Shown piece after piece: positions 1 through 64,000 of a DNA stretch of 64,000 nucleotides (position 1 is its first letter; each line of letters opens with the position of its first letter). Position numbers and translations under genes: made by a program. The stretch is taken from positions 4,378-68,377 of the forward strand of contig CACLBX010000003.1 in the NCBI GenBank assembly GCA_902605215.1. The letters are read 5' to 3'. The notes beneath the pieces are model-generated. The model searched no databases, was not told where the DNA came from, and worked only from the letters and a program-made list of their open reading frames with translations. The stretch is from an uncultured Pelagibacteraceae bacterium. GTDB lineage: Bacteria; Pseudomonadota; Alphaproteobacteria; Pelagibacterales; AG-422-B15.

Positions 1-443
1 CTATAACCAATGTAGCACATTCATGGATTGAAGCTTATTCTAAAAATTTAGGCTTTAAACTAAGCATCTTTTCACCTGACAGGTCGAAAGATTTATACTT
101 ATCAAAAATTAGTAAACACAAAGAAAACATAAATGTAGAAAGCATTATTCATAATCAAATTGATGATGAAATTTTATCTACAGCTGATGTGATTATGACA
201 GATACGTGGCAGTCTATGGGTGAAAAATCTGACGAAAACGTGATTAAAGAGCTAAACGGCTTCAGAGTTACAAAATCCTTAATGGATAAGGCAAAAGACG
301 ATTGTATATTCACGCATTGCTTACCTGCAAATAGGGGTCAAGAAGTTGAGGAGTCAGTAATTGATGGAGCAAACTCAAGAATTTGGGAAGAGGTGTCAAA
401 TAGACTCCATATCCAAAAGCAAATTCTTAGAACATTAATATAG
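1..443 (+). CDS. argF: Ornithine carbamoyltransferase, C-terminal part (5-prime end outside window)
   Basis: Frame 3 is open from base 3 (..NVAHSWIEA..). It contains MTDTWQSMG and HCLPANRGQEV, the DxWxSMG and HCLPxxRGxE carbamoyltransferase motifs. Stop at 443. Confidence 0.9.
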   Translation, partial: ITNVAHSWIEAYSKNLGFKLSIFSPDRSKDLYLSKISKHKENINVESIIHNQIDDEILSTADVIMTDTWQSMGEKSDENVIKELNGFRVTKSLMDKAKDDCIFTHCLPANRGQEVEESVIDGANSRIWEEVSNRLHIQKQILRTLI

Positions 444-1895
444 TTATTTTTTCCAGAAGGCGGGATGAAGAATTACGAGAACAGTCAGTATCTCAAGTCT
501 TCCTAATAACATTGAAAAAATTAATACCCATTTTGCAAATGTACTAATTTCATAAAAGGAATTCTCAGGACCAATCATTTCACCAAGACCAGGCCCAACA
601 TTTGCAAGTGATGTCGCAGCAGCCGACAAACTAGTAACAAAATCTAGCTCTGTTGTAGAAAGTAATAATGTAATAACAATGAAACTCAAAATAAAAATAA
701 AGAAAAAGCTCATTACTGAAGAAGTTACATCCTCTTCAATTTTTTTATGATTATAGTGAGGAACAAAAACTCCGTGAGGATGAAGTAGTTTTTGAATTTG
801 CATTTTTAATGTTTGAAATAAAATTTGAAATCTAAATACTTTTATTCCACATGTTGTTGAGCCGGCACAACCGCCTATGAACATTCCAAAAAATAAAAGA
901 TAAATTGGAAAAGGTCCCCATAAATTATAATTATCAGATGTATAACCAGTCCCAGTAATTATAGAAATAACATTAAATGCCCCACTTCTAATTGCTTCTT
1001 CAATATCTTTTATTTCCATGAACCATAGGTATAAAATTACCAATAGGGAGCTCAATAATATTATACCAAGAAAAGTAATTATCTGCGTATCTGAAATTAT
1101 TCTTTTTAATCCGTCTTTAAATGCTTCAAGATAAATTAATATTGGAAGACTACTCAGTACCATAAAAATTATTGCAACATATTCCAATGACTTGCTGTTA
1201 AAACTAGCAAATGAATTATTTTGAGTTGAAAATCCACCAGTTGCAATTGTGGTCATTGAGTGAACTAGTGCATCAAAGAAATTCATCCCTCCTAACCAAT
1301 ATGCAACCAAGCAAACGAATGTGAGTAGTAAATAAATCAAGATAACGGCAGAGGCTATCTGAGTTGTTCTAGGCAGAAGCTTATCTGTTGTGTCTGAGCT
1401 TTCTGTTCTGAACACCTGCATCCCCCCAACCCGAAGAACTGGCAAAATACTTACAGCCATTACGATAATCCCTATGCCACCCATCCATTGCAATAAACCT
1501 CTCCATATTAATATTCCTCCAGTTAATGACTCAACATTTTGAATTACACTTGATCCAGTTGTAGTAATTCCTGACATTGATTCAAATACCGAATTGGTAA
1601 TATTCAATCCGCTTTCAGAGAAGTAAAATGGTAAAGCACCAAATATACTGATTGATAACCAAGATAATGATGTAATTAGGAATGCATCCTGCATCAAAAT
1701 TTTATTATTTTCTTCGTTACGAGTAGAAATTAGGAATGTAACACCAAATCCAAATGTTATTATCGCACTAGTAATAAAAGATTTCCAAGTATCATTACCC
1801 ATTCCAAGATCAATTATCACTGGAATAAGCATTACGAGACTAAGGGCGATTAAAAGATACCCTAATACATTAAGTATTATCTTAAAATTTATCAT
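444..1895 (-). CDS. trkH: TrkH-family potassium uptake membrane protein
   Basis: 483-aa polytopic protein with repeated pore-loop-like segments (MSGITTTGSS, TIATGGFSTQN, ITGTGYTS, GGCAGSTTCGIKVFR) typical of TrkH/KtrB. Confidence 0.9.
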   Translation of the reverse strand: MINFKIILNVLGYLLIALSLVMLIPVIIDLGMGNDTWKSFITSAIITFGFGVTFLISTRNEENNKILMQDAFLITSLSWLSISIFGALPFYFSESGLNITNSVFESMSGITTTGSSVIQNVESLTGGILIWRGLLQWMGGIGIIVMAVSILPVLRVGGMQVFRTESSDTTDKLLPRTTQIASAVILIYLLLTFVCLVAYWLGGMNFFDALVHSMTTIATGGFSTQNNSFASFNSKSLEYVAIIFMVLSSLPILIYLEAFKDGLKRIISDTQIITFLGIILLSSLLVILYLWFMEIKDIEEAIRSGAFNVISIITGTGYTSDNYNLWGPFPIYLLFFGMFIGGCAGSTTCGIKVFRFQILFQTLKMQIQKLLHPHGVFVPHYNHKKIEEDVTSSVMSFFFIFILSFIVITLLLSTTELDFVTSLSAAATSLANVGPGLGEMIGPENSFYEISTFAKWVLIFSMLLGRLEILTVLVILHPAFWKK

Positions 1896-1907
1896 TAAAA
1901 TAATTTA

Positions 1908-2513
1908 TTAATTTTTTTTAAGAATAGATCCTTGATTGATCATACTATAAAACTCTCTTCTTGTAGAGGAGTCAGTTCTAAATTTACCTAAGAGTTGGCT
2001 GGTAACCATTGAAATACCAGGAGTGCCTATTCCTCTAGTCGTCATACATTGATGTTGTGCCTCAACTACCACTGCCACACCCTTCGGTTTAAGGACATCC
2101 TGAATACAATTAGCTATTTGAGCGGTAAGCTTTTCCTGAATTTGCATTCTTTTCATATAGATGCGAGTTATTCTTGCAAGCTTGCTTATTCCTACAACTC
2201 TTTTATTTGGAAGGTAGGCAACATGTGCGGAGCCGATAAAAGGGGCAATATGGTGCTCGCAGTGTGACTCAATCCTGATGTCTCGGAGCATAATAATTTC
2301 GTCATAACCCTCAAGTTCATCAAAAGTTTTTTTTAAAACTTCTTTAGGATCATCGTTGTAACCTGCAAACCAGTCTTCATAAGCCTTGACAACTCTCTTA
2401 GGGGTTTCTAATAAACCAGGCCTATTAGCGTCTTCTCCGACAAAAGATAATAAGGTTTTAACAGCAGCCTCTGCTTCTTGACGAGTTGGCTTTGTATTTT
2501 TCTTTTTTTTCAT
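1908..2513 (-). CDS. folE: GTP cyclohydrolase I
   Basis: 201 aa with ESHCEHHIAPFIG, RMQIQEKLT and HQCMTTRG, the FolE zinc and active-site motifs. Confidence 0.93.
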   Translation of the reverse strand: MKKKKNTKPTRQEAEAAVKTLLSFVGEDANRPGLLETPKRVVKAYEDWFAGYNDDPKEVLKKTFDELEGYDEIIMLRDIRIESHCEHHIAPFIGSAHVAYLPNKRVVGISKLARITRIYMKRMQIQEKLTAQIANCIQDVLKPKGVAVVVEAQHQCMTTRGIGTPGISMVTSQLLGKFRTDSSTRREFYSMINQGSILKKN

Positions 2514-2647
2514 GATTTTGAAGTCAGATTACTATATGAAAATTAATAAAATATATAGTTTAATTATTTGCTAAAAAAACAAATAAATTATCTAAATAGT
2601 CAAAAATAGATGAAATATGTTAATTTTTCAGTGATTTAAAGAATAAT

Positions 2648-4222
2648 ATGATAATGTCCATAGGTATGTCTTCCATAAGTGAAATCAGTAAAGATGCAAA
2701 AGCATGGCCTTTTATCGAGGCAAAAAAAATAATAAAAAAAGCTCAAGCAAATAATAAACAAAAAATTAGATTGCAAACTGGGTATGGTCCAAGTGGATTA
2801 CCACATATTGGAACATTTGGTGAGGTAGCCAGAACAACAATGATTTTAAATGCCATAAAGTCATTATCAGAAATTGAAGTGGAACTCGTAGCTTTCTCAG
2901 ATGATATGGATGGACTTAGAAAAGTTCCTGACAATGTTCCTAATAAAAATATATTAGAGGAACATCTTCATAAACCACTCACTTCAATTCCCGATCCATT
3001 TGAGACAAGTAAGAGTTTTGGAGATCACAATAATGAAATGTTGCAGCAGTTTTTAGATAACTTTGGTTTTAAGTACACATTTAAAAGTGCTACTGAACTT
3101 TATACTTCAGGGTATTTTGATGAACAATTAATCAATGTACTAAAAAATTATGAATCTATAAAAAATATTATTCTTCCAACATTAGGCGAGGAACGAAAAA
3201 AAACATATAGTCCATTTCTTCCAATATGCCCAGAGTCTGGACATGTTCTTGAAGTTGAAATTATTTCAATTAATCCTGATAAAAATACAATTACATATGT
3301 AAATAAAAATAAAGAAGTTGAGCAATCTATCTTAAAGGGAAAATGCAAACTTCAATGGAAAGTTGATTGGGCAATGCGGTGGGGCGCTCTTGATATTGAT
3401 TATGAGATGTACGGAAAAGATTTAATACCTACGTTTCAGCTTTCTGCAAAAGTAAGCCGAGCACTTGGTTACGCGCCTCCAGAAAATTATTTTTATGAAC
3501 TATTTCTTGATCAAAATGGAGAAAAAATATCTAAATCTAAAGGCAATGGACTCACTATAGAGGAATGGTTGTCATACGCACCTAAAGAAACATTAAGCTA
3601 TTTTATGTATCAAAACCCAAGAAGAGCTAAGAAACTCTTTCATGACATCATTCCAAAGTCATCTGATGAGTTCTTAGGCCATTTAAACAAATTTAATACG
3701 CAATCTGATCAAGAGCAGATTGAAAACCCAGTTTGGCACATCATGAATGGTGAAAACTCTATAGGAAATGTAAATGTAACATACAACCTTATATTAAATC
3801 TTGTTGCTGCGAGTGGAAAAAACGAGCCTGCAATTATTTTAGATTTTGTTAAGAAATATGATGAAAATATTAATAGTTCTAATAGGCAATTCATCAATGA
3901 CTTAATAAAAGGGGTAATTAATTTTGAAAGAGACATTACTTCAGAACAAATAAATTATAAGACCCCATCTAGCGAAGAAAGAAAAATCTTTGAGGATCTA
4001 ATAAATAGATTGCGTAGTCAGGCAGAAAGTGCAGATGCCGAAACCATTCAAACTGAGATATATCAAATAGGAAAAGATCATAATTTTGAAAACCTCAGGG
4101 ATTGGTTTAAACTTATTTATCAAGTTCTTTTTGGCAAAGAAGATGGACCCAGATTTGGAACTTTTATTGCGATATATGGAATAAAACAGACAATTGAGTT
4201 AATCGAAGAAAAGTTAAAATAA
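2648..4222 (+). CDS. lysK: Class I lysyl-tRNA synthetase
   Basis: 524 aa. HIGH-like GLPHIGTFGEV and KMSKS-like KISKSKGNG. Length and layout fit class I LysRS, as in Rickettsiales/Pelagibacterales. The exact start among three nearby ATGs is uncertain. Confidence 0.9.
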   Translation: MIMSIGMSSISEISKDAKAWPFIEAKKIIKKAQANNKQKIRLQTGYGPSGLPHIGTFGEVARTTMILNAIKSLSEIEVELVAFSDDMDGLRKVPDNVPNKNILEEHLHKPLTSIPDPFETSKSFGDHNNEMLQQFLDNFGFKYTFKSATELYTSGYFDEQLINVLKNYESIKNIILPTLGEERKKTYSPFLPICPESGHVLEVEIISINPDKNTITYVNKNKEVEQSILKGKCKLQWKVDWAMRWGALDIDYEMYGKDLIPTFQLSAKVSRALGYAPPENYFYELFLDQNGEKISKSKGNGLTIEEWLSYAPKETLSYFMYQNPRRAKKLFHDIIPKSSDEFLGHLNKFNTQSDQEQIENPVWHIMNGENSIGNVNVTYNLILNLVAASGKNEPAIILDFVKKYDENINSSNRQFINDLIKGVINFERDITSEQINYKTPSSEERKIFEDLINRLRSQAESADAETIQTEIYQIGKDHNFENLRDWFKLIYQVLFGKEDGPRFGTFIAIYGIKQTIELIEEKLK

Positions 4223-4230
4223 AAATTTAA

Positions 4231-5274
4231 ATGATAAGGATATTTTTTAATATACTTAAGAATCTTGACCCTGAAGTTGCTCACAAATTAACAATAAATG
4301 CACTTAAAATTCCAAATCCATTTATTGAAAGCAGTAATGATATCCCTATTTTAAGCAACGATATTAACGGACTCAGGTTTAAGAACCCCATAGGAATGGC
4401 TGCAGGATTTGATAAAAATGCTGAAGTTATAAATTCATTATTCAATTTAGGATTTGGTTTCACAGAATGTGGAACTGTCACACCAAGACCTCAATTTGGA
4501 AATGCTAAACCAAGGGTATTCCGGCTTGCTTCAGATAAAGCGATTATAAATAGACTAGGTTTTAATAATAATGGTATTGAAAAATTTTTGATGAATATGA
4601 GTAAATCAAATAAAAATGGAGTCCTTGGCGCAAATATTGGACCAAACAAAGACACAGAAAATTTCATCGATGATTATATTAATTTATACACTCAAGTAGT
4701 TGATTATTCAGACTACGTTACAGTAAATGTCTCTTCACCAAACACCGAAAATTTAAGAGAGATACAGGAACACGATACATTAAATACACTGCTTAGCGAG
4801 CTGTCTCAATTAAGAGAAACCATGAAGACACAAAAAAAGATCATCCTAAAAATTGATCCTGATAGTACGAAGCAGCATTACAGCATGGTACTTAATTTAG
4901 TTCAGAAATATAAAATTGATGGTATAATTGCTACTAATACAACCATTTCTCGCCCTCAAGATTTAATGAACGAGTATAAAGATGAAGAAGGAGGCATTTC
5001 AGGACAGCCACTTAAAGAATTATCCAATAAAGTGTTAAGTTTCCTTTCAAAAGAAACAAATAGAGAATTGCTTCTTATTGGCGTTGGAGGAATTTCTAAC
5101 GCGGAAGATGTTTATACTAAAATTAAGTTGGGCGCATCATTAGTTCAATTGTATACAGCCCTTACTTTCAACGGACCACAAATGATAAATAATATTAAAA
5201 AGGATTTATCATTACTTTTGCAGAATGATGGGTATAAAAATATTTCAGATGCAGTAGGGATTATTCATTCATGA
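4231..5274 (+). CDS. pyrD: Dihydroorotate dehydrogenase (quinone), class 2
   Basis: GMAAGFDKNAE, GFGFTECGTVTPRPQFGNAKPRVFRL and IINRLGFNNNG match class 2 PyrD. Confidence 0.93.
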   Translation: MIRIFFNILKNLDPEVAHKLTINALKIPNPFIESSNDIPILSNDINGLRFKNPIGMAAGFDKNAEVINSLFNLGFGFTECGTVTPRPQFGNAKPRVFRLASDKAIINRLGFNNNGIEKFLMNMSKSNKNGVLGANIGPNKDTENFIDDYINLYTQVVDYSDYVTVNVSSPNTENLREIQEHDTLNTLLSELSQLRETMKTQKKIILKIDPDSTKQHYSMVLNLVQKYKIDGIIATNTTISRPQDLMNEYKDEEGGISGQPLKELSNKVLSFLSKETNRELLLIGVGGISNAEDVYTKIKLGASLVQLYTALTFNGPQMINNIKKDLSLLLQNDGYKNISDAVGIIHS

Positions 5275-5885
5275 TCAAAATAATGGATATTCCATTTCAT
5301 CAAAGAAAAAGACAAATTAATAAAAAAAATAATCGAGAGTCCATAATAACTTCCTCAAGAAAGATTCTTACAGAAAAAGGTATCGATAATGCGAGTGTAC
5401 GAGAAATAGTATCAATCGCTAACCTTGGTTCTGGTACATTTTATAATTACTTTGATGATAAGAATGCAGTTTTTTTGATAATTATTGAAAGGTTAGTAAG
5501 TGAATTTAGCGATTACTTTATGAAAAGAGTAAATGAAGCTCAAACTTTTGATCAGATTGTTAAGATAGCCTTTAGTAGTTGGTTTAATTGGATTTTAGAT
5601 GAAGAAGAAAATTACTTATTCATAAAAAATAATAGAAAATACATATTAGACTTAAAATGGCTTTCCGCTCATTCAAAGGAGTATGCAAGATTTAATAATA
5701 ACTTATATGAATTTGTGATCGATATTTCAAAAAAAACAAAATTTCCTCAAAACGATATTTCTTTTATGATTACATCTGTCATGGCAGTTTGTATAAATCT
5801 TGGTGATGAAATGTTGACACGTAGCGATGTATCCCCTGATGATGCTTCAAACTTTGCGACCAAACTTTTTTTGAAGGGCTTATAA
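5271..5885 (+). CDS. TetR-family transcriptional regulator
   Basis: N-terminal HTH ASVREIVSIANLGSGTFYNYFDDK followed by an all-helical C-terminal part. Overlaps the pyrD stop by 4 nt. Confidence 0.8.
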   Translation: MIKIMDIPFHQRKRQINKKNNRESIITSSRKILTEKGIDNASVREIVSIANLGSGTFYNYFDDKNAVFLIIIERLVSEFSDYFMKRVNEAQTFDQIVKIAFSSWFNWILDEEENYLFIKNNRKYILDLKWLSAHSKEYARFNNNLYEFVIDISKKTKFPQNDISFMITSVMAVCINLGDEMLTRSDVSPDDASNFATKLFLKGL

Positions 5886-5888
5886 TTT

Positions 5889-6692
5889 TTGACAAAAAGT
5901 ATATTTATTACTGGGGCAGCCTCTGGGATTGGCAAAGCAACCGCAATATCATTTGCTAAACAAGGCTGGCATGTTGGTTTGTTTGATATCAATGAGGAAG
6001 GTCTCAAAGAAGTAGCTAATCTTATTGGACACAACAAATGTATGTATCAAAAGCTAGATGTGACCAGTATTCAGGAGTGGAAAGAAGCTGAAAAAAGTTT
6101 TTCAGAATACACATCTGGAAAATGTAATATTTTTTTTAATAATGCAGGTATAGCTAATTTTGCTGGAGCTTTTGAAGATGTACACATTAATGAAATTCAT
6201 AAAATTATAGATGTTAATTTTAAAGGTGTCGCAAATGGCTGTATTTCAATGCTGAATTTGTTAAAGAATACAGAGAACAGCCTTCTTTTGAATACCAGTT
6301 CTGTAGCAGGTTTAGTGCCTACGCCTGGTATCGCTATTTATGGGGCAACTAAACACGCCGTAACTTCATTAACTGAATCTTTGAGAATTGAATATGAAAG
6401 ATATGGCGTAAGAGTCTCAGAAATTAATCCCTGGTTTACAGAGACACCAATACTTGAGGCAAAAAATGTATCGTCTGACATGCAAAGTCAATGGGAAAGA
6501 GATTTTGTTGAACAAAGAACAAAAGTTCATCCAGTATCTAAAGTCGTTGATAAAGTATGGCTGGCTTATAAAAGCAAGAAAATACACCATCCTGTAGGAT
6601 TAGAAGCAAACCTTGCATCATTCTTTATGCGTTTTATACCTTCTTTTGTTCGAAGAATGAGCAAAAAACTTTTTAAAGATACTTTTATTTAA
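5889..6692 (+). CDS. Short-chain dehydrogenase/reductase (SDR)
   Basis: TTG start. TGAASGIGKA Rossmann motif, NNAG, and YGATKHA (YxxxK). Confidence 0.85.
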   Translation: MTKSIFITGAASGIGKATAISFAKQGWHVGLFDINEEGLKEVANLIGHNKCMYQKLDVTSIQEWKEAEKSFSEYTSGKCNIFFNNAGIANFAGAFEDVHINEIHKIIDVNFKGVANGCISMLNLLKNTENSLLLNTSSVAGLVPTPGIAIYGATKHAVTSLTESLRIEYERYGVRVSEINPWFTETPILEAKNVSSDMQSQWERDFVEQRTKVHPVSKVVDKVWLAYKSKKIHHPVGLEANLASFFMRFIPSFVRRMSKKLFKDTFI

Positions 6693-7582
6693 ACTGATCT
6701 TTTTGCTTTATCAGCGTCATTTGAGGATTTAATCATGTTTCTTAGCATTTCCCACTCTTGATCAGTTACATCTTTTAACATTTCATAGAAATTTCCCGCA
6801 TGGTTTAGCCATTGAGCACCATCTATCGCAACGATTTCACCTGTTAAATATTCACAGCCATCTGCCATTAAAAAGGTTGCGAGATTTGCTAATTCGCTTA
6901 ATTCACCAGTTCTCTTCATTGGAACTGAATTCATTAAGTCCACTCCCTTACCTCCAGGCGCCAATCGATCCCAAGCTCCCTTTGTAGGAAATGGTCCAGG
7001 AGCAATTCCATTTAGTCTTATTCCTCTATTTCCCCATTCAGCGGCAAGTGACCTTGTCATTGTTGCCAAGCCAGATTTCGACATCGCAGATGGAACCGTA
7101 TAAGGCCCACTGCTGTCAACCCAAGTAGTTAAAATAGAAATGATACTTCCTTTTAGATTTTCTTTTAGCCATCTTTTTCCAATTGTGTTAGTCATATAAA
7201 AAGTACCATTGAAAACTATATTTGAGATAGCAGTAAAAGCTCTTGGAGATAAATCTTCTGTTCTAGAGATAAAATTTCCAGCTGCATTGTTTAGAAGACC
7301 TGTAAGTGGTCCTTCACTCCAGATTTCATTTACCATATCTTCGATTGCTTCTGGGACTTTAATGTCACATGAAATAGCTTTTACAGATCCACCGTGCAAA
7401 TCCATTAGTTCTTTTGCAGCTTGATCTAAAACTGATTTCCTTCGACCACAAATATAAATATCTGCTCCAAGCTCTAAATATCTTGTAGCCATTGCTTTTC
7501 CAAGACCAGATCCTCCACCAGAAACTAAAATTCTTTTATCTTTTAATAAATCTTTTTGAAACATATTTACTCCTTTATCCAA
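6689..7582 (-). CDS. SDR, 2,4-dienoyl-CoA reductase-like
   Basis: VSGGGSGLGKA, NNAAGNF, PSAMSKSG. Overall similar to the DECR-type SDR subgroup. Substrate is inferred only from family and context. Confidence 0.7.
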   Translation of the reverse strand: MDKGVNMFQKDLLKDKRILVSGGGSGLGKAMATRYLELGADIYICGRRKSVLDQAAKELMDLHGGSVKAISCDIKVPEAIEDMVNEIWSEGPLTGLLNNAAGNFISRTEDLSPRAFTAISNIVFNGTFYMTNTIGKRWLKENLKGSIISILTTWVDSSGPYTVPSAMSKSGLATMTRSLAAEWGNRGIRLNGIAPGPFPTKGAWDRLAPGGKGVDLMNSVPMKRTGELSELANLATFLMADGCEYLTGEIVAIDGAQWLNHAGNFYEMLKDVTDQEWEMLRNMIKSSNDADKAKRSV

Positions 7583-8306
7583 ATTGTGTTAAGAATGGAA
7601 GATACTTTATAAAAAAGAAAGCCAATTCCTGAATTCTATTAGTTAGGATGAGAATACCAAATATTACAAGTAATACACCAGTAAAAATTTCTATAACTCT
7701 AATATAATTTCTTATTTTTATTAAAAATCTCATGAAGCCATTAATTGCATACGCGGCGAGTAGAAATGGAATACCAAGGCCTGCTGAGTAGAGCATTAAA
7801 AGAACAATTCCATAAGTAACTGTCTCTGAGCTTGCCGCAATTGATAGGACGCTGCCCAAAATTGGCCCTATACATGGCGTCCATCCGAAAGCAAAAGAGA
7901 GACCAATTACATAAGATCCAACTACTCCAGGTCTATAGCTTTCAATTTGGTACCTTGTGTCTCTATTTAGGAATGGAAGTTGGATAATTTGCATAAAATG
8001 AATACCAAAAATAATAATTATAATTCCACCAACAATTCTTAGAATATCTAAGTATTCATAAATTAAGCCACTTAATAAAGTTGCTGACGCGCCCAATAAA
8101 ATAAATACAGTAGAAAATCCAAAAACAAAACTTAAAGCAAAATAAAATACATTTCTCTCTTTTGAAGCATCCTCACCGGAGGCAATCTTATCTAAACTTG
8201 TGCCTGCTAAAAAACATAAGTAACCAGGCACAATAGGTAACACGCAAGGTGACAAAAAACTAAGTAGTCCCGCTAGGACAACATAAAAATATGATATTTC
8301 AGTCAT
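7575..8306 (-). CDS. ccdA: Cytochrome c biogenesis / thiol-disulfide electron transporter CcdA (DsbD transmembrane family)
   Basis: 243-aa polytopic protein with LSFLSPCVLPIVPGY and GWTPCIGPILG, the paired Cys motifs of CcdA. Confidence 0.85.
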   Translation of the reverse strand: MTEISYFYVVLAGLLSFLSPCVLPIVPGYLCFLAGTSLDKIASGEDASKERNVFYFALSFVFGFSTVFILLGASATLLSGLIYEYLDILRIVGGIIIIIFGIHFMQIIQLPFLNRDTRYQIESYRPGVVGSYVIGLSFAFGWTPCIGPILGSVLSIAASSETVTYGIVLLMLYSAGLGIPFLLAAYAINGFMRFLIKIRNYIRVIEIFTGVLLVIFGILILTNRIQELAFFFIKYLPFLTQFG

Positions 8307-9094
8307 TAAACTTTTCTAAATCTTTTAAATACTTCAGCGCCGCTCCAGCCTATAAGTATAGCGATTAGCAGGGAAATCAATCCATAAATTAAAGGATAGT
8401 TTTTTGAGAAGGAATAGATTGCCTCTTCAATACCTACTCTGGTTACTATAAAATTATAAGAATATTCATTTGAGATTTTATTATCTATAACCAGGTATAA
8501 ATTAACTTTATATTGACCAACAGGAACAGTGTTCGGTATCTCAATATAAGATCTAAATAAATTTCCATCAATTATATCAATTTCTCCATTAACCTTTCTG
8601 TATACATCTTCACTCTCTTTTGTTCTTATAAGAGCATCATAAAAAGATTCTTTATCCTTTTCATTTTTGATATTTCCCCAGTCAATATTTAATGCACTCC
8701 AGTCTATAAGCTGGGTATCTTTTTTATTTAATAGACCAATATTGTTTTCATTTAAAAATTCATTGGTTATCTCATTTGTACTTGAAAGATAATAAAATCC
8801 AGGTACATCGTAAAAACCAACACTTTTTGAATTCAGCCAGAAACCAAAGAAAGATTCCTTTTTTCTTACGACCACATCCTCTGATGGACCGACTACTTCA
8901 ATCAGAATATCACTCTTATCATCTCTTGATTGTGAGGGATCTGAATAAAAGGCCCCAAATACAAGAAGATTTTTTCCAGAAAAATTTGCATCAATGTATA
9001 TCTCCTCTTCATCAGATCCTATTACAAGCGCTGAGGCAGAAGAAATAAAAGCCAATACTAACAATTTAATAAAAAATAATATTCTCAAATTCAT
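8306..9094 (-). CDS. TIGR02186-like alphaproteobacterial membrane protein
   Basis: Signal peptide, large periplasmic domain and a single C-terminal TM. Sits directly downstream of a TauE/DUF81 gene, the usual partner of this family. Confidence 0.55.
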   Translation of the reverse strand: MNLRILFFIKLLVLAFISSASALVIGSDEEEIYIDANFSGKNLLVFGAFYSDPSQSRDDKSDILIEVVGPSEDVVVRKKESFFGFWLNSKSVGFYDVPGFYYLSSTNEITNEFLNENNIGLLNKKDTQLIDWSALNIDWGNIKNEKDKESFYDALIRTKESEDVYRKVNGEIDIIDGNLFRSYIEIPNTVPVGQYKVNLYLVIDNKISNEYSYNFIVTRVGIEEAIYSFSKNYPLIYGLISLLIAILIGWSGAEVFKRFRKV

Positions 9095-9095
9095 A

Positions 9096-10019
9096 TCAGA
9101 ATAAAGCCCTTATGACAGAAATATTGAAAACCTCACTTGGTTCTACTAGCAAGTCTAATGCTATTTTAGTTGCAACACCCAATACTATAATTGCAAGAAG
9201 CGCTCTAATTTCTTCACCTCGTAATTTATTAGCAGCCAAGACACCTACCTGAGCTCCGATTACTGATGAAATTATTAAAAAGAATGCTAGAACTGCATCA
9301 ACTGCAAATGTAGTAGTAGCGTGCAATAATGTGACAAGTGCAGTTACAAAAATAATTTGAAATAATGAAGTGCCAATTACTTTTGAGGTAGGCATTCCAA
9401 GAAAATAAATCATAGCAGGAATTAAAATAAATGTTCCTCCAATTCCCATTGTTGCTGATAAAATACCAATTACAAATCCAATGATGATAGGAGGTATTGC
9501 ACTAATATATAGTTTAGATTTATAGAATTTAATTTTGAAGGGTAGTTTATGTGCCCAGTTATGGTAATGAATTTTTCTCTTTACTGTTTTCCTTCTTACT
9601 CGATCCCTTATAACTTGAGAACTTTCAATGAGCATAATCAACCCAATCGAGGTAAGGAGGGAAAAATATAAAATTGATATAACAGTATCAATCTGACCTA
9701 ACGCTATTAATTTACTAAAAATCCATACTCCTAAAATAGATCCAAAAAATGAGCCAATCAGTAGTACCCCTCCCATTTTGAAATCAACCAACCCCTGGCG
9801 CCAGTAGCCTATTGTTCCCGAGATTGAAGAAGCTACAATTTGGTTAGCAGATGTGGCAACAGCTACATTTGTTGGAATACCCATAAAAATGAGGATTGGA
9901 GTCATTAAAAAACCTCCACCCAAACCAAACATCCCTGACAAAAAACCGACTACGCCGCCTAAAGATAGCAATAAAAATATATTTACTGAGAGCTCTGCAA
10001 TTGGCAGATAAATACTCAT
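9096..10019 (-). CDS. TauE/SafE (DUF81) family anion exporter
   Basis: 307-aa polytopic protein with an internally duplicated G-rich TM pattern (GGVVGFLSGMFGLGGGFLMTP / SATMGIGGTFILIP). Confidence 0.85.
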   Translation of the reverse strand: MSIYLPIAELSVNIFLLLSLGGVVGFLSGMFGLGGGFLMTPILIFMGIPTNVAVATSANQIVASSISGTIGYWRQGLVDFKMGGVLLIGSFFGSILGVWIFSKLIALGQIDTVISILYFSLLTSIGLIMLIESSQVIRDRVRRKTVKRKIHYHNWAHKLPFKIKFYKSKLYISAIPPIIIGFVIGILSATMGIGGTFILIPAMIYFLGMPTSKVIGTSLFQIIFVTALVTLLHATTTFAVDAVLAFFLIISSVIGAQVGVLAANKLRGEEIRALLAIIVLGVATKIALDLLVEPSEVFNISVIRALF

Positions 10020-10134
10020 ACCTTCACTCTTTTCAGACTTTCCCCTATGTTATGGATAGCAAAATTAGAAATTTGCAATTTATAAGACAATGGTTATATA
10101 TTTAAATTAAATTACAATAATTATTCATAAACCT

Positions 10135-11904
10135 ATGTCATACAAAAGTCCAATAGAAGATTTCAAATATAACCTAGCAATGCTCAATTATGACGAGATC
10201 ATTGCTGGCATAGATAAATTCAAGGATTATGACTCTGATACGCTAATGAGTGTAGTGAGTGAGATTGGACGCCTGAATGAATTGGAGGTTGTTGATAGCA
10301 ATAAAGTAGGTGACCGTGAAGGTCTTAAATATCTTCCAGACGGTCCTGAAGGCCCTGAAGTCCACACTCCAGAAGCTTTTAAAAAAATCTATGAAGTTGT
10401 TAAAGACTCTGGATACGTAGGTGCTACGATGCCAACTCAATATGGTGGAGGCGGAGCTCCGTTTACAACAGCGATCCTTGCAGGAGAAGTTGGAATTGCA
10501 TCCAACATGGCGTTCTACATGGGTCCTGGACTTAGTCATGGCGCAATGAAAACTATATTGAAAAAAGCTACAGAAGAATTGAAAGATAAGTATTTACCAA
10601 ACATGACTTCTGGTGAGTGGATGGGGACTATGTGCCTCACTGAGCCACAATGTGGAACTGATCTAGGATTAATAAAATCAACAGCAAAACCAGTTGATGA
10701 CCATTATGAATTAAATGGTCAAAAAATATGGATTTCATTTGGTGAACATGATCTTACAGAAAATATAATACACCTTGTTTTAGCTCGAACACCTGATGCA
10801 CCAGCGGGTATAAAAGGCATAAGTTTATTTTTAGTTCCAAAGAGACTAGATGATAATTCAAGAAACCCGATTTTTTGTGGCGGTTTAGAACATAAACTCG
10901 GTATCAATTCATCGCCAACATGCGTTATGAATCTTGATAATGCTAAGGGGTGGCTTGTAGGTGAAGAAAACAAAGGCATGGAAGCAATGTTTTTGATGAT
11001 GAATGATGCAAGACTTAAGGTTGGCTTACAAGCAATAGCTATGTCTGAAATTTCTTATCAAAATGCATTAGAGTTTGCAAAAGAACGGAAGCAAATGAGA
11101 TCTGTAGTAAAAGAAAAACAGGACCCAGATAGCAAAGCAGATAGTATCATTGTTCACCCTGACGTTAGACGAATGCTGATGAATGTTAAATCAACTACGG
11201 AAGCAATGAGAGCACTTTGTATATATACAGCAATGAAGATTGATCTTGCAGAAGATCATCCTGATGAGCAAGTGAGACAGGATGCTGACGACTTTGCTGC
11301 TTTAATGACACCAATAATAAAAGCTTATTGTACTGAAAAAGGCTTTATGAATTGTTCTGAAAGTCTTCAAGTTCTTGGCGGGAGTGGCTTTACACAGGAA
11401 TATCCTTTGGAACAATATTTAAGAGACGTCAGGATTACGATGATTTATGAAGGAACAAACGGCATTCAAGCATTAGATTTAGTGGGGAGAAAACTTACGA
11501 TGCACAAAGGCAGAATGCTGCAAAACTTTCAAAAAGAAGTTCAAAGTTTTTTAAATGAAAATAAAGATAATACAGAGATTGCAACCTTTATTAAGCCGCT
11601 CGAAAACGCTTTAAAAGAAGTAACAACTTCAACTATGTGGTTAATGCAAAATGGAATGCAGGATCCTGAAAATGCATTATCCTCTGCAACAGATTATCTT
11701 AATTTAATGGCTTTATCTTCTATGACTTATATGTGGGCAAGAATGGCTAAGTTTTCTATCGGTAAAAATGAGCCAATTCATAAAAACAAGATTAAAACTG
11801 GTACGTATTTTGTGGAAAAAATTATGCCTGAATTAGTAATGTATTCTAAAAAAGTTCAGGCAGGAAAATCATCTATGATGGATATGGAAGTAGCAGAGTT
11901 TTAA
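10135..11904 (+). CDS. Acyl-CoA dehydrogenase, long form with extra N- and C-terminal domains
   Basis: 589 aa. CLTEPQCGTDLG, IWISFGEHD and YEGTNGIQALDL are ACAD core motifs. Has extended termini. Confidence 0.88.
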   Translation: MSYKSPIEDFKYNLAMLNYDEIIAGIDKFKDYDSDTLMSVVSEIGRLNELEVVDSNKVGDREGLKYLPDGPEGPEVHTPEAFKKIYEVVKDSGYVGATMPTQYGGGGAPFTTAILAGEVGIASNMAFYMGPGLSHGAMKTILKKATEELKDKYLPNMTSGEWMGTMCLTEPQCGTDLGLIKSTAKPVDDHYELNGQKIWISFGEHDLTENIIHLVLARTPDAPAGIKGISLFLVPKRLDDNSRNPIFCGGLEHKLGINSSPTCVMNLDNAKGWLVGEENKGMEAMFLMMNDARLKVGLQAIAMSEISYQNALEFAKERKQMRSVVKEKQDPDSKADSIIVHPDVRRMLMNVKSTTEAMRALCIYTAMKIDLAEDHPDEQVRQDADDFAALMTPIIKAYCTEKGFMNCSESLQVLGGSGFTQEYPLEQYLRDVRITMIYEGTNGIQALDLVGRKLTMHKGRMLQNFQKEVQSFLNENKDNTEIATFIKPLENALKEVTTSTMWLMQNGMQDPENALSSATDYLNLMALSSMTYMWARMAKFSIGKNEPIHKNKIKTGTYFVEKIMPELVMYSKKVQAGKSSMMDMEVAEF

Positions 11905-13092
11905 TTAAGATCTGTATCCTAATTGCCTAGCAGCCAAGTCATACATAATTTCTTCTGAACCACCACCAATTGCATTAACTCTCACTTCTCTATAAATTCT
12001 CTCAACTTTACCAGGACCACTGTTAGCTCTCAGGTATCCTGCGCCGCCAAGTATTTGCATTGCTTCTCGTGCGCATAATTCCATAGCTTTACTTGCGTGA
12101 ACTTTTAGCATAGCTAAATCAGCAATAGGACTCTCACCATTCATGACTCTCCATGATAATAATTCAGTCCATGCTCTAGACGTTCTTACAACTCTATTCA
12201 TTTCAACGAGTTTATGCTTAATAACTTGATTATCGATGAGTGGCTTACCAAAAGTTTTTCTCTCTTTAGCCCATGCAACAGCTTCATCAATACAAATTTG
12301 TGAATAGGCGTTCATTCCTGCAGCCATACCTAATCTTTCTTGACTGAAGTTACCCATCACTCCAATCCAACCACTATTTTCGCCACCAATTAAATTTTCA
12401 ACAGGAACTTTGCAATCATCAAAATATAGAACAGCTGTATCAGAACTTAACCATCCCATTTTTTTAAGCGGAGTTTGAGTAAATCCAGGTGTACCTTTTT
12501 CAATTACAAGCACAGAAATTCCGGAGGCTCCTTCACCACCGGTTCTTACTCCAACAACAAAAGTGTCTGCTCTCATGCCACTTGTGATGAACATTTTTGA
12601 ACCGTTGACAACAAAATGGTCATCTTTTCTTACTGCTTTAGTTTTCAAGCTTGCAACATCAGAGCCACCTGAAGGTTCGGTCATTGCAAGGGCCGCTATT
12701 TTTTCTCCTTTAACAACAGGTGGAATAAATTTTTCTTTTTGCTCTTCATTTCCTAGAGACTGAATCAAAGGAATTGCAATATTGTGTGAAAGTAGACTCG
12801 CAGAAACACCGCCACACCCTTGAGCAAACTCTTCTGCGGTTACAATGCCGTGGAATATATCAATGCCTTCTGTAGTGCCACCGTATTTTTCATCATAACC
12901 CATGCCCATCAGACCAACCTCGGCGGCTTTTTTGTATAATTCGCGTGGAAATTTTCCTGCTTCCTCCCATTCCTCTACAAATGGGGCTATTTCTTTAGCT
13001 ACAAACTTTCTAACCTCATCTCTCCAAGCGTGATGAGAGTCATTATAAAATAAAGGTTCTTTTCCTTCTGCTATTCCAACTTTTGGTATCAT
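11905..13092 (-). CDS. Acyl-CoA dehydrogenase
   Basis: 395 aa. AMTEPSGGSDVASL, KMFITSG, QILGGAGY and a C-terminal IGGGSEEI-type segment. Confidence 0.9.
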   Translation of the reverse strand: MIPKVGIAEGKEPLFYNDSHHAWRDEVRKFVAKEIAPFVEEWEEAGKFPRELYKKAAEVGLMGMGYDEKYGGTTEGIDIFHGIVTAEEFAQGCGGVSASLLSHNIAIPLIQSLGNEEQKEKFIPPVVKGEKIAALAMTEPSGGSDVASLKTKAVRKDDHFVVNGSKMFITSGMRADTFVVGVRTGGEGASGISVLVIEKGTPGFTQTPLKKMGWLSSDTAVLYFDDCKVPVENLIGGENSGWIGVMGNFSQERLGMAAGMNAYSQICIDEAVAWAKERKTFGKPLIDNQVIKHKLVEMNRVVRTSRAWTELLSWRVMNGESPIADLAMLKVHASKAMELCAREAMQILGGAGYLRANSGPGKVERIYREVRVNAIGGGSEEIMYDLAARQLGYRS

Positions 13093-13937
13093 GTTATTTC
13101 ACTTACTCCATTTTTAATCACAATTTTATCTCTCTCTTTTACTTTAGATTGATAGTAAACCTTACCACCGTCCTTCCACATTTCAGTAACGATTGTTTCA
13201 CCAGGATATACAGGGGATGAAAAACGGCAATCAAATTTTTTTAACCTTTTAGCATCACCTTCACATACACTTTCCACAACTGAACGGCACGCTATACCAT
13301 AAGTGCACATGCCATGAAGGATAGGCTTTTCAAATCCTGCAGACTTTGCAAAATTAGGATCGGAGTGCAGCGGATTATAATCACCTGAAAGTCTAAAAAT
13401 TAAAGCTTGGTCAGGCTTAGTTTCAATTTCGTGAACAAAATCTGGATCACCTTCTGGTTTAAATATTTCATTCTTTGGAGACTCTGGGCCCCCAAACCCC
13501 CCGTCACCCCTTGCAAACGTTGTGCTTACAAGTTTACAGATTTCAGTATTATCTTTTTTTTGGCTTATTGTAGTCTCCACTTCTATAATTGCACCTTTGC
13601 CAGCGCCTTTATCATAGCATCCTATTACTTTTGCATTAGAAATAAAATCTCCATATACTGGCAGAGGATTTGTAAAAGATAATTTTTGCTCACCATGCAC
13701 TACTAAAATGAAATTTATGTTAGTTTTTAAAAGTAGAGGTGAATGATATTGGAAGTTTGTAGCCATTGAAGGTAAAGCAACTTGTGAGTTTTCATAAACA
13801 TATTTTAACTCTTTCATATTCATTGGATCATTACCTAGACCAACTCCAAGGCTATAGAGGATTGAATCCTTATCAGAGTAAGAAATTTCAACATTCTCAG
13901 ATGTCATAGACATTATTTCGTCGTAATTAATAGGCAT
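13089..13937 (-). CDS. MaoC-like (R)-specific enoyl-CoA hydratase, double hot-dog
   Basis: 282 aa. SGDYNPLHSDPNFAKSAGFEKPILHGMCTYG is the MaoC dehydratase motif. 4-nt overlap with the downstream ACAD gene. Confidence 0.8.
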   Translation of the reverse strand: MPINYDEIMSMTSENVEISYSDKDSILYSLGVGLGNDPMNMKELKYVYENSQVALPSMATNFQYHSPLLLKTNINFILVVHGEQKLSFTNPLPVYGDFISNAKVIGCYDKGAGKGAIIEVETTISQKKDNTEICKLVSTTFARGDGGFGGPESPKNEIFKPEGDPDFVHEIETKPDQALIFRLSGDYNPLHSDPNFAKSAGFEKPILHGMCTYGIACRSVVESVCEGDAKRLKKFDCRFSSPVYPGETIVTEMWKDGGKVYYQSKVKERDKIVIKNGVSEIT

Positions 13938-13996
13938 TTTTTATGTATTTTAGTACGTTTTAAATATATATATAGTTTATATAGTTCAAATATTTA

Positions 13997-14866
13997 ATGC
14001 GAGTAAAAAATATGTCTAAACCATTTGATGTCGAGATAAACAATTCAATAGCCCATATAAGGTTTAACAGGCCTGAGAAAAGAAACTCAATGAATGAGGA
14101 TTTTTGGAATTTATTTCCCAAAGAAGTTGAAGAATTAGATAGTAGTGGTGAAGTTAGAGCCTTGGTTGTTTCATCAACAGGTCCTCACTTTTCATCTGGC
14201 ATAGATTTGAATATGTTTAAGGATGATGTAGTTGAAAACCAGAGTGAAAATGAACTTGGAAGAAGCAGAGGTTACTTCTTACAACAATTACATTATTTGC
14301 AGAACGCAGCTACGTGCTTAGAAACAGCTCGTTTTCCAGTAATAGCAGCTGTTCAAGGAGGTTGCATTGGTGGAGGAATAGATTTAATAACTGCAGCTGA
14401 TATAAGATTATGTACAAAAGATGCTTTCTTTTTAATAGAAGAAATTAATGTTGGACTTGCTGCAGATATTGGCACTATTCAAAGACTCCCAAAAATCATC
14501 CCTGCTGGCATTGCAAGAGAATGGACAATGATGGGAGAAAAAGTTTCTGCCGAAAGAGCAAAAGAAGTAGGACTTGTGAGTTCTCTGCATGAAAATCATG
14601 AAGAAATGTTGGAAAGTGCATTTAAGATTGCTGAAAGACTTGCTTCTAAAACGCCTTTGGCCATGTGGGTTACTAAAGAAGTTCTAAATTACTCAAGAGA
14701 TCATTCAGTGAAAGAAGGGTTAGAAAATGTAGCTTTATGGAATGCGGCGACCCTTCACAAAGAAGATGTGATGAATACCATGATGGCAAAAATGCAAAAA
14801 AAAGATCCAGAATATAGAAACTTAAGAAATAAAAATTTTCTGAAACGTAAATCTGATAAACAGTAA
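13997..14866 (+). CDS. Enoyl-CoA hydratase/isomerase (crotonase), dienoyl-CoA isomerase-like
   Basis: RPEKRNSM, HFSSGIDL and GGCIGGGIDL are crotonase-fold oxyanion segments. Resembles ECH1-type isomerases. Confidence 0.82.
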   Translation: MRVKNMSKPFDVEINNSIAHIRFNRPEKRNSMNEDFWNLFPKEVEELDSSGEVRALVVSSTGPHFSSGIDLNMFKDDVVENQSENELGRSRGYFLQQLHYLQNAATCLETARFPVIAAVQGGCIGGGIDLITAADIRLCTKDAFFLIEEINVGLAADIGTIQRLPKIIPAGIAREWTMMGEKVSAERAKEVGLVSSLHENHEEMLESAFKIAERLASKTPLAMWVTKEVLNYSRDHSVKEGLENVALWNAATLHKEDVMNTMMAKMQKKDPEYRNLRNKNFLKRKSDKQ

Positions 14867-14885
14867 ATCAGATATAAAAAGTTAA

Positions 14886-15755
14886 ATGAGATTCAAAAAA
14901 GGAATTATTCTTGCCGCAGGTAAGGGAACTCGACTGTTTCCATCAACTGAAGCGACACCTAAGCCATTGCTGCCCTTATATGATAAGCCATCGCTTTATT
15001 ATGCGCTGTCAAATCTAATGAGTGCAGGCATTAAAGATATATTATTTATTTCACGTAAACAGGATATGCAGATTTTTAAAAAACTCTTTGGCACAGGAAA
15101 TCAGTTAGGCATGCGTTTTAAATATACCTTTCAGCCTAAGCCCAAGGGCATACCTGATGCAATAAATGTTGCCAATAAATTTATTGCCAAACAGCCATTT
15201 GTCTTAGCCTTGGCGGACAATCTTTTTATTGGGGACAGTTTTCAAAAAACACTAAAGCAAGTGCAATCAATCAAGTCGGGTGCAGCGGTCTTAGCTGTAA
15301 AAACTAAGTATCCATCAAAATCTGCTGTAATTGATCTGGAAAAAAAAGGGAAAATCAAATCAATTATCGAAAAACCAAAAAAACCTAAAAGCAATTTAAC
15401 GATACCAGGATTATATTTTTATGATTCAAAAACTAAAACGGTAGTTAGGAAACTCAAACCTTCTAAAAGAGGTGAATTGGAAATAGTTGACGTACATCTT
15501 GATTATTTAGAGAAACAACAACTCAAAGTATTCCCGCTCAAAAAAGATATAAAATGGTTTGATACAGGTGATGCTGAGGAAATGCTTGAGGCCTCTAATT
15601 ATGTTCAAAGATATCAAAAAAATAAGAAAACCCTAGTGGGTTCAATTGAATTAGTTGCCTTAAAAAATGGCTGGATCTCAAAAAAGAGATTCAATTTAAT
15701 AGTTAGTAAATATCCAAATTCGCAGTATAAAAAAAATCTTCAAAAATTCTGTTAA
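14886..15755 (+). CDS. Sugar-1-phosphate nucleotidylyltransferase (RmlA/RfbA-like)
   Basis: GIILAAGKGTRLFPST..PKPLLPLYDKPSLYYALSNLMSAGIKDILFIS matches the RmlA N-terminal signature. The C-terminal part is divergent. Confidence 0.72.
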   Translation: MRFKKGIILAAGKGTRLFPSTEATPKPLLPLYDKPSLYYALSNLMSAGIKDILFISRKQDMQIFKKLFGTGNQLGMRFKYTFQPKPKGIPDAINVANKFIAKQPFVLALADNLFIGDSFQKTLKQVQSIKSGAAVLAVKTKYPSKSAVIDLEKKGKIKSIIEKPKKPKSNLTIPGLYFYDSKTKTVVRKLKPSKRGELEIVDVHLDYLEKQQLKVFPLKKDIKWFDTGDAEEMLEASNYVQRYQKNKKTLVGSIELVALKNGWISKKRFNLIVSKYPNSQYKKNLQKFC

Positions 15756-15757
15756 TA

Positions 15758-16255
15758 ATGGATCGAGAAGGCTTGATAGACTTACTCAACACGAAATCTA
15801 TTCGATTTAACTTAACTGAACACAAACCGTTATTCACAGTTGAGGACTCAAAAAATTTAAGAGGTCAGATCGACGGAGCACATTCAAAGAATCTCTTCTT
15901 AAAGGATAAAAAAGATAATTTTTATTTAGTTAGCTTTATAGAAGATATAGTTGCAGATCTCAAAAAAGCTGCAATTCCACTAGGCTCAAAGAAACTATCA
16001 TTTGCAAGAGAAGAGTATCTTATGCAATATTTAGGCATTAAGCCAGGGTCTGTATCTCCATTTGGATTAATTAATGATCATGAAAAAAAAGTTAAATTCT
16101 TTTTTGACTCAGAATTTATGAATTTTGATATTGTAAATTTTCATCCGCTTGTCAACACAGCAACAGTTTCAATTGCACCAAGTGATCTAATCGATCTTAT
16201 CGAAGAGCATCATTCAAAAGTAGAATTTATTAATATGCGTCAATTTCAGAAATAA
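15758..16255 (+). CDS. YbaK/ProX-type aminoacyl-tRNA editing domain protein
   Basis: 165 aa. HSKNLFLKDKK, KLSFAREEYLMQYLGIKPGSVSPFGLIND and NFHPLVNTAT fit the prolyl-tRNA-synthetase-associated editing domain. Confidence 0.72.
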   Translation: MDREGLIDLLNTKSIRFNLTEHKPLFTVEDSKNLRGQIDGAHSKNLFLKDKKDNFYLVSFIEDIVADLKKAAIPLGSKKLSFAREEYLMQYLGIKPGSVSPFGLINDHEKKVKFFFDSEFMNFDIVNFHPLVNTATVSIAPSDLIDLIEEHHSKVEFINMRQFQK

Positions 16256-16256
16256 A

Positions 16257-16784
16257 ATGAAAAAAGCAAAATTTATTAAAACAAAAAAAAGTATTGATGC
16301 AAATGTATTTAAACTTCAATTGGACGAAGTCGTTTGGGTAAATGGCAAGAAAGCTATAAGAGATGTTATACGCCATAATGGGATAACTGCTATAGTCCCA
16401 ATTATAGAAAAGAAATATATTATCTTGATTAAGCAGTATAGGTATGGAGCTGACAGGATCATGTTAGAGGTACCAGCAGGAACCATTGACCCTGGTGAAA
16501 GACCTTTACAATGCGCAAAGCGTGAATTGATTGAGGAAACTGGTTATCATGGAAAGCAATGGAAACTTATAGGTAAATACTTTCCAACTCCAGCCTATAA
16601 CACATGTATTATTCATTCCTATCTAACACATTGCTATAAACAAACAGAAACAAATTATGATGAAGACGAAGTCTTAGAAACAAAAATTTTCTCAGTTAGT
16701 GAAATTAAAAAGATGCTGAGGAATAATAAGTTTTCTGATATGAAAACTTATATATGCCTTGAAAGATATCTTAGATATTATTGA
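16257..16784 (+). CDS. NUDIX hydrolase (ADP-ribose pyrophosphatase-like)
   Basis: Nudix box GTIDPGERPLQCAKRELIEETGY. Confidence 0.85.
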   Translation: MKKAKFIKTKKSIDANVFKLQLDEVVWVNGKKAIRDVIRHNGITAIVPIIEKKYIILIKQYRYGADRIMLEVPAGTIDPGERPLQCAKRELIEETGYHGKQWKLIGKYFPTPAYNTCIIHSYLTHCYKQTETNYDEDEVLETKIFSVSEIKKMLRNNKFSDMKTYICLERYLRYY

Positions 16785-17215
16785 TTAAGTATTTTCCAGA
16801 TCCCTGAAGCTGACAAAATAATTTTATCTTTTGAGATTAAGTTTCCCTCTACAAATACAAGAGATTTGGTTGTTTTTGTAACTTTTCCGTCGCATTGAAT
16901 AATGTCATCTTGAAGACCTGGGCTTACAAAATTGCAATTTAAAGAGATAGTGCTGCAAGGTTTCTTTCCACATGCAGTAAATACCATTGAGCCTAAAAAA
17001 ATATCTGCCAATGACATTGAGTATCCACCGTGTGCAATTCCATGAGCATTTAGATGCTTATCTAAAATTTTTGTAATAAATTTAAAGTTTCCGTCATCTT
17101 CTTTTTTGAAATACATAGGACCAATGAGTACATCGAAACCTGCATGCCACCCAAGTTTTTTATAACCTTCAGGAACCCAGTTTGGAAGAGACGTTTCTGT
17201 TTTAAGCATTACCAT
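16778..17215 (-). CDS. PaaI/hot-dog fold thioesterase
   Basis: 145 aa. NAHGIAHGGYSMSLADIFLG matches the PaaI-type thioesterase motif. Confidence 0.72.
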   Translation of the reverse strand: MVMLKTETSLPNWVPEGYKKLGWHAGFDVLIGPMYFKKEDDGNFKFITKILDKHLNAHGIAHGGYSMSLADIFLGSMVFTACGKKPCSTISLNCNFVSPGLQDDIIQCDGKVTKTTKSLVFVEGNLISKDKIILSASGIWKILNQ

Positions 17216-17407
17216 TTTAGAATCTTATGTTATTAAGAATGCGAGTTTTTTAGCCTCGTAATTAAATCTGGTCAAGCATAATAAAGAAATTTATATGCCA
17301 AAATTTGAGGGTATTTTTAACATCTTTAGATATATCCAATTTTAACTTTTTTTTTCATATAAAAAGTTTATGTTACACTTTTTAAATATTTTCAGGAAAA
17401 TAATCGT

Positions 17408-18589
17408 ATGAGAGAAGCTGCAATAATATCAACTGCTAGAACTGGGTTAGCAAAAGCTATGCGTGGAGGATTTAATAAAACTCATGGAATTACAATGGGT
17501 GGCCATACTGTAAAGCATGCAATTGAACGAGCAGGAATAGAGTCTGGTGAAGTTGAAGATATTATATTTGGCTGTGGGCAACCAGAAGCTGCAACTGGTC
17601 ATAACATTGGAAGAAATGTGGCGATAGCTGGCGGATGTCCTGTTACTGTTCCCGGTACAACAATCAATAGATTTTGCTCATCAGGGCTTCAAAGTATTGC
17701 TGTTGCAGCTCAAAGAATTATTGTTGATGGTATCAAAGTTGCAATAGGAGGTGGGGTTGAGTCGATTTCAATGACACAGCAGAACTTAAACATGAAACAC
17801 CTGATTGAGCCTGAATTGCAAAAAATCTGTCCTGCATTATGGATGCCAATGATTAATACAGCAGACATTGTTGCTGATAGATACAAAGTAAGCAGAGAAC
17901 AGCAGGATGAGTACTCACTTCAAAGTCAGCAGCGCACAGCAGAGGCACAAAGTGCTGGAAAATTTGCTGATGAAATCGTTCCTTTAAAAACAAAAATGGA
18001 CGTTATGAATAAAGAAACAAAGGAAGTTACTGAGCAAGAGGTAACAGTTGATAAGGATGAGTGCAATAGACCCCAGACAACATTGGAGAGTTTAGCTGGG
18101 TTAATGCCTGTTGTGGGGCCTGAGAAATATGTGACTGCAGGAAATGCAAGTCAGTTATCTGATGGAGCATCATCATGTGTCTTAATGGATTTGAAAGAAG
18201 CAGAAAAAAGAAACATTGAACCAATGGGAATTTTTAGAGGATTGTCCGTTGCAGCGTGCGAGCCTGATGAAATGGGAATTGGTCCAGTTTTTGCTGTACC
18301 GAAATTGTTAGAACAACACGGCTTATCTGTTGATGATATTGACATTTGGGAACTAAATGAAGCTTTTGCTGTTCAAGTCTTATATTGCCGTGATAAGCTT
18401 GGCATAGACAACGAAAAGTTGAATGTTAATGGTGGTTCAATTTCAATTGGACACCCATACGGTATGACAGGTTCACGTATGACAGGTCATATTTTAATAG
18501 AAGGTAAAAGAAGAAATGCAAAATACGGTGTCGTCACAATGTGCGTTGGTGGTGGAATGGGAGCAGCAGGACTTTTTGAGATTTTATGA
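17408..18589 (+). CDS. Acetyl-CoA C-acyltransferase (thiolase)
   Basis: 393 aa. NRFCSSGLQS (active Cys), NEAFA, GGSISIGHPYGMTG and MCVGGGMG. Confidence 0.93.
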   Translation: MREAAIISTARTGLAKAMRGGFNKTHGITMGGHTVKHAIERAGIESGEVEDIIFGCGQPEAATGHNIGRNVAIAGGCPVTVPGTTINRFCSSGLQSIAVAAQRIIVDGIKVAIGGGVESISMTQQNLNMKHLIEPELQKICPALWMPMINTADIVADRYKVSREQQDEYSLQSQQRTAEAQSAGKFADEIVPLKTKMDVMNKETKEVTEQEVTVDKDECNRPQTTLESLAGLMPVVGPEKYVTAGNASQLSDGASSCVLMDLKEAEKRNIEPMGIFRGLSVAACEPDEMGIGPVFAVPKLLEQHGLSVDDIDIWELNEAFAVQVLYCRDKLGIDNEKLNVNGGSISIGHPYGMTGSRMTGHILIEGKRRNAKYGVVTMCVGGGMGAAGLFEIL

Positions 18590-18957
18590 TTGATACTATT
18601 AAATATATTGAGAAAATTGCTTTAGTAATAATTATTATCGCGACGGTTATTGCTATTGGCTATGAGATTTTTGCAATGTATGAGAAATCACTTGTTGAGT
18701 TAGCAGATCTATTGTTACTTTTTATTTATTTAGAAGTTATTCAAATGATCAGAGAGTATTGGACGCTTAACAGAATTAGAATAAGTATTCCATTATTTAT
18801 TGCAATTACTGCCGTTGCTAGATTGATTATACTTCAGGGAAAGACAATGGATCCTAGCATGCTGCTATATGAGGGTGGCGCAATATTGCTTATAGCAATT
18901 GCAGTGCTTATTCTTAAAGCTAGAAAACTAAAGATGTTTTCTGATGTTGAAGAGTAA
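18586..18957 (+). CDS. Small integral membrane protein (possibly PsiE-like)
   Basis: 123 aa with about four hydrophobic helices. 4-nt overlap with the thiolase gene. Family assignment is weak. Confidence 0.45.
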   Translation: MIDTIKYIEKIALVIIIIATVIAIGYEIFAMYEKSLVELADLLLLFIYLEVIQMIREYWTLNRIRISIPLFIAITAVARLIILQGKTMDPSMLLYEGGAILLIAIAVLILKARKLKMFSDVEE

Positions 18958-19375
18958 ACTATATAATTATTTCCAAATATTAATTTTATTTCTCCTTATT
19001 CAAAATGGAGCGTACGCATTTACTGCTTCTGATGAAGAAGAAATAATATCAGTAGTAAGTGCACAACTTCAGGCATTTCAGAACGATGATTTTGAAAAAG
19101 CCTATTCATATGCTTCTCCAACAATTAAAACTATTTTTTCAGATTATAAAAAGTTTAGAGATATGGTGGTGGGTCAGTACCAAGCCGTTTACCGCCCTAA
19201 GAGTATAAATATAGGCAGTGTATCAACAGAGGGAGGCGTCCCTTTCCTTGAAGTATATTTAGTTGATCCAGATGGAATATTTGTGACAGCAATTTATTCA
19301 ATGCAACAACAAGAAAATGGTAGCTGGTTAATTAATGGCTGCTTTCTGAGCAAAGCGCAAAGTGATCAGGCCTAG
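18944..19375 (+). CDS. Secreted DUF4864-like protein
   Basis: Signal peptide, then VVSAQLQAFQNDDFEKAYSYASPTIKTIF..FRDMV, which resembles DUF4864. Confidence 0.5.
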   Translation: MLKSKLYNYFQILILFLLIQNGAYAFTASDEEEIISVVSAQLQAFQNDDFEKAYSYASPTIKTIFSDYKKFRDMVVGQYQAVYRPKSINIGSVSTEGGVPFLEVYLVDPDGIFVTAIYSMQQQENGSWLINGCFLSKAQSDQA

Positions 19376-20620
19376 TTAAGCTGAGTTCTTAATAATTTCT
19401 TGATAATATTTTAAACTTTTTTTGCTTTTTCTTTCTAGTGTTTCTCTATCAACTTCAATGAGGCCAAATCTTGGTTTATATCCATACAACCATTCAAAAT
19501 TATCAAGGAATGACCAATAGTAATAACCTCTGATATCGAGACCATCATCAATACAACGCTGAAGACCCTCTAATGCTGTTTTGACATAACTAATTCTTTG
19601 TTCATCATCATCAGTCCCAATTCCATTTTCAGTAACAATCATCGGACAGTTAATTTTTGGAGCTACATACCTCAACACATTCTCAAGTGATTCTGGATAA
19701 TACTCATATCCCATAACGAGCATAGTTGAATCATTTATATTAGGTTTTACAATTCCCTCTGGGCCATACGTATGACGTGTGTATGTTTGTATGCCTATAA
19801 AGTCATCATTTTTTACCTGATCTAGGCATATATCTACAGACTCAGCATGAGCCTTATCTCTCATTTCTTCTCCACCATCAATACATTGGTAATCCATAAT
19901 TGAAAGTGTGATGCCCACTGGCTGATTATGATCTAAATTACCTTTGATTACTGGAAAAGACTTTACATGAGCCTCCATCATGCAATCTCTTATTTTAAAT
20001 GGATGCCCAAATAAAAAAGGTCCAAAGTTCTCAATATTAGATCCGCATGATTTTGCTGCTTCACCAACAAACGGCATAATTGTTTTCATTCCACCCTCCG
20101 GGTAGCTTGGAAAACTATGAGCAAAACAAGCGGTTAGGTTTGCCTCATTAATTGTACATACTGTATCCATGTAATCGTTCAATTCTTTCGATACTTTTTC
20201 TGAGTACCTTACAAATAAATCAACATTATCCTGATTTTCCCAACCGCCTTTTGCAGTAAACCAAAGTGGGGATGTAAAGTGTTGAAAGGTTACACAAGTT
20301 TTCAAACCTTTCTTTCGACAATAATCTAGAACCTTTTTGTAGTGATCGATTGCTTCTTGAGAAAATTCACCTTCACTGGTTTCAATTCGAGCCCATTCAA
20401 CTGATAAGCGGTAAGCTTGGATGGAATGATCAGCCATAATATCGATATCTTCTTCATATCTATTCCATTGATCACAGGCAATACCTGAAGGTTCAGCAAA
20501 TGTTGTGTCTTTTGTATGCTCTAAGTGCCAAAAATCTGAATTAGTATTGTTTCCCTCAACTTGATGTGCTGCAGTTGCAGTACCCCATATAAAATCTTTG
20601 GGTAAATTCTTAAATATCAT
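19376..20620 (-). CDS. Glycoside hydrolase family 1 beta-glucosidase/galactosidase
   Basis: WGTATAAHQVEG, TINEAN (acid/base Glu), IVTENGIG (nucleophile Glu) and WSFLDNFEW. Confidence 0.9.
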   Translation of the reverse strand: MIFKNLPKDFIWGTATAAHQVEGNNTNSDFWHLEHTKDTTFAEPSGIACDQWNRYEEDIDIMADHSIQAYRLSVEWARIETSEGEFSQEAIDHYKKVLDYCRKKGLKTCVTFQHFTSPLWFTAKGGWENQDNVDLFVRYSEKVSKELNDYMDTVCTINEANLTACFAHSFPSYPEGGMKTIMPFVGEAAKSCGSNIENFGPFLFGHPFKIRDCMMEAHVKSFPVIKGNLDHNQPVGITLSIMDYQCIDGGEEMRDKAHAESVDICLDQVKNDDFIGIQTYTRHTYGPEGIVKPNINDSTMLVMGYEYYPESLENVLRYVAPKINCPMIVTENGIGTDDDEQRISYVKTALEGLQRCIDDGLDIRGYYYWSFLDNFEWLYGYKPRFGLIEVDRETLERKSKKSLKYYQEIIKNSA

Positions 20621-21651
20621 ATGAAGTTTGCCTTATTATAACTCTTTAATATATTTTTTTTGAACTCTTCTACTTTATCATTTTTTACCAGTGTTACAAC
20701 AGCACCACCAAAACCTGCTCCAGTGAGTTTAGCTCCATATGCACCAAATTCATTACACAATCTGACTATGGTATCTAGCTCATCAATTGAAACTTCAAAA
20801 TCCTTCGCTAAGGAATTATGACTCTGTGTCATAAGTTCACCAAAGTATTTTTCGTTATTGGTTAATAAGGCGTCTTTTCCATTTTTCGTTCTTATATTTT
20901 CTGCTACTACGTGTTTAGCCACTTTGTATTCATTATTGTTTAATAAATTTGAATCAATAATATTGATGTCAGAAATATTTGATAAAAAATCAACCTTTAA
21001 TTTTTTTTTAGCTGAAATACAAAAAGCTTTTTTCTTATTAAAGTCACTTTTTTCTAAAATACGTTTTATACCACTGTCTATGATGAGAAATGTTGAGGTA
21101 ACAAATAAAGGTATTTTTTCATAATCATTATTCAGAGTATTTAAATAAAGTACTTTGCTACTTTCTCCAAAGACTGATGCATATTGATCCATTATACCTC
21201 CACCAACTCCAACAAATTTATTCTCGACATCAAATGCAGCGTTTGCTAATTCAATTTCGCTCATTTCAATTTTAAAATATTTTACAAGAGATTTAAGGAT
21301 GCTCACACTCATTGCGGCAGAGGATGATAAGCCAATGCCTATAGGTAGATCGCTTGATATATCAATGCTTATATCTTTAATATCAATTTGATATTTATCT
21401 CTTATATATTTGCAAGATCCTAGTGCAAAATCTGACCAATGATGGTTTTTACTTTCCAAACGATTTGTTTCAAAAATATCATTATAGTCATTTGATCTTA
21501 TAGTTATTTTATTAGATTTTTTATTTTCAGAGATCTTTGTTTCGACTCCTAATTTTAGTTGAAGTGGCATTACAAAACCACCATTATAGTCTAAGTGCTC
21601 GCCTAATAGGTTAACTCTGCCAAAACTTTTACCAACAGCATTATTTTGCAT
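20617..21651 (-). CDS. galK: Galactokinase-like GHMP kinase
   Basis: GRVNLLGEHLDYNGG (galactokinase signature) and PIGIGLSSSAA (GHMP ATP motif). 4-nt overlap with the GH1 gene. Confidence 0.78.
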   Translation of the reverse strand: MQNNAVGKSFGRVNLLGEHLDYNGGFVMPLQLKLGVETKISENKKSNKITIRSNDYNDIFETNRLESKNHHWSDFALGSCKYIRDKYQIDIKDISIDISSDLPIGIGLSSSAAMSVSILKSLVKYFKIEMSEIELANAAFDVENKFVGVGGGIMDQYASVFGESSKVLYLNTLNNDYEKIPLFVTSTFLIIDSGIKRILEKSDFNKKKAFCISAKKKLKVDFLSNISDINIIDSNLLNNNEYKVAKHVVAENIRTKNGKDALLTNNEKYFGELMTQSHNSLAKDFEVSIDELDTIVRLCNEFGAYGAKLTGAGFGGAVVTLVKNDKVEEFKKNILKSYNKANFI

Positions 21652-21658
21652 TGACTAA

Positions 21659-22993
21659 CTAACTTTTTCTTTCTGATCTCAAGCTTGAAAATACTGTGTC
21701 GTAAAAACTACTGTCATACCTATGAAAAGCCATGATTAACATTGCAATTGTTCCAGCAACCGCAGGAAATATATATCCCATGATAAATAGTCCCTCTAAA
21801 GTTTCAGAGTTTTGTATTATTTCATTTGGTTGATAATTAGTACTTTCCAGAATTATTCCAGCTAACCAGCCACTAAAACCAATGCTAAGCTTAAAAATAC
21901 ACACAAACGAAGAATTAATTATCCCCTCAGATCTAAACCCTGATTTCCACTCTCCAAACTCAACTGAGTCTGCAAGCATTGACCATGTCGCTACACCTGC
22001 CATTCCAAATCCAATGAATCCAAATGATCCAACAAAAGCAAATAACCAAAAATTTTCATAACCAGTTATAAAATATATAATTAAATCAGTGACAACATAA
22101 AGAGCTGTACCAATTATAAAAATAATTTTCTTCTCAAACATATTTTTGATTAAATTTGTTGCTAAAGCGCCCAGCATTATTTGTAAAATGACACCTAATA
22201 AAATTAATCCAAAATAAGGTTCAAGTTGGAGATTATATTTAATGAAATAAATTACAGTTACTTGCTTTACATTATTTGCAATCCATGTTCCTAGTAGTGC
22301 AACAATTATAAACTGCAGTGCAAAGTTATTTGCCAGCATATTTATTATTTTTTTAAAGCTAATCCTTTTTTCATAGACCTTGGAATAAATCTCTTTTGTA
22401 TTAAAGAAACATAGAAAACAAAAGATAGATCCAAGTAAAGCAAAACAAGCAACAACAATTGGAAATCCTAATTGGGGACTTGCAAAGAGAGAAACTAATG
22501 GAAGAGTTAATGCAGCAACAACTACTGAGCCTGAGGATCCTCCAATGTATCTGAATGATGCTAACGACGTTCTTTCATTCATATCTTGAGTCATAGCTGC
22601 AGTCATTGAGCCAAATGGAATAGCCATAATTGTATATAAAGTAGTGAAAGAAATATAAGTGAATAGTGCCCAGTAAAATTTTCCTTCATCTGAAAGGTTA
22701 GGTGATGTAAAGCAAAGAATAATAGCTAGCAATGCTGGTATTGATCCAAAAAGTATGTACGGTCTAAATTTACCCCAACGTGTAGATGTATTATCTGCCA
22801 AGTATCCCATTAAAGGATCGGTGACGGCATCCCATGCTTTAGCTAAAAGAAAAACTAATCCAGCAGTTGAAGGTGATAGGCCAAATACATCTGTATAAAA
22901 AAAAAGGAGGTAAAATACAGTTAATTGCCACATAATATTTATAGCAAAGTCACCTCCACCATAAAAAAACTTTGTTCTAAAGCTTAGTTTCAT
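21659..22993 (-). CDS. Glycoside-pentoside-hexuronide (GPH):cation symporter, MelB/LacS-like
   Basis: 444 aa with about 12 TM. LAKAWDAVTDPLMGYLADNTSTRWGKFRPY is the GPH loop motif. Confidence 0.8.
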   Translation of the reverse strand: MKLSFRTKFFYGGGDFAINIMWQLTVFYLLFFYTDVFGLSPSTAGLVFLLAKAWDAVTDPLMGYLADNTSTRWGKFRPYILFGSIPALLAIILCFTSPNLSDEGKFYWALFTYISFTTLYTIMAIPFGSMTAAMTQDMNERTSLASFRYIGGSSGSVVVAALTLPLVSLFASPQLGFPIVVACFALLGSIFCFLCFFNTKEIYSKVYEKRISFKKIINMLANNFALQFIIVALLGTWIANNVKQVTVIYFIKYNLQLEPYFGLILLGVILQIMLGALATNLIKNMFEKKIIFIIGTALYVVTDLIIYFITGYENFWLFAFVGSFGFIGFGMAGVATWSMLADSVEFGEWKSGFRSEGIINSSFVCIFKLSIGFSGWLAGIILESTNYQPNEIIQNSETLEGLFIMGYIFPAVAGTIAMLIMAFHRYDSSFYDTVFSSLRSERKS

Positions 22994-24132
22994 AAATGTT
23001 TATAAGTTGTTTCTACTAACTTCAGAGCCCTTTGATCGCCCAGCATAGATCCTGTAAGTAAATTCATTGTGTAAGCAAAACTCACCCCATTTTCGGGATC
23101 ACCAAAAGCCATCGAACCACCCCAACCAGTGTGACCAAAAGCTTTGCTACTTTCCCCAAATAATTTGCCACCTCCAACGCTGTAACCTGCACAGCTCCAT
23201 TGCATTGGCGATTTCATAACATTGTCATCACCACTGACAGCTACCGCTGTTACTAATTTAAAAGTTTCATTTGATATGAAGTTATTTGATTGATGATTTA
23301 TAAAATGATCATAAATTTTAGCGATTGACCTTGAATTTCCATGACAATTCATGGCTGGTATTTCGGCTAGTCTCCATTCAGTAGTGTTTGCTGTTTTTGT
23401 TCTGTTAGCTGGATTGAGGAATGCAGTTACCATATAATTATCTACATTTTCTGGATTACTAAATGCTTTACGTAAACTTTCAGAACTTATTAACTCAGCA
23501 ATATTATTATGATATATTTCGGGAGTTCCAATAAAACATTTTGCTTCAAGGGGTTCACTAAGAAGTTCATGTAAATTTTCACCAACTGATTTTTTTGTAA
23601 TTCTTTTAATTAATTCTCCAACGAGAAAACCAATTGTTTTAGGATGATAGCAAATTTCTTTGTCTGGTGCATGGTAAGGTTTTTGTTTTGCAAGTAATTC
23701 ACAAATATAATCCCATTTATAAAAGTCTGTTTCATCAAGTGGCTCCCTCCAACCATAAAGACCTGCTCGATGAGATAATAGTGTCCTTACTTTAATATTT
23801 TCTTTCCCATTTTCAGAAAATTCTGGCCAATAATCACAAACTCTTTTATCTAATTCTAATTCACCTTTATCAATTAGTTTTGCAACTATCATGGCGACAA
23901 TTCCCTTACTCGTTGAATGAACATTGACCATTGTGTCTTTATTCCAGCTTATGCTTTTGTCACGATCTTGAAAGCCACCATAAAGATCTATAATAGGCTT
24001 GCCATCTTTGTATACAGCAAATGATGCACCAACTTCTTCATCACTTTCAATATTTCTCTTGAAAAGTTCATAGGTTTCTTGGAACTTTTCATCAAATTCT
24101 CCATACTCTGCAACAGAATTCATAGTACTCAT
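22990..24132 (-). CDS. Serine hydrolase, beta-lactamase/esterase (class C-like) family
   Basis: HSTSKG (SxxK), LLSHRAGL and HTGWGGS motifs. No signal peptide, so probably cytoplasmic. Confidence 0.8.
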   Translation of the reverse strand: MSTMNSVAEYGEFDEKFQETYELFKRNIESDEEVGASFAVYKDGKPIIDLYGGFQDRDKSISWNKDTMVNVHSTSKGIVAMIVAKLIDKGELELDKRVCDYWPEFSENGKENIKVRTLLSHRAGLYGWREPLDETDFYKWDYICELLAKQKPYHAPDKEICYHPKTIGFLVGELIKRITKKSVGENLHELLSEPLEAKCFIGTPEIYHNNIAELISSESLRKAFSNPENVDNYMVTAFLNPANRTKTANTTEWRLAEIPAMNCHGNSRSIAKIYDHFINHQSNNFISNETFKLVTAVAVSGDDNVMKSPMQWSCAGYSVGGGKLFGESSKAFGHTGWGGSMAFGDPENGVSFAYTMNLLTGSMLGDQRALKLVETTYKHL

Positions 24133-24178
24133 TTATAGTGTAATAAAATTAAATTTATATATTCTTCATTTAGATTAT

Positions 24179-25087
24179 ATGAGCGAAGTGAATAACAAAA
24201 CATATTTAATGGGTTTTATTCTTGCCTTATCTGCTGGGTTGATATGGAGTTTTGGTGCACCTACTGTTCGCTATATGGTTGATGCTGAAATTTATCAATG
24301 GCATTATCTGTTTTGTAGAGGCATTGTGGTAGCAACAATTCTTCTAATCTTTTTAATATATCAAGAAGGATTAGCGTTCAGACATAATTTTAAACGGGTA
24401 GGTATTTCAGGTTTAATTGGCGGTTTGGGTCTTGCCACAGCATTTATTTTTTTCATATTTGGGATGACTTTTACCTCTGCAGCGACAACTTTATTTATGA
24501 TTGGTACTCAACCCTTATTTGCGGGACTGTTTGCTTATATTTTTCTCAGAGAAAAAGTTGGAATAACTACAGCTATTGCATGTTTTGTATCACTATTTGG
24601 AATGTTTTTAATGGCATACAATGATTGGTATGCTGGCACATTTTTAGGTTGGACTTTTGGTTTGTTTTGCTCGATTGGTTTTGCGATATTTGCAACAACT
24701 TTAAGATGGCAACCTGATACACCAAAATTTACAACCATCATTATTGCTGGCATTGCATGTTCATTATTTTCAATGTGCATGATTATTTATCTTAATGATG
24801 GCTACACCATGCCGCTTAGAAATATACTATTGAGTATGATGCATGGCTCTTTTGTAGCAATAGGGCTAATATTATTAAGTATTGGCGCACGCTATTTGCC
24901 AGCAGCTGAATTCATGCTTCTTTCTCTTACTGAAGTAGTAGGTGGAGTTATATGGTGTTGGATACCTCTGTTTGGAGTCAACGAAGTACCTTCAACATTT
25001 ACTCTTATAGGAGGCATGATTATAATTTTTGCAATCAGCTTCTTTGCTTTAGGCTCAAAACAGAAAACATCACCACCAACTTTATGA
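24179..25087 (+). CDS. DMT superfamily (EamA-like) transporter
   Basis: 302 aa with ten predicted TM in a two-fold repeat typical of EamA domains. Confidence 0.78.
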   Translation: MSEVNNKTYLMGFILALSAGLIWSFGAPTVRYMVDAEIYQWHYLFCRGIVVATILLIFLIYQEGLAFRHNFKRVGISGLIGGLGLATAFIFFIFGMTFTSAATTLFMIGTQPLFAGLFAYIFLREKVGITTAIACFVSLFGMFLMAYNDWYAGTFLGWTFGLFCSIGFAIFATTLRWQPDTPKFTTIIIAGIACSLFSMCMIIYLNDGYTMPLRNILLSMMHGSFVAIGLILLSIGARYLPAAEFMLLSLTEVVGGVIWCWIPLFGVNEVPSTFTLIGGMIIIFAISFFALGSKQKTSPPTL

Positions 25088-25104
25088 GTAAAAGAGTTTG
25101 TTGA

Positions 25105-26268
25105 ATGAATGAAATAGTATCTACTAACTGGAATTATCCGACACCTATATGGTTTGGGCTTTCACGCAGACTTGAAATTATAGAAGCGCTCAATGAGTTA
25201 TCTATAACCAAACCAATGATTGTTACGGATCCAAATTTTGCAGAAAATGAAAAGTTTGTTGATATTCTTGCTATTCTTAAAAAGAATCAGATCGAATACT
25301 CAGTATTTTCAAATATAAAAGGCAATCCCACGGGTATGAATGTTATGGATGGTGTTGCTCAATTTAATTCAAGCAAAAGTAATGGTGTAATTATTATTGG
25401 TGGAGGAAGTTCCTTAGATGCTGGAAAAGCCATTGCTTTCATGTCTAAGCAGAGAGAGAACCTATGGTTTTTTGAAGATGTCAGCGACAATTGGAAACAA
25501 GCTGTTACTGACAATCTGCCACAAGTAATTGCAATGCCAACAACTTCAGGAACCGGTTCAGAGACAGGACGAGCCTCACTTATTGTGGATGAAGCGGATA
25601 TGACAAAAAAAATTATTTTCCATCCATCTTTCTTGCCCAATTTAGTCGTTCTTGATCCTGAGTTGACTTTGAGTTTACCTCCTCACTTAACTGCTGCGAC
25701 GGGAATGGACGCACTTGCACATTGCTTAGAAGCTTATTGTGCTCGAGGGTTTCATCCTATGGCAGATGGGATAGCTTTAGAGGGAATTAAAAATGTTAAG
25801 GATCAATTACTCACTGCTTATAACGAGCCAGACAATATTAATGCTAGAAGTAAGATGTTAGTAACTTCATCCATGGGTTCTACAGCTTTTCAAAAAGGAT
25901 TGGGAGTTATTCATTCATTGTCACATCCGATAAATGCAGTAAATGATATTCATCATGGGTTATCAAATGCTATTTTTATGCCTTATGTTCTTAACTTCAA
26001 TAAAGATGTAATTGAAGATAGAATTGTTTCTTTATCAAAATATCTAGATCTTAATAAGAAATCATTTGATGGTTTCATGGAATGGATCTTGGAATTAAGA
26101 AGTAATCTTGCTATACCTCATACACTTAAAGAGTTGAATGTTGATTTTGACTTTGACTTACTATCAGAAATGGCTTTAAAAGATCCATCTACTCAACCGA
26201 ATCCTAAAGATATATCTTTAGATCAAATGAAGAATCTTTATATAAATTCATACAAAGGTATTTTATAA
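25105..26268 (+). CDS. Iron-containing (group III) alcohol dehydrogenase
   Basis: GGGSSLDAGKAIA, PTTSGTGSE, GMDALAHCLEAY and HSLSHPI metal-binding motifs. Confidence 0.88.
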   Translation: MNEIVSTNWNYPTPIWFGLSRRLEIIEALNELSITKPMIVTDPNFAENEKFVDILAILKKNQIEYSVFSNIKGNPTGMNVMDGVAQFNSSKSNGVIIIGGGSSLDAGKAIAFMSKQRENLWFFEDVSDNWKQAVTDNLPQVIAMPTTSGTGSETGRASLIVDEADMTKKIIFHPSFLPNLVVLDPELTLSLPPHLTAATGMDALAHCLEAYCARGFHPMADGIALEGIKNVKDQLLTAYNEPDNINARSKMLVTSSMGSTAFQKGLGVIHSLSHPINAVNDIHHGLSNAIFMPYVLNFNKDVIEDRIVSLSKYLDLNKKSFDGFMEWILELRSNLAIPHTLKELNVDFDFDLLSEMALKDPSTQPNPKDISLDQMKNLYINSYKGIL

Positions 26269-26270
26269 AT

Positions 26271-27008
26271 ATGATTAAGACAGAAAAATTAATCTATGGT
26301 GCGCTTAATTCTGATCAAAAATTTGAGGGCTCAATCAGTTATGATGATAGTATAAGTACTCCTCGTCCCGGTATAATCGTTTGCCATGCATATGGCGGGC
26401 ATTCACCTTTTGATATTGGGAAATCTGAAAAATTGGCTGAATTAGGTTATTTCGCTTTTGCAATTGATCTCTATGGTCAGGGTAGACGAGGTTCCAACCC
26501 AGAAGAATCAATGGCACTTATGAATGAATTTAATTCTGACCGAGTGTTCCTTCAAGAACGCATGATAAATGCGTTTGATACTCTTAAAAACTTTGATCAA
26601 GTTGATAAGAATAAAACAGGGGCCATCGGGTTTTGTTTTGGTGGCAAGTGTGCTCTTGATCTTGCAAGATCTGGAGAAGATATCAAGGGGGTTGTTAGTT
26701 TCCATGGACTTTATGATGCTCCAACAGCGAGTACCGGAAAGCAATTAAAAGGTACCTTAAAAATTGATAGCTCGATACTAATTTTGCATGGCTATGATGA
26801 TCCTATGGCTACTCCAAAAAGTATGATTGAACTTGCTGATGAATTAAATTCAAAGAAAGCTAAATGGCAAATTCATGCATATGGTAATGTAGGCCATGCC
26901 TTTACTAATCCAGAAGCTAATCAGAAAGAAAGTGGATTATTTTATGACCAATACGCTGATGAGCATTCTTGGAATGAAATGAAAAATTTCTTTTCTAAAA
27001 TATTTTAG
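26271..27008 (+). CDS. Dienelactone hydrolase family protein
   Basis: GAIGFCFGG (nucleophile Cys elbow), LHGYDDP and a C-terminal GHAF segment. Confidence 0.85.
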   Translation: MIKTEKLIYGALNSDQKFEGSISYDDSISTPRPGIIVCHAYGGHSPFDIGKSEKLAELGYFAFAIDLYGQGRRGSNPEESMALMNEFNSDRVFLQERMINAFDTLKNFDQVDKNKTGAIGFCFGGKCALDLARSGEDIKGVVSFHGLYDAPTASTGKQLKGTLKIDSSILILHGYDDPMATPKSMIELADELNSKKAKWQIHAYGNVGHAFTNPEANQKESGLFYDQYADEHSWNEMKNFFSKIF

Positions 27009-28666
27009 TTATCCCAGTATAAATATTCATCGCCTTCAACATATTCTTGTCCTCCGTGTTTATCAATTAACACTGGGATTGACAGTGAACTTTGAAACAC
27101 AGGTGGTGACTGTTCCTTCATATGATTAAAGAGCATCAATTCAAGTTCTGTTACTCTTATGGGATTAGTTTCAGCAAGATTATTTCTCTCAGTAGGGTCA
27201 TTTGAAAGATTAAAGAGCCAATTTTTATTAATTTTTTCATCTTTAATGAGCTTCCATTCATTGTGCATTACAGTTTTGAGCCTTCCGGAGATCCAAAATA
27301 ATGTTTCGTGTGGAGGTATCTTAATTTCATTATTAATATACGGAATAAGGTTTTTTCCATCGATAATTCTATCATTGGGAATCTGTGCCCCAGCGGCTTT
27401 AGCAACTGTTGGTAAAATATCGTTTTGATGAATAGGATAATCATATATTGAGCCAGCTTCTATTTTATTCGGCCATTTAGCCATGAATGGTATGTGCATG
27501 CCTCCTTCAAAATGCGTTAGTTTCCAACCCCTATATGGCTTATTTATATTAGACAAATGTATATAATCGGCTCCTCCATTATCACTTGAGAAAATGATGA
27601 GTGTATTATCTGAAATACCAAGGTTCTCTAATACGTCCAAAATTTTTCCAATGCCTCTATCTAGAGATTTCAGCATTCCCGAGTATACCCTTAATTTGTG
27701 CTGATCATCTCCTTGAAGATGATGAAAATGATCGTAATCTTCTTTTAGTGATTGAAGTGGGTTATGAGGCGCAAAGTGACCCAAATACAAAAAAAATGGT
27801 CTGTTTCTATTTTTCTCAATTACTTTGATTGCTTCATCAGTGTAGTAATCAGTTAGATATCCACCAGGTTCAAATGCTTCACTATTATTAAATGAAACAG
27901 AAAATTGTGATGCAGACCATACCATATTATCAATAGCTTCATTTGTTTTTGCATTAATAACATTCGGATCATTTTTTGGAAGATAGAGACCGCTCAGCAT
28001 TTGAAGACTGTCATCAAAACCCTGGTCAGTTGGCGTGGTACCTTCAATCACTCCCAAATGCCATTTACCTATGTGTGCATTATAATAGCCTTCATTTTTT
28101 AAGACCTCGGCTATAGTTATTTCTTCTGGTGACATACCCGTACTGTACAAATCAACAAATTCCTCAGAAGCATTTCTATTTATTTCTGACTTTAACACTG
28201 GATCATCAATATCGTTTACCCATTGAGCAAAAGTTTGTGCAATTTTAAAGTATGGCGTGAACTCATAACCAAATCGGGTTGAATATCTTCCTGTCATTGT
28301 GGAAGCCCTTGAGGGAGAGCAGCTTGCACTAGCCGCATACCCTTTATTAAAAATAACTCCTTCTTTTCCAATTCGATCTATATTGGGAGTCATCAATGTT
28401 CCATCTCCAGCTCCTCCATTGTAGAGAGAAACATCATTGAAACCTAAATCGTCAGCTAGTATTAAAATAATATTGGGTTTATTTGTTACCATCCTTTCAT
28501 CGTCAGATGGCCCGTCTGGCCAAGTTATCTGCGTATTTTCAGCTACTGGTCTCGCTGCATCAACAACAAATGGTAATCCCCAAACAAGTAGATTTACACG
28601 ATTTATCCATAGGACAAGAGATAGGATAAGCAGCGAAATAAACACAATTGATAATTTTTTTATCAT
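27005..28666 (-). CDS. Arylsulfatase (formylglycine-dependent, Cys-type)
   Basis: N-terminal TM/signal, ILADDLGFNDV, SASCSPSRASTMTGR (CxPxR formylglycine motif), GKWHLG and SSDNGG. Confidence 0.9.
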   Translation of the reverse strand: MIKKLSIVFISLLILSLVLWINRVNLLVWGLPFVVDAARPVAENTQITWPDGPSDDERMVTNKPNIILILADDLGFNDVSLYNGGAGDGTLMTPNIDRIGKEGVIFNKGYAASASCSPSRASTMTGRYSTRFGYEFTPYFKIAQTFAQWVNDIDDPVLKSEINRNASEEFVDLYSTGMSPEEITIAEVLKNEGYYNAHIGKWHLGVIEGTTPTDQGFDDSLQMLSGLYLPKNDPNVINAKTNEAIDNMVWSASQFSVSFNNSEAFEPGGYLTDYYTDEAIKVIEKNRNRPFFLYLGHFAPHNPLQSLKEDYDHFHHLQGDDQHKLRVYSGMLKSLDRGIGKILDVLENLGISDNTLIIFSSDNGGADYIHLSNINKPYRGWKLTHFEGGMHIPFMAKWPNKIEAGSIYDYPIHQNDILPTVAKAAGAQIPNDRIIDGKNLIPYINNEIKIPPHETLFWISGRLKTVMHNEWKLIKDEKINKNWLFNLSNDPTERNNLAETNPIRVTELELMLFNHMKEQSPPVFQSSLSIPVLIDKHGGQEYVEGDEYLYWDN

Positions 28667-29736
28667 TAGTCAATGTTTGTAATTTTAATCTTATCAGAAT
28701 TAACAGGTAAAATTGCCATAGTACCATCGTCTGCTAATGTCCAGTTATCAGGTCGAACATCATTAACGCCTTCGACAAAAAGTATTTTAGCAATAAAACT
28801 CTGAGGTGCAGGTATCAAGTGATAAAAAATCAGCTCTTTTACATTTGCTTCATTGGCAGCTTGAGCAGCCTCAATGGGCGAGGCATGATATTCCTGAATA
28901 TCATAAAATATTCTTGATAACTGAGGTCGTTGTATATTGTCTGACAGTTCTTCAGCCCTTCCTATCATTTTATAAGATAATGCATCATGAAAAAGTAAAT
29001 CAGCATCTTTTGCTTGTTCAATTAAGTTTACGCTGTAATCCGTGTCACCACTGATAACAATTGATCTTCCCTTGTAATCAAATCTGAAACCCAATGAAGG
29101 TTCAACAGGTGGATGGTCAACTTCAAAAGCCGTGATTTTAAGTTTTTTATCATCAAAAATAACTGGATTATCTAAATCAATTATTGTTGTGTTAAATCCT
29201 GTTATATCTGAAGGAGCTACGTCTTCACCGTGATGTAATGTTCGATATTCCATATCAAGCTCATATGCTCTACTGATACCCTCAGTAACATATTGTGTCC
29301 CACGAGGTCCATATACGGGAAGTTTCTCTCCTCTGTTTTGAGCAACCCATGAATAGAGATGAAAGTCAGCCAAATCAGAGATATGATCAGAGTGTAGGTG
29401 CGTAAATAGCACTGCATCTAAGTTACCAAGGTTTATCCCCCAATTTATTAAGTTCTGTCTGCTGCCATCCCCAGTATCAACTACAAACATATGGTCAGGT
29501 GTTTTGATCATGATGCATGGTTCAGCCCTTCCTTCACCAGGCAAAGGTCCTCGTGATCCACAAACAAGTCCTATTATATAATCGCCCTCAAACGTTATAC
29601 GTTTATCCTGATTGTTTAATTGTGACTCAAAAATAAGGTCAATAAGAAAATTTTGAACTGACGCATTCCTTATTCCAAAAAATGCAATTACTAAAATTAG
29701 AATTCCTACAATAAGAAAATAATAAACTCTTTTCAC
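28666..29736 (-). CDS. MBL-fold metallo-hydrolase with N-terminal membrane anchor
   Basis: FTHLHSDHISD (HxHxDH), SGDTDY and a late YHL histidine. 1-nt overlap with the sulfatase gene. Confidence 0.8.
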   Translation of the reverse strand: MKRVYYFLIVGILILVIAFFGIRNASVQNFLIDLIFESQLNNQDKRITFEGDYIIGLVCGSRGPLPGEGRAEPCIMIKTPDHMFVVDTGDGSRQNLINWGINLGNLDAVLFTHLHSDHISDLADFHLYSWVAQNRGEKLPVYGPRGTQYVTEGISRAYELDMEYRTLHHGEDVAPSDITGFNTTIIDLDNPVIFDDKKLKITAFEVDHPPVEPSLGFRFDYKGRSIVISGDTDYSVNLIEQAKDADLLFHDALSYKMIGRAEELSDNIQRPQLSRIFYDIQEYHASPIEAAQAANEANVKELIFYHLIPAPQSFIAKILFVEGVNDVRPDNWTLADDGTMAILPVNSDKIKITNID

Positions 29737-29737
29737 T

Positions 29738-30115
29738 TTATTTTATTGATGTTCTCTGCGACGTAATTAGCAATAGAATTACAAGAAATATTTCGATAAC
29801 GATGAATTGTGTTGCAAAGGTTGCATCATGAATCCCCCACGAAAGTATTCTAAATAATGCGGTCACACCCAAAAGCATTGCTGGTGCATAAAACCAAATA
29901 TTTTTCAGCGTATAGGCTGCAAGTATCATCATTGTGCCAATACAAAAGAAGTAACTCCCTATATCTCCAATTAGACTACTCCGACCCAATCCTTCTGGTA
30001 TAACCAATATACCAAAGCTTGCTCCAGCATTGTAAGGGGATATTGCCCAGACAAGTCCAAGAATCAGAAATATAAATCCATTAATAGTTGTCAAAATAAT
30101 TAAAAATTTATTCAT
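29738..30115 (-). CDS. Small 4-TM membrane protein (DUF4345-like?)
   Basis: 125 aa, four hydrophobic helices, tightly packed between the MBL and DJ-1-like genes. Confidence 0.45.
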   Translation of the reverse strand: MNKFLIILTTINGFIFLILGLVWAISPYNAGASFGILVIPEGLGRSSLIGDIGSYFFCIGTMMILAAYTLKNIWFYAPAMLLGVTALFRILSWGIHDATFATQFIVIEIFLVILLLITSQRTSIK

Positions 30116-30987
30116 AATGTTTCCTCTATTATTTCCATAATTTTTTGTGCAATTTCATGCCCTGAATTTTGATTTTGCCCAGTTACAAATCTTTTTTCAT
30201 CATCTACAACAACATGATTGGCGAATAAATCTCTAAATCCTGTTTTAGCTTCAAATATTACACCTGCCTTTTTCAACTCTTCTTCTGGATGTTGTGGTGT
30301 CATTTGAATGCTAAGTTCTTTGACTTGTTTATCTGTAACACCTGTCATTTTTCTATTTGCAATTAGGATGTTTCCATTTTTATCTTTAGCATTGATTAGC
30401 CCTAATGGGCCGTGGCAAATAGCACCAATCATGCTACCTGAGTAATATGCTTCTGAAATTCCACTGGCTAAGACATCTGAGAAACCCAAGTCATATGCAG
30501 CACCCCATCCACCAGATAGAAACACGATATCATATTCCTTGAAATCTACTTCCTCTACATTCATAGAGTTGTTAAGTTTATCTATGGCCTTAGCATCTTT
30601 ATAAAATCTTTTGTCAGATGAAGATCTTATAAAATATGAAGTGGTTTGTGGATCTACCGGAATTTTACCTCCCTTAATACTTGCGATATCAACCTTTATG
30701 TTTGCATCAATAAATTCGTAATAAGGCGCTGTTAATTCTGAACTAGCTAAACCAGAGGGCTTTCCTGAGACTTCATCTGGATAATTTAAAATCCCGTGAC
30801 TTGTAGATACTATCAAGGCCTTTTTACCTTCAAAATTAAAAGATCTTCCCTCATAGTTAGGGTGTAGCCCCAAAGACTTTAATATGAATGGCATTAATAT
30901 AATTGTAATAACAACTAGTGAAGTTAAAGCGAAAAGTGTTCTGACAACGATTGATTGATACATGGATGGATCATAATAGATTGACAC
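30112..30987 (-). CDS. DJ-1/PfpI (type 1 glutamine amidotransferase-like) protein with N-terminal TM anchor
   Basis: YDIVFLSGGWGAAYD and GAICHGPLGL (nucleophile-elbow Cys-His). Confidence 0.75.
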   Translation of the reverse strand: MSIYYDPSMYQSIVVRTLFALTSLVVITIILMPFILKSLGLHPNYEGRSFNFEGKKALIVSTSHGILNYPDEVSGKPSGLASSELTAPYYEFIDANIKVDIASIKGGKIPVDPQTTSYFIRSSSDKRFYKDAKAIDKLNNSMNVEEVDFKEYDIVFLSGGWGAAYDLGFSDVLASGISEAYYSGSMIGAICHGPLGLINAKDKNGNILIANRKMTGVTDKQVKELSIQMTPQHPEEELKKAGVIFEAKTGFRDLFANHVVVDDEKRFVTGQNQNSGHEIAQKIMEIIEETL

Positions 30988-31014
30988 AATTTTTCAATTA
31001 CTTATGCTTTTCTG

Positions 31015-31497
31015 ATGTCGTATCTGTCAATATTACCTGACAAGGTTAGCAACACTTATGAAGGAAAAACATTATCTCTATGGGCAATGTACTTTTACCT
31101 AATCATTATGACTTTTCGTTCATTGGTACATACATTTGCTGATGACGCAGGGTTAAACTCAATTGCTTCCATTATAGTATTCCCACTCATTGATGAATTA
31201 GACCCAAATCGAATTATTTATTTGTTTGGTTCTCTTTGGGGTGGAGCTCAAATAGTATATTTAGCATTTTCAATTATTGTCATTTTGAAATATAAAAATT
31301 TACTTCCTTTAGTCTGGCTGTTTTTCGCTTTTGATAACATTTTAAAACTTGGTGTATTACAACTTCGTTACCCTGGTTCCGAGTACACAACATCAACGGC
31401 TCCAGGGGGAATAGCTGGTACATTTATTATGCTTTTATTTACACTTATTATGTTTTACCTTTCAATATTGAAAAAAAAGGAAATACATGGAAGTTAA
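31015..31497 (+). CDS. Hypothetical integral membrane protein
   Basis: 160 aa with about four TM helices. No recognised motif. Confidence 0.4.
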   Translation: MSYLSILPDKVSNTYEGKTLSLWAMYFYLIIMTFRSLVHTFADDAGLNSIASIIVFPLIDELDPNRIIYLFGSLWGGAQIVYLAFSIIVILKYKNLLPLVWLFFAFDNILKLGVLQLRYPGSEYTTSTAPGGIAGTFIMLLFTLIMFYLSILKKKEIHGS

Positions 31498-31927
31498 AAA
31501 TAAAATTTATCCTTCTAGGGAACAGATGAAGGGATTTTTTGAGGAAAAAAAAGATGAAGACATTGATGAGCCAATATTTATGGTAAATCTTTTGAAATTT
31601 AGAGAGAAAGCTGAATACAAAGATGGAAGAGAAACGAATCTATCAGGTATTGAAGCCTATAAAAAGTATGCAGACATCATTACCAAGCACATTGAAGAGC
31701 TTGGAGGTGAAATAACGTTCTCCTCTAAAGTTAAGAGAATAACAGTCGGTAAGGTTGAGCAGCTATGGGACGCGGTTGTAATTGCAAAGTGGCCTTCCAG
31801 GAAGATTATGGGTGAAAGCATGGCACCTACTGACCCACATTTATTAGAAGGCTATCAACATAGAGAAGCTGGACTAGAGGGACAGTTAAATATTGAATCT
31901 GTTGAAACAGACACGTTGATAGATTAA
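31487..31927 (+). CDS. DUF1330-like small soluble protein
   Basis: 146 aa. FMVNLLKFREKAEY...YKKYADIITKHIEELGGEI..VVIAKWPS resembles a DUF1330/dimeric alpha-beta barrel. Weak. Confidence 0.4.
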   Translation: MEVKNKIYPSREQMKGFFEEKKDEDIDEPIFMVNLLKFREKAEYKDGRETNLSGIEAYKKYADIITKHIEELGGEITFSSKVKRITVGKVEQLWDAVVIAKWPSRKIMGESMAPTDPHLLEGYQHREAGLEGQLNIESVETDTLID

Positions 31928-31929
31928 AA

Positions 31930-32616
31930 ATGATTGATCTTTATACATCACCCACACCCAACGGTTACAAAATTTCAGTTGCACTAGAAGAGTTAAATAT
32001 TCCTTACAATGTCCATGTTGTTAATCTTCAAGCTGGAGATCAAAAAAAAGAAGAGTTTCTAAAACTTAATCCAAATGGACGAATACCTGTGATTGTTGAC
32101 TCAGAGAATAATAATTTACCAATTATGGAGAGTGGAGCTCAATTGATATATTTGGCAGAAAAAGCAGGCAAACTTTTGCCAAGTGAAACGACAGCTCGAT
32201 CAAAAGTCATGCAATGGCTGATGTTTCAAATGGGTGGTATTGGCCCAATGATGGGACAAGCCAATGTTTTTTTTCGGTATTGGCCTGGTGATAAAATCCA
32301 AGCGGCTGTAGATCGTTATCAAAATGAAGGCCGACGATTATTTGAGGTAATGGAAACACGCTTAAAGGATAATGAATTTTTATCTGATGATTTTAGCATT
32401 GCTGATATTGCCAACTGGTGCTGGGTTAGAACATATAAGTGGTCAGGTATTAAAATCGACGGTTTAACAGGTCTCCAAAGATGGATGCAAATGATGGAAG
32501 ATCGTCCAGCATGTAAAAAAGGTGTAGCTGTCCCAATTGATATTATGGAAATGATGCGTAATATGAAAAAATCTGAAGATTTAACTGCCACTGGCTCAAA
32601 AATAATTCAAAAATAA
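31930..32616 (+). CDS. Glutathione S-transferase (YfcG/YghU-like)
   Basis: LYTSPTPNGYKISVALEEL, NPNGRIPVIVD and ESGAQLIYLAEK are the thioredoxin-fold GSH site. Helical C-terminal domain. Confidence 0.88.
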   Translation: MIDLYTSPTPNGYKISVALEELNIPYNVHVVNLQAGDQKKEEFLKLNPNGRIPVIVDSENNNLPIMESGAQLIYLAEKAGKLLPSETTARSKVMQWLMFQMGGIGPMMGQANVFFRYWPGDKIQAAVDRYQNEGRRLFEVMETRLKDNEFLSDDFSIADIANWCWVRTYKWSGIKIDGLTGLQRWMQMMEDRPACKKGVAVPIDIMEMMRNMKKSEDLTATGSKIIQK

Positions 32617-32630
32617 TATGATTAATAATA

Positions 32631-33668
32631 ATGAGCATTCCTAATCCATTGAAATTAATTGGCGGCGTAGGTTCACCTTACACCAGAAAAATGGTTTCTT
32701 ATTTAAGGTATAAGCGCATACCACATACAATCATCTGGGGAGATCCGGGAGCTTATTTGGATAAAGCTGGAATCGCAAAGCCTAAACCAGGACTACTTCC
32801 AACTTTCATTATGAATTCAGAAAGTGGGGACTTAGAAGCTGTCACAGATTCAACACCTATTATTAGAAAATTGGAAGAAGAAGTACCCGAAAGGAGTTCG
32901 ATCCCAACGGATCCTGCTTTAGCTTTCTTGAATTATCTATTGGAAGACTTTGCAGATGAGTGGGGCACCAAATATATGTTTCATTATCGTTGGCATGATA
33001 TTAAAGATGCAGAAAATGCAGGCACTGTTCTTCCTATCCAAACAATGGGAGTTCTACCTGATGAAATGTTAAGTAATCTCAAAACGATGATAAGCAAAAG
33101 ACAAATTGATCGGTTATGGGTAGTTGGATCAAATAATGATACAGCGCCAATTATTGATGCAAGTTATAGAAGATTGCTGACAGTCTTGGAAAAACATTTT
33201 GCACATTCACCTTATCTTTTAGGTAAGCGACCATCCTCGTCAGACTTTTCTTTGTTTGGACAACTATCACAACTTGTAAACTTTGATCCTACCCCAAGAG
33301 AAATTGCACATGAAGTATCATTAAGAACTGTTGCATGGGTAGGACTTATTGAGGATCAATCAGGAATTGAAGTTACAGACAATGATTGGGTAAGCATTGA
33401 AAGCATTCCGTCTACCATAAAAGAACTTTTATCTGAATTAGGTAAAGGATATGTGCCAGCATTAATTGCGAACGCAAGAGCTATTGAAAATGGAGACAAA
33501 GAATGGGAGACACAAATTGATAGTTGTTCATGGAAGCAAAAATCCTTTCCGTATCAAGCCAAATGTCTGAAGTGGATTAATGAAGAATATAATAAATTGT
33601 CGAATACTGATAAAGATAAGGTAGATAATCTTTTACAAGAAACAAGTTGTGATAAATTATTGAGCTAA
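32631..33668 (+). CDS. GST-like protein (thioredoxin-like N-domain, long C-domain)
   Basis: GSPYTRKMVSYLRYKRIPH N-terminal motif and SSSDFSLFGQL in the C-terminal domain. 345 aa. Confidence 0.6.
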   Translation: MSIPNPLKLIGGVGSPYTRKMVSYLRYKRIPHTIIWGDPGAYLDKAGIAKPKPGLLPTFIMNSESGDLEAVTDSTPIIRKLEEEVPERSSIPTDPALAFLNYLLEDFADEWGTKYMFHYRWHDIKDAENAGTVLPIQTMGVLPDEMLSNLKTMISKRQIDRLWVVGSNNDTAPIIDASYRRLLTVLEKHFAHSPYLLGKRPSSSDFSLFGQLSQLVNFDPTPREIAHEVSLRTVAWVGLIEDQSGIEVTDNDWVSIESIPSTIKELLSELGKGYVPALIANARAIENGDKEWETQIDSCSWKQKSFPYQAKCLKWINEEYNKLSNTDKDKVDNLLQETSCDKLLS

Positions 33669-33671
33669 ATT

Positions 33672-34313
33672 ATGAAAGTAGATTTATATTTTTCCTTTAG
33701 AAGCCCCTATTCGTATTTAATTTTGCCTCGCATGGTTAAATTGAGGGATAAACATGGGGTAGATGTTAACTTCAAGCAAGTTTATCCTCTCGCGATAAGG
33801 GAACCAGAATTTTTTAAAGGTAAAAATCTCTTTACTTACTTCTTAATAAGAAGAATTGATTATGTCAGACAGGCAAAAAAAAATAATATGGTTTTTGTCA
33901 AACCTAATCCTGATCCAATAAATCAAAATTTGGTGACTGGAAAAATTTCTGACCATCAGCCTTATATATTTAAATTGGCTCATTATTGTCAAGCTATTGA
34001 AAAAAGTAAACAACTTGACTTTGCTGTTGTAGTTTCAAATAAAATCTGGAGTGGTCTCAAGAACTGGAATACAGATGAGTCAATAGCCGATGCCACTTCA
34101 AAAGTTGGATTGAGCTTTGAGGATATTGAAAAAAGACGCATTGAAAATGAACAAGCGTTAATTGATGAAATAAAGTTAAATCAAAAAGAGCAACTTGAAG
34201 CAGGGCACCATGGTGTACCTCTATCTGTTTACAAAGATAAATTCTTTTTTGGACAAGATCGTTTTGATGATCTGGTTAGTGAATTAAAAAAAGATGGATT
34301 AGTGATTAGCTGA
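33672..34313 (+). CDS. 2-hydroxychromene-2-carboxylate isomerase / DsbA-like thioredoxin-fold protein
   Basis: VDLYFSFRSPYSYL start and C-terminal GVPLSVYKDKFFFGQDRFD match the HCCA isomerase family pattern. Confidence 0.75.
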   Translation: MKVDLYFSFRSPYSYLILPRMVKLRDKHGVDVNFKQVYPLAIREPEFFKGKNLFTYFLIRRIDYVRQAKKNNMVFVKPNPDPINQNLVTGKISDHQPYIFKLAHYCQAIEKSKQLDFAVVVSNKIWSGLKNWNTDESIADATSKVGLSFEDIEKRRIENEQALIDEIKLNQKEQLEAGHHGVPLSVYKDKFFFGQDRFDDLVSELKKDGLVIS

Positions 34314-34348
34314 TAAGAAACCAAGGATATCTTGAGCTACAATTTATA

Positions 34349-35221
34349 CTATTGTGCTGATATTCCTCTTATTCTCTCAGATCTTCTTCGTAGTAATTCT
34401 GTTACGATCAGAATTAACGTTGAAAGAACAATTAAGCATGTAGCCACGGCCATAATTGTTGGACTAAGTTGCTCTCTCAGTCCTGTCCACATTTGAAGAG
34501 GAATAGTTGTTAGGTTTCTGTCCCCTCCTGCAACAAATAAGATCACTACTATTTCATCAAACGACGTTACGAATGCAAAGAGCGCGCCTGAAATAATGCC
34601 TGGTGTAATAAGAGGCAGTGTAATTTTAAAAAATGTATTAGTGGGTGTGCTGCCAAGACTTGAAGCGGCTCTCGTAATACTGTCATCAAAACCACTTAAG
34701 GTTGCTGTTACCGTAATAACCACAAATGGAGTTCCTAGAATTATATGAGCTATGACGATGCCGGGAAAAGATGCAGCGAGACCTAATTTTGCAAGAGAAA
34801 AGAAGATAGCTGAGCCAGAAATGATAAGAGGGATAATCATCGGTGATATCAAAATACTCATGATTAATTGTTTGTAAGGCATATAGCGGCTACTTAGGCC
34901 AAGAGCGGCAACGGTCCCTAAAACTGTAGCACCAATAGTTGCAAAAAAAGCATAGTAGACGCTGTTTCTAGCAGCAATTCCCCATGGATTTTTTGTGCCA
35001 TAAACCATGTCTTCATACCATCTTAGAGAGAACGCCTCGGGTTGAAGAGCGAGCATTCCATCAGAAAAGTGAATGTATTGCTCTGCATTAAATGAAAGTG
35101 GGATAATTACAAATAGTGGGGCTATTAGAAAAAAGAATACTGCAGTACAAATGACAAGGTATGAGTAATGCCAAACCCTGTATCTAGTTTCTGTGTACTT
35201 TGGTAAAGCCATCTTATCCAA
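34349..35221 (-). CDS. ABC transporter permease (PotC/PotI-like)
   Basis: 290 aa with six TM and the EAA-type loop AASSLGSTPTNTFFKITLPL. Confidence 0.88.
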   Translation of the reverse strand: MDKMALPKYTETRYRVWHYSYLVICTAVFFFLIAPLFVIIPLSFNAEQYIHFSDGMLALQPEAFSLRWYEDMVYGTKNPWGIAARNSVYYAFFATIGATVLGTVAALGLSSRYMPYKQLIMSILISPMIIPLIISGSAIFFSLAKLGLAASFPGIVIAHIILGTPFVVITVTATLSGFDDSITRAASSLGSTPTNTFFKITLPLITPGIISGALFAFVTSFDEIVVILFVAGGDRNLTTIPLQMWTGLREQLSPTIMAVATCLIVLSTLILIVTELLRRRSERIRGISAQ

Positions 35222-36461
35222 GCCTCATGTTATCGATGCCAACAATCTTATTGTAGAGCCAATAAACTATTAACACAGCCACAAGCAGAACTGCTGCCAT
35301 TGCAGTCGCCAAAGACCAATCGAGAGATTGCTGCATATGATAAGCTATTCTGTTACTGATTAATGTACCCTTGGCGCCCCCAACTAGTGCTGGAGTAATA
35401 TAATATCCAATAGAGAGAACAAAAACCAAAATTGAACCTGCACTTATGCCAGCGTATGTAAGTGGGAAGTAAATTTTTCTGAAAGCAAGGAAAGGAGTGG
35501 CCCCCATCGAAGTTGCCGCTCTCATTAAACTTGGTGGAATAGTTTTCATTACGCTGTAAAGTGGGAGAACCATAAATGGTAATAATATTTGTGTCATCGC
35601 GATAAATGTACCAGTCATGTTGTACATTAATTCAAGCCTTCCTTCGTCCGCGACAATTCCTAAGGATACGAAAATATCATTTAACACTCCTTGTTTTTGC
35701 AATAGGACCATCCAACTAGATGTACGCACTAAAAGAGATGTCCAAAATGGAAGTAGAACGCAGATCATTAGTAAATTTGAGTAACGTGTAGGCAGAACAG
35801 AAAGTAAATGTGATATAGGATATGCAAGTAAGAAACAGCAGAACGTAACACCAGCAGCAACGAAAATAGTTCTTATCCAAAGTGTAACATTGATACGTTT
35901 TTTCTCTGGTATACGTTCAATCGAGCCATCAAATTTTTCTTCATAGTCAAACGTTGTTAAATATTTACGATAGTGATAAGCGTCTGTCCCTCTTTTTAAT
36001 GCTAGCCAATACTCGATATCACCCCACTTTTTATGAGTTTCTATGAACTGATCAAGAAAATTACCATTCTCATCAAAGTCATTCAGTTTTCTTGCAGTTT
36101 TTTTTATGAGACTTGTGAAGCCTCCTTTTTCATAATTTAGTCTTGTAGCTATTTTGCCGTGATTTTTTTCTTCCACTAATCCTTGAAGTTCATAAAAAAA
36201 AGTTGAAGTTATTTCTTCCCCAGGCATTTCAGTACCATCCCACTCTTGCATGACGTCATGGGTATTGCTTAAAAACTCATTCATCTGAACATTATCAATA
36301 CTTCTTCCAAGCATTTGAAATATTGGAATTACATAGGCGAAAACGATAAAGAAAAGTAATGGTGCCGCCAATAAAAAGGCAGTTGTTCTACGTCTTCGTT
36401 CAACCTTTTTGAGTTTTACGGAGAGAAGTTCTCCATCTGATGTTCTGATTTCTGATGTCAT
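35214..36461 (-). CDS. ABC transporter permease (PotB/PotH-like) with a long insertion between TM1 and TM2
   Basis: EAA loop AATSMGATPFLAFRKIYFPL. The ORF track begins at TTG 36497 inside a strong hairpin, so I prefer ATG 36461 (MTSEIR..). Confidence 0.82.
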   Translation of the reverse strand: MTSEIRTSDGELLSVKLKKVERRRRTTAFLLAAPLLFFIVFAYVIPIFQMLGRSIDNVQMNEFLSNTHDVMQEWDGTEMPGEEITSTFFYELQGLVEEKNHGKIATRLNYEKGGFTSLIKKTARKLNDFDENGNFLDQFIETHKKWGDIEYWLALKRGTDAYHYRKYLTTFDYEEKFDGSIERIPEKKRINVTLWIRTIFVAAGVTFCCFLLAYPISHLLSVLPTRYSNLLMICVLLPFWTSLLVRTSSWMVLLQKQGVLNDIFVSLGIVADEGRLELMYNMTGTFIAMTQILLPFMVLPLYSVMKTIPPSLMRAATSMGATPFLAFRKIYFPLTYAGISAGSILVFVLSIGYYITPALVGGAKGTLISNRIAYHMQQSLDWSLATAMAAVLLVAVLIVYWLYNKIVGIDNMRLG

Positions 36462-36487
36462 TAAGTAAAGGATACTTAATTTAAAGG

Positions 36488-36515
36488 ACTTGGGCAACCC
36501 ATAGGTTGCCCAAGT
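36488..36515 (-). terminator. Intercistronic GC-rich stem-loop between the binding-protein and permease genes (attenuator or mRNA stabiliser)
   Basis: Perfect 12-bp inverted repeat ACTTGGGCAACC / GGTTGCCCAAGT with a 4-nt loop (CATA), 9 nt after the binding-protein stop codon. Downstream on the minus strand is only moderately U-rich. Confidence 0.45.
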
Positions 36516-36524
36516 TTTAGTCTT

Positions 36525-37646
36525 TTATAAGTTAGCTTTCCAAGCTTCCCATGTGTCGTTGATATCAGTGTTGTTATCAGCGTACCACTCTGGGTTCATA
36601 AGAACATAGTTCTTAGTGTTTGCTGGAGCTGTAGGCATATGAGGCATAATCTCAACTGCACCTGCTGTAGGTGAATTAAACCAAGGCTCATCAGCCATGA
36701 TTATATCAAGAGATGAGATTCTGAAAGGTGCGTAAGCAATATGCTTTGCACTTCCAGCTAATCCTTCAGAACTTGTGAAGTATTTTAATGCTTCCATCGC
36801 TTCAGCTTCGTTCGGTCCACCTTTTACAAGTACAAAATACTCATAATCAAGAATTTGACCGTCCCAAACCATTTTCATCGGTGAACCTTCGTTCACGATG
36901 GCATTGAAGTGACGTCCATTCCATCCAGTAGCCATAATAGCTTCACCAGATACTAACTGTTCAGGTGGTTGTGCACCAGCTGACCAGAATATGCAACCAC
37001 CCTTAGGGTCGTTACAAAGTGCTGAAAGCTTATCAAGCGCTCTGTCGAGTCCATTTTCTTCCATGTAGTCGTACACGTCAGCTCCTGGAACACCATCTGC
37101 AACAAGAGCAAACTCTAGGTTTGACATTGCAGAGCTATACAGAGATCTTACTCCTGGATATTTGCTTGGATTGAAGAAGTCTTCCATTGATGAAGGGTAA
37201 CTTCCGTCAAAGTTTATGTTATCAGTGTTGTAAGCGTAGTTCCATGAGTAAAGAATGTTACCCACAGCACAGTCACTAGGCATTGGAGCAAAGAAGTCGT
37301 CACTTGCTTTCATACCGTTTACACCAGCTGGGAAGTCATTGTCGAAATCAAATTCTACAAACAATCCTTCGTCACAACCGATAATTGTATCACGTGCATA
37401 CACATCGATGATGTCCCAAGTAATTGCTCCAGACTCGACTTGAGCTTTAACTTCACTCAAACCTCCACTGTAGTCGATCCAGTTTACTTGAACGCCACTC
37501 TTCTCTTGATATGGGTCCCCGTAACCTAGTTTTTGACTTTCTGTATAAGCGCCTCCCCATGAAACTACATTTACTTCCGCAGCTGTAGCCATAGTAGGTG
37601 CCGCCAATAAAGCAGCCAAAGACATTATTTTTGTTAATCTTAACAT
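36525..37646 (-). CDS. ABC transporter periplasmic substrate-binding protein (PotD/PotF-type, family 1)
   Basis: Signal peptide MLRLTKIMSLAALLAAPTMATA. 373 aa. VVSWGGAY start typical of polyamine/amine-type binding proteins. GGAG Shine-Dalgarno 10 nt upstream. Confidence 0.85.
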   Translation of the reverse strand: MLRLTKIMSLAALLAAPTMATAAEVNVVSWGGAYTESQKLGYGDPYQEKSGVQVNWIDYSGGLSEVKAQVESGAITWDIIDVYARDTIIGCDEGLFVEFDFDNDFPAGVNGMKASDDFFAPMPSDCAVGNILYSWNYAYNTDNINFDGSYPSSMEDFFNPSKYPGVRSLYSSAMSNLEFALVADGVPGADVYDYMEENGLDRALDKLSALCNDPKGGCIFWSAGAQPPEQLVSGEAIMATGWNGRHFNAIVNEGSPMKMVWDGQILDYEYFVLVKGGPNEAEAMEALKYFTSSEGLAGSAKHIAYAPFRISSLDIIMADEPWFNSPTAGAVEIMPHMPTAPANTKNYVLMNPEWYADNNTDINDTWEAWKANL

Positions 37647-37767
37647 GATTAATCGTCTCCTTTTTTATATAAAGAAGATATTACATAGGGGCTTTAACAA
37701 AAACGCAACAAAAAAAAGCAAATTTTTTCAATATTTTAGGATTGAATCTATATTTAGTATCAAAGGT

Positions 37768-38856
37768 TTAGTAATCCAATGCTCGACAGTCTTGTGAAGA
37801 CCATCCCAAATTTAATTTGTCACCCAGATTAAGCTTAGAATTACTGCTCGCGTTTGGAACTTTTAAAATAAAATCATCGTTACCCAGCAAATTTACACGT
37901 ACTCTTGTGTGATCTCCGTGGTAAATAATTTCTTTGATTTCAGCTTCAAATCGATTTTCAATTTGCTCAGTTGGATTAATATTTACCCTTTCAGGTCTGA
38001 GAGAAATTCTTGATTTTTCACCAGTAGAAGATACTGCTATTGGGTTAGCTATTATTATCTCACCAGTACTAGTCTCAACTTTTGCAGAACCAGAAGCTAG
38101 TTCTTTTACAGTTCCAGTAAAAGTATTGTTTTCGCCAATAAAGCCAGCAACAAAAGAATTAACAGGTGTTTCATATAGTTCATTTGGACCAGAAAGCTGT
38201 TGAACCTTACCGTCATTAAAGACAGCAATTCTGTTTGACATTGTTAATGCTTCACCTTGATCATGGGTGACATATACGACCGTAACACCTAGTGTTTCAT
38301 GAATATGTTTTAATTCGTATTGCATACTCTCTCGCAAGTTTTTGTCTAACGCACCTAAAGGTTCATCCATTAAAACTAATTTAGGATCAAATACTAATGC
38401 TCTTGCAACAGCAACGCGTTGCTGTTGACCACCAGATAGTTGTGCAGGCATTCTGTTTTCAAAGCCTGTTAGTGAAACCATTTTTAAGGTCTTATTTATA
38501 CGTTCTTCAATTTCTGCCTTATCAATTTTTCTAACTTTTAATGGAAAAGCTAAATTTTCAAATACTGATAGGTGAGGAAAAAGTGCGTAGTTTTGAAAAA
38601 CCATGCCAATGCCTCTTTTGTGAGGAGGTATATTATTGATTGGATTTCCATCAAAATAGATCTCTCCATTAGTAGGCGTCTCAAAGCCTGCAAGCATCAT
38701 TAATGTAGTTGTTTTACCTGAACCTGAAGGCCCTAATAAAGTTAAAAACTCCCCTTCAGCAATATCAAGGTCTAGACCTTTTACGACCAGTTCTTTACCA
38801 TCGTAACTTTTGTCAACTTGTTCAAATTTAACGAAATCTGACTTTTCTCCACTCAT
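37768..38856 (-). CDS. ABC transporter ATP-binding protein (PotA-like, with C-terminal TOBE-like domain)
   Basis: Walker A GPSGSGKTT, signature LSGGQQQRVAVARAL, Walker B LVLMDEPLGALD, H-loop VTHDQ. Confidence 0.93.
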   Translation of the reverse strand: MSGEKSDFVKFEQVDKSYDGKELVVKGLDLDIAEGEFLTLLGPSGSGKTTTLMMLAGFETPTNGEIYFDGNPINNIPPHKRGIGMVFQNYALFPHLSVFENLAFPLKVRKIDKAEIEERINKTLKMVSLTGFENRMPAQLSGGQQQRVAVARALVFDPKLVLMDEPLGALDKNLRESMQYELKHIHETLGVTVVYVTHDQGEALTMSNRIAVFNDGKVQQLSGPNELYETPVNSFVAGFIGENNTFTGTVKELASGSAKVETSTGEIIIANPIAVSSTGEKSRISLRPERVNINPTEQIENRFEAEIKEIIYHGDHTRVRVNLLGNDDFILKVPNASSNSKLNLGDKLNLGWSSQDCRALDY

Positions 38857-38974
38857 GTTTTCAGACTAAGGTAAAAATAGTTGGGAATCTAGGGTTATTT
38901 AAACTAAATTAACTATAGATAAAAATTATAATAAAGTTCGTTAATTAGGCAAAACAAGATATTACAAAGTATAA

Positions 38975-40408
38975 ATGAAAAAATATCAACACTACATAAA
39001 TGGAGAGTGGATTGACTCCACAGGAAATGAACTTATTGCTGTTGTAAATCCTGCAACAGAAGAAGTAATTGGAGAAATTTCAGCTGCTAATAAAGATGAT
39101 ATTGGCCTTGCTGTTGCGGCGGCTAAAACAGCTTACGAGTCACGAGTGCTTGTCGACATGAATCCTATGGAGAGAGCAAAGTTGATGCGCAGTATCGCTG
39201 ATGAATTAAGAAAAATCAGCAAAGATGGCGGCAAACTATTATGTGAAGAAAATGGAAAATTATTGGGTGCATCTGAGTATGAATTTTTGGATGCGGCAAA
39301 CTATTTTGACTATTACAGTGGATTGACTGACAAAATTGAAGGCCAGACTATTCCAGTAAATAATCAAGTCATGGATTATACATTGTATGAACCATATGGT
39401 GTTTCAGGTCACATTGTTCCTTGGAACTTTCCGATTTCAATGTTGGCACGTTCACTTGCCTGTTCATTTGCTGCAGGAAATTCGACAGTTATAAAACCTG
39501 CTGAGCTAACTCCTCTGGCAACTACCTCATTTTTTGCACAGGCTATTCACAATGCAGGTGTACCGAAGGGACTTATTAATATAGTAACCGGATACGGCGT
39601 TGAAGCAGGAGCTGCATTGACATCAAATAATGATGTTGCTCAAATCACATTCACTGGCTCTGTGAAAACTGGAAAGGCAATTCTCCATGCTGCTGCAGAA
39701 AGAGCTGTGCCAGCAGTAGTAGAGCTAGGCGGTAAATCAGCTGCCGTTGTATTGCCAGATGCTGATATAGATAAAGTTGTTAACGCAACAAAAGTTGGAA
39801 TATTTAGTCAAGCTGGACAAATATGTTCAGCAATGTCACGCATGATTGTTCATAAATCTATTAAAGACGAGGTATTGGATAAGCTATCGGAATTAGCCAA
39901 ATCAATAAAAGTTGGTCCAGGAAATGAAGAAGGCGTTGACCTAACACCTGTAATTTCCGAAGAACAGCTTCAAAAAGTAGAAAACTTCGCAAGATCAGGT
40001 TTGCAAGCTGGAGCGACAGCAATATCAGGAGGTAATCGAGTTGATCGTAAAGGATATTTCTTTGAGCCAACAATTTATGCTGATGTGAAGCCGGATATGA
40101 CAATTGCTCAAGAAGAAATTTTTGGCCCATTCCTATCTGTGCTTGAATATGAAGATCATGAAGAAGCAATTCATATTGCAAATGATACAGACTACGGTTT
40201 AGCGGCAGGTGTATTTACAAAAGATGTTGATATGGCAACAAAGACAGCAGCGAAGCTTAACGGTGGACAAGTTTATGTGAATAGTTGGTTTACTGGCAGT
40301 GTTGCAACTCCTTTTGGTGGGTATAAACAATCAGGCTATAGTCGTGAAAAAGGTCAGCAAGCTATAAAAAGCTATTTACAATTAAAGAATGTTGGAATTC
40401 AACTTTAA
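38975..40408 (+). CDS. NAD(P)-dependent aldehyde dehydrogenase
   Basis: 477 aa. VPWNFP, FTGSVKTGK, ELGGKSA, GQICSAMSR (catalytic Cys) and EEIFGPF. Confidence 0.92.
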   Translation: MKKYQHYINGEWIDSTGNELIAVVNPATEEVIGEISAANKDDIGLAVAAAKTAYESRVLVDMNPMERAKLMRSIADELRKISKDGGKLLCEENGKLLGASEYEFLDAANYFDYYSGLTDKIEGQTIPVNNQVMDYTLYEPYGVSGHIVPWNFPISMLARSLACSFAAGNSTVIKPAELTPLATTSFFAQAIHNAGVPKGLINIVTGYGVEAGAALTSNNDVAQITFTGSVKTGKAILHAAAERAVPAVVELGGKSAAVVLPDADIDKVVNATKVGIFSQAGQICSAMSRMIVHKSIKDEVLDKLSELAKSIKVGPGNEEGVDLTPVISEEQLQKVENFARSGLQAGATAISGGNRVDRKGYFFEPTIYADVKPDMTIAQEEIFGPFLSVLEYEDHEEAIHIANDTDYGLAAGVFTKDVDMATKTAAKLNGGQVYVNSWFTGSVATPFGGYKQSGYSREKGQQAIKSYLQLKNVGIQL

Positions 40409-41023
40409 TTAATCATTATCTGCAAGACCAGCTCCGGCAGCTGTGCTCTTTAATTTTTCATTTTCTTCAACAAAGGTATCTGTTGATAATTCATACAACT
40501 CATCCCAAACTTCTTGAGAAAAGGAATCCTCATTTTCAAAAACCATTATTCTAATGTTTTTTGCATTTTCTAATATCAATGAATTAATATCATTATTACT
40601 AAACATGTACTTATCTAAATTAAATTTAAAATTGTACTCATCAATCTCAATGCTGACTCTTTTCCCAATAAGAAATGAAAGTCTACTTATGAAAGGAATC
40701 ATAAGAAGAGGGAAGCTAACATTATAAAAATTAATTTCTTTTAATATTTCTATATTCTTAAAATCATCTATCAGACTGACTCCTGTTAGAATAGGGCAAA
40801 GATTTTCATTATCTATTTTGTTTTGGGACTCGATGACATTAGGACCAATTGGTGTTTTAGTTTTTATATCACTTAAGTAGGATTTTAAATTCTCAATACC
40901 AGCAATTCCTATTAATTCTAATACATCAATATTTTTTCCAACTTCTTCAGCTATGCCCCACGAGTATCCTGCAGCTTTAGTAGCTCTTTTAGAAACTGTA
41001 ATGATTTCACTCGAGGACCTCAT
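40409..41023 (-). CDS. Hypothetical protein, DUF3726-like
   Basis: 204 aa. The N-terminal AAGYSWGIAEEVGKN segment resembles DUF3726 from memory. Last gene of a tightly packed three-gene operon. Confidence 0.4.
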   Translation of the reverse strand: MRSSSEIITVSKRATKAAGYSWGIAEEVGKNIDVLELIGIAGIENLKSYLSDIKTKTPIGPNVIESQNKIDNENLCPILTGVSLIDDFKNIEILKEINFYNVSFPLLMIPFISRLSFLIGKRVSIEIDEYNFKFNLDKYMFSNNDINSLILENAKNIRIMVFENEDSFSQEVWDELYELSTDTFVEENEKLKSTAAGAGLADND

Positions 41024-41027
41024 GGAA

Positions 41028-42686
41028 TTATGAATAGATCCATCTATCGTTGGTTTGACTTATTTCATTCATAAGAGGAGCTCCTTGATACATACATATT
41101 CTCAACCATTTATCAGAACGAGGGTCAAATTTTTGTGCCCCAAAAAAAGATAACTTTAATCGCAGCATATCAATGGGCATTAAATTTGATCCGATCGAAT
41201 TATCTTGAATTTCCGAATATGGTAACTTCTCAGCTATAAAGCATCTTCTTACCACATGTCTTAAATCGCTATTGTTCCCTAAAAACTCAGACAAAATTTG
41301 GTCTTCAGGAACATCCAAAAGACGATAATACAGATCATTTATATCACGAGCGATGGCAAGAGGCTGTTCCAACTCAGATCCATCGTCATCAAATCTGTTT
41401 GCTAACCTTGGCTCCTCTTTATTTTTTGAGATAAACCAGAATTTTTCGTTTGGCTCATTTTTTGAGAAATCAATCTCTATAATATCTCTGTAACCTTTAG
41501 AAATTATATTCTTTAATTCACTTACTTTTTTATACGTTGGTATATTGAAATATAAATCTTCATTGGAACTCATATTTGATATCAAAGGGTTAATAATAGA
41601 GTCGTAAGGTTCCATCATCAGTGAAATAATAAATTCAATACCTTCAAAACTTAAGTGTTTTTCAATCCATGTATAAAGATGATCCCAAAGATTATCTTTA
41701 TCTACAGACAAGGTTGAAAGATATTCACTTTCAAATTTTTTAATATCATTCCTTAAATCTTTTATTTTTTTTATTTGATAGGCACTTTCTGTTTCCCAAG
41801 TACTAATCATATTTTTAGAAAGCTTGAGACATTCCTTAAATATGCTTAGGTCACTTTCCTTTACTTTACTTATTTCTCTAATCTGTTTTAACGCTTCTTC
41901 TTTAGCAAAAATCCACTGATGCAACAGAGATGGATGATTAATAATAAAAGGAGCCATGCCAAGTCCTGTAGAATTTCCTATTCCAAGTTTACGCGCTATT
42001 GACTGATCAAGTTTAACAGCCAATTTAGGATTCTTCTTTTTAGCAATGTGATTAACCTGGTCAAATGTAAACTGACGCACTAAATAAACCAACATCATTT
42101 CAAGTCGAAAGGGACCATTAATTTCTTTACGGTCTTTAATTCTATATCGATCAGCTAATCCAAATTTACCAGATCCATAAACCGCCGTGGTTCTATAGAG
42201 GTAGCCAACTTTTTTTATTAAAGATAAATCAGGTTGAATTCCATTTGAAAGTTTTTCAACAACATGATTAAAAATTCTTACAGACTTATTTGCTCTCGAT
42301 AATGTTAATTCTTTATAACTGCATCGGCCAACTTCCTGCTTAGGAACATTCAATTTTAATCTTTGAATATCTTTTTCTGTTGGTATTCCATCGTGAAGAA
42401 CAAATGCTGCATCCCACTTCGTAGCAATTACTCTGTCAGACCTTTCTGAGGCATCAAGTTCATTAGCAAAGCAAATCAATGAATAGGTGCGACTATCTTT
42501 ACTAACTGAATAAACTGCAGTACCGAACCCTTGGTTATCAAGATCAAATAAATCACATTTAAATGTCCAACTTTTAAATTCTCTCACAAAACTTCTCAGA
42601 AAAGATAGCTTTGTCTGATGAAAGGAGCCCAATCGCTTTAGTGTCATGACTTCATGAGGATCGCGGTGCTTAATTTGATTATGCAT
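41028..42686 (-). CDS. Conserved-looking hypothetical protein, 552 aa, no recognised domain
   Basis: Long uninterrupted ORF with typical composition. 1-nt overlap with the upstream M19-like gene and a 4-nt gap to the downstream gene. Confidence 0.6.
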   Translation of the reverse strand: MHNQIKHRDPHEVMTLKRLGSFHQTKLSFLRSFVREFKSWTFKCDLFDLDNQGFGTAVYSVSKDSRTYSLICFANELDASERSDRVIATKWDAAFVLHDGIPTEKDIQRLKLNVPKQEVGRCSYKELTLSRANKSVRIFNHVVEKLSNGIQPDLSLIKKVGYLYRTTAVYGSGKFGLADRYRIKDRKEINGPFRLEMMLVYLVRQFTFDQVNHIAKKKNPKLAVKLDQSIARKLGIGNSTGLGMAPFIINHPSLLHQWIFAKEEALKQIREISKVKESDLSIFKECLKLSKNMISTWETESAYQIKKIKDLRNDIKKFESEYLSTLSVDKDNLWDHLYTWIEKHLSFEGIEFIISLMMEPYDSIINPLISNMSSNEDLYFNIPTYKKVSELKNIISKGYRDIIEIDFSKNEPNEKFWFISKNKEEPRLANRFDDDGSELEQPLAIARDINDLYYRLLDVPEDQILSEFLGNNSDLRHVVRRCFIAEKLPYSEIQDNSIGSNLMPIDMLRLKLSFFGAQKFDPRSDKWLRICMYQGAPLMNEISQTNDRWIYS

Positions 42687-43657
42687 TAATGAATATTCTC
42701 TCTATAAAAATTAAACCAGTTGTCGCCTAATATTGAATCTACTTCTGTATCATCAAAGCCAACTTCTTTTAAGCCTAATTCAAGATTATTAAATCCTAAA
42801 GTATTTTCAAACCATTCTGGCTGTGTAGGGAATGCTGCATCACTTTTAGATCCTTCTCCATAATCCTTAGTTTTTGTCCAGGTCCCATTTCTCATCCACT
42901 CAACAACAGAGTCAGGTTGACCAAGACATAAATCTGATCCAATACCAACATGATCAATTCCCATTAGGTCTACAGTCCTTGCTGTCATTTCACAAAAACT
43001 TTTAAGAGTACAATTAGTTCCTCCAAGAAGATGGTGAGGATAAAGTGAGAGACCTATTATGCCCTTTGACTGACTAAGTGCTTTTAATATTTCATTTGAT
43101 TTGTTTCTTCTAGCTGGATGCCAAAAGGAGGGATTAGCATGGGTAATAGCAATGGGCTTTTCTGAAATCGTTATTGCATCTAGCGTTGATTGCTCAGCTG
43201 AGTGCGACATATCCACAACGATTCCAACTTTATTCATTTCCTTAATTACCTCTCTACCCATTCGGGTTACCCCACTATCGTTATCTTCATAACAACCTGT
43301 TGCAAGTAAAGATTGATTATTATAGGTAAGCTGCATAAAGACTGCTCCTAAATCATGAACAGATTTAACGAGATTAATATCGTCTTCAATGGGTGAGCAG
43401 TTTTGAAAACCAAAAAAGACAGCAGTTTTATTTTCCTCTTTTGCTTTTTCTATATCTTTGTAGGTCCTTCCATGTATCAATAAATTATCAAATTCTTCAA
43501 AATAAGTATTCCACTGCTCTACATTATTTTTTACTTCATCAAAATCTTCATGATAAGCGATGGTTACATGAATTGCATTTAAACCAGCTTCATTGTTGGT
43601 TTTAAAAATTTCTTCTGACCAATTACAATATTGTAAATTATCGATTCTATAGGTCAT
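42686..43657 (-). CDS. Peptidase M19 (renal/membrane dipeptidase) family homologue, atypical metal site
   Basis: MQLTYNNQS, GVTRMGREVIKEMNKVGIVVDMSHS, PIAITHANP and HVGIGSDL match the M19 TIM-barrel. The DGHND-type and EGG-type motifs are replaced (IDNLQY, GFQNC). Confidence 0.78.
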   Translation of the reverse strand: MTYRIDNLQYCNWSEEIFKTNNEAGLNAIHVTIAYHEDFDEVKNNVEQWNTYFEEFDNLLIHGRTYKDIEKAKEENKTAVFFGFQNCSPIEDDINLVKSVHDLGAVFMQLTYNNQSLLATGCYEDNDSGVTRMGREVIKEMNKVGIVVDMSHSAEQSTLDAITISEKPIAITHANPSFWHPARRNKSNEILKALSQSKGIIGLSLYPHHLLGGTNCTLKSFCEMTARTVDLMGIDHVGIGSDLCLGQPDSVVEWMRNGTWTKTKDYGEGSKSDAAFPTQPEWFENTLGFNNLELGLKEVGFDDTEVDSILGDNWFNFYRENIH

Positions 43658-43865
43658 ATAATTCTAATTCGTTGATCATTGTGTCTACTCATATACTATG
43701 AAAGCGTTGAGAGGGAAACAATGCTAAGAAAATCAATTTTTGAGCTATTCTAATGATTTTTTGACGAAACTGCGACAATTTTGGCCCTAATTCTTATACT
43801 GAAGTTCTTTCTTTCTTTTTTTAAGATATTATATTTAAGCTGATACTAATTTTAATAGCTACATT

Positions 43866-44465
43866 ATGTACACACCCATTAACCAATATATCGAAAGACT
43901 GGAGAATATCTCCTTTAATGTTGATGAACTTAATAAAGCTGTATCAGACCTCATAAAGATCAGACCTTTTGAAAATGATAACTTAAAAAATGGTATGCTA
44001 AAATCTAATGCCATCTGCTTAAACTATGATGAGAAAGAACTTGATGAGTGGTTTGGTGGAAATATAAGAGGCAAATACTGGACGAAGCCTGACTCTTCTT
44101 TTGAGGAAATGGAGCGCGAACCATATATTGACGAGACGAGATATACATTATTTAACCCAAAGTTAGACAATACCTACTTTAAATTTGTTTATGAAAAAAT
44201 TAATGAGTACTTCGAAGTTGGAAGGTGCAGAGTAATCAAAATGCCTCCAAGAACTACACTAAGCTGGCATCGTGATCCTGAGAAACGCATACACGTTGCG
44301 ATTAAAACAAATTATGGAGCTAGGATGTTTATTGAGCATACAGGTCATCATATTCCTGCTGATGGAAATATTTATCTAACCGACAATACTAAGTACCACA
44401 CAGCAATCAATGGTGGTGAGGAAGATCGAATTCATCTAGTCGCAACTGTGTTGGGCACAAAATAG
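43866..44465 (+). CDS. Cupin-fold, aspartyl/asparaginyl beta-hydroxylase-like 2OG/Fe(II) oxygenase (putative)
   Basis: 199 aa. LSWHRDPEKRIHVAIKTN .. KYHTAINGGEEDRIHLV gives an HxD...H arrangement as in the Asp/Asn beta-hydroxylase family. Confidence 0.5.
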   Translation: MYTPINQYIERLENISFNVDELNKAVSDLIKIRPFENDNLKNGMLKSNAICLNYDEKELDEWFGGNIRGKYWTKPDSSFEEMEREPYIDETRYTLFNPKLDNTYFKFVYEKINEYFEVGRCRVIKMPPRTTLSWHRDPEKRIHVAIKTNYGARMFIEHTGHHIPADGNIYLTDNTKYHTAINGGEEDRIHLVATVLGTK

Positions 44466-44467
44466 TT

Positions 44468-45808
44468 TTAGCAATCAATAATATTTTTTCTTTCCCAATC
44501 TTTTTTATTTTCATCACTAACTTTATTGTGTTCTGCGATTTCCCTTTTTTTAAGTTTTAAGTATTGTGAGACAACTTTTGAGCTTATGGATTTTCTTACA
44601 ACTTCACTGGCTTTAAATTTATTAAGTGACTCTATTAGAGACTGAGGTAACTTTTTAATTCTCTTTAACTTATGTCCTTGTGAATACATATTCACATCTA
44701 CCCTCTTGCCAGGATTTCTTTTATTTTTTATTCCATCCAATCCCATAGCAATCAGCCCAGCTTGCAAGAGATATGGATTAACTGCACCATCGGCGGGTCT
44801 AAATTCTATCCTTCCAGCATCTGGTATTCTGATCATATGGGTTCGGTTATTTCCTGAATAGGTTACAGCAGTAGGTGAGTATGTTGATCCTGAATTAGTT
44901 GTTCTCGCATTCAAACGATCATAACTATTTAATGATGGGTTGAACCAAGCAGAAAATGAATCAACAGATTTCATTATCCCGCCAATAAAGTGGTAGCCCA
45001 TTTTGGACAATCCAAGCTCATTATCCTGATTAAGAAAATGATTTTTTTTCTTTTTTAAATCCCATAAAGATGCATGCGCATGACAACCATTTCCAGTTAA
45101 ATCATCAAAAGGCTTGGGCATAAAAGTAGCCCTTAAGCCGTGTTTCTCAGCAATAGATTTTACCATAAATTTAAAAAAAACATGTCGGTCTGCAGTCGTA
45201 AGTGAGTCAGTGTAGTCCCAATTCATTTCATATTGGCCATTTGCATCTTCGTGATCGTTTTGATAGGGCTTCCACCCAAGCTTGATCATAGAGTCACAAA
45301 TTTCCTTTAAAATATCATAGCGCCTCATCAATGCCGCGACGTCGTAGCAAGGCTTTTGAGCATCGTCCCTTGAATCAGCAACCTCAGTTCCAGCTTCATT
45401 AAGTATGAAAAATTCACATTCTACACCCGTCATCATTTTAAAATTGAGATCTGTCATTTGTCTAATTTGTTTTTTGAGAATGACACGTGGGCATTGATCC
45501 ATAGGCGCATTGTTAATCACCAGATCACTGGCCAACCAACCGACATCAGGTTGCCATGGTAATTGTATGAGACTGTCAGGGTCTGGAACGGCAAACATAT
45601 CTGGGGCTGCAAAATCAAGGTCCAAGTAAGTTGCAAAACCGCCAAATCCAGCACCAGTTTTTTGCATTTCAGAAATAGCGCGGGCTGGCACTAATTTTGC
45701 ACGCTGTATACCAAACAAATCGACAAAACTGATTAAGAAGTATTTGATTTTCTTTTGTTGAGCGATCTTAGCTAAACTGCTTTTCATAATTAGAATTATG
45801 ACTTCCAA
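44468..45808 (-). CDS. Glutamine synthetase family ligase (gamma-glutamyl-amine synthetase type: GmaS/PuuA-like)
   Basis: FVDLFGIQRAKLVP beta-grasp start, GVECEFF, HEDANGQYEMNW, GNGCHAHASLW and NSYDRL. The true start may be ATG 45787. Confidence 0.85.
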   Translation of the reverse strand: MEVIILIMKSSLAKIAQQKKIKYFLISFVDLFGIQRAKLVPARAISEMQKTGAGFGGFATYLDLDFAAPDMFAVPDPDSLIQLPWQPDVGWLASDLVINNAPMDQCPRVILKKQIRQMTDLNFKMMTGVECEFFILNEAGTEVADSRDDAQKPCYDVAALMRRYDILKEICDSMIKLGWKPYQNDHEDANGQYEMNWDYTDSLTTADRHVFFKFMVKSIAEKHGLRATFMPKPFDDLTGNGCHAHASLWDLKKKKNHFLNQDNELGLSKMGYHFIGGIMKSVDSFSAWFNPSLNSYDRLNARTTNSGSTYSPTAVTYSGNNRTHMIRIPDAGRIEFRPADGAVNPYLLQAGLIAMGLDGIKNKRNPGKRVDVNMYSQGHKLKRIKKLPQSLIESLNKFKASEVVRKSISSKVVSQYLKLKKREIAEHNKVSDENKKDWERKNIIDC

Positions 45809-45882
45809 AATATTAAATTCAATAATGAATTATAAGCTATATTTATGTTACATAAAACCCAATTTGGGCATACTATCGTATT

Positions 45883-46947
45883 ATGGATCCACACTTAGTA
45901 GCAAAAAAAAACAAAGTTATTGATCTCATTAACAATCTAGAAGATGGCAACTTTGCATTGTTGCTCTTAATTCATATCTCTCGGTATCAAAATTTATTTT
46001 TGCATACAGAACCTGATTGGGAAAACAGCCCAAATAATTGGATAACCAAAGACAGACGACTCCAAGATGAGTCTATCGGAGTTCTTTCGTTCATCATTTT
46101 ATATTCTCTCACCAATGCGCATGTGGATGAAAATCTTTTTCCTGAATATAGAAAGCAAATTAAGGCAATGAAAATTGAAGATTTCTTGGATAATAATTTT
46201 TTTATTTCTCCATTCACAAATTTTATTGGAAAAAAAATATCTCTGAAAGTTCTTGAGTCATTTTTTTCTATTCCCCGAGAAAATATAAGACGATATATAA
46301 AGTCGTTGATAGAGGCTGGGTTTATTAGTAAAAACAAAAAGTATGGTTACCTTGTAAACATGGAGGCGTATGTTCAATACATATTTACAGACTCTCTTAG
46401 TAAAATTATGAAGTCACTCATGAGAACATTCGATGATATTATCGTTAATCTTGAAGAAAAGTATCAACTAAAATTAAATTTAAAACCAATCTCAGTTATA
46501 AATTTAGAAAAGACAAAACCCGATGTATGGAATCGAATTAGATTGCCCATGTATCACTTTTGGGTAAGAGTTCTAACACTAGAAGGCAATGATCACCTTT
46601 TAAGCCCCAATGATCGAGTTGTCTTATCTGCATCGATCTATTTTAGGAAACGTAAAGGAATATTAAATTTCACTAAAATTTCTGAGCTTTACGAAAATGA
46701 TTATCTCTTACCAACAAATATTTCATCAATTGCAGAGGCATCTAAAATGCCACGAGAAACTGTGAGGAGGTGTAGTAATAAATTAATAAAGATGAGACAT
46801 TTTGAAAAAAAAGGACGTCAACTGTATAGAATTAATTACGCTCATAAAGATGGAGAAATAGAAAATTTTATCAAGAATAAGAAAGTTACAACTCGCGATA
46901 TGATGAATTTTTATTTTAGAATTTACGATGATTTAGTTCAGATTTAA
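45883..46947 (+). CDS. Hypothetical protein with two winged-helix-like segments (possible regulator)
   Basis: 354 aa. IPRENIRRYIKSLIEAGFISK and ASKMPRETVRRCSNKLIKMRHFEKKGR look like recognition helices of MarR/Rrf2-like wHTH domains. Confidence 0.45.
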   Translation: MDPHLVAKKNKVIDLINNLEDGNFALLLLIHISRYQNLFLHTEPDWENSPNNWITKDRRLQDESIGVLSFIILYSLTNAHVDENLFPEYRKQIKAMKIEDFLDNNFFISPFTNFIGKKISLKVLESFFSIPRENIRRYIKSLIEAGFISKNKKYGYLVNMEAYVQYIFTDSLSKIMKSLMRTFDDIIVNLEEKYQLKLNLKPISVINLEKTKPDVWNRIRLPMYHFWVRVLTLEGNDHLLSPNDRVVLSASIYFRKRKGILNFTKISELYENDYLLPTNISSIAEASKMPRETVRRCSNKLIKMRHFEKKGRQLYRINYAHKDGEIENFIKNKKVTTRDMMNFYFRIYDDLVQI

Positions 46948-49721
46948 ATTGAGCACATTAAAATAATTTCTTCATTACAGACTAACTCAGCTTCAACAAT
47001 GGAACTATTTTGAGCACTTAATTGTGTATCAAGGGCTTCAAGCATAGATTTTGCTTCATTCATTGGTACTGGGCCTACAATAATGGAATAGTCATTTTTA
47101 TCTAATTTATCGACATTAATATCATATTTGAGAAATCTACTGTCAAATCCCATTACATCGTAAATATAATTCATAAAACTGAATGCAGAATTGCCACGTG
47201 TATACGATCCAATTTTTATATAAACATATTCAGCGTCACTGGTATCAATTGTTAATTCAGTTTCTTCAATATCGCTTGCTTGGGCACTAAATGCATTTGA
47301 TACAACTTCTGTAGGTTCTTCGATGAGTTGAGCGAGATCTTCTAATGCTTGGGTTGCTTCTTCAGCTAATTTATTTTCTAATTCAGTTGTGTTGTTGAGT
47401 TCTGTAAGTAAATCTCTCGCAGCATTGGCTTCCTCAACAAGGCTATTTTCATCAACAGCATTTAAAATTTTCTTTTTTGGTAAAACGCTAACCAATTCTA
47501 ATGTTTCTTCAGTATTATCAATTGTAGTTTCATCATTCGGCAATAGAGATGTATCTACCTGGTTCTCAATTGCATCAACCTCTGGAATCGCTTCTTCATC
47601 ACTATCGATTGCAGCTTCGTCGAGTATGTTTTGGGCTTTTTTAAGAGTACTATCAACAGAGTCTAACAAGTCATTCAGGCTATCTGCATCATTAATAATC
47701 ATTTCATTGGACACAGCATATTCATCCAAATCAATTTTTGGTTCATCAACAACTTCAGTAACTTCCGAAACTTCTTCATTAGTTTCCATGATTTCCTCAA
47801 CGGTCTCAATGCCTTGTTCTATGCTAATCTTATCCTCTTCAACTTGATTGAAACCTAACTGAATAAGTTCTTCTCTTGCGTTTTTACTTTCTTGGGCAAG
47901 GAATTCACCCTCATCCAAAAATTGAAGTGTGAAGTTATCCTCAACAGATACCAGTGCATTTGCAACAGAAACTTTTAATTTTATTCCAGATACGTCACTA
48001 GGAGGATTGCCCACAAATGACAAATCAGAAGTTAAAAAAGCAAGCCATCTTGGTAAAGCAGTTCCATCCTCTTGTGATGCTTCAAAACGCAGCTTGCCTG
48101 GTCCACTGATATTGAACGTATTGTCAGAAATTTGGAATTTATTACTGGTTTGTTGCGTATTGATTGGATCATTTATAATTAGAAGCATCGGATCCTGGTC
48201 ACTAATAGGAACATTTACCGCTGCTTGATAAACTTCTCCCCATTCAGAAAGATTAGTTTCAATATTTTTGCTCACATCCTCAATCGATAAATTCTGATGG
48301 TTTTCAGGCAGAATATCTTTTCCAAGTGATGCGTAAATTTGTCCAATACTGTGCTGCATTTCAGAGAAGGCTAAATCGCGTCGAAGTTCGGCAACCAATA
48401 AACTTGCTTCTTCCCGAATAACTTCAAGTTCGCCGAAGCGCGAGACTTTTTGTGCATTTTGTACTTGCTTACTGATCCTTTGAGCCACATCCAGGTATCT
48501 CTGCGCAGTATCATATTCTTCTATTGCTAAGGCATAATTCATATTTGAAAGATGGACTTGAGACAAAACTGTCATAGCAATAGCTAGATGACGTTCTGCA
48601 ATTAAATCTTTACTGGCTTTAGAAGATTTTTTTACAGCCCCTAATGAAAACACGTTAAAAAGGTTAGCTCCAATAGATGCGCCGTATTCTGTTGAGTCTT
48701 GGTTCAACAAATATTGATTGCTTGAATAACCGTAAGTCGCATTAAATTTTATACTTGGAATCAGCCCTAAAATAGCGGCTCTAGTATCCTTGCCAGTAAT
48801 CCTTTTTTGATAGCGACTTTCCATTAACTCAGGTCTTGAAACAAGTGCGATTTCTTCCATCTTTTCAATGTTCATATTTATATTAGTGAGGTAAGCATCA
48901 TCTCTTGACAGGCTAAACTTTTGACCAGGCAGTAATCCCATGAGTATCGCAAGTTCATTTTTGGAATTTATTAATGCTCGTTGTTGAGTTTGCAGCGTTC
49001 TTTGAACATCAAGTAATTCTTTTTGATAAAGTAATGAATCCATAGGTGCAGATATGAGAAGTTCTTCAATATACTTCGAGTCTGCAAGAGCTGTTTCAAC
49101 TCTCTCAAGAAGTGGATTTAATTTTTTTAAAAGATTTTCTGACGCCTGTGCTTTCCAGTAAGCGCGAATGATATCACGAGTAATGTTTTGTGTTGCTTTT
49201 CTCTCAAGTTCTTTAGCAATTAGATAACGATCCGCTTGTTGACCTGCTCGAATGTAGGACAAGCCAAAATCAAGAGCGTTCCATGTGAACTCAATATTTC
49301 TAGTTCTTAGACCTCTATCACGAGAAACAGTATAAGACTCAGTTCCATCAAGATCTGATGGTGGCTCACTATCATTTTCAACTGTAATACTCGTTGATGG
49401 CTGTAATTCATTAAATTCAGAGTAACCCGCATTGAGGGCAATATCTGGAAGCATATCAAAACGTTGAAGATCACTTTGCCTCTGCGCCAATGCAGACTCC
49501 ATTACGCTGATACGTAAGTCACGGTTGTTTTTAATGGCAATAGCAATTGCTGTATGGAGGTCTATGTTTTCTAGAGGAGCCTCAACTGTGAGCGACGATA
49601 AATCTTTTTGAATACTTATACTTAACTTTTCTGCGTCGATAACATTGGGTGTCCGAGCGCAGGCGCTAAGTGCAATCAATAGGAAGAGAGCTATTATTTT
49701 TGTAGTAATTTTTCTCATCAA
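46944..49721 (-). CDS. TolC/OEP-family outer-membrane lipoprotein fused to an Ig-like (dystroglycan/cadherin-type) domain, a long acidic linker and a SPOR-like C-terminal domain
   Basis: Lipobox LIALSAC (Cys21). About 430 aa of two-fold OEP-type helix/strand repeats. ALPRWLAFLTSDLSFVGNPP..IKLKVSV segment near 47930-48150. D/E-rich region 47236-47930. C-terminal YVYIKIGSY..YSIIVGPVPMNEAKSMLEAL. Confidence 0.8.
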   Translation of the reverse strand: MMRKITTKIIALFLLIALSACARTPNVIDAEKLSISIQKDLSSLTVEAPLENIDLHTAIAIAIKNNRDLRISVMESALAQRQSDLQRFDMLPDIALNAGYSEFNELQPSTSITVENDSEPPSDLDGTESYTVSRDRGLRTRNIEFTWNALDFGLSYIRAGQQADRYLIAKELERKATQNITRDIIRAYWKAQASENLLKKLNPLLERVETALADSKYIEELLISAPMDSLLYQKELLDVQRTLQTQQRALINSKNELAILMGLLPGQKFSLSRDDAYLTNINMNIEKMEEIALVSRPELMESRYQKRITGKDTRAAILGLIPSIKFNATYGYSSNQYLLNQDSTEYGASIGANLFNVFSLGAVKKSSKASKDLIAERHLAIAMTVLSQVHLSNMNYALAIEEYDTAQRYLDVAQRISKQVQNAQKVSRFGELEVIREEASLLVAELRRDLAFSEMQHSIGQIYASLGKDILPENHQNLSIEDVSKNIETNLSEWGEVYQAAVNVPISDQDPMLLIINDPINTQQTSNKFQISDNTFNISGPGKLRFEASQEDGTALPRWLAFLTSDLSFVGNPPSDVSGIKLKVSVANALVSVEDNFTLQFLDEGEFLAQESKNAREELIQLGFNQVEEDKISIEQGIETVEEIMETNEEVSEVTEVVDEPKIDLDEYAVSNEMIINDADSLNDLLDSVDSTLKKAQNILDEAAIDSDEEAIPEVDAIENQVDTSLLPNDETTIDNTEETLELVSVLPKKKILNAVDENSLVEEANAARDLLTELNNTTELENKLAEEATQALEDLAQLIEEPTEVVSNAFSAQASDIEETELTIDTSDAEYVYIKIGSYTRGNSAFSFMNYIYDVMGFDSRFLKYDINVDKLDKNDYSIIVGPVPMNEAKSMLEALDTQLSAQNSSIVEAELVCNEEIILMCSI

Positions 49722-49902
49722 TCTAGGATTTCTGTTTTGTCACAGATTCAATATGGAATTATAGACAAATGGGGTAAAACCAAAAAAATAATATACCCAA
49801 TATGAGTTGTTTAGGCTTATGTGAGTACCTTTCCAACTTTAGTGATGTATAAATAAAGTGCCGAAACCCAATATTTACATTGGCTAGAGAACATATAATT
49901 AA

Positions 49903-52900
49903 ATGAGCAATAAACTTATTCAGGCTTTGGAACCCCGTCTCATGCTGGACGGTGCAGCAGTAGCAACGGCAATTGATGCGGTTGATGATTTAGCTCAGTT
50001 TCAAAAATCCGAGAGTGATAAGTCATTTAAAGCAGATCACTTCAAAGTTGATAAAGATACGAAACTCCCTTTCGTAAATGTAGACGCATCAGCTCAAAAT
50101 GCAAAATCAAGACAGATTGTATTTATCGATAGCACAGTAGAAGATATTGAAACGCTGATTAATAGTTTTGATAAAAATACTGAGGTGCATGTCATACAAA
50201 GTGATCAAGACGGATTTGTTACCATGCAAAATATTTTATCATCTCAAGAAAATATAGATGCGGTTCACGTCATTGGTCACGGTAGTGTTGGACAGATTGC
50301 ATTCGGTACAGCTGTATTAAACAGCGATACATTAAATGCTTATGAAAATATTCTTCAAGAGATTGGAACAAGTCTTTCAGTAAATGGAGATATTTTATTT
50401 TATGGTTGCAACGTAGCCGCAGATCAAAGTGGTGAGATCTTAATCAAACAAATTGCAGACATCACGGATGCTGATGTAGCGGCATCAGATGATATTACTG
50501 GTAAAGGCGGTGATTGGGACTTAGAGAAACATACAGGCATTATTGAAACTGAAAATGTTTCAGTTGTAGGTTACCAATATGCTCTAAGTAATGGCGTAAC
50601 AGCAACCCAAAATGCTGTTGAATTACATACTTCAGGTATGAATTTCATGGCAGGCGGCGGAACCTATAAAAATAACACTGGAGGTCAAACAGACTCAGGT
50701 GGAACCAGATACATCGTCACGCTTGAAAGAGGGAATGTAACAACTGGAGATACTTTAGATTTTGATTACGATGTAGCTTCAGCAACTCACGACCCTGATA
50801 CTCAAGGTGCTGTTAATGTTTATATGGTCTTCCTAAATGACTATGTAAACAGAAGAGCCGAAGATGATAGAGGTATTATAACTTTTGATAATGAAATTCT
50901 TGGTATTTTTACCACCCCAGAGAACACGATAGCAAAATCTGGATATGACATGAGTGATGGTATCTATCCTCTAACAACCAATTCGAAAAAAGTGCAGATG
51001 AGGGATTTAGAGTATCTGGATCCTCCTGCTACTCCTCCTGGTACTATGGGTAGCCAAGATGCCTTTACTGTAACAGGATCCAATAAAGTTTTAACCATGG
51101 CTACAGACAATGGACTAAAAGGAGACTTTGTCAGGGTGGTTACCAGAGTAGCTTCTGATCCCGTAGTGGGCAATAATGATTCTGGTTATATTAATGAAAA
51201 CTTAACATTAGGTGTCTCTAATGGCGCAAGCGCAAATGATAGCACACCAGATACATCAGGAGAACACACAGGTGATGTTTTGCTTAATGACACTGGTGGT
51301 GATGGATCTGATTTAATTGTGAGTGCAATAAATGGAGGGTCCCTCGGATCGCCAGTTGATGGCACTTATGGTCAATTAACACTCTTTTCAAATGGTTCAT
51401 ACAGTTACTCAGCTAATAAAGATGCTGCGAATGAATTAGATGCAAGTGATACAGAAACTGATACCTTTACTTATACGGTTTCTGATGGAAGCGATACTGC
51501 TACTGCAACAATCACAATTACTGTTGCAGGTGTGAATGATGCGCCCGTTGGAGCAGCTGATACAGGCTACATCAAAGAAGATGGAACGTTGTCTGTATCT
51601 AATGGTGGCTCTGCTGTTACAGGAACAGATAGCAACAATAATAATGAAAGTGGTGATACTACGGGTGATGTTTTGCTCAATGATACTGACCCAGATGCGA
51701 GTGCAAGCTTAGTAGTATCAGCAGTGCAAGGACAGGCTAGTAATGTTGATTCAAATGTTACAGGCACTTACGGTACATTAAATTTAGATGCAAATGGCTC
51801 ATATACCTATATAGCCAATCAAAGTGCTGCAGACGGACTCGCTGCTGGAGCAACGGCAACAGACACATTTTCTTATACTGTTAGTGACGGCACTGCAACA
51901 AGCACAGTAAATTTGGTCATCACGGTTATAGGGGTAGGGCCTGAAGCGGTCGCTGATACAGCTTCAGTTAATGAAAATGTTTTGCTTAATGCCAACAATG
52001 CATCGTCTACCGGTTTACTGGCTAATGATGACGACAATGCTGCTTATGATAGTGAGAGCTTAGCTGTTACGAACGTTAGTTCTAACTCTACAGGAAACAG
52101 TGGTAGTGCTACACAGGGAGTTCTCGGTACGTATGGTACGCTCACTGTGGCAGCTGATGGTACTTATACATATACGCCAAATACAGCAGCAGCTGAAGCA
52201 TTGGATGCAAATGACACTGAAACAGATGTCTTCACTTACACAGTAAAAGATGATGATGATAAAAATTCAAGTACTGCAACGCTTACAATCACAGTAACAG
52301 GTGTTGACGACAACCCGGTTGCTGTCAGTGATACAGGTTATATCAATGAGGATGGAACACTGGCTGTAGCAGATGGTGGCTCTGCTGTTACAGGAACAGA
52401 TAGCAACAATAATAATGAAAGCGGTGATACCACAGGCGATGTTTTACTCAATGACACTGACGCAGATGCGAGTGCAACTCTTGTTGTTTCTGCAATACAA
52501 GGTGGATCTTTAGGATCAGGTGTGAATGGAACCTATGGTACCCTCACTTTATATTCAACCGGTAGATATACATATGTTGCAGATAAGAGTGGCGCGGATG
52601 GACTTGCAGCAGATGCAGTTCAAACTGATGTCTTTACATATACTGTAAGTGATGGAGCTGGCGATACGAGTAACGCTACTCTTACAATTACAGTAAAGGG
52701 TATTGGTCCCCAAGGCGTAGCGGACACAGCGTCTGTAGCTGAAAATGCAACGGTAACCAACAACAATGCTGCCACAAACGGAGTGCTCGCAAACGATGAT
52801 GATAACGCATCATTTGACCAAGAAAGTCTTGCTGTAACGGCAATAACAGGTGCATCAGCAGGAACAGTTGATGGTGACACAACAGGAACTCATGGAACAC

Positions 52901-55900
52901 TTTCAATGAATGAAGATGGTACTTATTCTTATGCGGCGACTAATGATGCTCTTGATCCTAATGAGCAAGTTACAGATATATTTACTTACACTGTAAAAGA
53001 CGATGCGAATAAAAATGCAAGTACTGCGACATTAACAATAACAGTAACTGGAGCAAATGACCCAATTACTGCTGTTGCTGACACGGATGCTGTAAATGCT
53101 GGATCTACAATTTCTCGAAGTGAAACTGATACAGAAGAACTTGATCATGACGATACTGACCCTGATGGTGATGATGTATCAGGCAGCTTTACTATTACTA
53201 ATATCAGACATGGTTCTGATGATTATAACCCTGGTCAAGAAATTACGACATCAAAAGGTAGATTAACAGTCGATGCAAATGGTTCTTATACTTATGTAGC
53301 TGATCAAAGCGGTTCAACAGGCTTAGGAAACGGTGTTCAAGCAACTGATGTCTTCACTTATACAGTAAGAGATCACAGTGGAGGTGATACAGACACCGCA
53401 ACACTTACGATCACAATTACAGGAACTAACAATACAGCACCAGTTGCCAATACCGATGCAGGTTATATTCTGGAGGATGGTCGTCTTGAAGTAACAGATG
53501 GTGCGACGGCAAATGATGCTACTCCGGATGCAACAGGAGAACATACAGGGGATGTCTTATTAGATGATACTGATGCAAACAGTGACACACTTACTGTTTC
53601 AGCAATATCAGGAGGATCAGTGGGCTCTAATGCAAATGGGACTTACGGAACATTAGTAATTCAAAGTAATGGTAGCTATGTCTATACAGCGGATAAGACT
53701 GCAGCAGATGCATTGGATGCTGATGATGTGGTTACTGATCAATTTATCTATACAATTAGTGATGGCAATGGAGGAACTGCGACTTCAACACTTACCTTCA
53801 CCGTAAAAGGGATTGATGATGATCCTGTTGGTGTAGCCGATACAGGAGCAGTTGATGAAGACGCTCAACTTCAAGTAAATGCTGTAAGTGGAGTATTATC
53901 AAATGATACTGATGCTGATGCGAGTTCAAGTCTGTCCGTGACCACAGTTAGTTCCAATAACACAAGTCAAAGTGGAAGTGCTGGTTCAGAAATTACAGGC
54001 GAATTCGGGTCCCTCACACTAGATTCAGATGGAAAATATACATACACAGCCAATACTGCAGCTGCTGATAATTTAGCCCATAATGCAACGGCCACTGACG
54101 TGTTTACCTATACCGTCAGCGATGGCGCTGGAACGACCAGCAATACTACTCTTACAATTACAGTTACAGGGAAAGGCCCTGTTGGTTCTGCTGATTCTGC
54201 TGCAGTAAATGAAAATGTGTTACTCAGCAAGGATGAAGCAAGTGGTGTTCTAACAAATGATACTGGTGGAGATCAAGAAAGTCTTGCAGTTACTAATATT
54301 TCCTCAAATGATACCAGCGCAACAGGTACTGCTGGTCAGGGAGTGTTAGGAACCTACGGGACTTTAACTATGGCTGCAGATGGAAGTTATACATATACGC
54401 CTAATACAGCCGCCGCAGAGGCTCTAGATGGTGGTGACTCGGTTTCAGAAAAGTTTACCTATACAGTAAAAGATGATGAGGATAAAAATTCTTCAACCGC
54501 TGAACTTACAATTAATATTACAGGTGTTAATGATGCCATCGTTGCAGTTGATGATACGGATGCTGTTGATGAGGATGGTAGAGTAGACAGGTTAATTAGT
54601 GATGATCAAGAACTTGATCATGACGATACAGATGTGGATACGGATGATGTAAGCGGAAGTCTCACGATTACTGATATAAGAACAGGTCCTAAAGATGGAA
54701 CCGGAACTGATGGCACGGTAGGTGTGGCGCTAACAGGAGAATATGGAACACTGACAGTGAATGATGATGGATCATACACTTATATCGCTGATCAAGATAA
54801 ATCAGATCAACTTCCCACAGGTCAAACAGGAACAGATACATTTACCTACACTGTGAGTGATGGTACTGAAACTTCGACCGCACAACTGACTTTCAAAGTC
54901 ACTGGTATCAATGATAACGATCCAGTTGCTGTAGACGACACTGATACTGTAAATAGAGATGCATCCATAGATAGAACAAATGGATCTACATTTGATCTAG
55001 CTATTGATGATACAGATGCAGACTCGGATACATTAACCATTACTGAAATAAGAAAAGGCAACACTAAAGGTGGAGGTGATGCTGGAACTATAGGACAACC
55101 ACTAGTTGGTGAATACGGAACATTAACGTTACAAGCAGACGGCAGTTATAAATATGCTGCTGATCAAGACTCGATCAATAACCTTGGTCGTGGACAAAGT
55201 GTAATTGAGTATTTTAATTATACCGTATCTGATGGCTCAAGAACTACAACAGGACTACTTTCAATTACTGTAAATGGTATTAGTGATCCGCCTGTTCCAG
55301 TGGATGATACACTAGACATTGACGCTGGTGCACAAACAGAAAAAGGTGCAAATCAAGGGGTATTGATAAATGATACTGACCCTGATGGAGATCCTTTATC
55401 CGTGGAAAGCATTAGAACTGGTCAAGAAAATAAAACGGGGACATCAGGTACCATTGGAACAGCCTTACCAGGAACATATGGCGATTTAACTATGAATTCT
55501 GACGGAAGCTACATCTATCAAGCTAACAATGCAAAAGCACTAAATCCTGGTGAAACTGCTACAGAATACTTTACTTATACAGCAACCGACGGTGAGTCCT
55601 CAGTAGAAGCTCAAATTGCTATTACCGTGACAGGTCAAAATGATCCACCTGTAGCTTTATACCCTGTTCGAGATCCAAATGTAGTTACAGGTGAAAAATT
55701 TATTATCAGGCACAAACAAATTTTTGATGATCCAGACACAGGTATTTATGACATCGCAGAATACAAAATTATTGATCCTGAAGATGGTACAGAAGTAAGT
55801 CTTCCTGATGGACTAAGACTAAAACAAAATAAAATTCATGGATCCATTAGTACACCTGGGACATACAGTATTACAATCAGAGCAATTGATGGAGCAGGCC

Positions 55901-57027
55901 TCTATGCTGATCATACTTTTACAATCACAGTTAAGCCTGCATCAGGGTATATCGCTGAAAAGGATACTATTGATGAAGAAGCATCATCTACTTATGAAAC
56001 GGTTGTGATCAAACCAAAGAAAGATTATTTATCTGCAATTAAAGAAACAGTTAATGAGGGGTCCTTAGGTATCACTGATGAAGGCTTTACGTTGGATACA
56101 GTATCAATCGCTGATACCGCATCTCTTTCAAAACCTCTAAAATTCAATGGCGGTTTGCGATTGATGGATGCCGTTGCAAATGAAGTATCAGGCAATGAAG
56201 AGTCTGATTTATCAGTTGGTGTTAAATTGAATGATGATAATCAGAAAAATGTTGAACTGTATTCAGGAAAACTCTCTGACGGGAAAGCCTTACCCGAGTG
56301 GATACAAGTCAATCCTGAAACAGGCGAAACAACAGCCAATATGCCTGAAGGTGTGCAAGAAGTTGAAGTACAGCTTGTTGCCTTGGACAAAGACGGTAAC
56401 ACAAGAGATATCAACATTGTTCTGGATAAAGCAAAAATTAAAAACGACCAAGAATTTACTCGAGGTAACGTTGGTCAAACACAGGTTGTGGTTGATAATG
56501 ATGCCAATGTAAATCTAATTCGTAAAAGTGATGGCAAGACTGATCAAGTAGCATCAAACAATTTAAATGCTGAAACGGACTTCCTAGGCACCATGAAGCT
56601 TAGCGATGTCCAAATGGATGCGGGCAAATATACTCTGGATATGATCGATGACAATCAATCAAATGTAAAAATGTATAAAGCCGAGATGAAAGATGGGGGC
56701 TCTTTACCTGAATGGATTACTATTGATTCAGATACAGGATCAATCTCGCTAGACCCATCAATAGCTCGAACAGGTTCTGCAGCCTCAGTATTTTTAACGG
56801 ACAGTCTTCAAGTGCTTGAGTTTAAAATTATTGCTGAGGATGAAGATGGCAAAGAGAGAATAATCGAAGTTGAAATTAATCTTGATGAAATCGCTACGCC
56901 ATCTGAAACTGAAGAGCAAGCTGAGGAAACTGATGAAGTTTCGTTTATTCCTCTTGATGAACAACTTAAGGTACAGTCTCAGAAAATAGATAATTATGGC
57001 GAAAAAATTATTAGTCTTGTAAGCTAA
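49903..57027 (+). CDS. Giant (2374 aa) surface adhesin-like protein: N-terminal LEPRLMLDGAA motif + DUF4347, 12 VCBS/cadherin-like repeats, C-terminal Ig-like (He_PIG/dystroglycan-type) domains
   Basis: No hydrophobic signal peptide. DUF4347-like block QIVFIDSTVED..VHVIGHGSVGQIAFG..ILFYGCNVA (about 50110-50550). Twelve units ending (F/Y)TYTVSDG/KDD...ATLTITVTG(V/I)(N/D)D. SLPDGL..GSISTPGTYSITIRAIDGAG and two LPEWI..D..TG domains at the C-terminus. Confidence 0.9.
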   Translation: MSNKLIQALEPRLMLDGAAVATAIDAVDDLAQFQKSESDKSFKADHFKVDKDTKLPFVNVDASAQNAKSRQIVFIDSTVEDIETLINSFDKNTEVHVIQSDQDGFVTMQNILSSQENIDAVHVIGHGSVGQIAFGTAVLNSDTLNAYENILQEIGTSLSVNGDILFYGCNVAADQSGEILIKQIADITDADVAASDDITGKGGDWDLEKHTGIIETENVSVVGYQYALSNGVTATQNAVELHTSGMNFMAGGGTYKNNTGGQTDSGGTRYIVTLERGNVTTGDTLDFDYDVASATHDPDTQGAVNVYMVFLNDYVNRRAEDDRGIITFDNEILGIFTTPENTIAKSGYDMSDGIYPLTTNSKKVQMRDLEYLDPPATPPGTMGSQDAFTVTGSNKVLTMATDNGLKGDFVRVVTRVASDPVVGNNDSGYINENLTLGVSNGASANDSTPDTSGEHTGDVLLNDTGGDGSDLIVSAINGGSLGSPVDGTYGQLTLFSNGSYSYSANKDAANELDASDTETDTFTYTVSDGSDTATATITITVAGVNDAPVGAADTGYIKEDGTLSVSNGGSAVTGTDSNNNNESGDTTGDVLLNDTDPDASASLVVSAVQGQASNVDSNVTGTYGTLNLDANGSYTYIANQSAADGLAAGATATDTFSYTVSDGTATSTVNLVITVIGVGPEAVADTASVNENVLLNANNASSTGLLANDDDNAAYDSESLAVTNVSSNSTGNSGSATQGVLGTYGTLTVAADGTYTYTPNTAAAEALDANDTETDVFTYTVKDDDDKNSSTATLTITVTGVDDNPVAVSDTGYINEDGTLAVADGGSAVTGTDSNNNNESGDTTGDVLLNDTDADASATLVVSAIQGGSLGSGVNGTYGTLTLYSTGRYTYVADKSGADGLAADAVQTDVFTYTVSDGAGDTSNATLTITVKGIGPQGVADTASVAENATVTNNNAATNGVLANDDDNASFDQESLAVTAITGASAGTVDGDTTGTHGTLSMNEDGTYSYAATNDALDPNEQVTDIFTYTVKDDANKNASTATLTITVTGANDPITAVADTDAVNAGSTISRSETDTEELDHDDTDPDGDDVSGSFTITNIRHGSDDYNPGQEITTSKGRLTVDANGSYTYVADQSGSTGLGNGVQATDVFTYTVRDHSGGDTDTATLTITITGTNNTAPVANTDAGYILEDGRLEVTDGATANDATPDATGEHTGDVLLDDTDANSDTLTVSAISGGSVGSNANGTYGTLVIQSNGSYVYTADKTAADALDADDVVTDQFIYTISDGNGGTATSTLTFTVKGIDDDPVGVADTGAVDEDAQLQVNAVSGVLSNDTDADASSSLSVTTVSSNNTSQSGSAGSEITGEFGSLTLDSDGKYTYTANTAAADNLAHNATATDVFTYTVSDGAGTTSNTTLTITVTGKGPVGSADSAAVNENVLLSKDEASGVLTNDTGGDQESLAVTNISSNDTSATGTAGQGVLGTYGTLTMAADGSYTYTPNTAAAEALDGGDSVSEKFTYTVKDDEDKNSSTAELTINITGVNDAIVAVDDTDAVDEDGRVDRLISDDQELDHDDTDVDTDDVSGSLTITDIRTGPKDGTGTDGTVGVALTGEYGTLTVNDDGSYTYIADQDKSDQLPTGQTGTDTFTYTVSDGTETSTAQLTFKVTGINDNDPVAVDDTDTVNRDASIDRTNGSTFDLAIDDTDADSDTLTITEIRKGNTKGGGDAGTIGQPLVGEYGTLTLQADGSYKYAADQDSINNLGRGQSVIEYFNYTVSDGSRTTTGLLSITVNGISDPPVPVDDTLDIDAGAQTEKGANQGVLINDTDPDGDPLSVESIRTGQENKTGTSGTIGTALPGTYGDLTMNSDGSYIYQANNAKALNPGETATEYFTYTATDGESSVEAQIAITVTGQNDPPVALYPVRDPNVVTGEKFIIRHKQIFDDPDTGIYDIAEYKIIDPEDGTEVSLPDGLRLKQNKIHGSISTPGTYSITIRAIDGAGLYADHTFTITVKPASGYIAEKDTIDEEASSTYETVVIKPKKDYLSAIKETVNEGSLGITDEGFTLDTVSIADTASLSKPLKFNGGLRLMDAVANEVSGNEESDLSVGVKLNDDNQKNVELYSGKLSDGKALPEWIQVNPETGETTANMPEGVQEVEVQLVALDKDGNTRDINIVLDKAKIKNDQEFTRGNVGQTQVVVDNDANVNLIRKSDGKTDQVASNNLNAETDFLGTMKLSDVQMDAGKYTLDMIDDNQSNVKMYKAEMKDGGSLPEWITIDSDTGSISLDPSIARTGSAASVFLTDSLQVLEFKIIAEDEDGKERIIEVEINLDEIATPSETEEQAEETDEVSFIPLDEQLKVQSQKIDNYGEKIISLVS
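51150..55650 (+). repeat. Tandem array of about 12 coding repeats (about 100-130 codons each) inside the adhesin gene, with an about 257-codon higher-order period
   Basis: Recurrent FTYTV(S/K)D(G/D) .. TLTITVTG.(N/D)D unit boundaries. A 47-nt tract at 51604-51650 is identical to 52375-52421 (offset 771 nt). Confidence 0.85.
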
Positions 57028-57039
57028 TTCTGTAAATAA

Positions 57040-57759
57040 ATGAATAAAGTTAAAACATCGTTAGCAGCGTTTTGCTTTCTTTTTATATCTTTTGGGGCAC
57101 TAGCTGAAGAAAGAACAACACGTATTTTAGTTACTGCAACTGAAGAGGCGACTTTATCAAGTGAAATTTCAGCAAAAATAATTTCTATTCCTGTAAAAGC
57201 AGGAAATAACTTTAGTAAATCAGATATTTTAATTGAATTTGACTGTTCCTTTTTTGAAGCTCAAAAAGATGTCGTACAAGCAGAACTAGATAGTGCCAGA
57301 GTAACTCTAAAAAGTAACCAAGAGCTTGCTGCGATGAGATCTATTGGAGAGTACGAAGTTCAACTATCTCGAATAGCAGTTGATCGAGCACAATCAGAAT
57401 TAAATATTGCAGAACTCAACACTGATCGTTGTATTATTCAAGCGCCCTATGACGGAGTCATGTCCAAAGTCTTTGTAAATGAGTACGAAAGTATTGAAAG
57501 GCAACAGCCATTGATTGAAATTATTGGTTCAGGCACATTAGAGGCAAAACTTATGATATCAAGTAAATGGCTATCATGGTTATCTGAAGGATATCCTCTA
57601 AGTATAGTTATTGATGAGAATGGCTTAGAGTATAGTGCACAAATACATTCTTTAGGTGCAGATATAGATCCGGTAAGTCAGACGATTGATGCTACCGCAC
57701 AATTTGATAAAAATTATGAGACATTACTTCCAGGAATGAGTGGGACAGCAACGTTTTGA
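57040..57759 (+). CDS. Short periplasmic HlyD/MFP-type adaptor (secreted, 239 aa)
   Basis: Signal peptide ..FISFGALA/EE. Barrel-sandwich segments ISAKIISIPVKAGNNFSKSDILIEF and IIQAPYDGVMSKVFVNEYE flank a short coiled coil. Confidence 0.75.
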   Translation: MNKVKTSLAAFCFLFISFGALAEERTTRILVTATEEATLSSEISAKIISIPVKAGNNFSKSDILIEFDCSFFEAQKDVVQAELDSARVTLKSNQELAAMRSIGEYEVQLSRIAVDRAQSELNIAELNTDRCIIQAPYDGVMSKVFVNEYESIERQQPLIEIIGSGTLEAKLMISSKWLSWLSEGYPLSIVIDENGLEYSAQIHSLGADIDPVSQTIDATAQFDKNYETLLPGMSGTATF

Positions 57760-59099
57760 ATGATAATTCTTCAATAAAAATTGCACGACTAATTACACTT
57801 GAAAAAAAGTTTCGTAACGCTGAAAGTGAAACAGAACTTGGTTTTATTTGTGCTAACGAATTACGGAGTATAGTTGACTATAATTTCTTATTTATTCTCA
57901 ACAGATCAAGCATAAACCGACTTAAAGTGAATACTATTTCTGATTTATCAGTCATTGATAGAACAGCTCCAACCGTTACCTTTATTGAGGGATTGCTCAA
58001 TAAGAAAGGAATGATCAAAAGTGATGAAGTATCTGCAATTAGTCTTCAAAGCCTTGATTTAGATAAAGTAAATCTAAATATCCCTGAAAATTTTCCAAAT
58101 CATTTAGTCTTTGTTCCTTTGTCTTCACGAATAGAAAAAAATATTGGTTACTTAGTTCTTGTAAGAACAGAACCAGTTACAAGTTCAGAAAAAGATTTAT
58201 TATTACACATCTCTGAAAGCTTTAGCCATGCGCTCACTGCTTTTGGCTCAAAAAAAACGGTTTTAACAAGTATCAGTCGTATATTTACAGGGTGGGTAAA
58301 GTGGCTAGTGATTGCATCCATAACTGTGGTGATGTTCTTTCCTATTAGCATGTCAGCTTTGGCGCCTGTAGAGGTGGTTGCAAAAGATCCAACTATAGTT
58401 ACATCACCTGTGAACGGTGTTGTTGAAAAAGTTTTAATTAAGACCAACGAAAATGTAAAACCAGGTACAGAACTAGTTAAACTGGACGATTTAAATTTTA
58501 AAAATCAGTATGAAATTGCACTTCAGAAACTTGAAGTAGCTGAAGCCGAGCTGTTAAGAGTTAAGCAGTCATCATTTTCAAATGAAGATGATAAAGCACG
58601 CCTGGTTGAACTTTCAACTGAAGTAGGTTTAAGGAAAAAAGAAGCCACCTACGCAGAAGAACAATTGAAATACTCAATCATTTCTGCTGAGCGAGAGGGT
58701 ATAGCGGTGGTTGAAGACTTTACTGATTGGCAAGGGAGACCTGTTACCATTGGCGAAAAAATATTAACTATAGCTGATCCTCAACGCATTGAATTTCAAA
58801 TCTTTTTACCCACTAAAGATTCTCTTTTGATTAAAAAAGAAGCCAGAGTAAAAGTGTTTTTAGATAGTGACCCTCTTAATTCTCTTGAAGGAGAAGTCTT
58901 GCGTACTTCTTATAAGCCTGCTCTTACGGCTGAGAATATTTTAGCATATCAGATTTTTGCAAAATTAGATGAAAACCAAGGAGAAGTTCCAAGAATAGGT
59001 TTACGAGGTACAGCAAAAATTTACGGAGAAAAAACAAGTATTTTTTACTACATATTCCGTGTTCCTATAAATCTTACGAGACAATTTTTAGGTTTTTAG
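57756..59099 (+). CDS. HlyD-family adaptor with an about 170-aa cytoplasmic N-terminal domain and a single TM
   Basis: TM WLVIASITVVMFFPISMSAL, then IVTSPVNGVVEKVLIKTNENVKPGTELVKLDD, a coiled coil, and IISAEREGIAVV. 4-nt overlap upstream and no gap downstream. Confidence 0.75.
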   Translation: MNDNSSIKIARLITLEKKFRNAESETELGFICANELRSIVDYNFLFILNRSSINRLKVNTISDLSVIDRTAPTVTFIEGLLNKKGMIKSDEVSAISLQSLDLDKVNLNIPENFPNHLVFVPLSSRIEKNIGYLVLVRTEPVTSSEKDLLLHISESFSHALTAFGSKKTVLTSISRIFTGWVKWLVIASITVVMFFPISMSALAPVEVVAKDPTIVTSPVNGVVEKVLIKTNENVKPGTELVKLDDLNFKNQYEIALQKLEVAEAELLRVKQSSFSNEDDKARLVELSTEVGLRKKEATYAEEQLKYSIISAEREGIAVVEDFTDWQGRPVTIGEKILTIADPQRIEFQIFLPTKDSLLIKKEARVKVFLDSDPLNSLEGEVLRTSYKPALTAENILAYQIFAKLDENQGEVPRIGLRGTAKIYGEKTSIFYYIFRVPINLTRQFLGF

Positions 59100-61205
59100 A
59101 TGACTGTTCCATACTTAAGACAAGATTTGAAATTGAGTGAGGGTCCCAAAAAAGAGGATGGCTCTTCATCGTGGCTGCTTTATGACTCTTTAAGAAATAA
59201 ATATTTTTCGATCAATAAAAATGCTTTTGATCTCTTAAACAACTGGTCAAGTGGATCTCAATTAGATGATTTCATTAAAAAAATTAATGAAGTTAACTTA
59301 TTAGTAAGTGAAGAAGAAATAAATGAATTTATCAATTTTCTAGATCAAAATAATTTGACGATCAAAAAGACCAGTGAAGAAGTAAAGTCTTTAGTGGTTC
59401 AAAAAAACAAAACGAACAAACATTGGCTACTTAAACTCATTCATAACTATCTATTTTTCAAAATACCTTTAGTAAGACCTGGGACTTGGCTTCAAACAAG
59501 TTTACCCATTGCCTTGTTCTTGAGCTCATTAACAGTCAGACGCATAATTTATGGTTTTGGAATAATTGGAATATTTCTGACAATAACTAATTATGAGAAA
59601 TTTCTCTCAACCTTTTCATATTTCTACAATATTAATGGTCTGATCTTATTTGGAATTACAATTGTTTTTGTAAAGGCTTTACATGAGTTGGGTCATGCGT
59701 ACGTAGCTACATACTATAAGTGTAAAGTTTCATCAATTGGCTTAGCCATGTTGGTTTTCTTTCCATTCTTATATACGGATACATCCGATGCCTGGAAACT
59801 CACTGATCACAGAAAACGTTTACTAATAAATTTTGCAGGCATGTTAACTGAACTACACCTAGCCTTGATTGCTACATTTGCATGGGCTGTATTTCCTGAG
59901 GGCATCATGAAAAGTGCAGCATTTTTTATTGCAACATCAAGCTGGATCTCATCATTGTTAATAAATATAAGTCCCTTTATGCGGTTTGATGGCTATTATG
60001 TTCTCTCTGATTTTCTTAAAGCTGAAAATTTGCAACTGCGTTCATTTGCTTTAGGTCGATGGCAGATAAGAGAGTGGCTCTTTGGTTTTAAATTTCAGCC
60101 ACCTGAACAGTTGATCGCTAACAGAAGGTGGACTTTTATAATTTATGCATGGGCTACGTGGATTTATCGTTTCTTCATTTTTATTGGTATTGCATTATTG
60201 GTTTATTATTTAACATTTAAAATATTAGGGATTATTTTATTTGTAATAGAAATTGTATGGTTCATTTTATTGCCGATTGCTAGAGAAGTTATTCAATGGT
60301 GGAAGCTTAGAAAGTCGATGAAATTCAATAGATCTTCTATGAGGTCTATCGTCTTGTTCACAGCATTTATGATTGCCATGCTTGTTCCATGGCGTACATC
60401 TCTAAGTTTGCCAGCTGTTATTGAAGAAGGTGTTGTTCTTGATATTTTTGCATCGGAGGACTCAAAGATAAGAAAAGTTAATGTTTTGCATAATCAGTAT
60501 GTAGCTGAGGGAGACTTGCTAGTTGTTATGACTAGTCCTTTGATCTCTAATAAAGTTGAAAAAGCAATAGATCGTGTAAAAATGATACAGCAAAAACTTG
60601 ATCGTAGAGTGGGATCAAAGCTTGATCTTAGTAATCTATTAATACTAGAGAATGAGTTACAAAAAGAGATTGAAATTCTGAATTCATTGAAAGAAGAAAA
60701 TAAAGCTTTATCAATTTATGCACCATCAGATGGCATAATAAAAGATTTGATAAGTCTCAGCGCTAATCAATGGGTAAATAAAAAAGATAAGCTATTTTCA
60801 ATTGTTCAGTCAGAAGAGGTACAAGTGATAGCTTTTGTTAGCGAGACGGATCTTGATAAAATAAAAAAAGTTTCAAGCGGTTATTTTTATGCAAAAAATA
60901 ATGAATTTGCGAAAGTCAAAGTCGAATTAGTATCATCAAATGAAACTTCAACCGAAGAGTTGCCGTATTTAGCTTTGACCTCAACTTATGGAGGCACAAT
61001 TGCATCAAGAGAAATACTTGGAAAGAAAAAAGTTCAGAGACCTGAAAATGCTCTTTATCAACTAAATTTCACTTCTTCAGAGAGTCTAAAAGATTTACAG
61101 TGGCAGACAGCTGGATCTGTTAAAATAGATTCAGAAAATTATAATATTTTTCAAAATATATTTAACGCCACGACTTCAATACTCATTCAGGAAAGTGGGT
61201 TCTAG
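59100..61205 (+). CDS. Tri-domain protein: PqqD/RRE-like N-domain + site-2 protease (peptidase M50) membrane core + HlyD-like periplasmic C-domain
   Basis: HELGH at 59682-59696. NISPFMRFDG (NxxPxxxxDG) at 59964-59993. Several TM helices. C-terminal LDIFASEDSKIRKVNVLHNQYVAEGDLLVV, a coiled coil, then IYAPSDGIIKDL. N-terminal WLLYDSLRNKYFSINKNAFDLLNNW..EEINEFINFLDQNNL. Confidence 0.8.
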   Translation: MTVPYLRQDLKLSEGPKKEDGSSSWLLYDSLRNKYFSINKNAFDLLNNWSSGSQLDDFIKKINEVNLLVSEEEINEFINFLDQNNLTIKKTSEEVKSLVVQKNKTNKHWLLKLIHNYLFFKIPLVRPGTWLQTSLPIALFLSSLTVRRIIYGFGIIGIFLTITNYEKFLSTFSYFYNINGLILFGITIVFVKALHELGHAYVATYYKCKVSSIGLAMLVFFPFLYTDTSDAWKLTDHRKRLLINFAGMLTELHLALIATFAWAVFPEGIMKSAAFFIATSSWISSLLINISPFMRFDGYYVLSDFLKAENLQLRSFALGRWQIREWLFGFKFQPPEQLIANRRWTFIIYAWATWIYRFFIFIGIALLVYYLTFKILGIILFVIEIVWFILLPIAREVIQWWKLRKSMKFNRSSMRSIVLFTAFMIAMLVPWRTSLSLPAVIEEGVVLDIFASEDSKIRKVNVLHNQYVAEGDLLVVMTSPLISNKVEKAIDRVKMIQQKLDRRVGSKLDLSNLLILENELQKEIEILNSLKEENKALSIYAPSDGIIKDLISLSANQWVNKKDKLFSIVQSEEVQVIAFVSETDLDKIKKVSSGYFYAKNNEFAKVKVELVSSNETSTEELPYLALTSTYGGTIASREILGKKKVQRPENALYQLNFTSSESLKDLQWQTAGSVKIDSENYNIFQNIFNATTSILIQESGF

Positions 61206-61211
61206 TATAAT

Positions 61212-63254
61212 CTAATTTTTATATTTTTCTAAGCATAGCAAGAAAGCATTATCCAACGAGCTTTCTTCCAAAGCATTTAATCGTCCACTTTTTCCAGCAT
61301 GACCACCTACTAAATTCATCTTCATTAATATTGGATTATCTGAAGTACTATTTTCTCTGAGTTTTGGGACATATTTGGCTGGTTCGTAATACTGAACTTG
61401 AGAGTCATAAAGACTGGATGTGACTAATACAGCGGGATAATTTGAAGGCTTAATGTTATCGTAGGGCGAATAACTCTTAATATAATTATACTCATCTTCA
61501 TTTGCTGGATTACCCCATTCTTTATATTCAAAAGTAGTTAGGGGAATTGTTTCATCTGACATTGTAGTCACTACATCCACAAAAGGAACTGCTGAAATAA
61601 TACCTGTATATAATTCTGGCTCCATATTAATGATTGCTCCCATTAAAAGACCACCAGCACTTCCACCCATTGCATATACATTTTTAGAATTGCCATACCC
61701 TTGATTGATTAGTGATTTTGTTGCATCAATAAAATCATAAAATGTATTCTTTTTATTAAAGATTTTGCCATCATCGTACCACTGTCGACCCATCTCAGAG
61801 CCACCTCTGATATTGGCGATAGCAAAAACGAAACCCCGATTGAGTAGGGGTAAGATGGACGTTCTAAAAGCTGCATCAATTATAATGCCATAAGACCCAT
61901 AGCCATAAATAAGGATAGGAGCTTGAGATAAGTCAGTTCCTTTTTTATATACTAGTGATACAGGAACTTTTGTATCATCACGGGCAGTAATTTTAAGTCT
62001 TTCCACCTCATATAGATTTTCATCGTAATTGTTTACAGGCTGCTGCCATGCCAGTTTAATCTTACCTGACTCTATATCCTCTTTGAATATTGAACTAGGT
62101 TTCTTTGGACTCGAATACCCATAGTAAAATTCAGTATCAAGGTACTCATTATTGGTTGCTAAATAACAAGAAAAGGCAGGGTCACTAAATTCAATATAAG
62201 TCCTATCGAGTGTTTCTCTGTTAATTTTTACTATCTTGGGCAGACCGTCCTCTCTTATCTCTAAATAAAGATATTGAGGAAAAGTGACAAAATCTTCAAT
62301 TAAAATGGCATCATTATGCTCAACAACAGTTTGCCAACTATTAAAATTATTAATTTGATCTATGGTAAATTTTAAAATTGAGAAATTTTTTTTATTTTCT
62401 GCATTACTGCTGACATAGAAACACTCTGGTGTGTCTTCAATGGAATAAAGATGCTTATCGGAACGTTTGAGTACACAAAACGGTTGACCGAGTTCATCAT
62501 CTAGATCAAGTAACCATGTCTCTGAAGACTCAGTTTTACTAGTATAGATATTTAAATATTTTTTTGTACGTGACTCATAAATATGAAGATGAAACTCTGA
62601 GTCATTTTCTTCATATATTAAAACATCTTCTTCAGGATCAGTTCCGATCTTGTGCTTAAAAACTTTATTTTCTATTAAAGTTACAGAATCTTTTTGAGCA
62701 TAATAAAATGAAGTATTTTTCTTATCCCATACAATACTTCCAGAACTTCTCTCAATACTACTATCTATTATTTTTCCCGTTTCTAGTTCTTTTATTTTTA
62801 TATTATATTCGCGGCGACCTGATAAATCTTCGGCATATGCAATGAAAAGATTATTTGGTGAGGGAGTTATTGAAGTAACATTTATATAATCCAAACCCTC
62901 GGCCAGTGCATTTACATCTATAACTAATTCTTTATTACCATTTTGTTCGCGGTAGTATGTTTTGTATTGTTGATCAGAGTTGATTTCGGAATAATAGAGA
63001 TAGTCTCCGTATTTAATTTTCATTGAAACTTCATTCGGCGGTATGAAGCTGACTAATTCTTCATATATTTCTTTACGGCTATCATTATTATTCGCAAACC
63101 AATCCTCTAAGTATTTATTTTCTTCTTCTAAATAGGAGATTATTTCTTTATTTTTACGAGTATCATCCCTCAACCAATAATAATCATCAATTCGTTCATC
63201 GCCATGTGCAATATGAATTTTAGGAATTTTTTTTGGTCGTGGAGGTCTCATCAT
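61212..63254 (-). CDS. ptrB: Oligopeptidase B / prolyl oligopeptidase family S9A serine protease
   Basis: HGDERIDDYYWLRD N-terminus, beta-propeller region, GGSAGGLLMG (catalytic Ser) and a C-terminal GGHAG. The ORF-track TTG at 63287 is probably not the start; I use ATG 63254. Confidence 0.88.
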   Translation of the reverse strand: MMRPPRPKKIPKIHIAHGDERIDDYYWLRDDTRKNKEIISYLEEENKYLEDWFANNNDSRKEIYEELVSFIPPNEVSMKIKYGDYLYYSEINSDQQYKTYYREQNGNKELVIDVNALAEGLDYINVTSITPSPNNLFIAYAEDLSGRREYNIKIKELETGKIIDSSIERSSGSIVWDKKNTSFYYAQKDSVTLIENKVFKHKIGTDPEEDVLIYEENDSEFHLHIYESRTKKYLNIYTSKTESSETWLLDLDDELGQPFCVLKRSDKHLYSIEDTPECFYVSSNAENKKNFSILKFTIDQINNFNSWQTVVEHNDAILIEDFVTFPQYLYLEIREDGLPKIVKINRETLDRTYIEFSDPAFSCYLATNNEYLDTEFYYGYSSPKKPSSIFKEDIESGKIKLAWQQPVNNYDENLYEVERLKITARDDTKVPVSLVYKKGTDLSQAPILIYGYGSYGIIIDAAFRTSILPLLNRGFVFAIANIRGGSEMGRQWYDDGKIFNKKNTFYDFIDATKSLINQGYGNSKNVYAMGGSAGGLLMGAIINMEPELYTGIISAVPFVDVVTTMSDETIPLTTFEYKEWGNPANEDEYNYIKSYSPYDNIKPSNYPAVLVTSSLYDSQVQYYEPAKYVPKLRENSTSDNPILMKMNLVGGHAGKSGRLNALEESSLDNAFLLCLEKYKN

Positions 63255-63292
63255 TGTCTTATATATTACCGATATTTTTTTCTTCAATCTTG

Positions 63293-63366
63293 TGGTGCCC
63301 CATACCGGTTACGCTCCGGTGGCTGACCATTACCAATGGCCTGCTTTACTATTAAGCGAATGGGGC
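63293..63366 (-). tRNA. tRNA-Thr(GGU)-like gene with non-canonical D and T loops
   Basis: 74-nt minus-strand cloverleaf. Acceptor GCCCCAU/AUGGGGC, D stem GCUU/AAGC, anticodon stem GGCCA/UGGUC with loop UUGGUAA, T stem ACCGG/CCGGU, discriminator A and encoded CCA. 41 of 74 nt are G/C, in AT-rich surroundings. T loop is AGCGUAA rather than UUCRAnn, and the D loop AAUAGUA lacks GG. Confidence 0.6.
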
Positions 63367-63556
63367 CGAGTTTTTACACTTCATATCAATAACTTATAAA
63401 GTAGATTTTGTAAATTTTTTGGAGAATACCATGAGGTCTAATTGCTTTTTAATCGGGGACAATTGTTTTCACAAAATATACTATGGTAGTTGCTATTTGA
63501 TAACTTAAGTGACTATATTTTCATGTATAATAAACAATATTTAAGCGAGAGATAAT

Positions 63557-64000
63557 TTGAAAAAATATTCAGTATTTAGTCTTTTTAAGAATGCTCTTAA
63601 TCATCATAAGGATTGGGATGTGGCATGGAGAGATCCTGAGCCCAAGAAAGAATATGAAGCCGTTATTATTGGTGGAGGTGGCCATGGTTTAGCGACAGCT
63701 TATTATTTGGCAAAATATTACAACCTTAGAAATATCGCTATCCTTGAAAAAGGTTGGATTGGTGGAGGAAACGTTGGAAGAAACACAACAATTTTAAGAT
63801 CAAATTACATGCACGATGCAAATAATTTGTTTTATGAAAAAGGTATGCAGATGTGGAGAGACTTAAGTCAGGAACTGAATTACAACGTCATGTATTCACC
63901 AAGGGGAATCTTAAACCTTGCCCATTCAGACGCTCAGCTAAATGCATACGCTAGGAGAGGTAACTCAATGAAGTTGAATGGTATTGATGCATCTCTATTG
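63557..64000 (+). CDS. soxB: Sarcosine oxidase beta subunit family flavoprotein, N-terminal part (continues beyond window)
   Basis: Not in the ORF track. TTG 63557 opens a frame that runs to base 64000: PEPKKEYEAVIIGGGGHGLATAYYLAK..LEKGWIGGGNVGRNTTILRSNY matches the SoxB FAD-binding N-terminus. Confidence 0.85.
   Translation, partial: MKKYSVFSLFKNALNHHKDWDVAWRDPEPKKEYEAVIIGGGGHGLATAYYLAKYYNLRNIAILEKGWIGGGNVGRNTTILRSNYMHDANNLFYEKGMQMWRDLSQELNYNVMYSPRGILNLAHSDAQLNAYARRGNSMKLNGIDASLL

Follow-up and report, generated by a model that had tools for sequence, protein, structure and literature searches.

A single 701-aa protein, encoded at 59100..61205 (+) in a 64,000-nt stretch of DNA from an uncultured Pelagibacteraceae bacterium (the window), joins a PqqD/RiPP recognition element (RRE)-fold N-terminal domain, an M50/site-2-protease (S2P) core and a MacA/HlyD-like membrane-fusion protein (MFP) adaptor. 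We propose, with a probability of roughly 0.6, that this RRE-M50-MFP protein is the inner-membrane hub of an envelope-spanning apparatus for giant proteins with an N-terminal LEPR leader, in which it would act as an RRE-guided leader peptidase within a tripartite duct; leader binding, cleavage and export are inferred. The gene is co-encoded and co-oriented with genes for two further membrane-fusion proteins and a giant adhesin, and a TolC-like outer-membrane factor (OMF) is encoded divergently. If this proposal is true, it would assign a function to the orphan LEPR-XLL signature, which is found at the head of some of the longest proteins known in bacteria; it would account for the way in which SAR11, the most abundant marine bacteria, whose genomes are very small, cope with a surface protein that can reach 9,101 residues; and it would show that leader recognition guided by an RRE applies to giant proteins as well as to small natural-product peptides.

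The 701-aa ORF is intact, and its ATG immediately follows the stop codon of the upstream gene. In the full-length AlphaFold2 model (mean pLDDT 86.8), a beta-beta-beta-alpha-alpha-alpha unit (aa 11-83) precedes a helical membrane core and an adaptor made up of lipoyl, alpha-hairpin (480-535) and beta-barrel parts. NCBIfam daptide_HExxH matches aa 23-390 (E 4e-36, 125 bits). Based on the ORF, Pfam, AlphaFold2 and Foldseek, the presence of these three domain types in one chain, which a sequence-only reading of the window had claimed, is confirmed. The RRE-M50-MFP family comprises 2,459 clusters at 50% identity (E<=1e-30), and its best 150 representatives have a length of ~700 aa and a single fixed architecture. 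Among GTDB genomes, the family is found in at least 600 species, including SAR11, Nitrospira, Pseudomonas and Halomonas. The architecture is far beyond chance and defines a conserved protein family, which JGI labels "putative peptide zinc metalloprotease" (YydH-like). Neither Rfam families nor tRNAs turned up in scans of the window.

The N-terminal domain (aa 1-90, 59100..59369, +) has only a weak PqqD signal at the sequence level. Pfam PqqD (PF05402) was detected in 2/40 family members (best E 8e-4), NCBIfam PqqD_rel_WgkC matched the window's domain weakly (E 3e-5) and far under its cut-off, and a PDB profile search with the domain gave no match. A test at the level of the fold was therefore needed and, because adaptor proteins were all that Foldseek retrieved for the full-length model, the domain was modeled and searched on its own. 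The resulting model (pLDDT 85.6) consists of three strands (11-15, 24-29 and 34-38) followed by three helices (40-47, 55-64 and 71-83) in a winged-helix fold. The nine PDB structures that Foldseek ranks highest are all RREs, including TbiB1 with its leader peptide, CteB, PqqD and lasso B1, with probabilities of 0.72-0.99 (at least 0.87 for the best eight) and TM scores up to 0.64; the E-values are modest (0.03-0.2), although the matches are specific. R7, G21, W25, D29, W49, F80 and L86 are invariant in the family. The suggestion that the ~90 N-terminal residues are PqqD/RRE-like thus stands at the level of the predicted fold, with weak support from sequence profiles.

The six-transmembrane (TM) S2P core (aa 144-402, 59529..60305, +) was delineated from AlphaFold2 helices (144-163, 178-205, 237-264, 269-289, 340-371 and 374-402), the positive-inside rule and a profile match to mjS2P (3b4r; E 1.5e-4 with the family profile). 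Pfam Peptidase_M50 (PF02163) scores 36.7 bits over aa 186-391 (cut-off 27.2). The zinc-binding/catalytic motif HELGH (aa 195-199, 59682..59696, +) lies inside helix 178-205, and the second S2P motif, NISPFMRFDG (aa 289-298, 59964..59993, +), contains the third zinc ligand, Asp297. Both motifs had been read directly from the sequence and withstood comparison with homologues: HExxH is kept in 149/149 family members (32-98% identity), and N289, D297 and G298 are invariant in 125 sequences. This conservation shows that the core is catalytically intact; proteolytic activity is inferred from it. Both zinc motifs sit where TM helices end on the cytoplasmic side. A seventh TM helix (aa 411-428, 60330..60383, +), supported by AlphaFold2 and by the positive charge of the loop before it, leads the chain into the periplasm. 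Across 125 homologues, the mean number of K+R per loop alternates (4.5/1.0/6.3/0.02/5.4/1.0/5.2), which argues for seven TM helices with the N-terminus inside and the C-terminus outside. The predicted topology therefore places the N-terminal domain in the cytoplasm and the HlyD part (aa 429-701) in the periplasm, as the sequence-only reading had anticipated.

The periplasmic adaptor domain (aa 432-701, 60393..61202, +) has an alpha-hairpin at 480-535, and its C-terminal helix, which is conserved, ends with RESGF. Within aa 449-615, Pfam HlyD_3 (42.9 bits, cut-off 22.2) and HlyD_D23 (33.4 bits, cut-off 30) are both above threshold, so that an HMM search for the Peptidase_M50 and HlyD families, proposed together with the initial assignment, succeeded for both. 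Foldseek matched the adaptor to MacA (5nik_D, E 5e-11) and also to EmrA and MexA, and a PDB profile search matched it to HlyD (8dck_C, E 2.8e-12). Together with the modeled hairpin, these matches substantiate the C-terminal membrane-fusion-protein pattern. The sequence-only reading had named three findings that would refute it, namely an N-terminal domain without a PqqD-like fold, a cytoplasmic HlyD part and a lack of conservation of the M50 motifs; all three were examined and none applies.

The genes around the 701-aa protein gene form a conserved cassette of a TolC-like OEP, a secreted adaptor, a GAF-TM adaptor, the RRE-M50-MFP protein and a giant repeat protein. In the window, the 447-aa GAF-TM adaptor (57756..59099, +) has a GAF-like cytoplasmic domain (aa 1-182), one TM helix (184-202) and an HlyD-type periplasmic domain (Pfam HlyD_3), and its gene's start overlaps the upstream stop by 4 nt. 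Pfam GAF was detected in 8/17 of the orthologous N-terminal domains (best E 2.5e-5), and this adaptor is present in nearly all loci. The 239-aa adaptor (57040..57759, +), whose position in the cassette is conserved, has a Sec signal peptide with a hydrophobic N-terminus (aa 4-22) and an RND_mfp-type periplasmic adaptor (NCBIfam RND_mfp, 101 bits, cut-off 94.9). The divergently transcribed OMF (925 aa, 46944..49721, -; Pfam OEP E 1.2e-34) has a C-terminal extension of ~400 aa that includes an Ig-like He_PIG domain. Just three gene families are conserved around the gene in 80 genome loci, i.e., adaptor-domain proteins (77/80), giants (59/80) and OEP (46/80); the OEP gene was also seen in metagenome loci. 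The cassette is kept across Alpha-, Beta-, Gamma- and Zetaproteobacteria, Nitrospirota, Desulfobacterota and Campylobacterota. This four-gene envelope machine is widespread, stands beside giant surface proteins with a LEPR tag and is unstudied in the open-access literature, in which searches for LEPR-XLL, DUF4347, M50-HlyD and SAR11 giants found no publication on the system and returned the daptide RRE-S2P precedent as the only useful result.

No ABC exporter or other ATPase is conserved within 10 kb in the 80 genome loci, and the sole ABC cluster in that range consists of LivG/F-type importer ATPases in 13 loci. The cassette in these loci thus lacks the conserved co-encoded ABC transporter that a type I secretion system would have. 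The absence of a co-encoded ATPase or transporter had not been mentioned in the sequence-only reading. Because of it, the inner-membrane crossing of a protein of 2,000-9,000 aa is unexplained, and how export is powered becomes a concrete, testable question. Homologous cassettes occur in culturable Pseudomonas, Stutzerimonas, Halomonas and Marinomonas, in which genetics is straightforward.

The presumed substrate in the window is a giant repeat adhesin of 2374 aa (49903..57027, +; Pfam, NCBIfam) with an N-terminal leader, a DUF4347 domain (aa 72-218, 50116..50556, +; PF14252 E 2e-48), 12 cadherin-like/VCBS repeats and He_PIG. The leader core LEPRLMLDGA (aa 9-18, 49927..49956, +) comes without a Sec-type signal; NCBIfam LEPR-XLL (NF012209) scores 16.3 bits against a cut-off of 17, and the core is plainly present. 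The leader consensus LE(P/S/Q)RxMFDGAxxAT is found within the first 20-80 residues of giants and heads 41 giant ORFs beside the cassette (the window adhesin and 40 others). In 2.75 million residues of six-frame translation, the strict motif turned up 35 times, and each occurrence heads a long ORF. Among metagenome DUF4347 giants, cassette genes are in range for 23/36 with the leader versus 0/43 without it (Fisher p = 5e-11); for giants with 4 kb or more of flanking sequence, the counts are 15/17 versus 0/21 (Fisher p = 9e-9). These counts show that the leader, and not DUF4347, predicts the presence of the cassette, and DUF4347 was ruled out as a mark of the system, since leaderless DUF4347 giants never occur with it. 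DUF4347 was also considered as a Cys/His protease; its YGC motif has an invariant Cys, but in some Nitrospira a Glu takes the place of the His of SHG. Leader divergence follows RRE divergence when the other two domains are controlled for (partial Mantel rho 0.24, p = 0.006), with a lower correlation for M50 (rho 0.15, p = 0.04) and no significant one for the MFP domain (rho 0.05). Partial Mantel tests are liberal with phylogenetically related sequences, and the leader can be said to co-vary only weakly with the RRE, an observation on sequences without binding data.

From the domain content of the protein, the sequence-only reading had drawn a sequence of substrate capture, cleavage and hand-off to an outer-membrane channel. 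If the adhesin is taken to be the substrate, this sequence fits the conserved gene context and is supported by it, with binding, cleavage and export remaining inferences. We suggest that the RRE domain would bind the leader core in the cytoplasm by strand addition, as RREs do with RiPP leaders; that the M50 site may remove or clip the leader, as MpaP does with daptide precursors; and that the three adaptor domains could form a periplasmic sleeve docking on the OEP trimer. The 2374-aa adhesin would thereby reach, or be held at, the cell surface. The cytoplasmic domain of the GAF-TM adaptor could be the leader receptor in place of the RRE. More tentatively, and with less than even odds in our estimation, the cassette may represent an unrecognized secretion/anchoring system with an OMF and three adaptors, in which an RRE-guided intramembrane metalloprotease as the inner-membrane core replaces the ABC, RND or MFS transporter and giants are addressed by LEPR (plus a C-terminal motif), without a cassette-encoded ATPase, in SAR11, Nitrospira, Pseudomonas and hundreds of other species.

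The lack of an ATPase in the cassette is also compatible with a different order of events, in which an unlinked type I (ABC) system exports the adhesin starting from its C-terminus, the RRE clamps the leader in the cytoplasm with DUF4347 as a plug, and M50 cuts this tether to shed the adhesin, possibly under GAF control. The GAF-like sensor domain on the second adaptor would fit such retention and release. So would the conserved extreme C-terminal amphipathic motif (SFIPLDEQLKVQSQKIDNYGEKIISLVS, 56941..57024, +, in the window adhesin), which is present in 8/15 leader-bearing versus 0/20 leaderless giants, and a LEPR-XLL giant from the literature (PMC10868602) has RTX and serralysin domains at its C-terminus. 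However, RTX repeats are absent from the window adhesin and most other giants (0-3 GGxGxD per protein), no ABC exporter is conserved nearby, and it is the leaderless DUF4347 giants that have a different C-terminal motif with type I character, suggesting that leader-bearing giants take another route. We therefore regard C-terminus-first export with later release as unlikely, without discarding it. The scheme would be functionally analogous to LapA/LapG/LapD. In LapA-type systems (LapEBC), the gene of a giant repeat adhesin likewise neighbors those of an MFP/OMF export apparatus, control could plausibly be exerted through N-terminal proteolysis in both, and both have a membrane partner with a cytoplasmic small-molecule-sensor domain (GAF here). 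LapG is a periplasmic cysteine protease, and LapA carries RTX repeats at its C-terminus and comes with an ABC transporter; the protease of this type, the repeats and the transporter are all missing here.

RRE-S2P fusions are known from RiPP pathways only, which, together with the JGI name of the family, could point to a RiPP/bacteriocin maturation-export module whose true substrate is a small unannotated precursor peptide, with the giant as a mere neighbor. In MpaP (NCBIfam NF041824), an N-terminal RRE on an intramembrane S2P, the protease removes the daptide leader directly after the recognition motif (Ren et al. 2023, bioRxiv 10.1101/2023.03.08.531785). MpaP shares with the 701-aa protein the fusion of an N-terminal RRE to an M50 intramembrane protease, and its substrates have a conserved short leader motif (ELExMEAP, compared with LEPRxMFDGA here). 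With 125 bits against the NF041824 equivalog cut-off of 300, the 701-aa protein is a homologue and not a member; it has a seventh TM helix and a membrane-fusion domain, both of which MpaP lacks. Moreover, MpaP belongs to Gram-positive RiPP clusters with modification enzymes and peptide substrates of tens of residues, whereas here the presumed substrate has 2,000-9,000 aa and the protease is partnered by a TolC-like channel and two adaptors. The sole conserved leader-like motif in the 80 loci heads giant ORFs, and no small precursor ORF with the leader was found there; no modification enzymes are conserved; and the leader on the giant predicts the cassette. A small-peptide substrate is thus very improbable. 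The RRE-M50-MFP cassette does have its logic in common with PCAT + MFP + TolC assemblies such as CvaB/CvaA/TolC. PCAT-type exporters handle bacteriocins with double-glycine leaders, using a C39 cysteine peptidase as the protease and an ABC ATPase as the motor; here, in contrast, an M50 metalloprotease with an RRE takes the place of the peptidase, the adaptor is joined to this protease and not to a separate transporter, and no ATPase is encoded.

Most characterized bacterial S2Ps (RseP, SpoIVFB, RasP) serve signaling, and adaptors and OEPs are mostly parts of efflux pumps, but classical regulated intramembrane proteolysis of a membrane-anchored regulator (an anti-sigma factor) with the HlyD-like part as sensor and a small-molecule efflux pump with a vestigial protease are both very improbable, given that no sigma/anti-sigma pair and no RND, MFS or ABC pump gene is conserved nearby, that the N-terminal domain has a fold of the peptide-leader-binding type and that the invariant catalytic residues argue against a vestigial protease. 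HExxH and NxxPxxxxDG in TM helices are common to SpoIVFB, mjS2P, RseP and the 701-aa protein, and its six-TM core is oriented as in the SpoIVFB type. However, the accessory domains here are RRE and MFP rather than the CBS or PDZ domains of those proteases, and the presumed substrate is a soluble N-terminal leader and not a TM helix.

The adaptors of the proposed leader-peptidase apparatus also depart from known ones. HlyD, MacA, EmrA and MexA are matched in fold by aa 432-701, and TriABC-OpmH is a pump with two different adaptors, thus resembling the cassette in having several distinct adaptors on one OMF. In contrast to HlyD, MacA, EmrA and MexA, the adaptor here forms one chain with a protease instead of pairing with a transporter, the cassette encodes three different adaptor-domain proteins and the RLS motif is absent: the canonical TolC-docking motif (Rx3Lx6S) at the hairpin tip was found in just 11/125 members. 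Arg502 at the hairpin tip is conserved in 104/125 members and may substitute for this motif.

The RRE-M50-MFP gene (59100-61205, +) is an uninterrupted ORF (701 codons), the first base of which lies directly after the stop of the preceding gene. The sequence-only reading had proposed that its product joins a PqqD-like RiPP recognition element (RRE), an S2P-type (M50) protease, and an HlyD-like membrane-fusion protein (MFP) in one chain; we found this observation and the domain assignments to be correct. In Pfam, the protein scored above the gathering score for Peptidase_M50 (36.7 bits versus 27.2), HlyD_3 (42.9 versus 22.2), and HlyD_D23 (33.4 versus 30). Both S2P motifs that had been noticed are present, HELGH (HExxH) at aa 195-199 and NISPFMRFDG (NxxPxxxxDG) at aa 289-298 inside the transmembrane (TM) core. 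In NCBIfam, aa 23-390, including the N-terminal domain, matched the daptide intramembrane metalloprotease NF041824 (E 4e-36), but the score of 125 bits falls short of the 300 required for an equivalog; aa 23-86 weakly matched a PqqD-family chaperone model. Among 1.84 billion cluster representatives searched exhaustively with HMMER, 2,459 clusters reached E<=1e-30; nearly all of the best 150 of these are ~700 aa long, with alignments over the full length at 32-49% identity. HExxH is present in 149/149 aligned members, and H195, E196, H199, N289, D297, and G298 are invariant. The protein thus represents a conserved family rather than a chance fusion. When each GTDB species was represented by one genome, a scan found the family in at least 600 species; the copy analyzed here is 97% identical to that of the Pelagibacteraceae single-cell genome AG-457-O16, and the matches listed include Pseudomonas, Stutzerimonas, Halomonas, Marinomonas, Azospirillum, Methylobacterium, Azonexus, Candidatus Nitrospira defluvii, Scalindua, Desulfobacterota, and Sulfurimonas. 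In NCBI annotation, these proteins carry only generic names ("site-2 protease family protein" or "HlyD family efflux transporter periplasmic adaptor subunit").

The full-length AlphaFold2 model (125-sequence alignment; mean pLDDT 86.8) comprises an N-domain of three strands (aa 11-14, 25-29, and 34-38) and three helices (aa 40-47, 55-64, and 71-83), amphipathic helices up to aa 141, membrane helices at aa 144-163, 178-205 (with HExxH), 237-264, 269-289 (leading to NxxPxxxxDG), 340-371, 374-402, and 411-428, and a lipoyl/alpha-hairpin (aa 480-535)/beta-barrel module extending to aa 701. The whole model matched MacA (5nik_D, E 5e-11), EmrA, MexA, and AcrA, and the family profile matched the haemolysin-system HlyD (8dck_C, E 2.8e-12) and, at the HExxH helix, the archaeal S2P 3b4r, in agreement with the MFP pattern proposed for the C-terminal part. 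The RRE relationship of the N-domain is barely visible to sequence models alone. Using Foldseek with a model of the isolated domain (pLDDT 85.6), all nine best PDB matches were RREs, including TbiB1 with bound leader peptide (5v1u and 5v1v), the RRE of CteB, which is a sactipeptide enzyme (5why and 5wgg), PqqD (5sxy), and a lasso-peptide B1 protein (6jx3), with probabilities of 0.72-0.99 (no lower than 0.87 for the best eight), TM-scores up to 0.64, and E-values of 0.03-0.2. The mean number of K+R in successive loops alternates among 125 homologues (4.5, 1.0, 6.3, 0.02, 5.4, 1.0, and 5.2) and helix 128-141 is non-hydrophobic, supporting seven TM helices with a cytoplasmic N-domain and a periplasmic adaptor part. 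In the predicted topology, both zinc motifs would lie where their helices end on the cytoplasmic side, which is the position expected in SpoIVFB-type cores. Thus, none of the three outcomes that would have refuted the sequence-only reading, i.e., an N-domain without a PqqD-like fold, a cytoplasmic HlyD-like part, or M50 motifs not conserved among orthologues, was met.

The RRE-M50-MFP gene is the last of four tightly packed, co-directional genes. It is preceded by genes for a giant protein, an adhesin of 2,374 aa (49903-57027, +) with DUF4347, twelve cadherin-like/VCBS repeats, and He_PIG (Pfam and NCBIfam); a 239-aa adaptor with a signal peptide (57040-57759, +); and a 447-aa adaptor that has one TM helix and, on the cytoplasmic side, a domain of 182 residues (57756-59099, +). 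Divergent and upstream of the four genes lies the gene for a 925-aa TolC-like outer-membrane factor (OMF; OEP) (46944-49721, -). In SAR11 contigs, a giant (6,339-9,101 aa) precedes three genes encoding 237, 444, and 700 aa, and Nitrospira, gammaproteobacterial, and other contigs carry, in order, OEP, ~260 aa, ~450 aa, ~710 aa, and a DUF4347 giant. In 80 genome loci, in which ORFs were called and labelled with HMMs from the SAR11, Nitrospira, gammaproteobacterial, and other seeds, the same gene set was present in almost all loci with sufficient flank. All-against-all clustering of these loci gave only three conserved neighbour families, i.e., adaptor-domain proteins (77/80), giant proteins (59/80), and OEP (46/80); the fourth commonest family (13/80) consists of LivG/F-type importer ATPases with no relation to the cassette, and this clustering assigned no transporter (ABC exporter, RND, or MFS) and no other ATPase to the cassette. 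The cytoplasmic domain of the 447-aa adaptor family matched Pfam GAF in 8/17 orthologues (best E 2.5e-5), while the copy analyzed here (aa 1-182; 57756-58301, +) had no Pfam GAF match; this GAF-like domain suggests that a small molecule or second messenger controls the apparatus.

Cassette-adjacent giants have a short N-terminal segment, basic in many cases, and then the motif LE(P/S/Q)Rx(M/L)(F/L)D(G/A)AxxAT, which corresponds to the NCBIfam LEPR-XLL signature. In the giant analyzed here, this leader reads MSNKLIQA-LEPRLMLDGAAVAT and scores 16.3 bits versus a cut-off of 17. In the 80 loci (2.75 million six-frame residues), the strict motif occurs 35 times; all 35 occurrences head long ORFs and none heads a short ORF. 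In the reverse test, metagenome contigs were scanned with the DUF4347 profile and cassette genes in range were counted. Cassette genes accompanied 23/36 giants with a LEPR-like leader (15/17 with at least 4 kb outside the giant ORF) versus 0/43 giants beginning directly with DUF4347 (0/21 with such a flank) (Fisher p = 5e-11 and 9e-9, respectively). Coupling to the cassette is thus a property of the leader rather than of DUF4347. Among 42 loci, leader divergence correlated with RRE divergence when M50 and adaptor were controlled for (partial Mantel rho 0.24, p = 0.006), more weakly with M50 divergence (0.15, p = 0.04), and not with adaptor divergence (0.05), which may be taken as a weak hint only of leader-RRE co-variation. 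Three metagenome loci (L131, L152, and L121) combine the variant leader MEPR(V/L)LLSAD with cassette proteins of greater length (739-740 aa for the M50-adaptor and 599-624 aa for the second adaptor), which points to co-diversifying leader and cassette subtypes.

The evidence establishes the domain architecture, the predicted topology, the intact catalytic residues, and a genetic link of the RRE-M50-MFP gene with OEP, two adaptors, and giants that carry the leader. By inference and without binding data, the leader would be bound by the cytoplasmic RRE and clipped at the M50 site; the three adaptor domains would bridge to OEP, and the giant would be exported through OEP or held there. This functional reading, i.e., substrate capture, cleavage, and hand-off to an outer-membrane channel, remains the best supported, with strong comparative genomics and a substrate signal that is now named. 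Leader binding and clipping have a precedent in MpaP of daptide biosynthesis, in which an RRE N-terminally fused to an intramembrane S2P removes a leader that contains the motif ELExMEAP (bioRxiv 10.1101/2023.03.08.531785), and the M50 protease EpeP is thought to cleave and export its own peptide (reviewed in PMC10885120). The main gap is energy, as no component of the cassette is an obvious driver of inner-membrane passage for a protein of 2,000-9,000 residues. Retention and release must be taken seriously as an alternative; here, an unlinked exporter would be addressed via a C-terminal motif and the N-terminus would be clamped until the protease cuts. In support of this alternative, an extreme C-terminal motif (hydrophobic-x-x-L-x-x-Q-L and Y-G-x-x-L-x-x-L, with 10-14 residues between the two) is conserved in 8/15 leader-bearing versus 0/20 leaderless giants; therefore, leader-bearing giants may carry signals at both ends. 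In the giant analyzed here, it reads ...SFIPLDEQLKVQSQKIDNYGEKIISLVS (56941-57024, +). Export-coupled cleavage and retention and release differ in timing; the parts are identical.

Adaptors and OMFs are textbook components. The RRE-S2P module is already known from daptides (2023), as is the logic of a leader protease built into an exporter from PCAT. In the open-access literature, we found no description of an RRE-S2P fused to a membrane-fusion domain, a transporter-less cassette of three adaptors and an OMF, or its coupling to LEPR-XLL giants, and no function for the LEPR-XLL signature. The chance that the cassette is a distinct type of secretion system is substantial, albeit less than even. 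The family is abundant, SAR11 included; it has not been characterised, its mechanism is puzzling, and it can be approached experimentally in Pseudomonas.

In DUF4347 (50116-50556, +, in the giant analyzed here), YGC is invariant and (S/G)HG nearly so, with His replaced by Glu in some Nitrospira copies; together, they resemble a His/Cys pair carried by a Rossmann-like fold. Some DUF4347 giants without leader and cassette (metagenome loci L096, L111, L134, and L157) have a different conserved C-terminal motif (LYYDADGSG...A..FA...L.A.DFIV), which we take to resemble a type I secretion C-terminal target domain, suggesting two alternative export routes for DUF4347 proteins. A solved structure is named 'DUF4347 domain-containing protein' (9qpe chain G, profile E 1.7e-4), and the Pseudomonas aeruginosa DUF4347 protein PA0256 has been proposed as an Hcp-dependent T6SS effector (PMC8262886). 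The C-terminal motif of leader-bearing giants was seen in loci L011, L013, L016, L030, L039, L062, L070, L078, L100, L103, L107, and L110.

In typical Candidatus Pelagibacter (contigs L001-L003), a giant gene with 6,339-9,101 codons precedes the cassette, which is a very large investment for a ~1.3 Mb genome; the giant in the lineage analyzed here (2,374 aa) is shorter. In Pseudomonas loci (L069, 12127-13593; L085, 14143-14988), 2-4 kb separate the protease-adaptor and giant genes, and the lineage-specific genes in this gap (GNAT acetyltransferase, phage-tail-collar-domain protein, and sulfotransferase) may modify the giant. The OMF analyzed here (925 aa) is longer than those of most other loci (~500-560 aa) and has a C-terminal extension of ~400 aa with an Ig-like He_PIG domain, an unusual addition; long forms (809-950 aa) also occur in the marine alphaproteobacterial loci L088, L089, L092, and L094. 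Directly upstream of the OEP gene, a 354-aa ORF (45883-46947, +) with only a sub-threshold Pfam helix-turn-helix match might encode a local regulator, and a 552-aa ORF (41028-42686, -) had no Pfam matches. The convergent neighbour (61212-63287, -) encodes a 691-aa oligopeptidase B/prolyl oligopeptidase family S9 protein; it is probably unrelated to the cassette because it is not conserved beside it in other taxa. The G+C content is 0.40-0.42 within the adhesin gene versus ~0.33 in its surroundings.

Follow-up and report, generated by a model that had tools for sequence, protein, structure and literature searches.

A probable elongator tRNA-Thr(GGU) with a remodelled elbow in SAR11 clade IV and TMED127 bacteria

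The stretch of DNA analysed here, called the window throughout, is 64,000 nucleotides long and comes from an uncultured Pelagibacteraceae bacterium (GCA_902605215.1, CACLBX010000003.1:4378-68377), whose genome (G000) is an 874 kb draft, 53% complete, with 33.5% G+C. Near the end of the window the minus strand forms a 74-nt cloverleaf with the anticodon GGU, a tRNA-Thr gene (Table 1), that reads GCCCCAU-U-C-GCUU-AAUAGUA-AAGC-A-GGCCA-UUGGUAA-UGGUC-AGCC-ACCGG-AGCGUAA-CCGGU-AUGGGGC-A-CCA. Its stems of 7, 4, 5 and 5 bp have all 21 pairs formed, one of them G-U, the connector between the acceptor and D stems is 2 nt, and stem lengths and connectors are standard. The gene keeps U8, A14, U33, A37, G53-C61, C56, G57 and A73, and it encodes the CCA. 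An earlier, sequence-only reading of this DNA had described a complete cloverleaf with U33, A37, discriminator A and CCA, and had singled out the one-G D loop AAUAGUA and the T loop AGCGUAA; all of these features are present on the sequence as it described them. The tRNA is followed on the same strand by ptrB and preceded by a divergent FAD oxidoreductase gene that runs off the window. The gap to the ptrB start codon, previously given as 39 nt, measures 38 nt (first ATG at 63254).

Table 1. Features of the tRNA-Thr(GGU) locus in the window, and related loci in other genomes
Feature	Position	Strand	Evidence or remark
tRNA-Thr(GGU) gene, 74 nt including CCA	63293..63366	-	Rfam RF00005 47.6 bits; custom model R1 98.1 bits; covariation
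Encoded CCA; discriminator A73	63295-63293; 63296	-	Sequence
T loop AGCGUAA = A54 G55 C56 G57 U58 A59 A60	63309..63315	-	Sequence and model alignment
Variable region AGCC, 4 nt	63321..63324	-	Alignment of types
Anticodon loop UUGGUAA: U33, GGU (63334-63332), A37, A38	63330..63336	-	ARAGORN -ps90 = Thr(ggt)
D loop AAUAGUA = A14 A15 U16 A18 G19 U20 A21	63347..63353	-	Sequence and model alignment
Motif TTTACA-N17-TATTGATA, candidate promoter, -48 to -18 from tRNA 5' end	63384..63414	-	Conserved upstream
ptrB, oligopeptidase B-type S9 peptidase, downstream	61212..63254	-	Pfam Peptidase_S9_N, Peptidase_S9
FAD oxidoreductase N-terminus (sarcosine-oxidase-beta-like), divergent upstream, runs off window	63557..64000	+	Pfam DAO
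Island loci of relatives	L129 (G046:C1:106500-111500), L130, L131 (G041:C2:178500-189500), L132, L133		
tRNA-Thr(GGU) loci with T loop GUCAGUA	L134-L139 (e.g. G100:C1:66915-66988), L055 (G193)		Rfam 41-47 bits

With relaxed filters the Rfam tRNA model RF00005 matches the gene end to end (model positions 1-71) at 47.6 bits (E = 3e-9), well above the gathering score of 29, which answers in the affirmative the covariance-model check that had been proposed, and folding by minimum free energy likewise gives the cloverleaf (z = -2.6). The score is about 20 bits under that of canonical alphaproteobacterial tRNA-Thr(GGU) and is the weakest of the 20 RF00005 matches in the genome, the others lying at 57-73 bits. 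Rfam with standard filters, run over the whole 64-kb window, missed the gene. ARAGORN, the other check proposed, gave a divided result: at default settings it reported no tRNA in the whole window, and at -ps90 (threshold 90%) it called tRNA-Thr(ggt). A chance cloverleaf is ruled out by the RF00005 score, the minimum-free-energy fold and the covariation described below. Elsewhere in the same genome, at G000:C13:15678-15752, ARAGORN reports a "tRNA-Cys(aca)" in very AT-rich DNA; it has no Rfam tRNA match and is probably a false positive.

The G18-Psi55 and T54-A58 contacts of the tRNA elbow are among the most conserved in biology, and the elbow is read or needed by RNase P, EF-Tu, the ribosome, the CCA-adding enzymes and modification enzymes. 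Neither G18-Psi55 nor the T54-A58 reverse-Hoogsteen pair can be formed by this gene, which has A18, G55, A54 and U58. In the T loop, AGCGUAA stands where the consensus is U54 U55 C56 R57 A58 N59 N60; in the D loop an A takes the place of G18 and G19 is retained, leaving one G only. The G19-C56 pair, a purine at 57, G53-C61 and U8-A14 are all present. The variable region AGCC sets C48 against A15, a non-standard Levitt pair that accompanies this loop type, whereas relatives with other T loops have U48. The elbow changes are thus G18 to A, U54 to A, U55 to G, A58 to U, A at both 59 and 60, and U48 to C.

Outside the elbow the gene is close to its canonical counterparts. It has in common with canonical alphaproteobacterial tRNA-Thr(GGU) a 7-nt D loop, the anticodon loop YUGGUAA, A73, CCA, G1-C72 and C2-G71, together with G19, C56, R57 and G53-C61. 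The canonical molecule differs in being 75-76 nt long, with G18 G19 and a variable loop AGGUC that gives G15-C48, whereas here the length is 74 nt and A18, AGCC and C48 against A15 are found; in contrast to the canonical form, this tRNA would offer no substrate for m5U54 or pseudouridine-55, and no A58 pair. The identity elements for threonyl-tRNA synthetase (ThrRS) in E. coli are G1-C72, C2-G71, G35 and U36. All are present here by sequence, plus A73, and across 13 distinct sequences of this tRNA (see below) G1-C72 is invariant and C2-G71 occurs in 12.

The same 74 nt recur unchanged in two metagenome contigs and in G016 (AG-333-C14), an independent genome from a single cell. AG-333-C14, AG-422-B15 and AG-422-N09 are placed in GTDB order Pelagibacterales, family AG-422-B15, which corresponds to "SAR11 clade, Surface 4" in SILVA (PMC12416821, supplementary file 9), and the organism of the window belongs to this family. 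The tRNA-His of the host lineage has G1:U72 and A73, as is typical of Alphaproteobacteria. D, anticodon, variable and T loops identical to those of the window's gene are found in 38 of 59 other AG-422-B15 genomes, and most of those that lack the gene are incomplete drafts. A scan for the exact loop combination over one genome per species (185,579 species) returned 67 loci, 66 of them cloverleaf tRNAs and one a chance match that forms no cloverleaf (L064, Omnitrophica), the lone match described as non-SAR11. By their stems, 38 of the 66 are of the AG-422-B15 type, 26 are of a second type, whose stems differ in all arms, and two are singletons; altogether the odd-loop tRNA-Thr(GGU) is present in 65 species-representative genomes. 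The second stem type belongs to the order TMED127 ("Rickettsiales S25-593" in SILVA), a different alphaproteobacterial order (PMC12416821). In the singletons L086 (MAG SP3058) and L126 (MAG SRP092796_co6_467) these loops are combined with stems different again from those of both types. The odd loops also occur in more than 100 marine metagenome contigs, and the exact pattern was found in none of 341 genomes of the sister family Pelagibacteraceae. The oddity reported for this one gene is therefore real and is not local, being a trait of AG-422-B15 and TMED127.

The surroundings of the gene are much less constant than the gene. The FAD oxidoreductase gene, soxB, adjoins it only in G000 and G016, and ptrB does so in about 9 of about 95 related loci, with another genus represented among them; in other relatives it has, for example, an ABC-2 permease gene on one side and an HlyD gene on the other, or it adjoins a defence island. 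No terminator-like site was found between the tRNA and ptrB in the window, and because the 38-nt gap holds none, co-transcription of the two is plausible here. The sequence-only reading had raised the alternative of a tRNA-like cis element for ptrB, that is, a leader, processing signal or transcription start module. The short same-strand gap without a terminator would suit such an element, as would the tRNA-then-ptrB order in a few relatives, another genus included. The adjacency is limited to a minority of relatives, the identical tRNA stands in other contexts in most of them, and the tRNA is also present in TMED127; moreover, a leader would have no need of a conserved anticodon, ThrRS identity elements or CCA. 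We consider a ptrB element very improbable, and a ptrB leader was rejected on the ground that the neighbourhood is not conserved.

Upstream of the tRNA lies the motif TTTACA-N17-TATTGATA, which is common to the window, G016 and the flank of the full tRNA in the island-bearing relatives L010, L012, L013, L020 and L023. A sigma-70 consensus scan did not flag it, and returned only weak promoter and terminator sites, not above shuffled expectation. From its conservation we regard the motif as a candidate promoter brought by integrative elements, and the 5' flank in the window may derive from such an element. In island-free relatives the tRNA begins 15 nt past the stop codon of the ABC-2 permease gene. 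Five relatives (L129-L133) carry an exact 38-bp copy of tRNA positions 1-38 at 2.6-11.5 kb upstream of the full tRNA, and the cargo between includes genes of defence type, either a PLD-SNF2 helicase and an Eco57I/MmeI-type methylase, or a T5orf172 protein and a DUF4116 protein. The 38-bp repeats are what integration into the 5' half of the gene leaves behind, and they show that this tRNA is used by integrative elements; the locus looks like a hotspot for integration and defence. In two islands that were inspected, no integrase was seen. A SAR11 tRNA-Thr has been proposed in a preprint as a pelagiphage att site (10.1101/2019.12.14.876532); here neither the 5' half of the tRNA nor the odd T arm was present in 2.9 million viral contigs, and a phage as the vehicle is unsupported, with no viral-contig match to either half.

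The use of the tRNA as an integration site in relatives, with its 38-bp 5'-half repeats and the tRNA-Thr att proposal (10.1101/2019.12.14.876532), bears on another alternative raised by the sequence-only reading, namely that the gene is a decaying tRNA pseudogene or integration-site remnant; its tRNA score, the lowest in the genome, and its rejection by default ARAGORN point the same way. The true att remnants, however, are the separate 38-nt half copies, and the gene itself has all 21 stem pairs intact. Among 13 distinct sequences 99.6% of cells are paired and 15 of the 21 pairs have changed on both sides, a result equalled by 0 of 500 shuffles. The commonest AG-422-B15 sequence differs from that of the window at 10 positions, and these make up five compensatory pairs (6-67, 7-66, 29-41, 49-65 and 51-63). 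Between lineages about one-third of stem positions differ, and the letters of the D, anticodon, variable and T loops are frozen, an invariance that is partly by construction in the case of the anticodon loop, which was fixed in the pattern of most collection scans, and of the D loop, whose letters were fixed in the species-level scan. Only the BLAST and covariance-model searches were free of pattern constraint, and the BLAST search, with no letters fixed, recovered the same loops. With the loops invariant in two orders and in more than 100 metagenome contigs, the stems covarying in 15 pairs and no other GGU gene present, a pseudogene or att remnant is ruled out, and we put its probability at next to nothing. 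More generally, because the loops are conserved and the stems covary across lineages, decay, chance and a local artefact are excluded.

The changes in the two loops are also coupled. No match to the odd T loop combined with a normal GG D loop (AATGGTA with AGCGTAA) was found in 241 million metagenome records. In a second metagenome scan the T loop was left free apart from C56, while the A18 D loop, the anticodon loop and AGCC were held fixed, and at least 120 contigs matched. Among the matches listed, 109 form a full cloverleaf and have the A18 D loop; 107 of these have AGCGTAA and two AGCATAA. Four others are chance matches without a cloverleaf, and none of the listed tRNAs joins the A18 D loop to a canonical T loop. 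The sole T-loop variation among the matches listed is therefore G57 to A57, which follows the purine rule of ordinary T loops, and because position 57 varies purine-for-purine only, the sequences suggest that the stacking of residue 57 between 18 and 19 is retained. Taken over these lineages, the comparison shows a new set of elbow nucleotides that is, to judge from its conservation, under strong purifying selection and whose parts occur only together. The co-varying, functional variant that the sequence-only reading preferred to decay is likewise favoured here, given invariant loops, compensatory stems, coupled D- and T-loop changes and, as described next, the lack of any other GGU gene.

That reading had also asked whether a canonical tRNA-Thr(GGU) exists elsewhere in the genome, and none was found in near-complete genomes of either lineage. 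Genome G052, of the same genus and 100% complete, has both U34 and G34 tRNAs for Val, Ala, Gly, Ser and Leu, and its Thr set consists of UGU and the odd-elbow GGU gene only. The canonical-elbow Thr(GGU) pattern is absent from G052, G057 and G010 (at least 98% complete) and from two TMED127 genomes; a covariance model derived from the tRNA scores 96-99 bits in each of those genomes, and its next matches are Thr(UGU) and Phe. Likewise, no second GGU tRNA was found in G052, G057, G010, G401 or G405. The standard elbow (TTCRA with GG) is present in the 19 other real tRNAs found in G000 and in 29 of G052, and Thr(UGU) is canonical in its elbow. It had been envisaged that related genomes might have the unusual loops in all tRNA-Thr genes, making them a lineage trait; a lineage trait they are, but one of the GGU isoacceptor only.

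Loss of U54 and U55 with G55 in the T loop recalls the staphylococcal non-proteogenic tRNA-Gly species, in which G55 for U55 is a hallmark and which bind EF-Tu and the ribosome poorly (PMC7826273). The three staphylococcal tRNAs, NP1-3, resemble the present tRNA in having G55, in lacking pseudouridine at that position, and in D and T loops whose alterations are kept throughout a lineage. They differ in keeping U54 and in being paralogues that stand beside proteogenic tRNAs of the same anticodon, whereas here the gene is the sole GGU gene, so that the extra paralogue typical of a non-proteogenic tRNA is missing; they serve Fem transferases in the Gram-positive cell wall, whereas the present hosts have streamlined Gram-negative genomes. 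The likeness raises the possibility that the present molecule is a threonine-accepting tRNA withdrawn from translation, for example an aminoacyl donor or regulator, with the ACN codons read by Thr(UGU). Its anticodon could then persist for ThrRS recognition alone. In principle Thr(UGU) could serve the whole ACN box, and one tRNA may suffice for a four-codon box in these bacteria, Pro having only a U34 tRNA seen in these draft genomes. Nor does codon usage demand a G34 reader: translational selection is not visible in any four-codon box, Pro included, either genome-wide or in ribosomal-protein, rpoBC and fusA genes, so that codon usage does not separate the two readings. Withdrawal nevertheless appears unlikely. 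Codon demand speaks for decoding by the GGU gene, though weakly: 47-48% of Thr codons are ACU or ACC, and the ribosomal-protein and rpoBC genes show no depletion of ACC. The gene takes the place of the ordinary Thr(GGU) of sister lineages, with the same compact body, and is no extra paralogue; the genomes of the host family, at about 1.2-1.3 Mb, are streamlined and minimal, and their roughly 30-34 tRNA genes leave no isoacceptor to spare; and U33, A37 and the 5-bp anticodon stem are canonical. To our knowledge, no non-ribosomal pathway that depends on Thr-tRNA is known in such bacteria.

In most Alphaproteobacteria tRNA-Thr(GGU) is a canonical 75-nt gene with the D loop AGUGGUA, the variable loop AGGUC and the T loop UUCRAUY. 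By covariance-model search, a canonical 76-nt gene is present in five Pelagibacteraceae genera and in one g7 genome, and a compact form of 74 nt whose T loop is normal in members of the largest Pelagibacteraceae genus and in another g7 genome; the odd Thr(GGU) has its compact body in common with this sister family's Thr(GGU). Judged from the sequences, the T loop of tRNA-Thr(GGU) has departed from the consensus on several occasions among reduced Alphaproteobacteria, and full remodelling of the elbow is common only to AG-422-B15, TMED127 and the two unplaced lineages. ThrRS identity is 64% within the order and 52-56% to TMED127 and follows the species tree; therefore the distribution of the odd tRNA is discordant with that tree. 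Recent transfer between AG-422-B15 and TMED127 was rejected, the stems being near saturation with 26-28 of 42 positions identical, and any transfer must therefore be ancient. It is possible that the tRNA was inherited anciently and replaced in Pelagibacteraceae, or that it was anciently transferred. Co-transfer or co-evolution with ThrRS was also rejected: besides the identities that follow the species tree, the TGS domain is absent in AG-422-B15 and kept in TMED127, the AG-422-B15 enzyme (L314, G052:C1:596846-598528) starting about 64 residues later than those of Pelagibacteraceae and TMED127 and lacking this N-terminal domain. We also observed, on contig C33 of G000, a thrS copy that appears to have an internal deletion of residues ~73-436, probably a single-cell assembly chimera.

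Other departures from the T-loop consensus were seen in this isoacceptor. A T loop GUCAGUA (G54, G58, A60) with a GG D loop is found in the tRNA-Thr(GGU) of one additional genus and of about half of the species sampled from the Pelagibacteraceae genus that is largest (loci in Table 1). This variant (g6, probably Pelagibacter) is likewise a compact 74-nt gene of the same isoacceptor with 54 and 58 changed, A60 and a low Rfam score, but it keeps G18 G19, U55, C56, A57 and U48, a milder departure, and it appears to be independent of the AGCGUAA type. In three other small-genome families (L285 in G539, L289 in G506 and L310 in G481) the T loop is UCCGAUU, with C55 and so no pseudouridine-55.

Two further groups of tRNAs are informative for comparison. 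The yeast initiator tRNA has an elbow made of A20, A54 and A60, and the A54/A59/A60/C48 network works (PMC10602860). The T loop of initiator tRNA-Met agrees with that of the present tRNA at five of seven positions (A54, C56, G57, A59 and A60), and C48 and the lack of nucleotide 17 are also alike, a likeness of sequence. The eukaryotic initiator nevertheless keeps U55, (m1)A58, G18 G19 and A20, where G55, U58, A18 and U20 are found here; it works in the P site, whereas the present molecule is a bacterial elongator-type tRNA with a Thr anticodon. The second group comprises tRNA-Pyl and the mitochondrial-type compact tRNAs, functional elongators which resemble it in partial loss of G18G19 and T54-Psi55-C56, short D and variable loops and a compact core (PMC1851642). 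tRNA-Pyl represents the complementary solution, in which U54-A58 persists and contacts 18-55 and 19-56 are lost, and that of D. hafniense also has G55 (PMC1851642), whereas here G19-C56 is kept, 54 and 58 are exchanged, and stems and connectors are standard.

The reading that we prefer, and to which we would give a probability of about 85% on the sequence comparisons above, is that the gene encodes a tRNA-Thr(GGU) that works in elongation and whose elbow has been remodelled. It would be transcribed, possibly from TTTACA-N17-TATTGATA and probably together with ptrB, and the transcript would be trimmed to the encoded CCA. ThrRS would charge it through the standard identity elements, and the charged tRNA would read ACC and ACU codons on the ribosome. 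Alternative contacts linking the D loop to the T loop would still offer the G19-C56 platform to RNase P, EF-Tu and the ribosome. We conjecture that these contacts are A18-G55, A54-U58, G57 stacked between 18 and 19, and A59 and A60 with A15-C48; the swapped A54/U58 pair, which in the sequence-only reading would preserve the reverse-Hoogsteen pair, would sit differently in the loop backbone. Such a network would be similar to the A54/A59/A60/C48 elbow of the eukaryotic initiator.

A bolder proposal, which we hold tentatively and at somewhat less than even odds, is that AAUAGUA, AGCC and AGCGUAA constitute a second self-consistent elbow for bacterial elongation, with an A54/A59/A60/C48 arrangement like that of eukaryotic initiators and A18-G55 in place of G18-Psi55, and that it had a single origin and was either inherited by or passed between SAR11 clade IV (AG-422-B15) and TMED127. 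Integrative elements bearing the 5' half of the tRNA could have assisted any transfer. If true, this would be the first elongator tRNA of a free-living bacterium without T54, Psi55, A58 and G18. Searches of the literature on SAR11 and Pelagibacter tRNA T loops and on tRNA-Thr, which took in a study of SAR11 tRNA features, turned up no account of the trait.

For annotation the consequence is that SAR11 clade IV genomes will seem to be without tRNA-Thr(GGU) when ARAGORN or Rfam with default filters is used, and the tRNA counts that enter genome-quality standards will be too low for this clade. As a rare genomic change common to AG-422-B15 and TMED127, the remodelled elbow bears on the disputed relationships of, or on gene exchange among, the streamlined marine Alphaproteobacteria. 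It also offers a natural system for testing what the elbow of a tRNA must provide, in a molecule that is conserved and apparently essential in very abundant free-living bacteria of the ocean.
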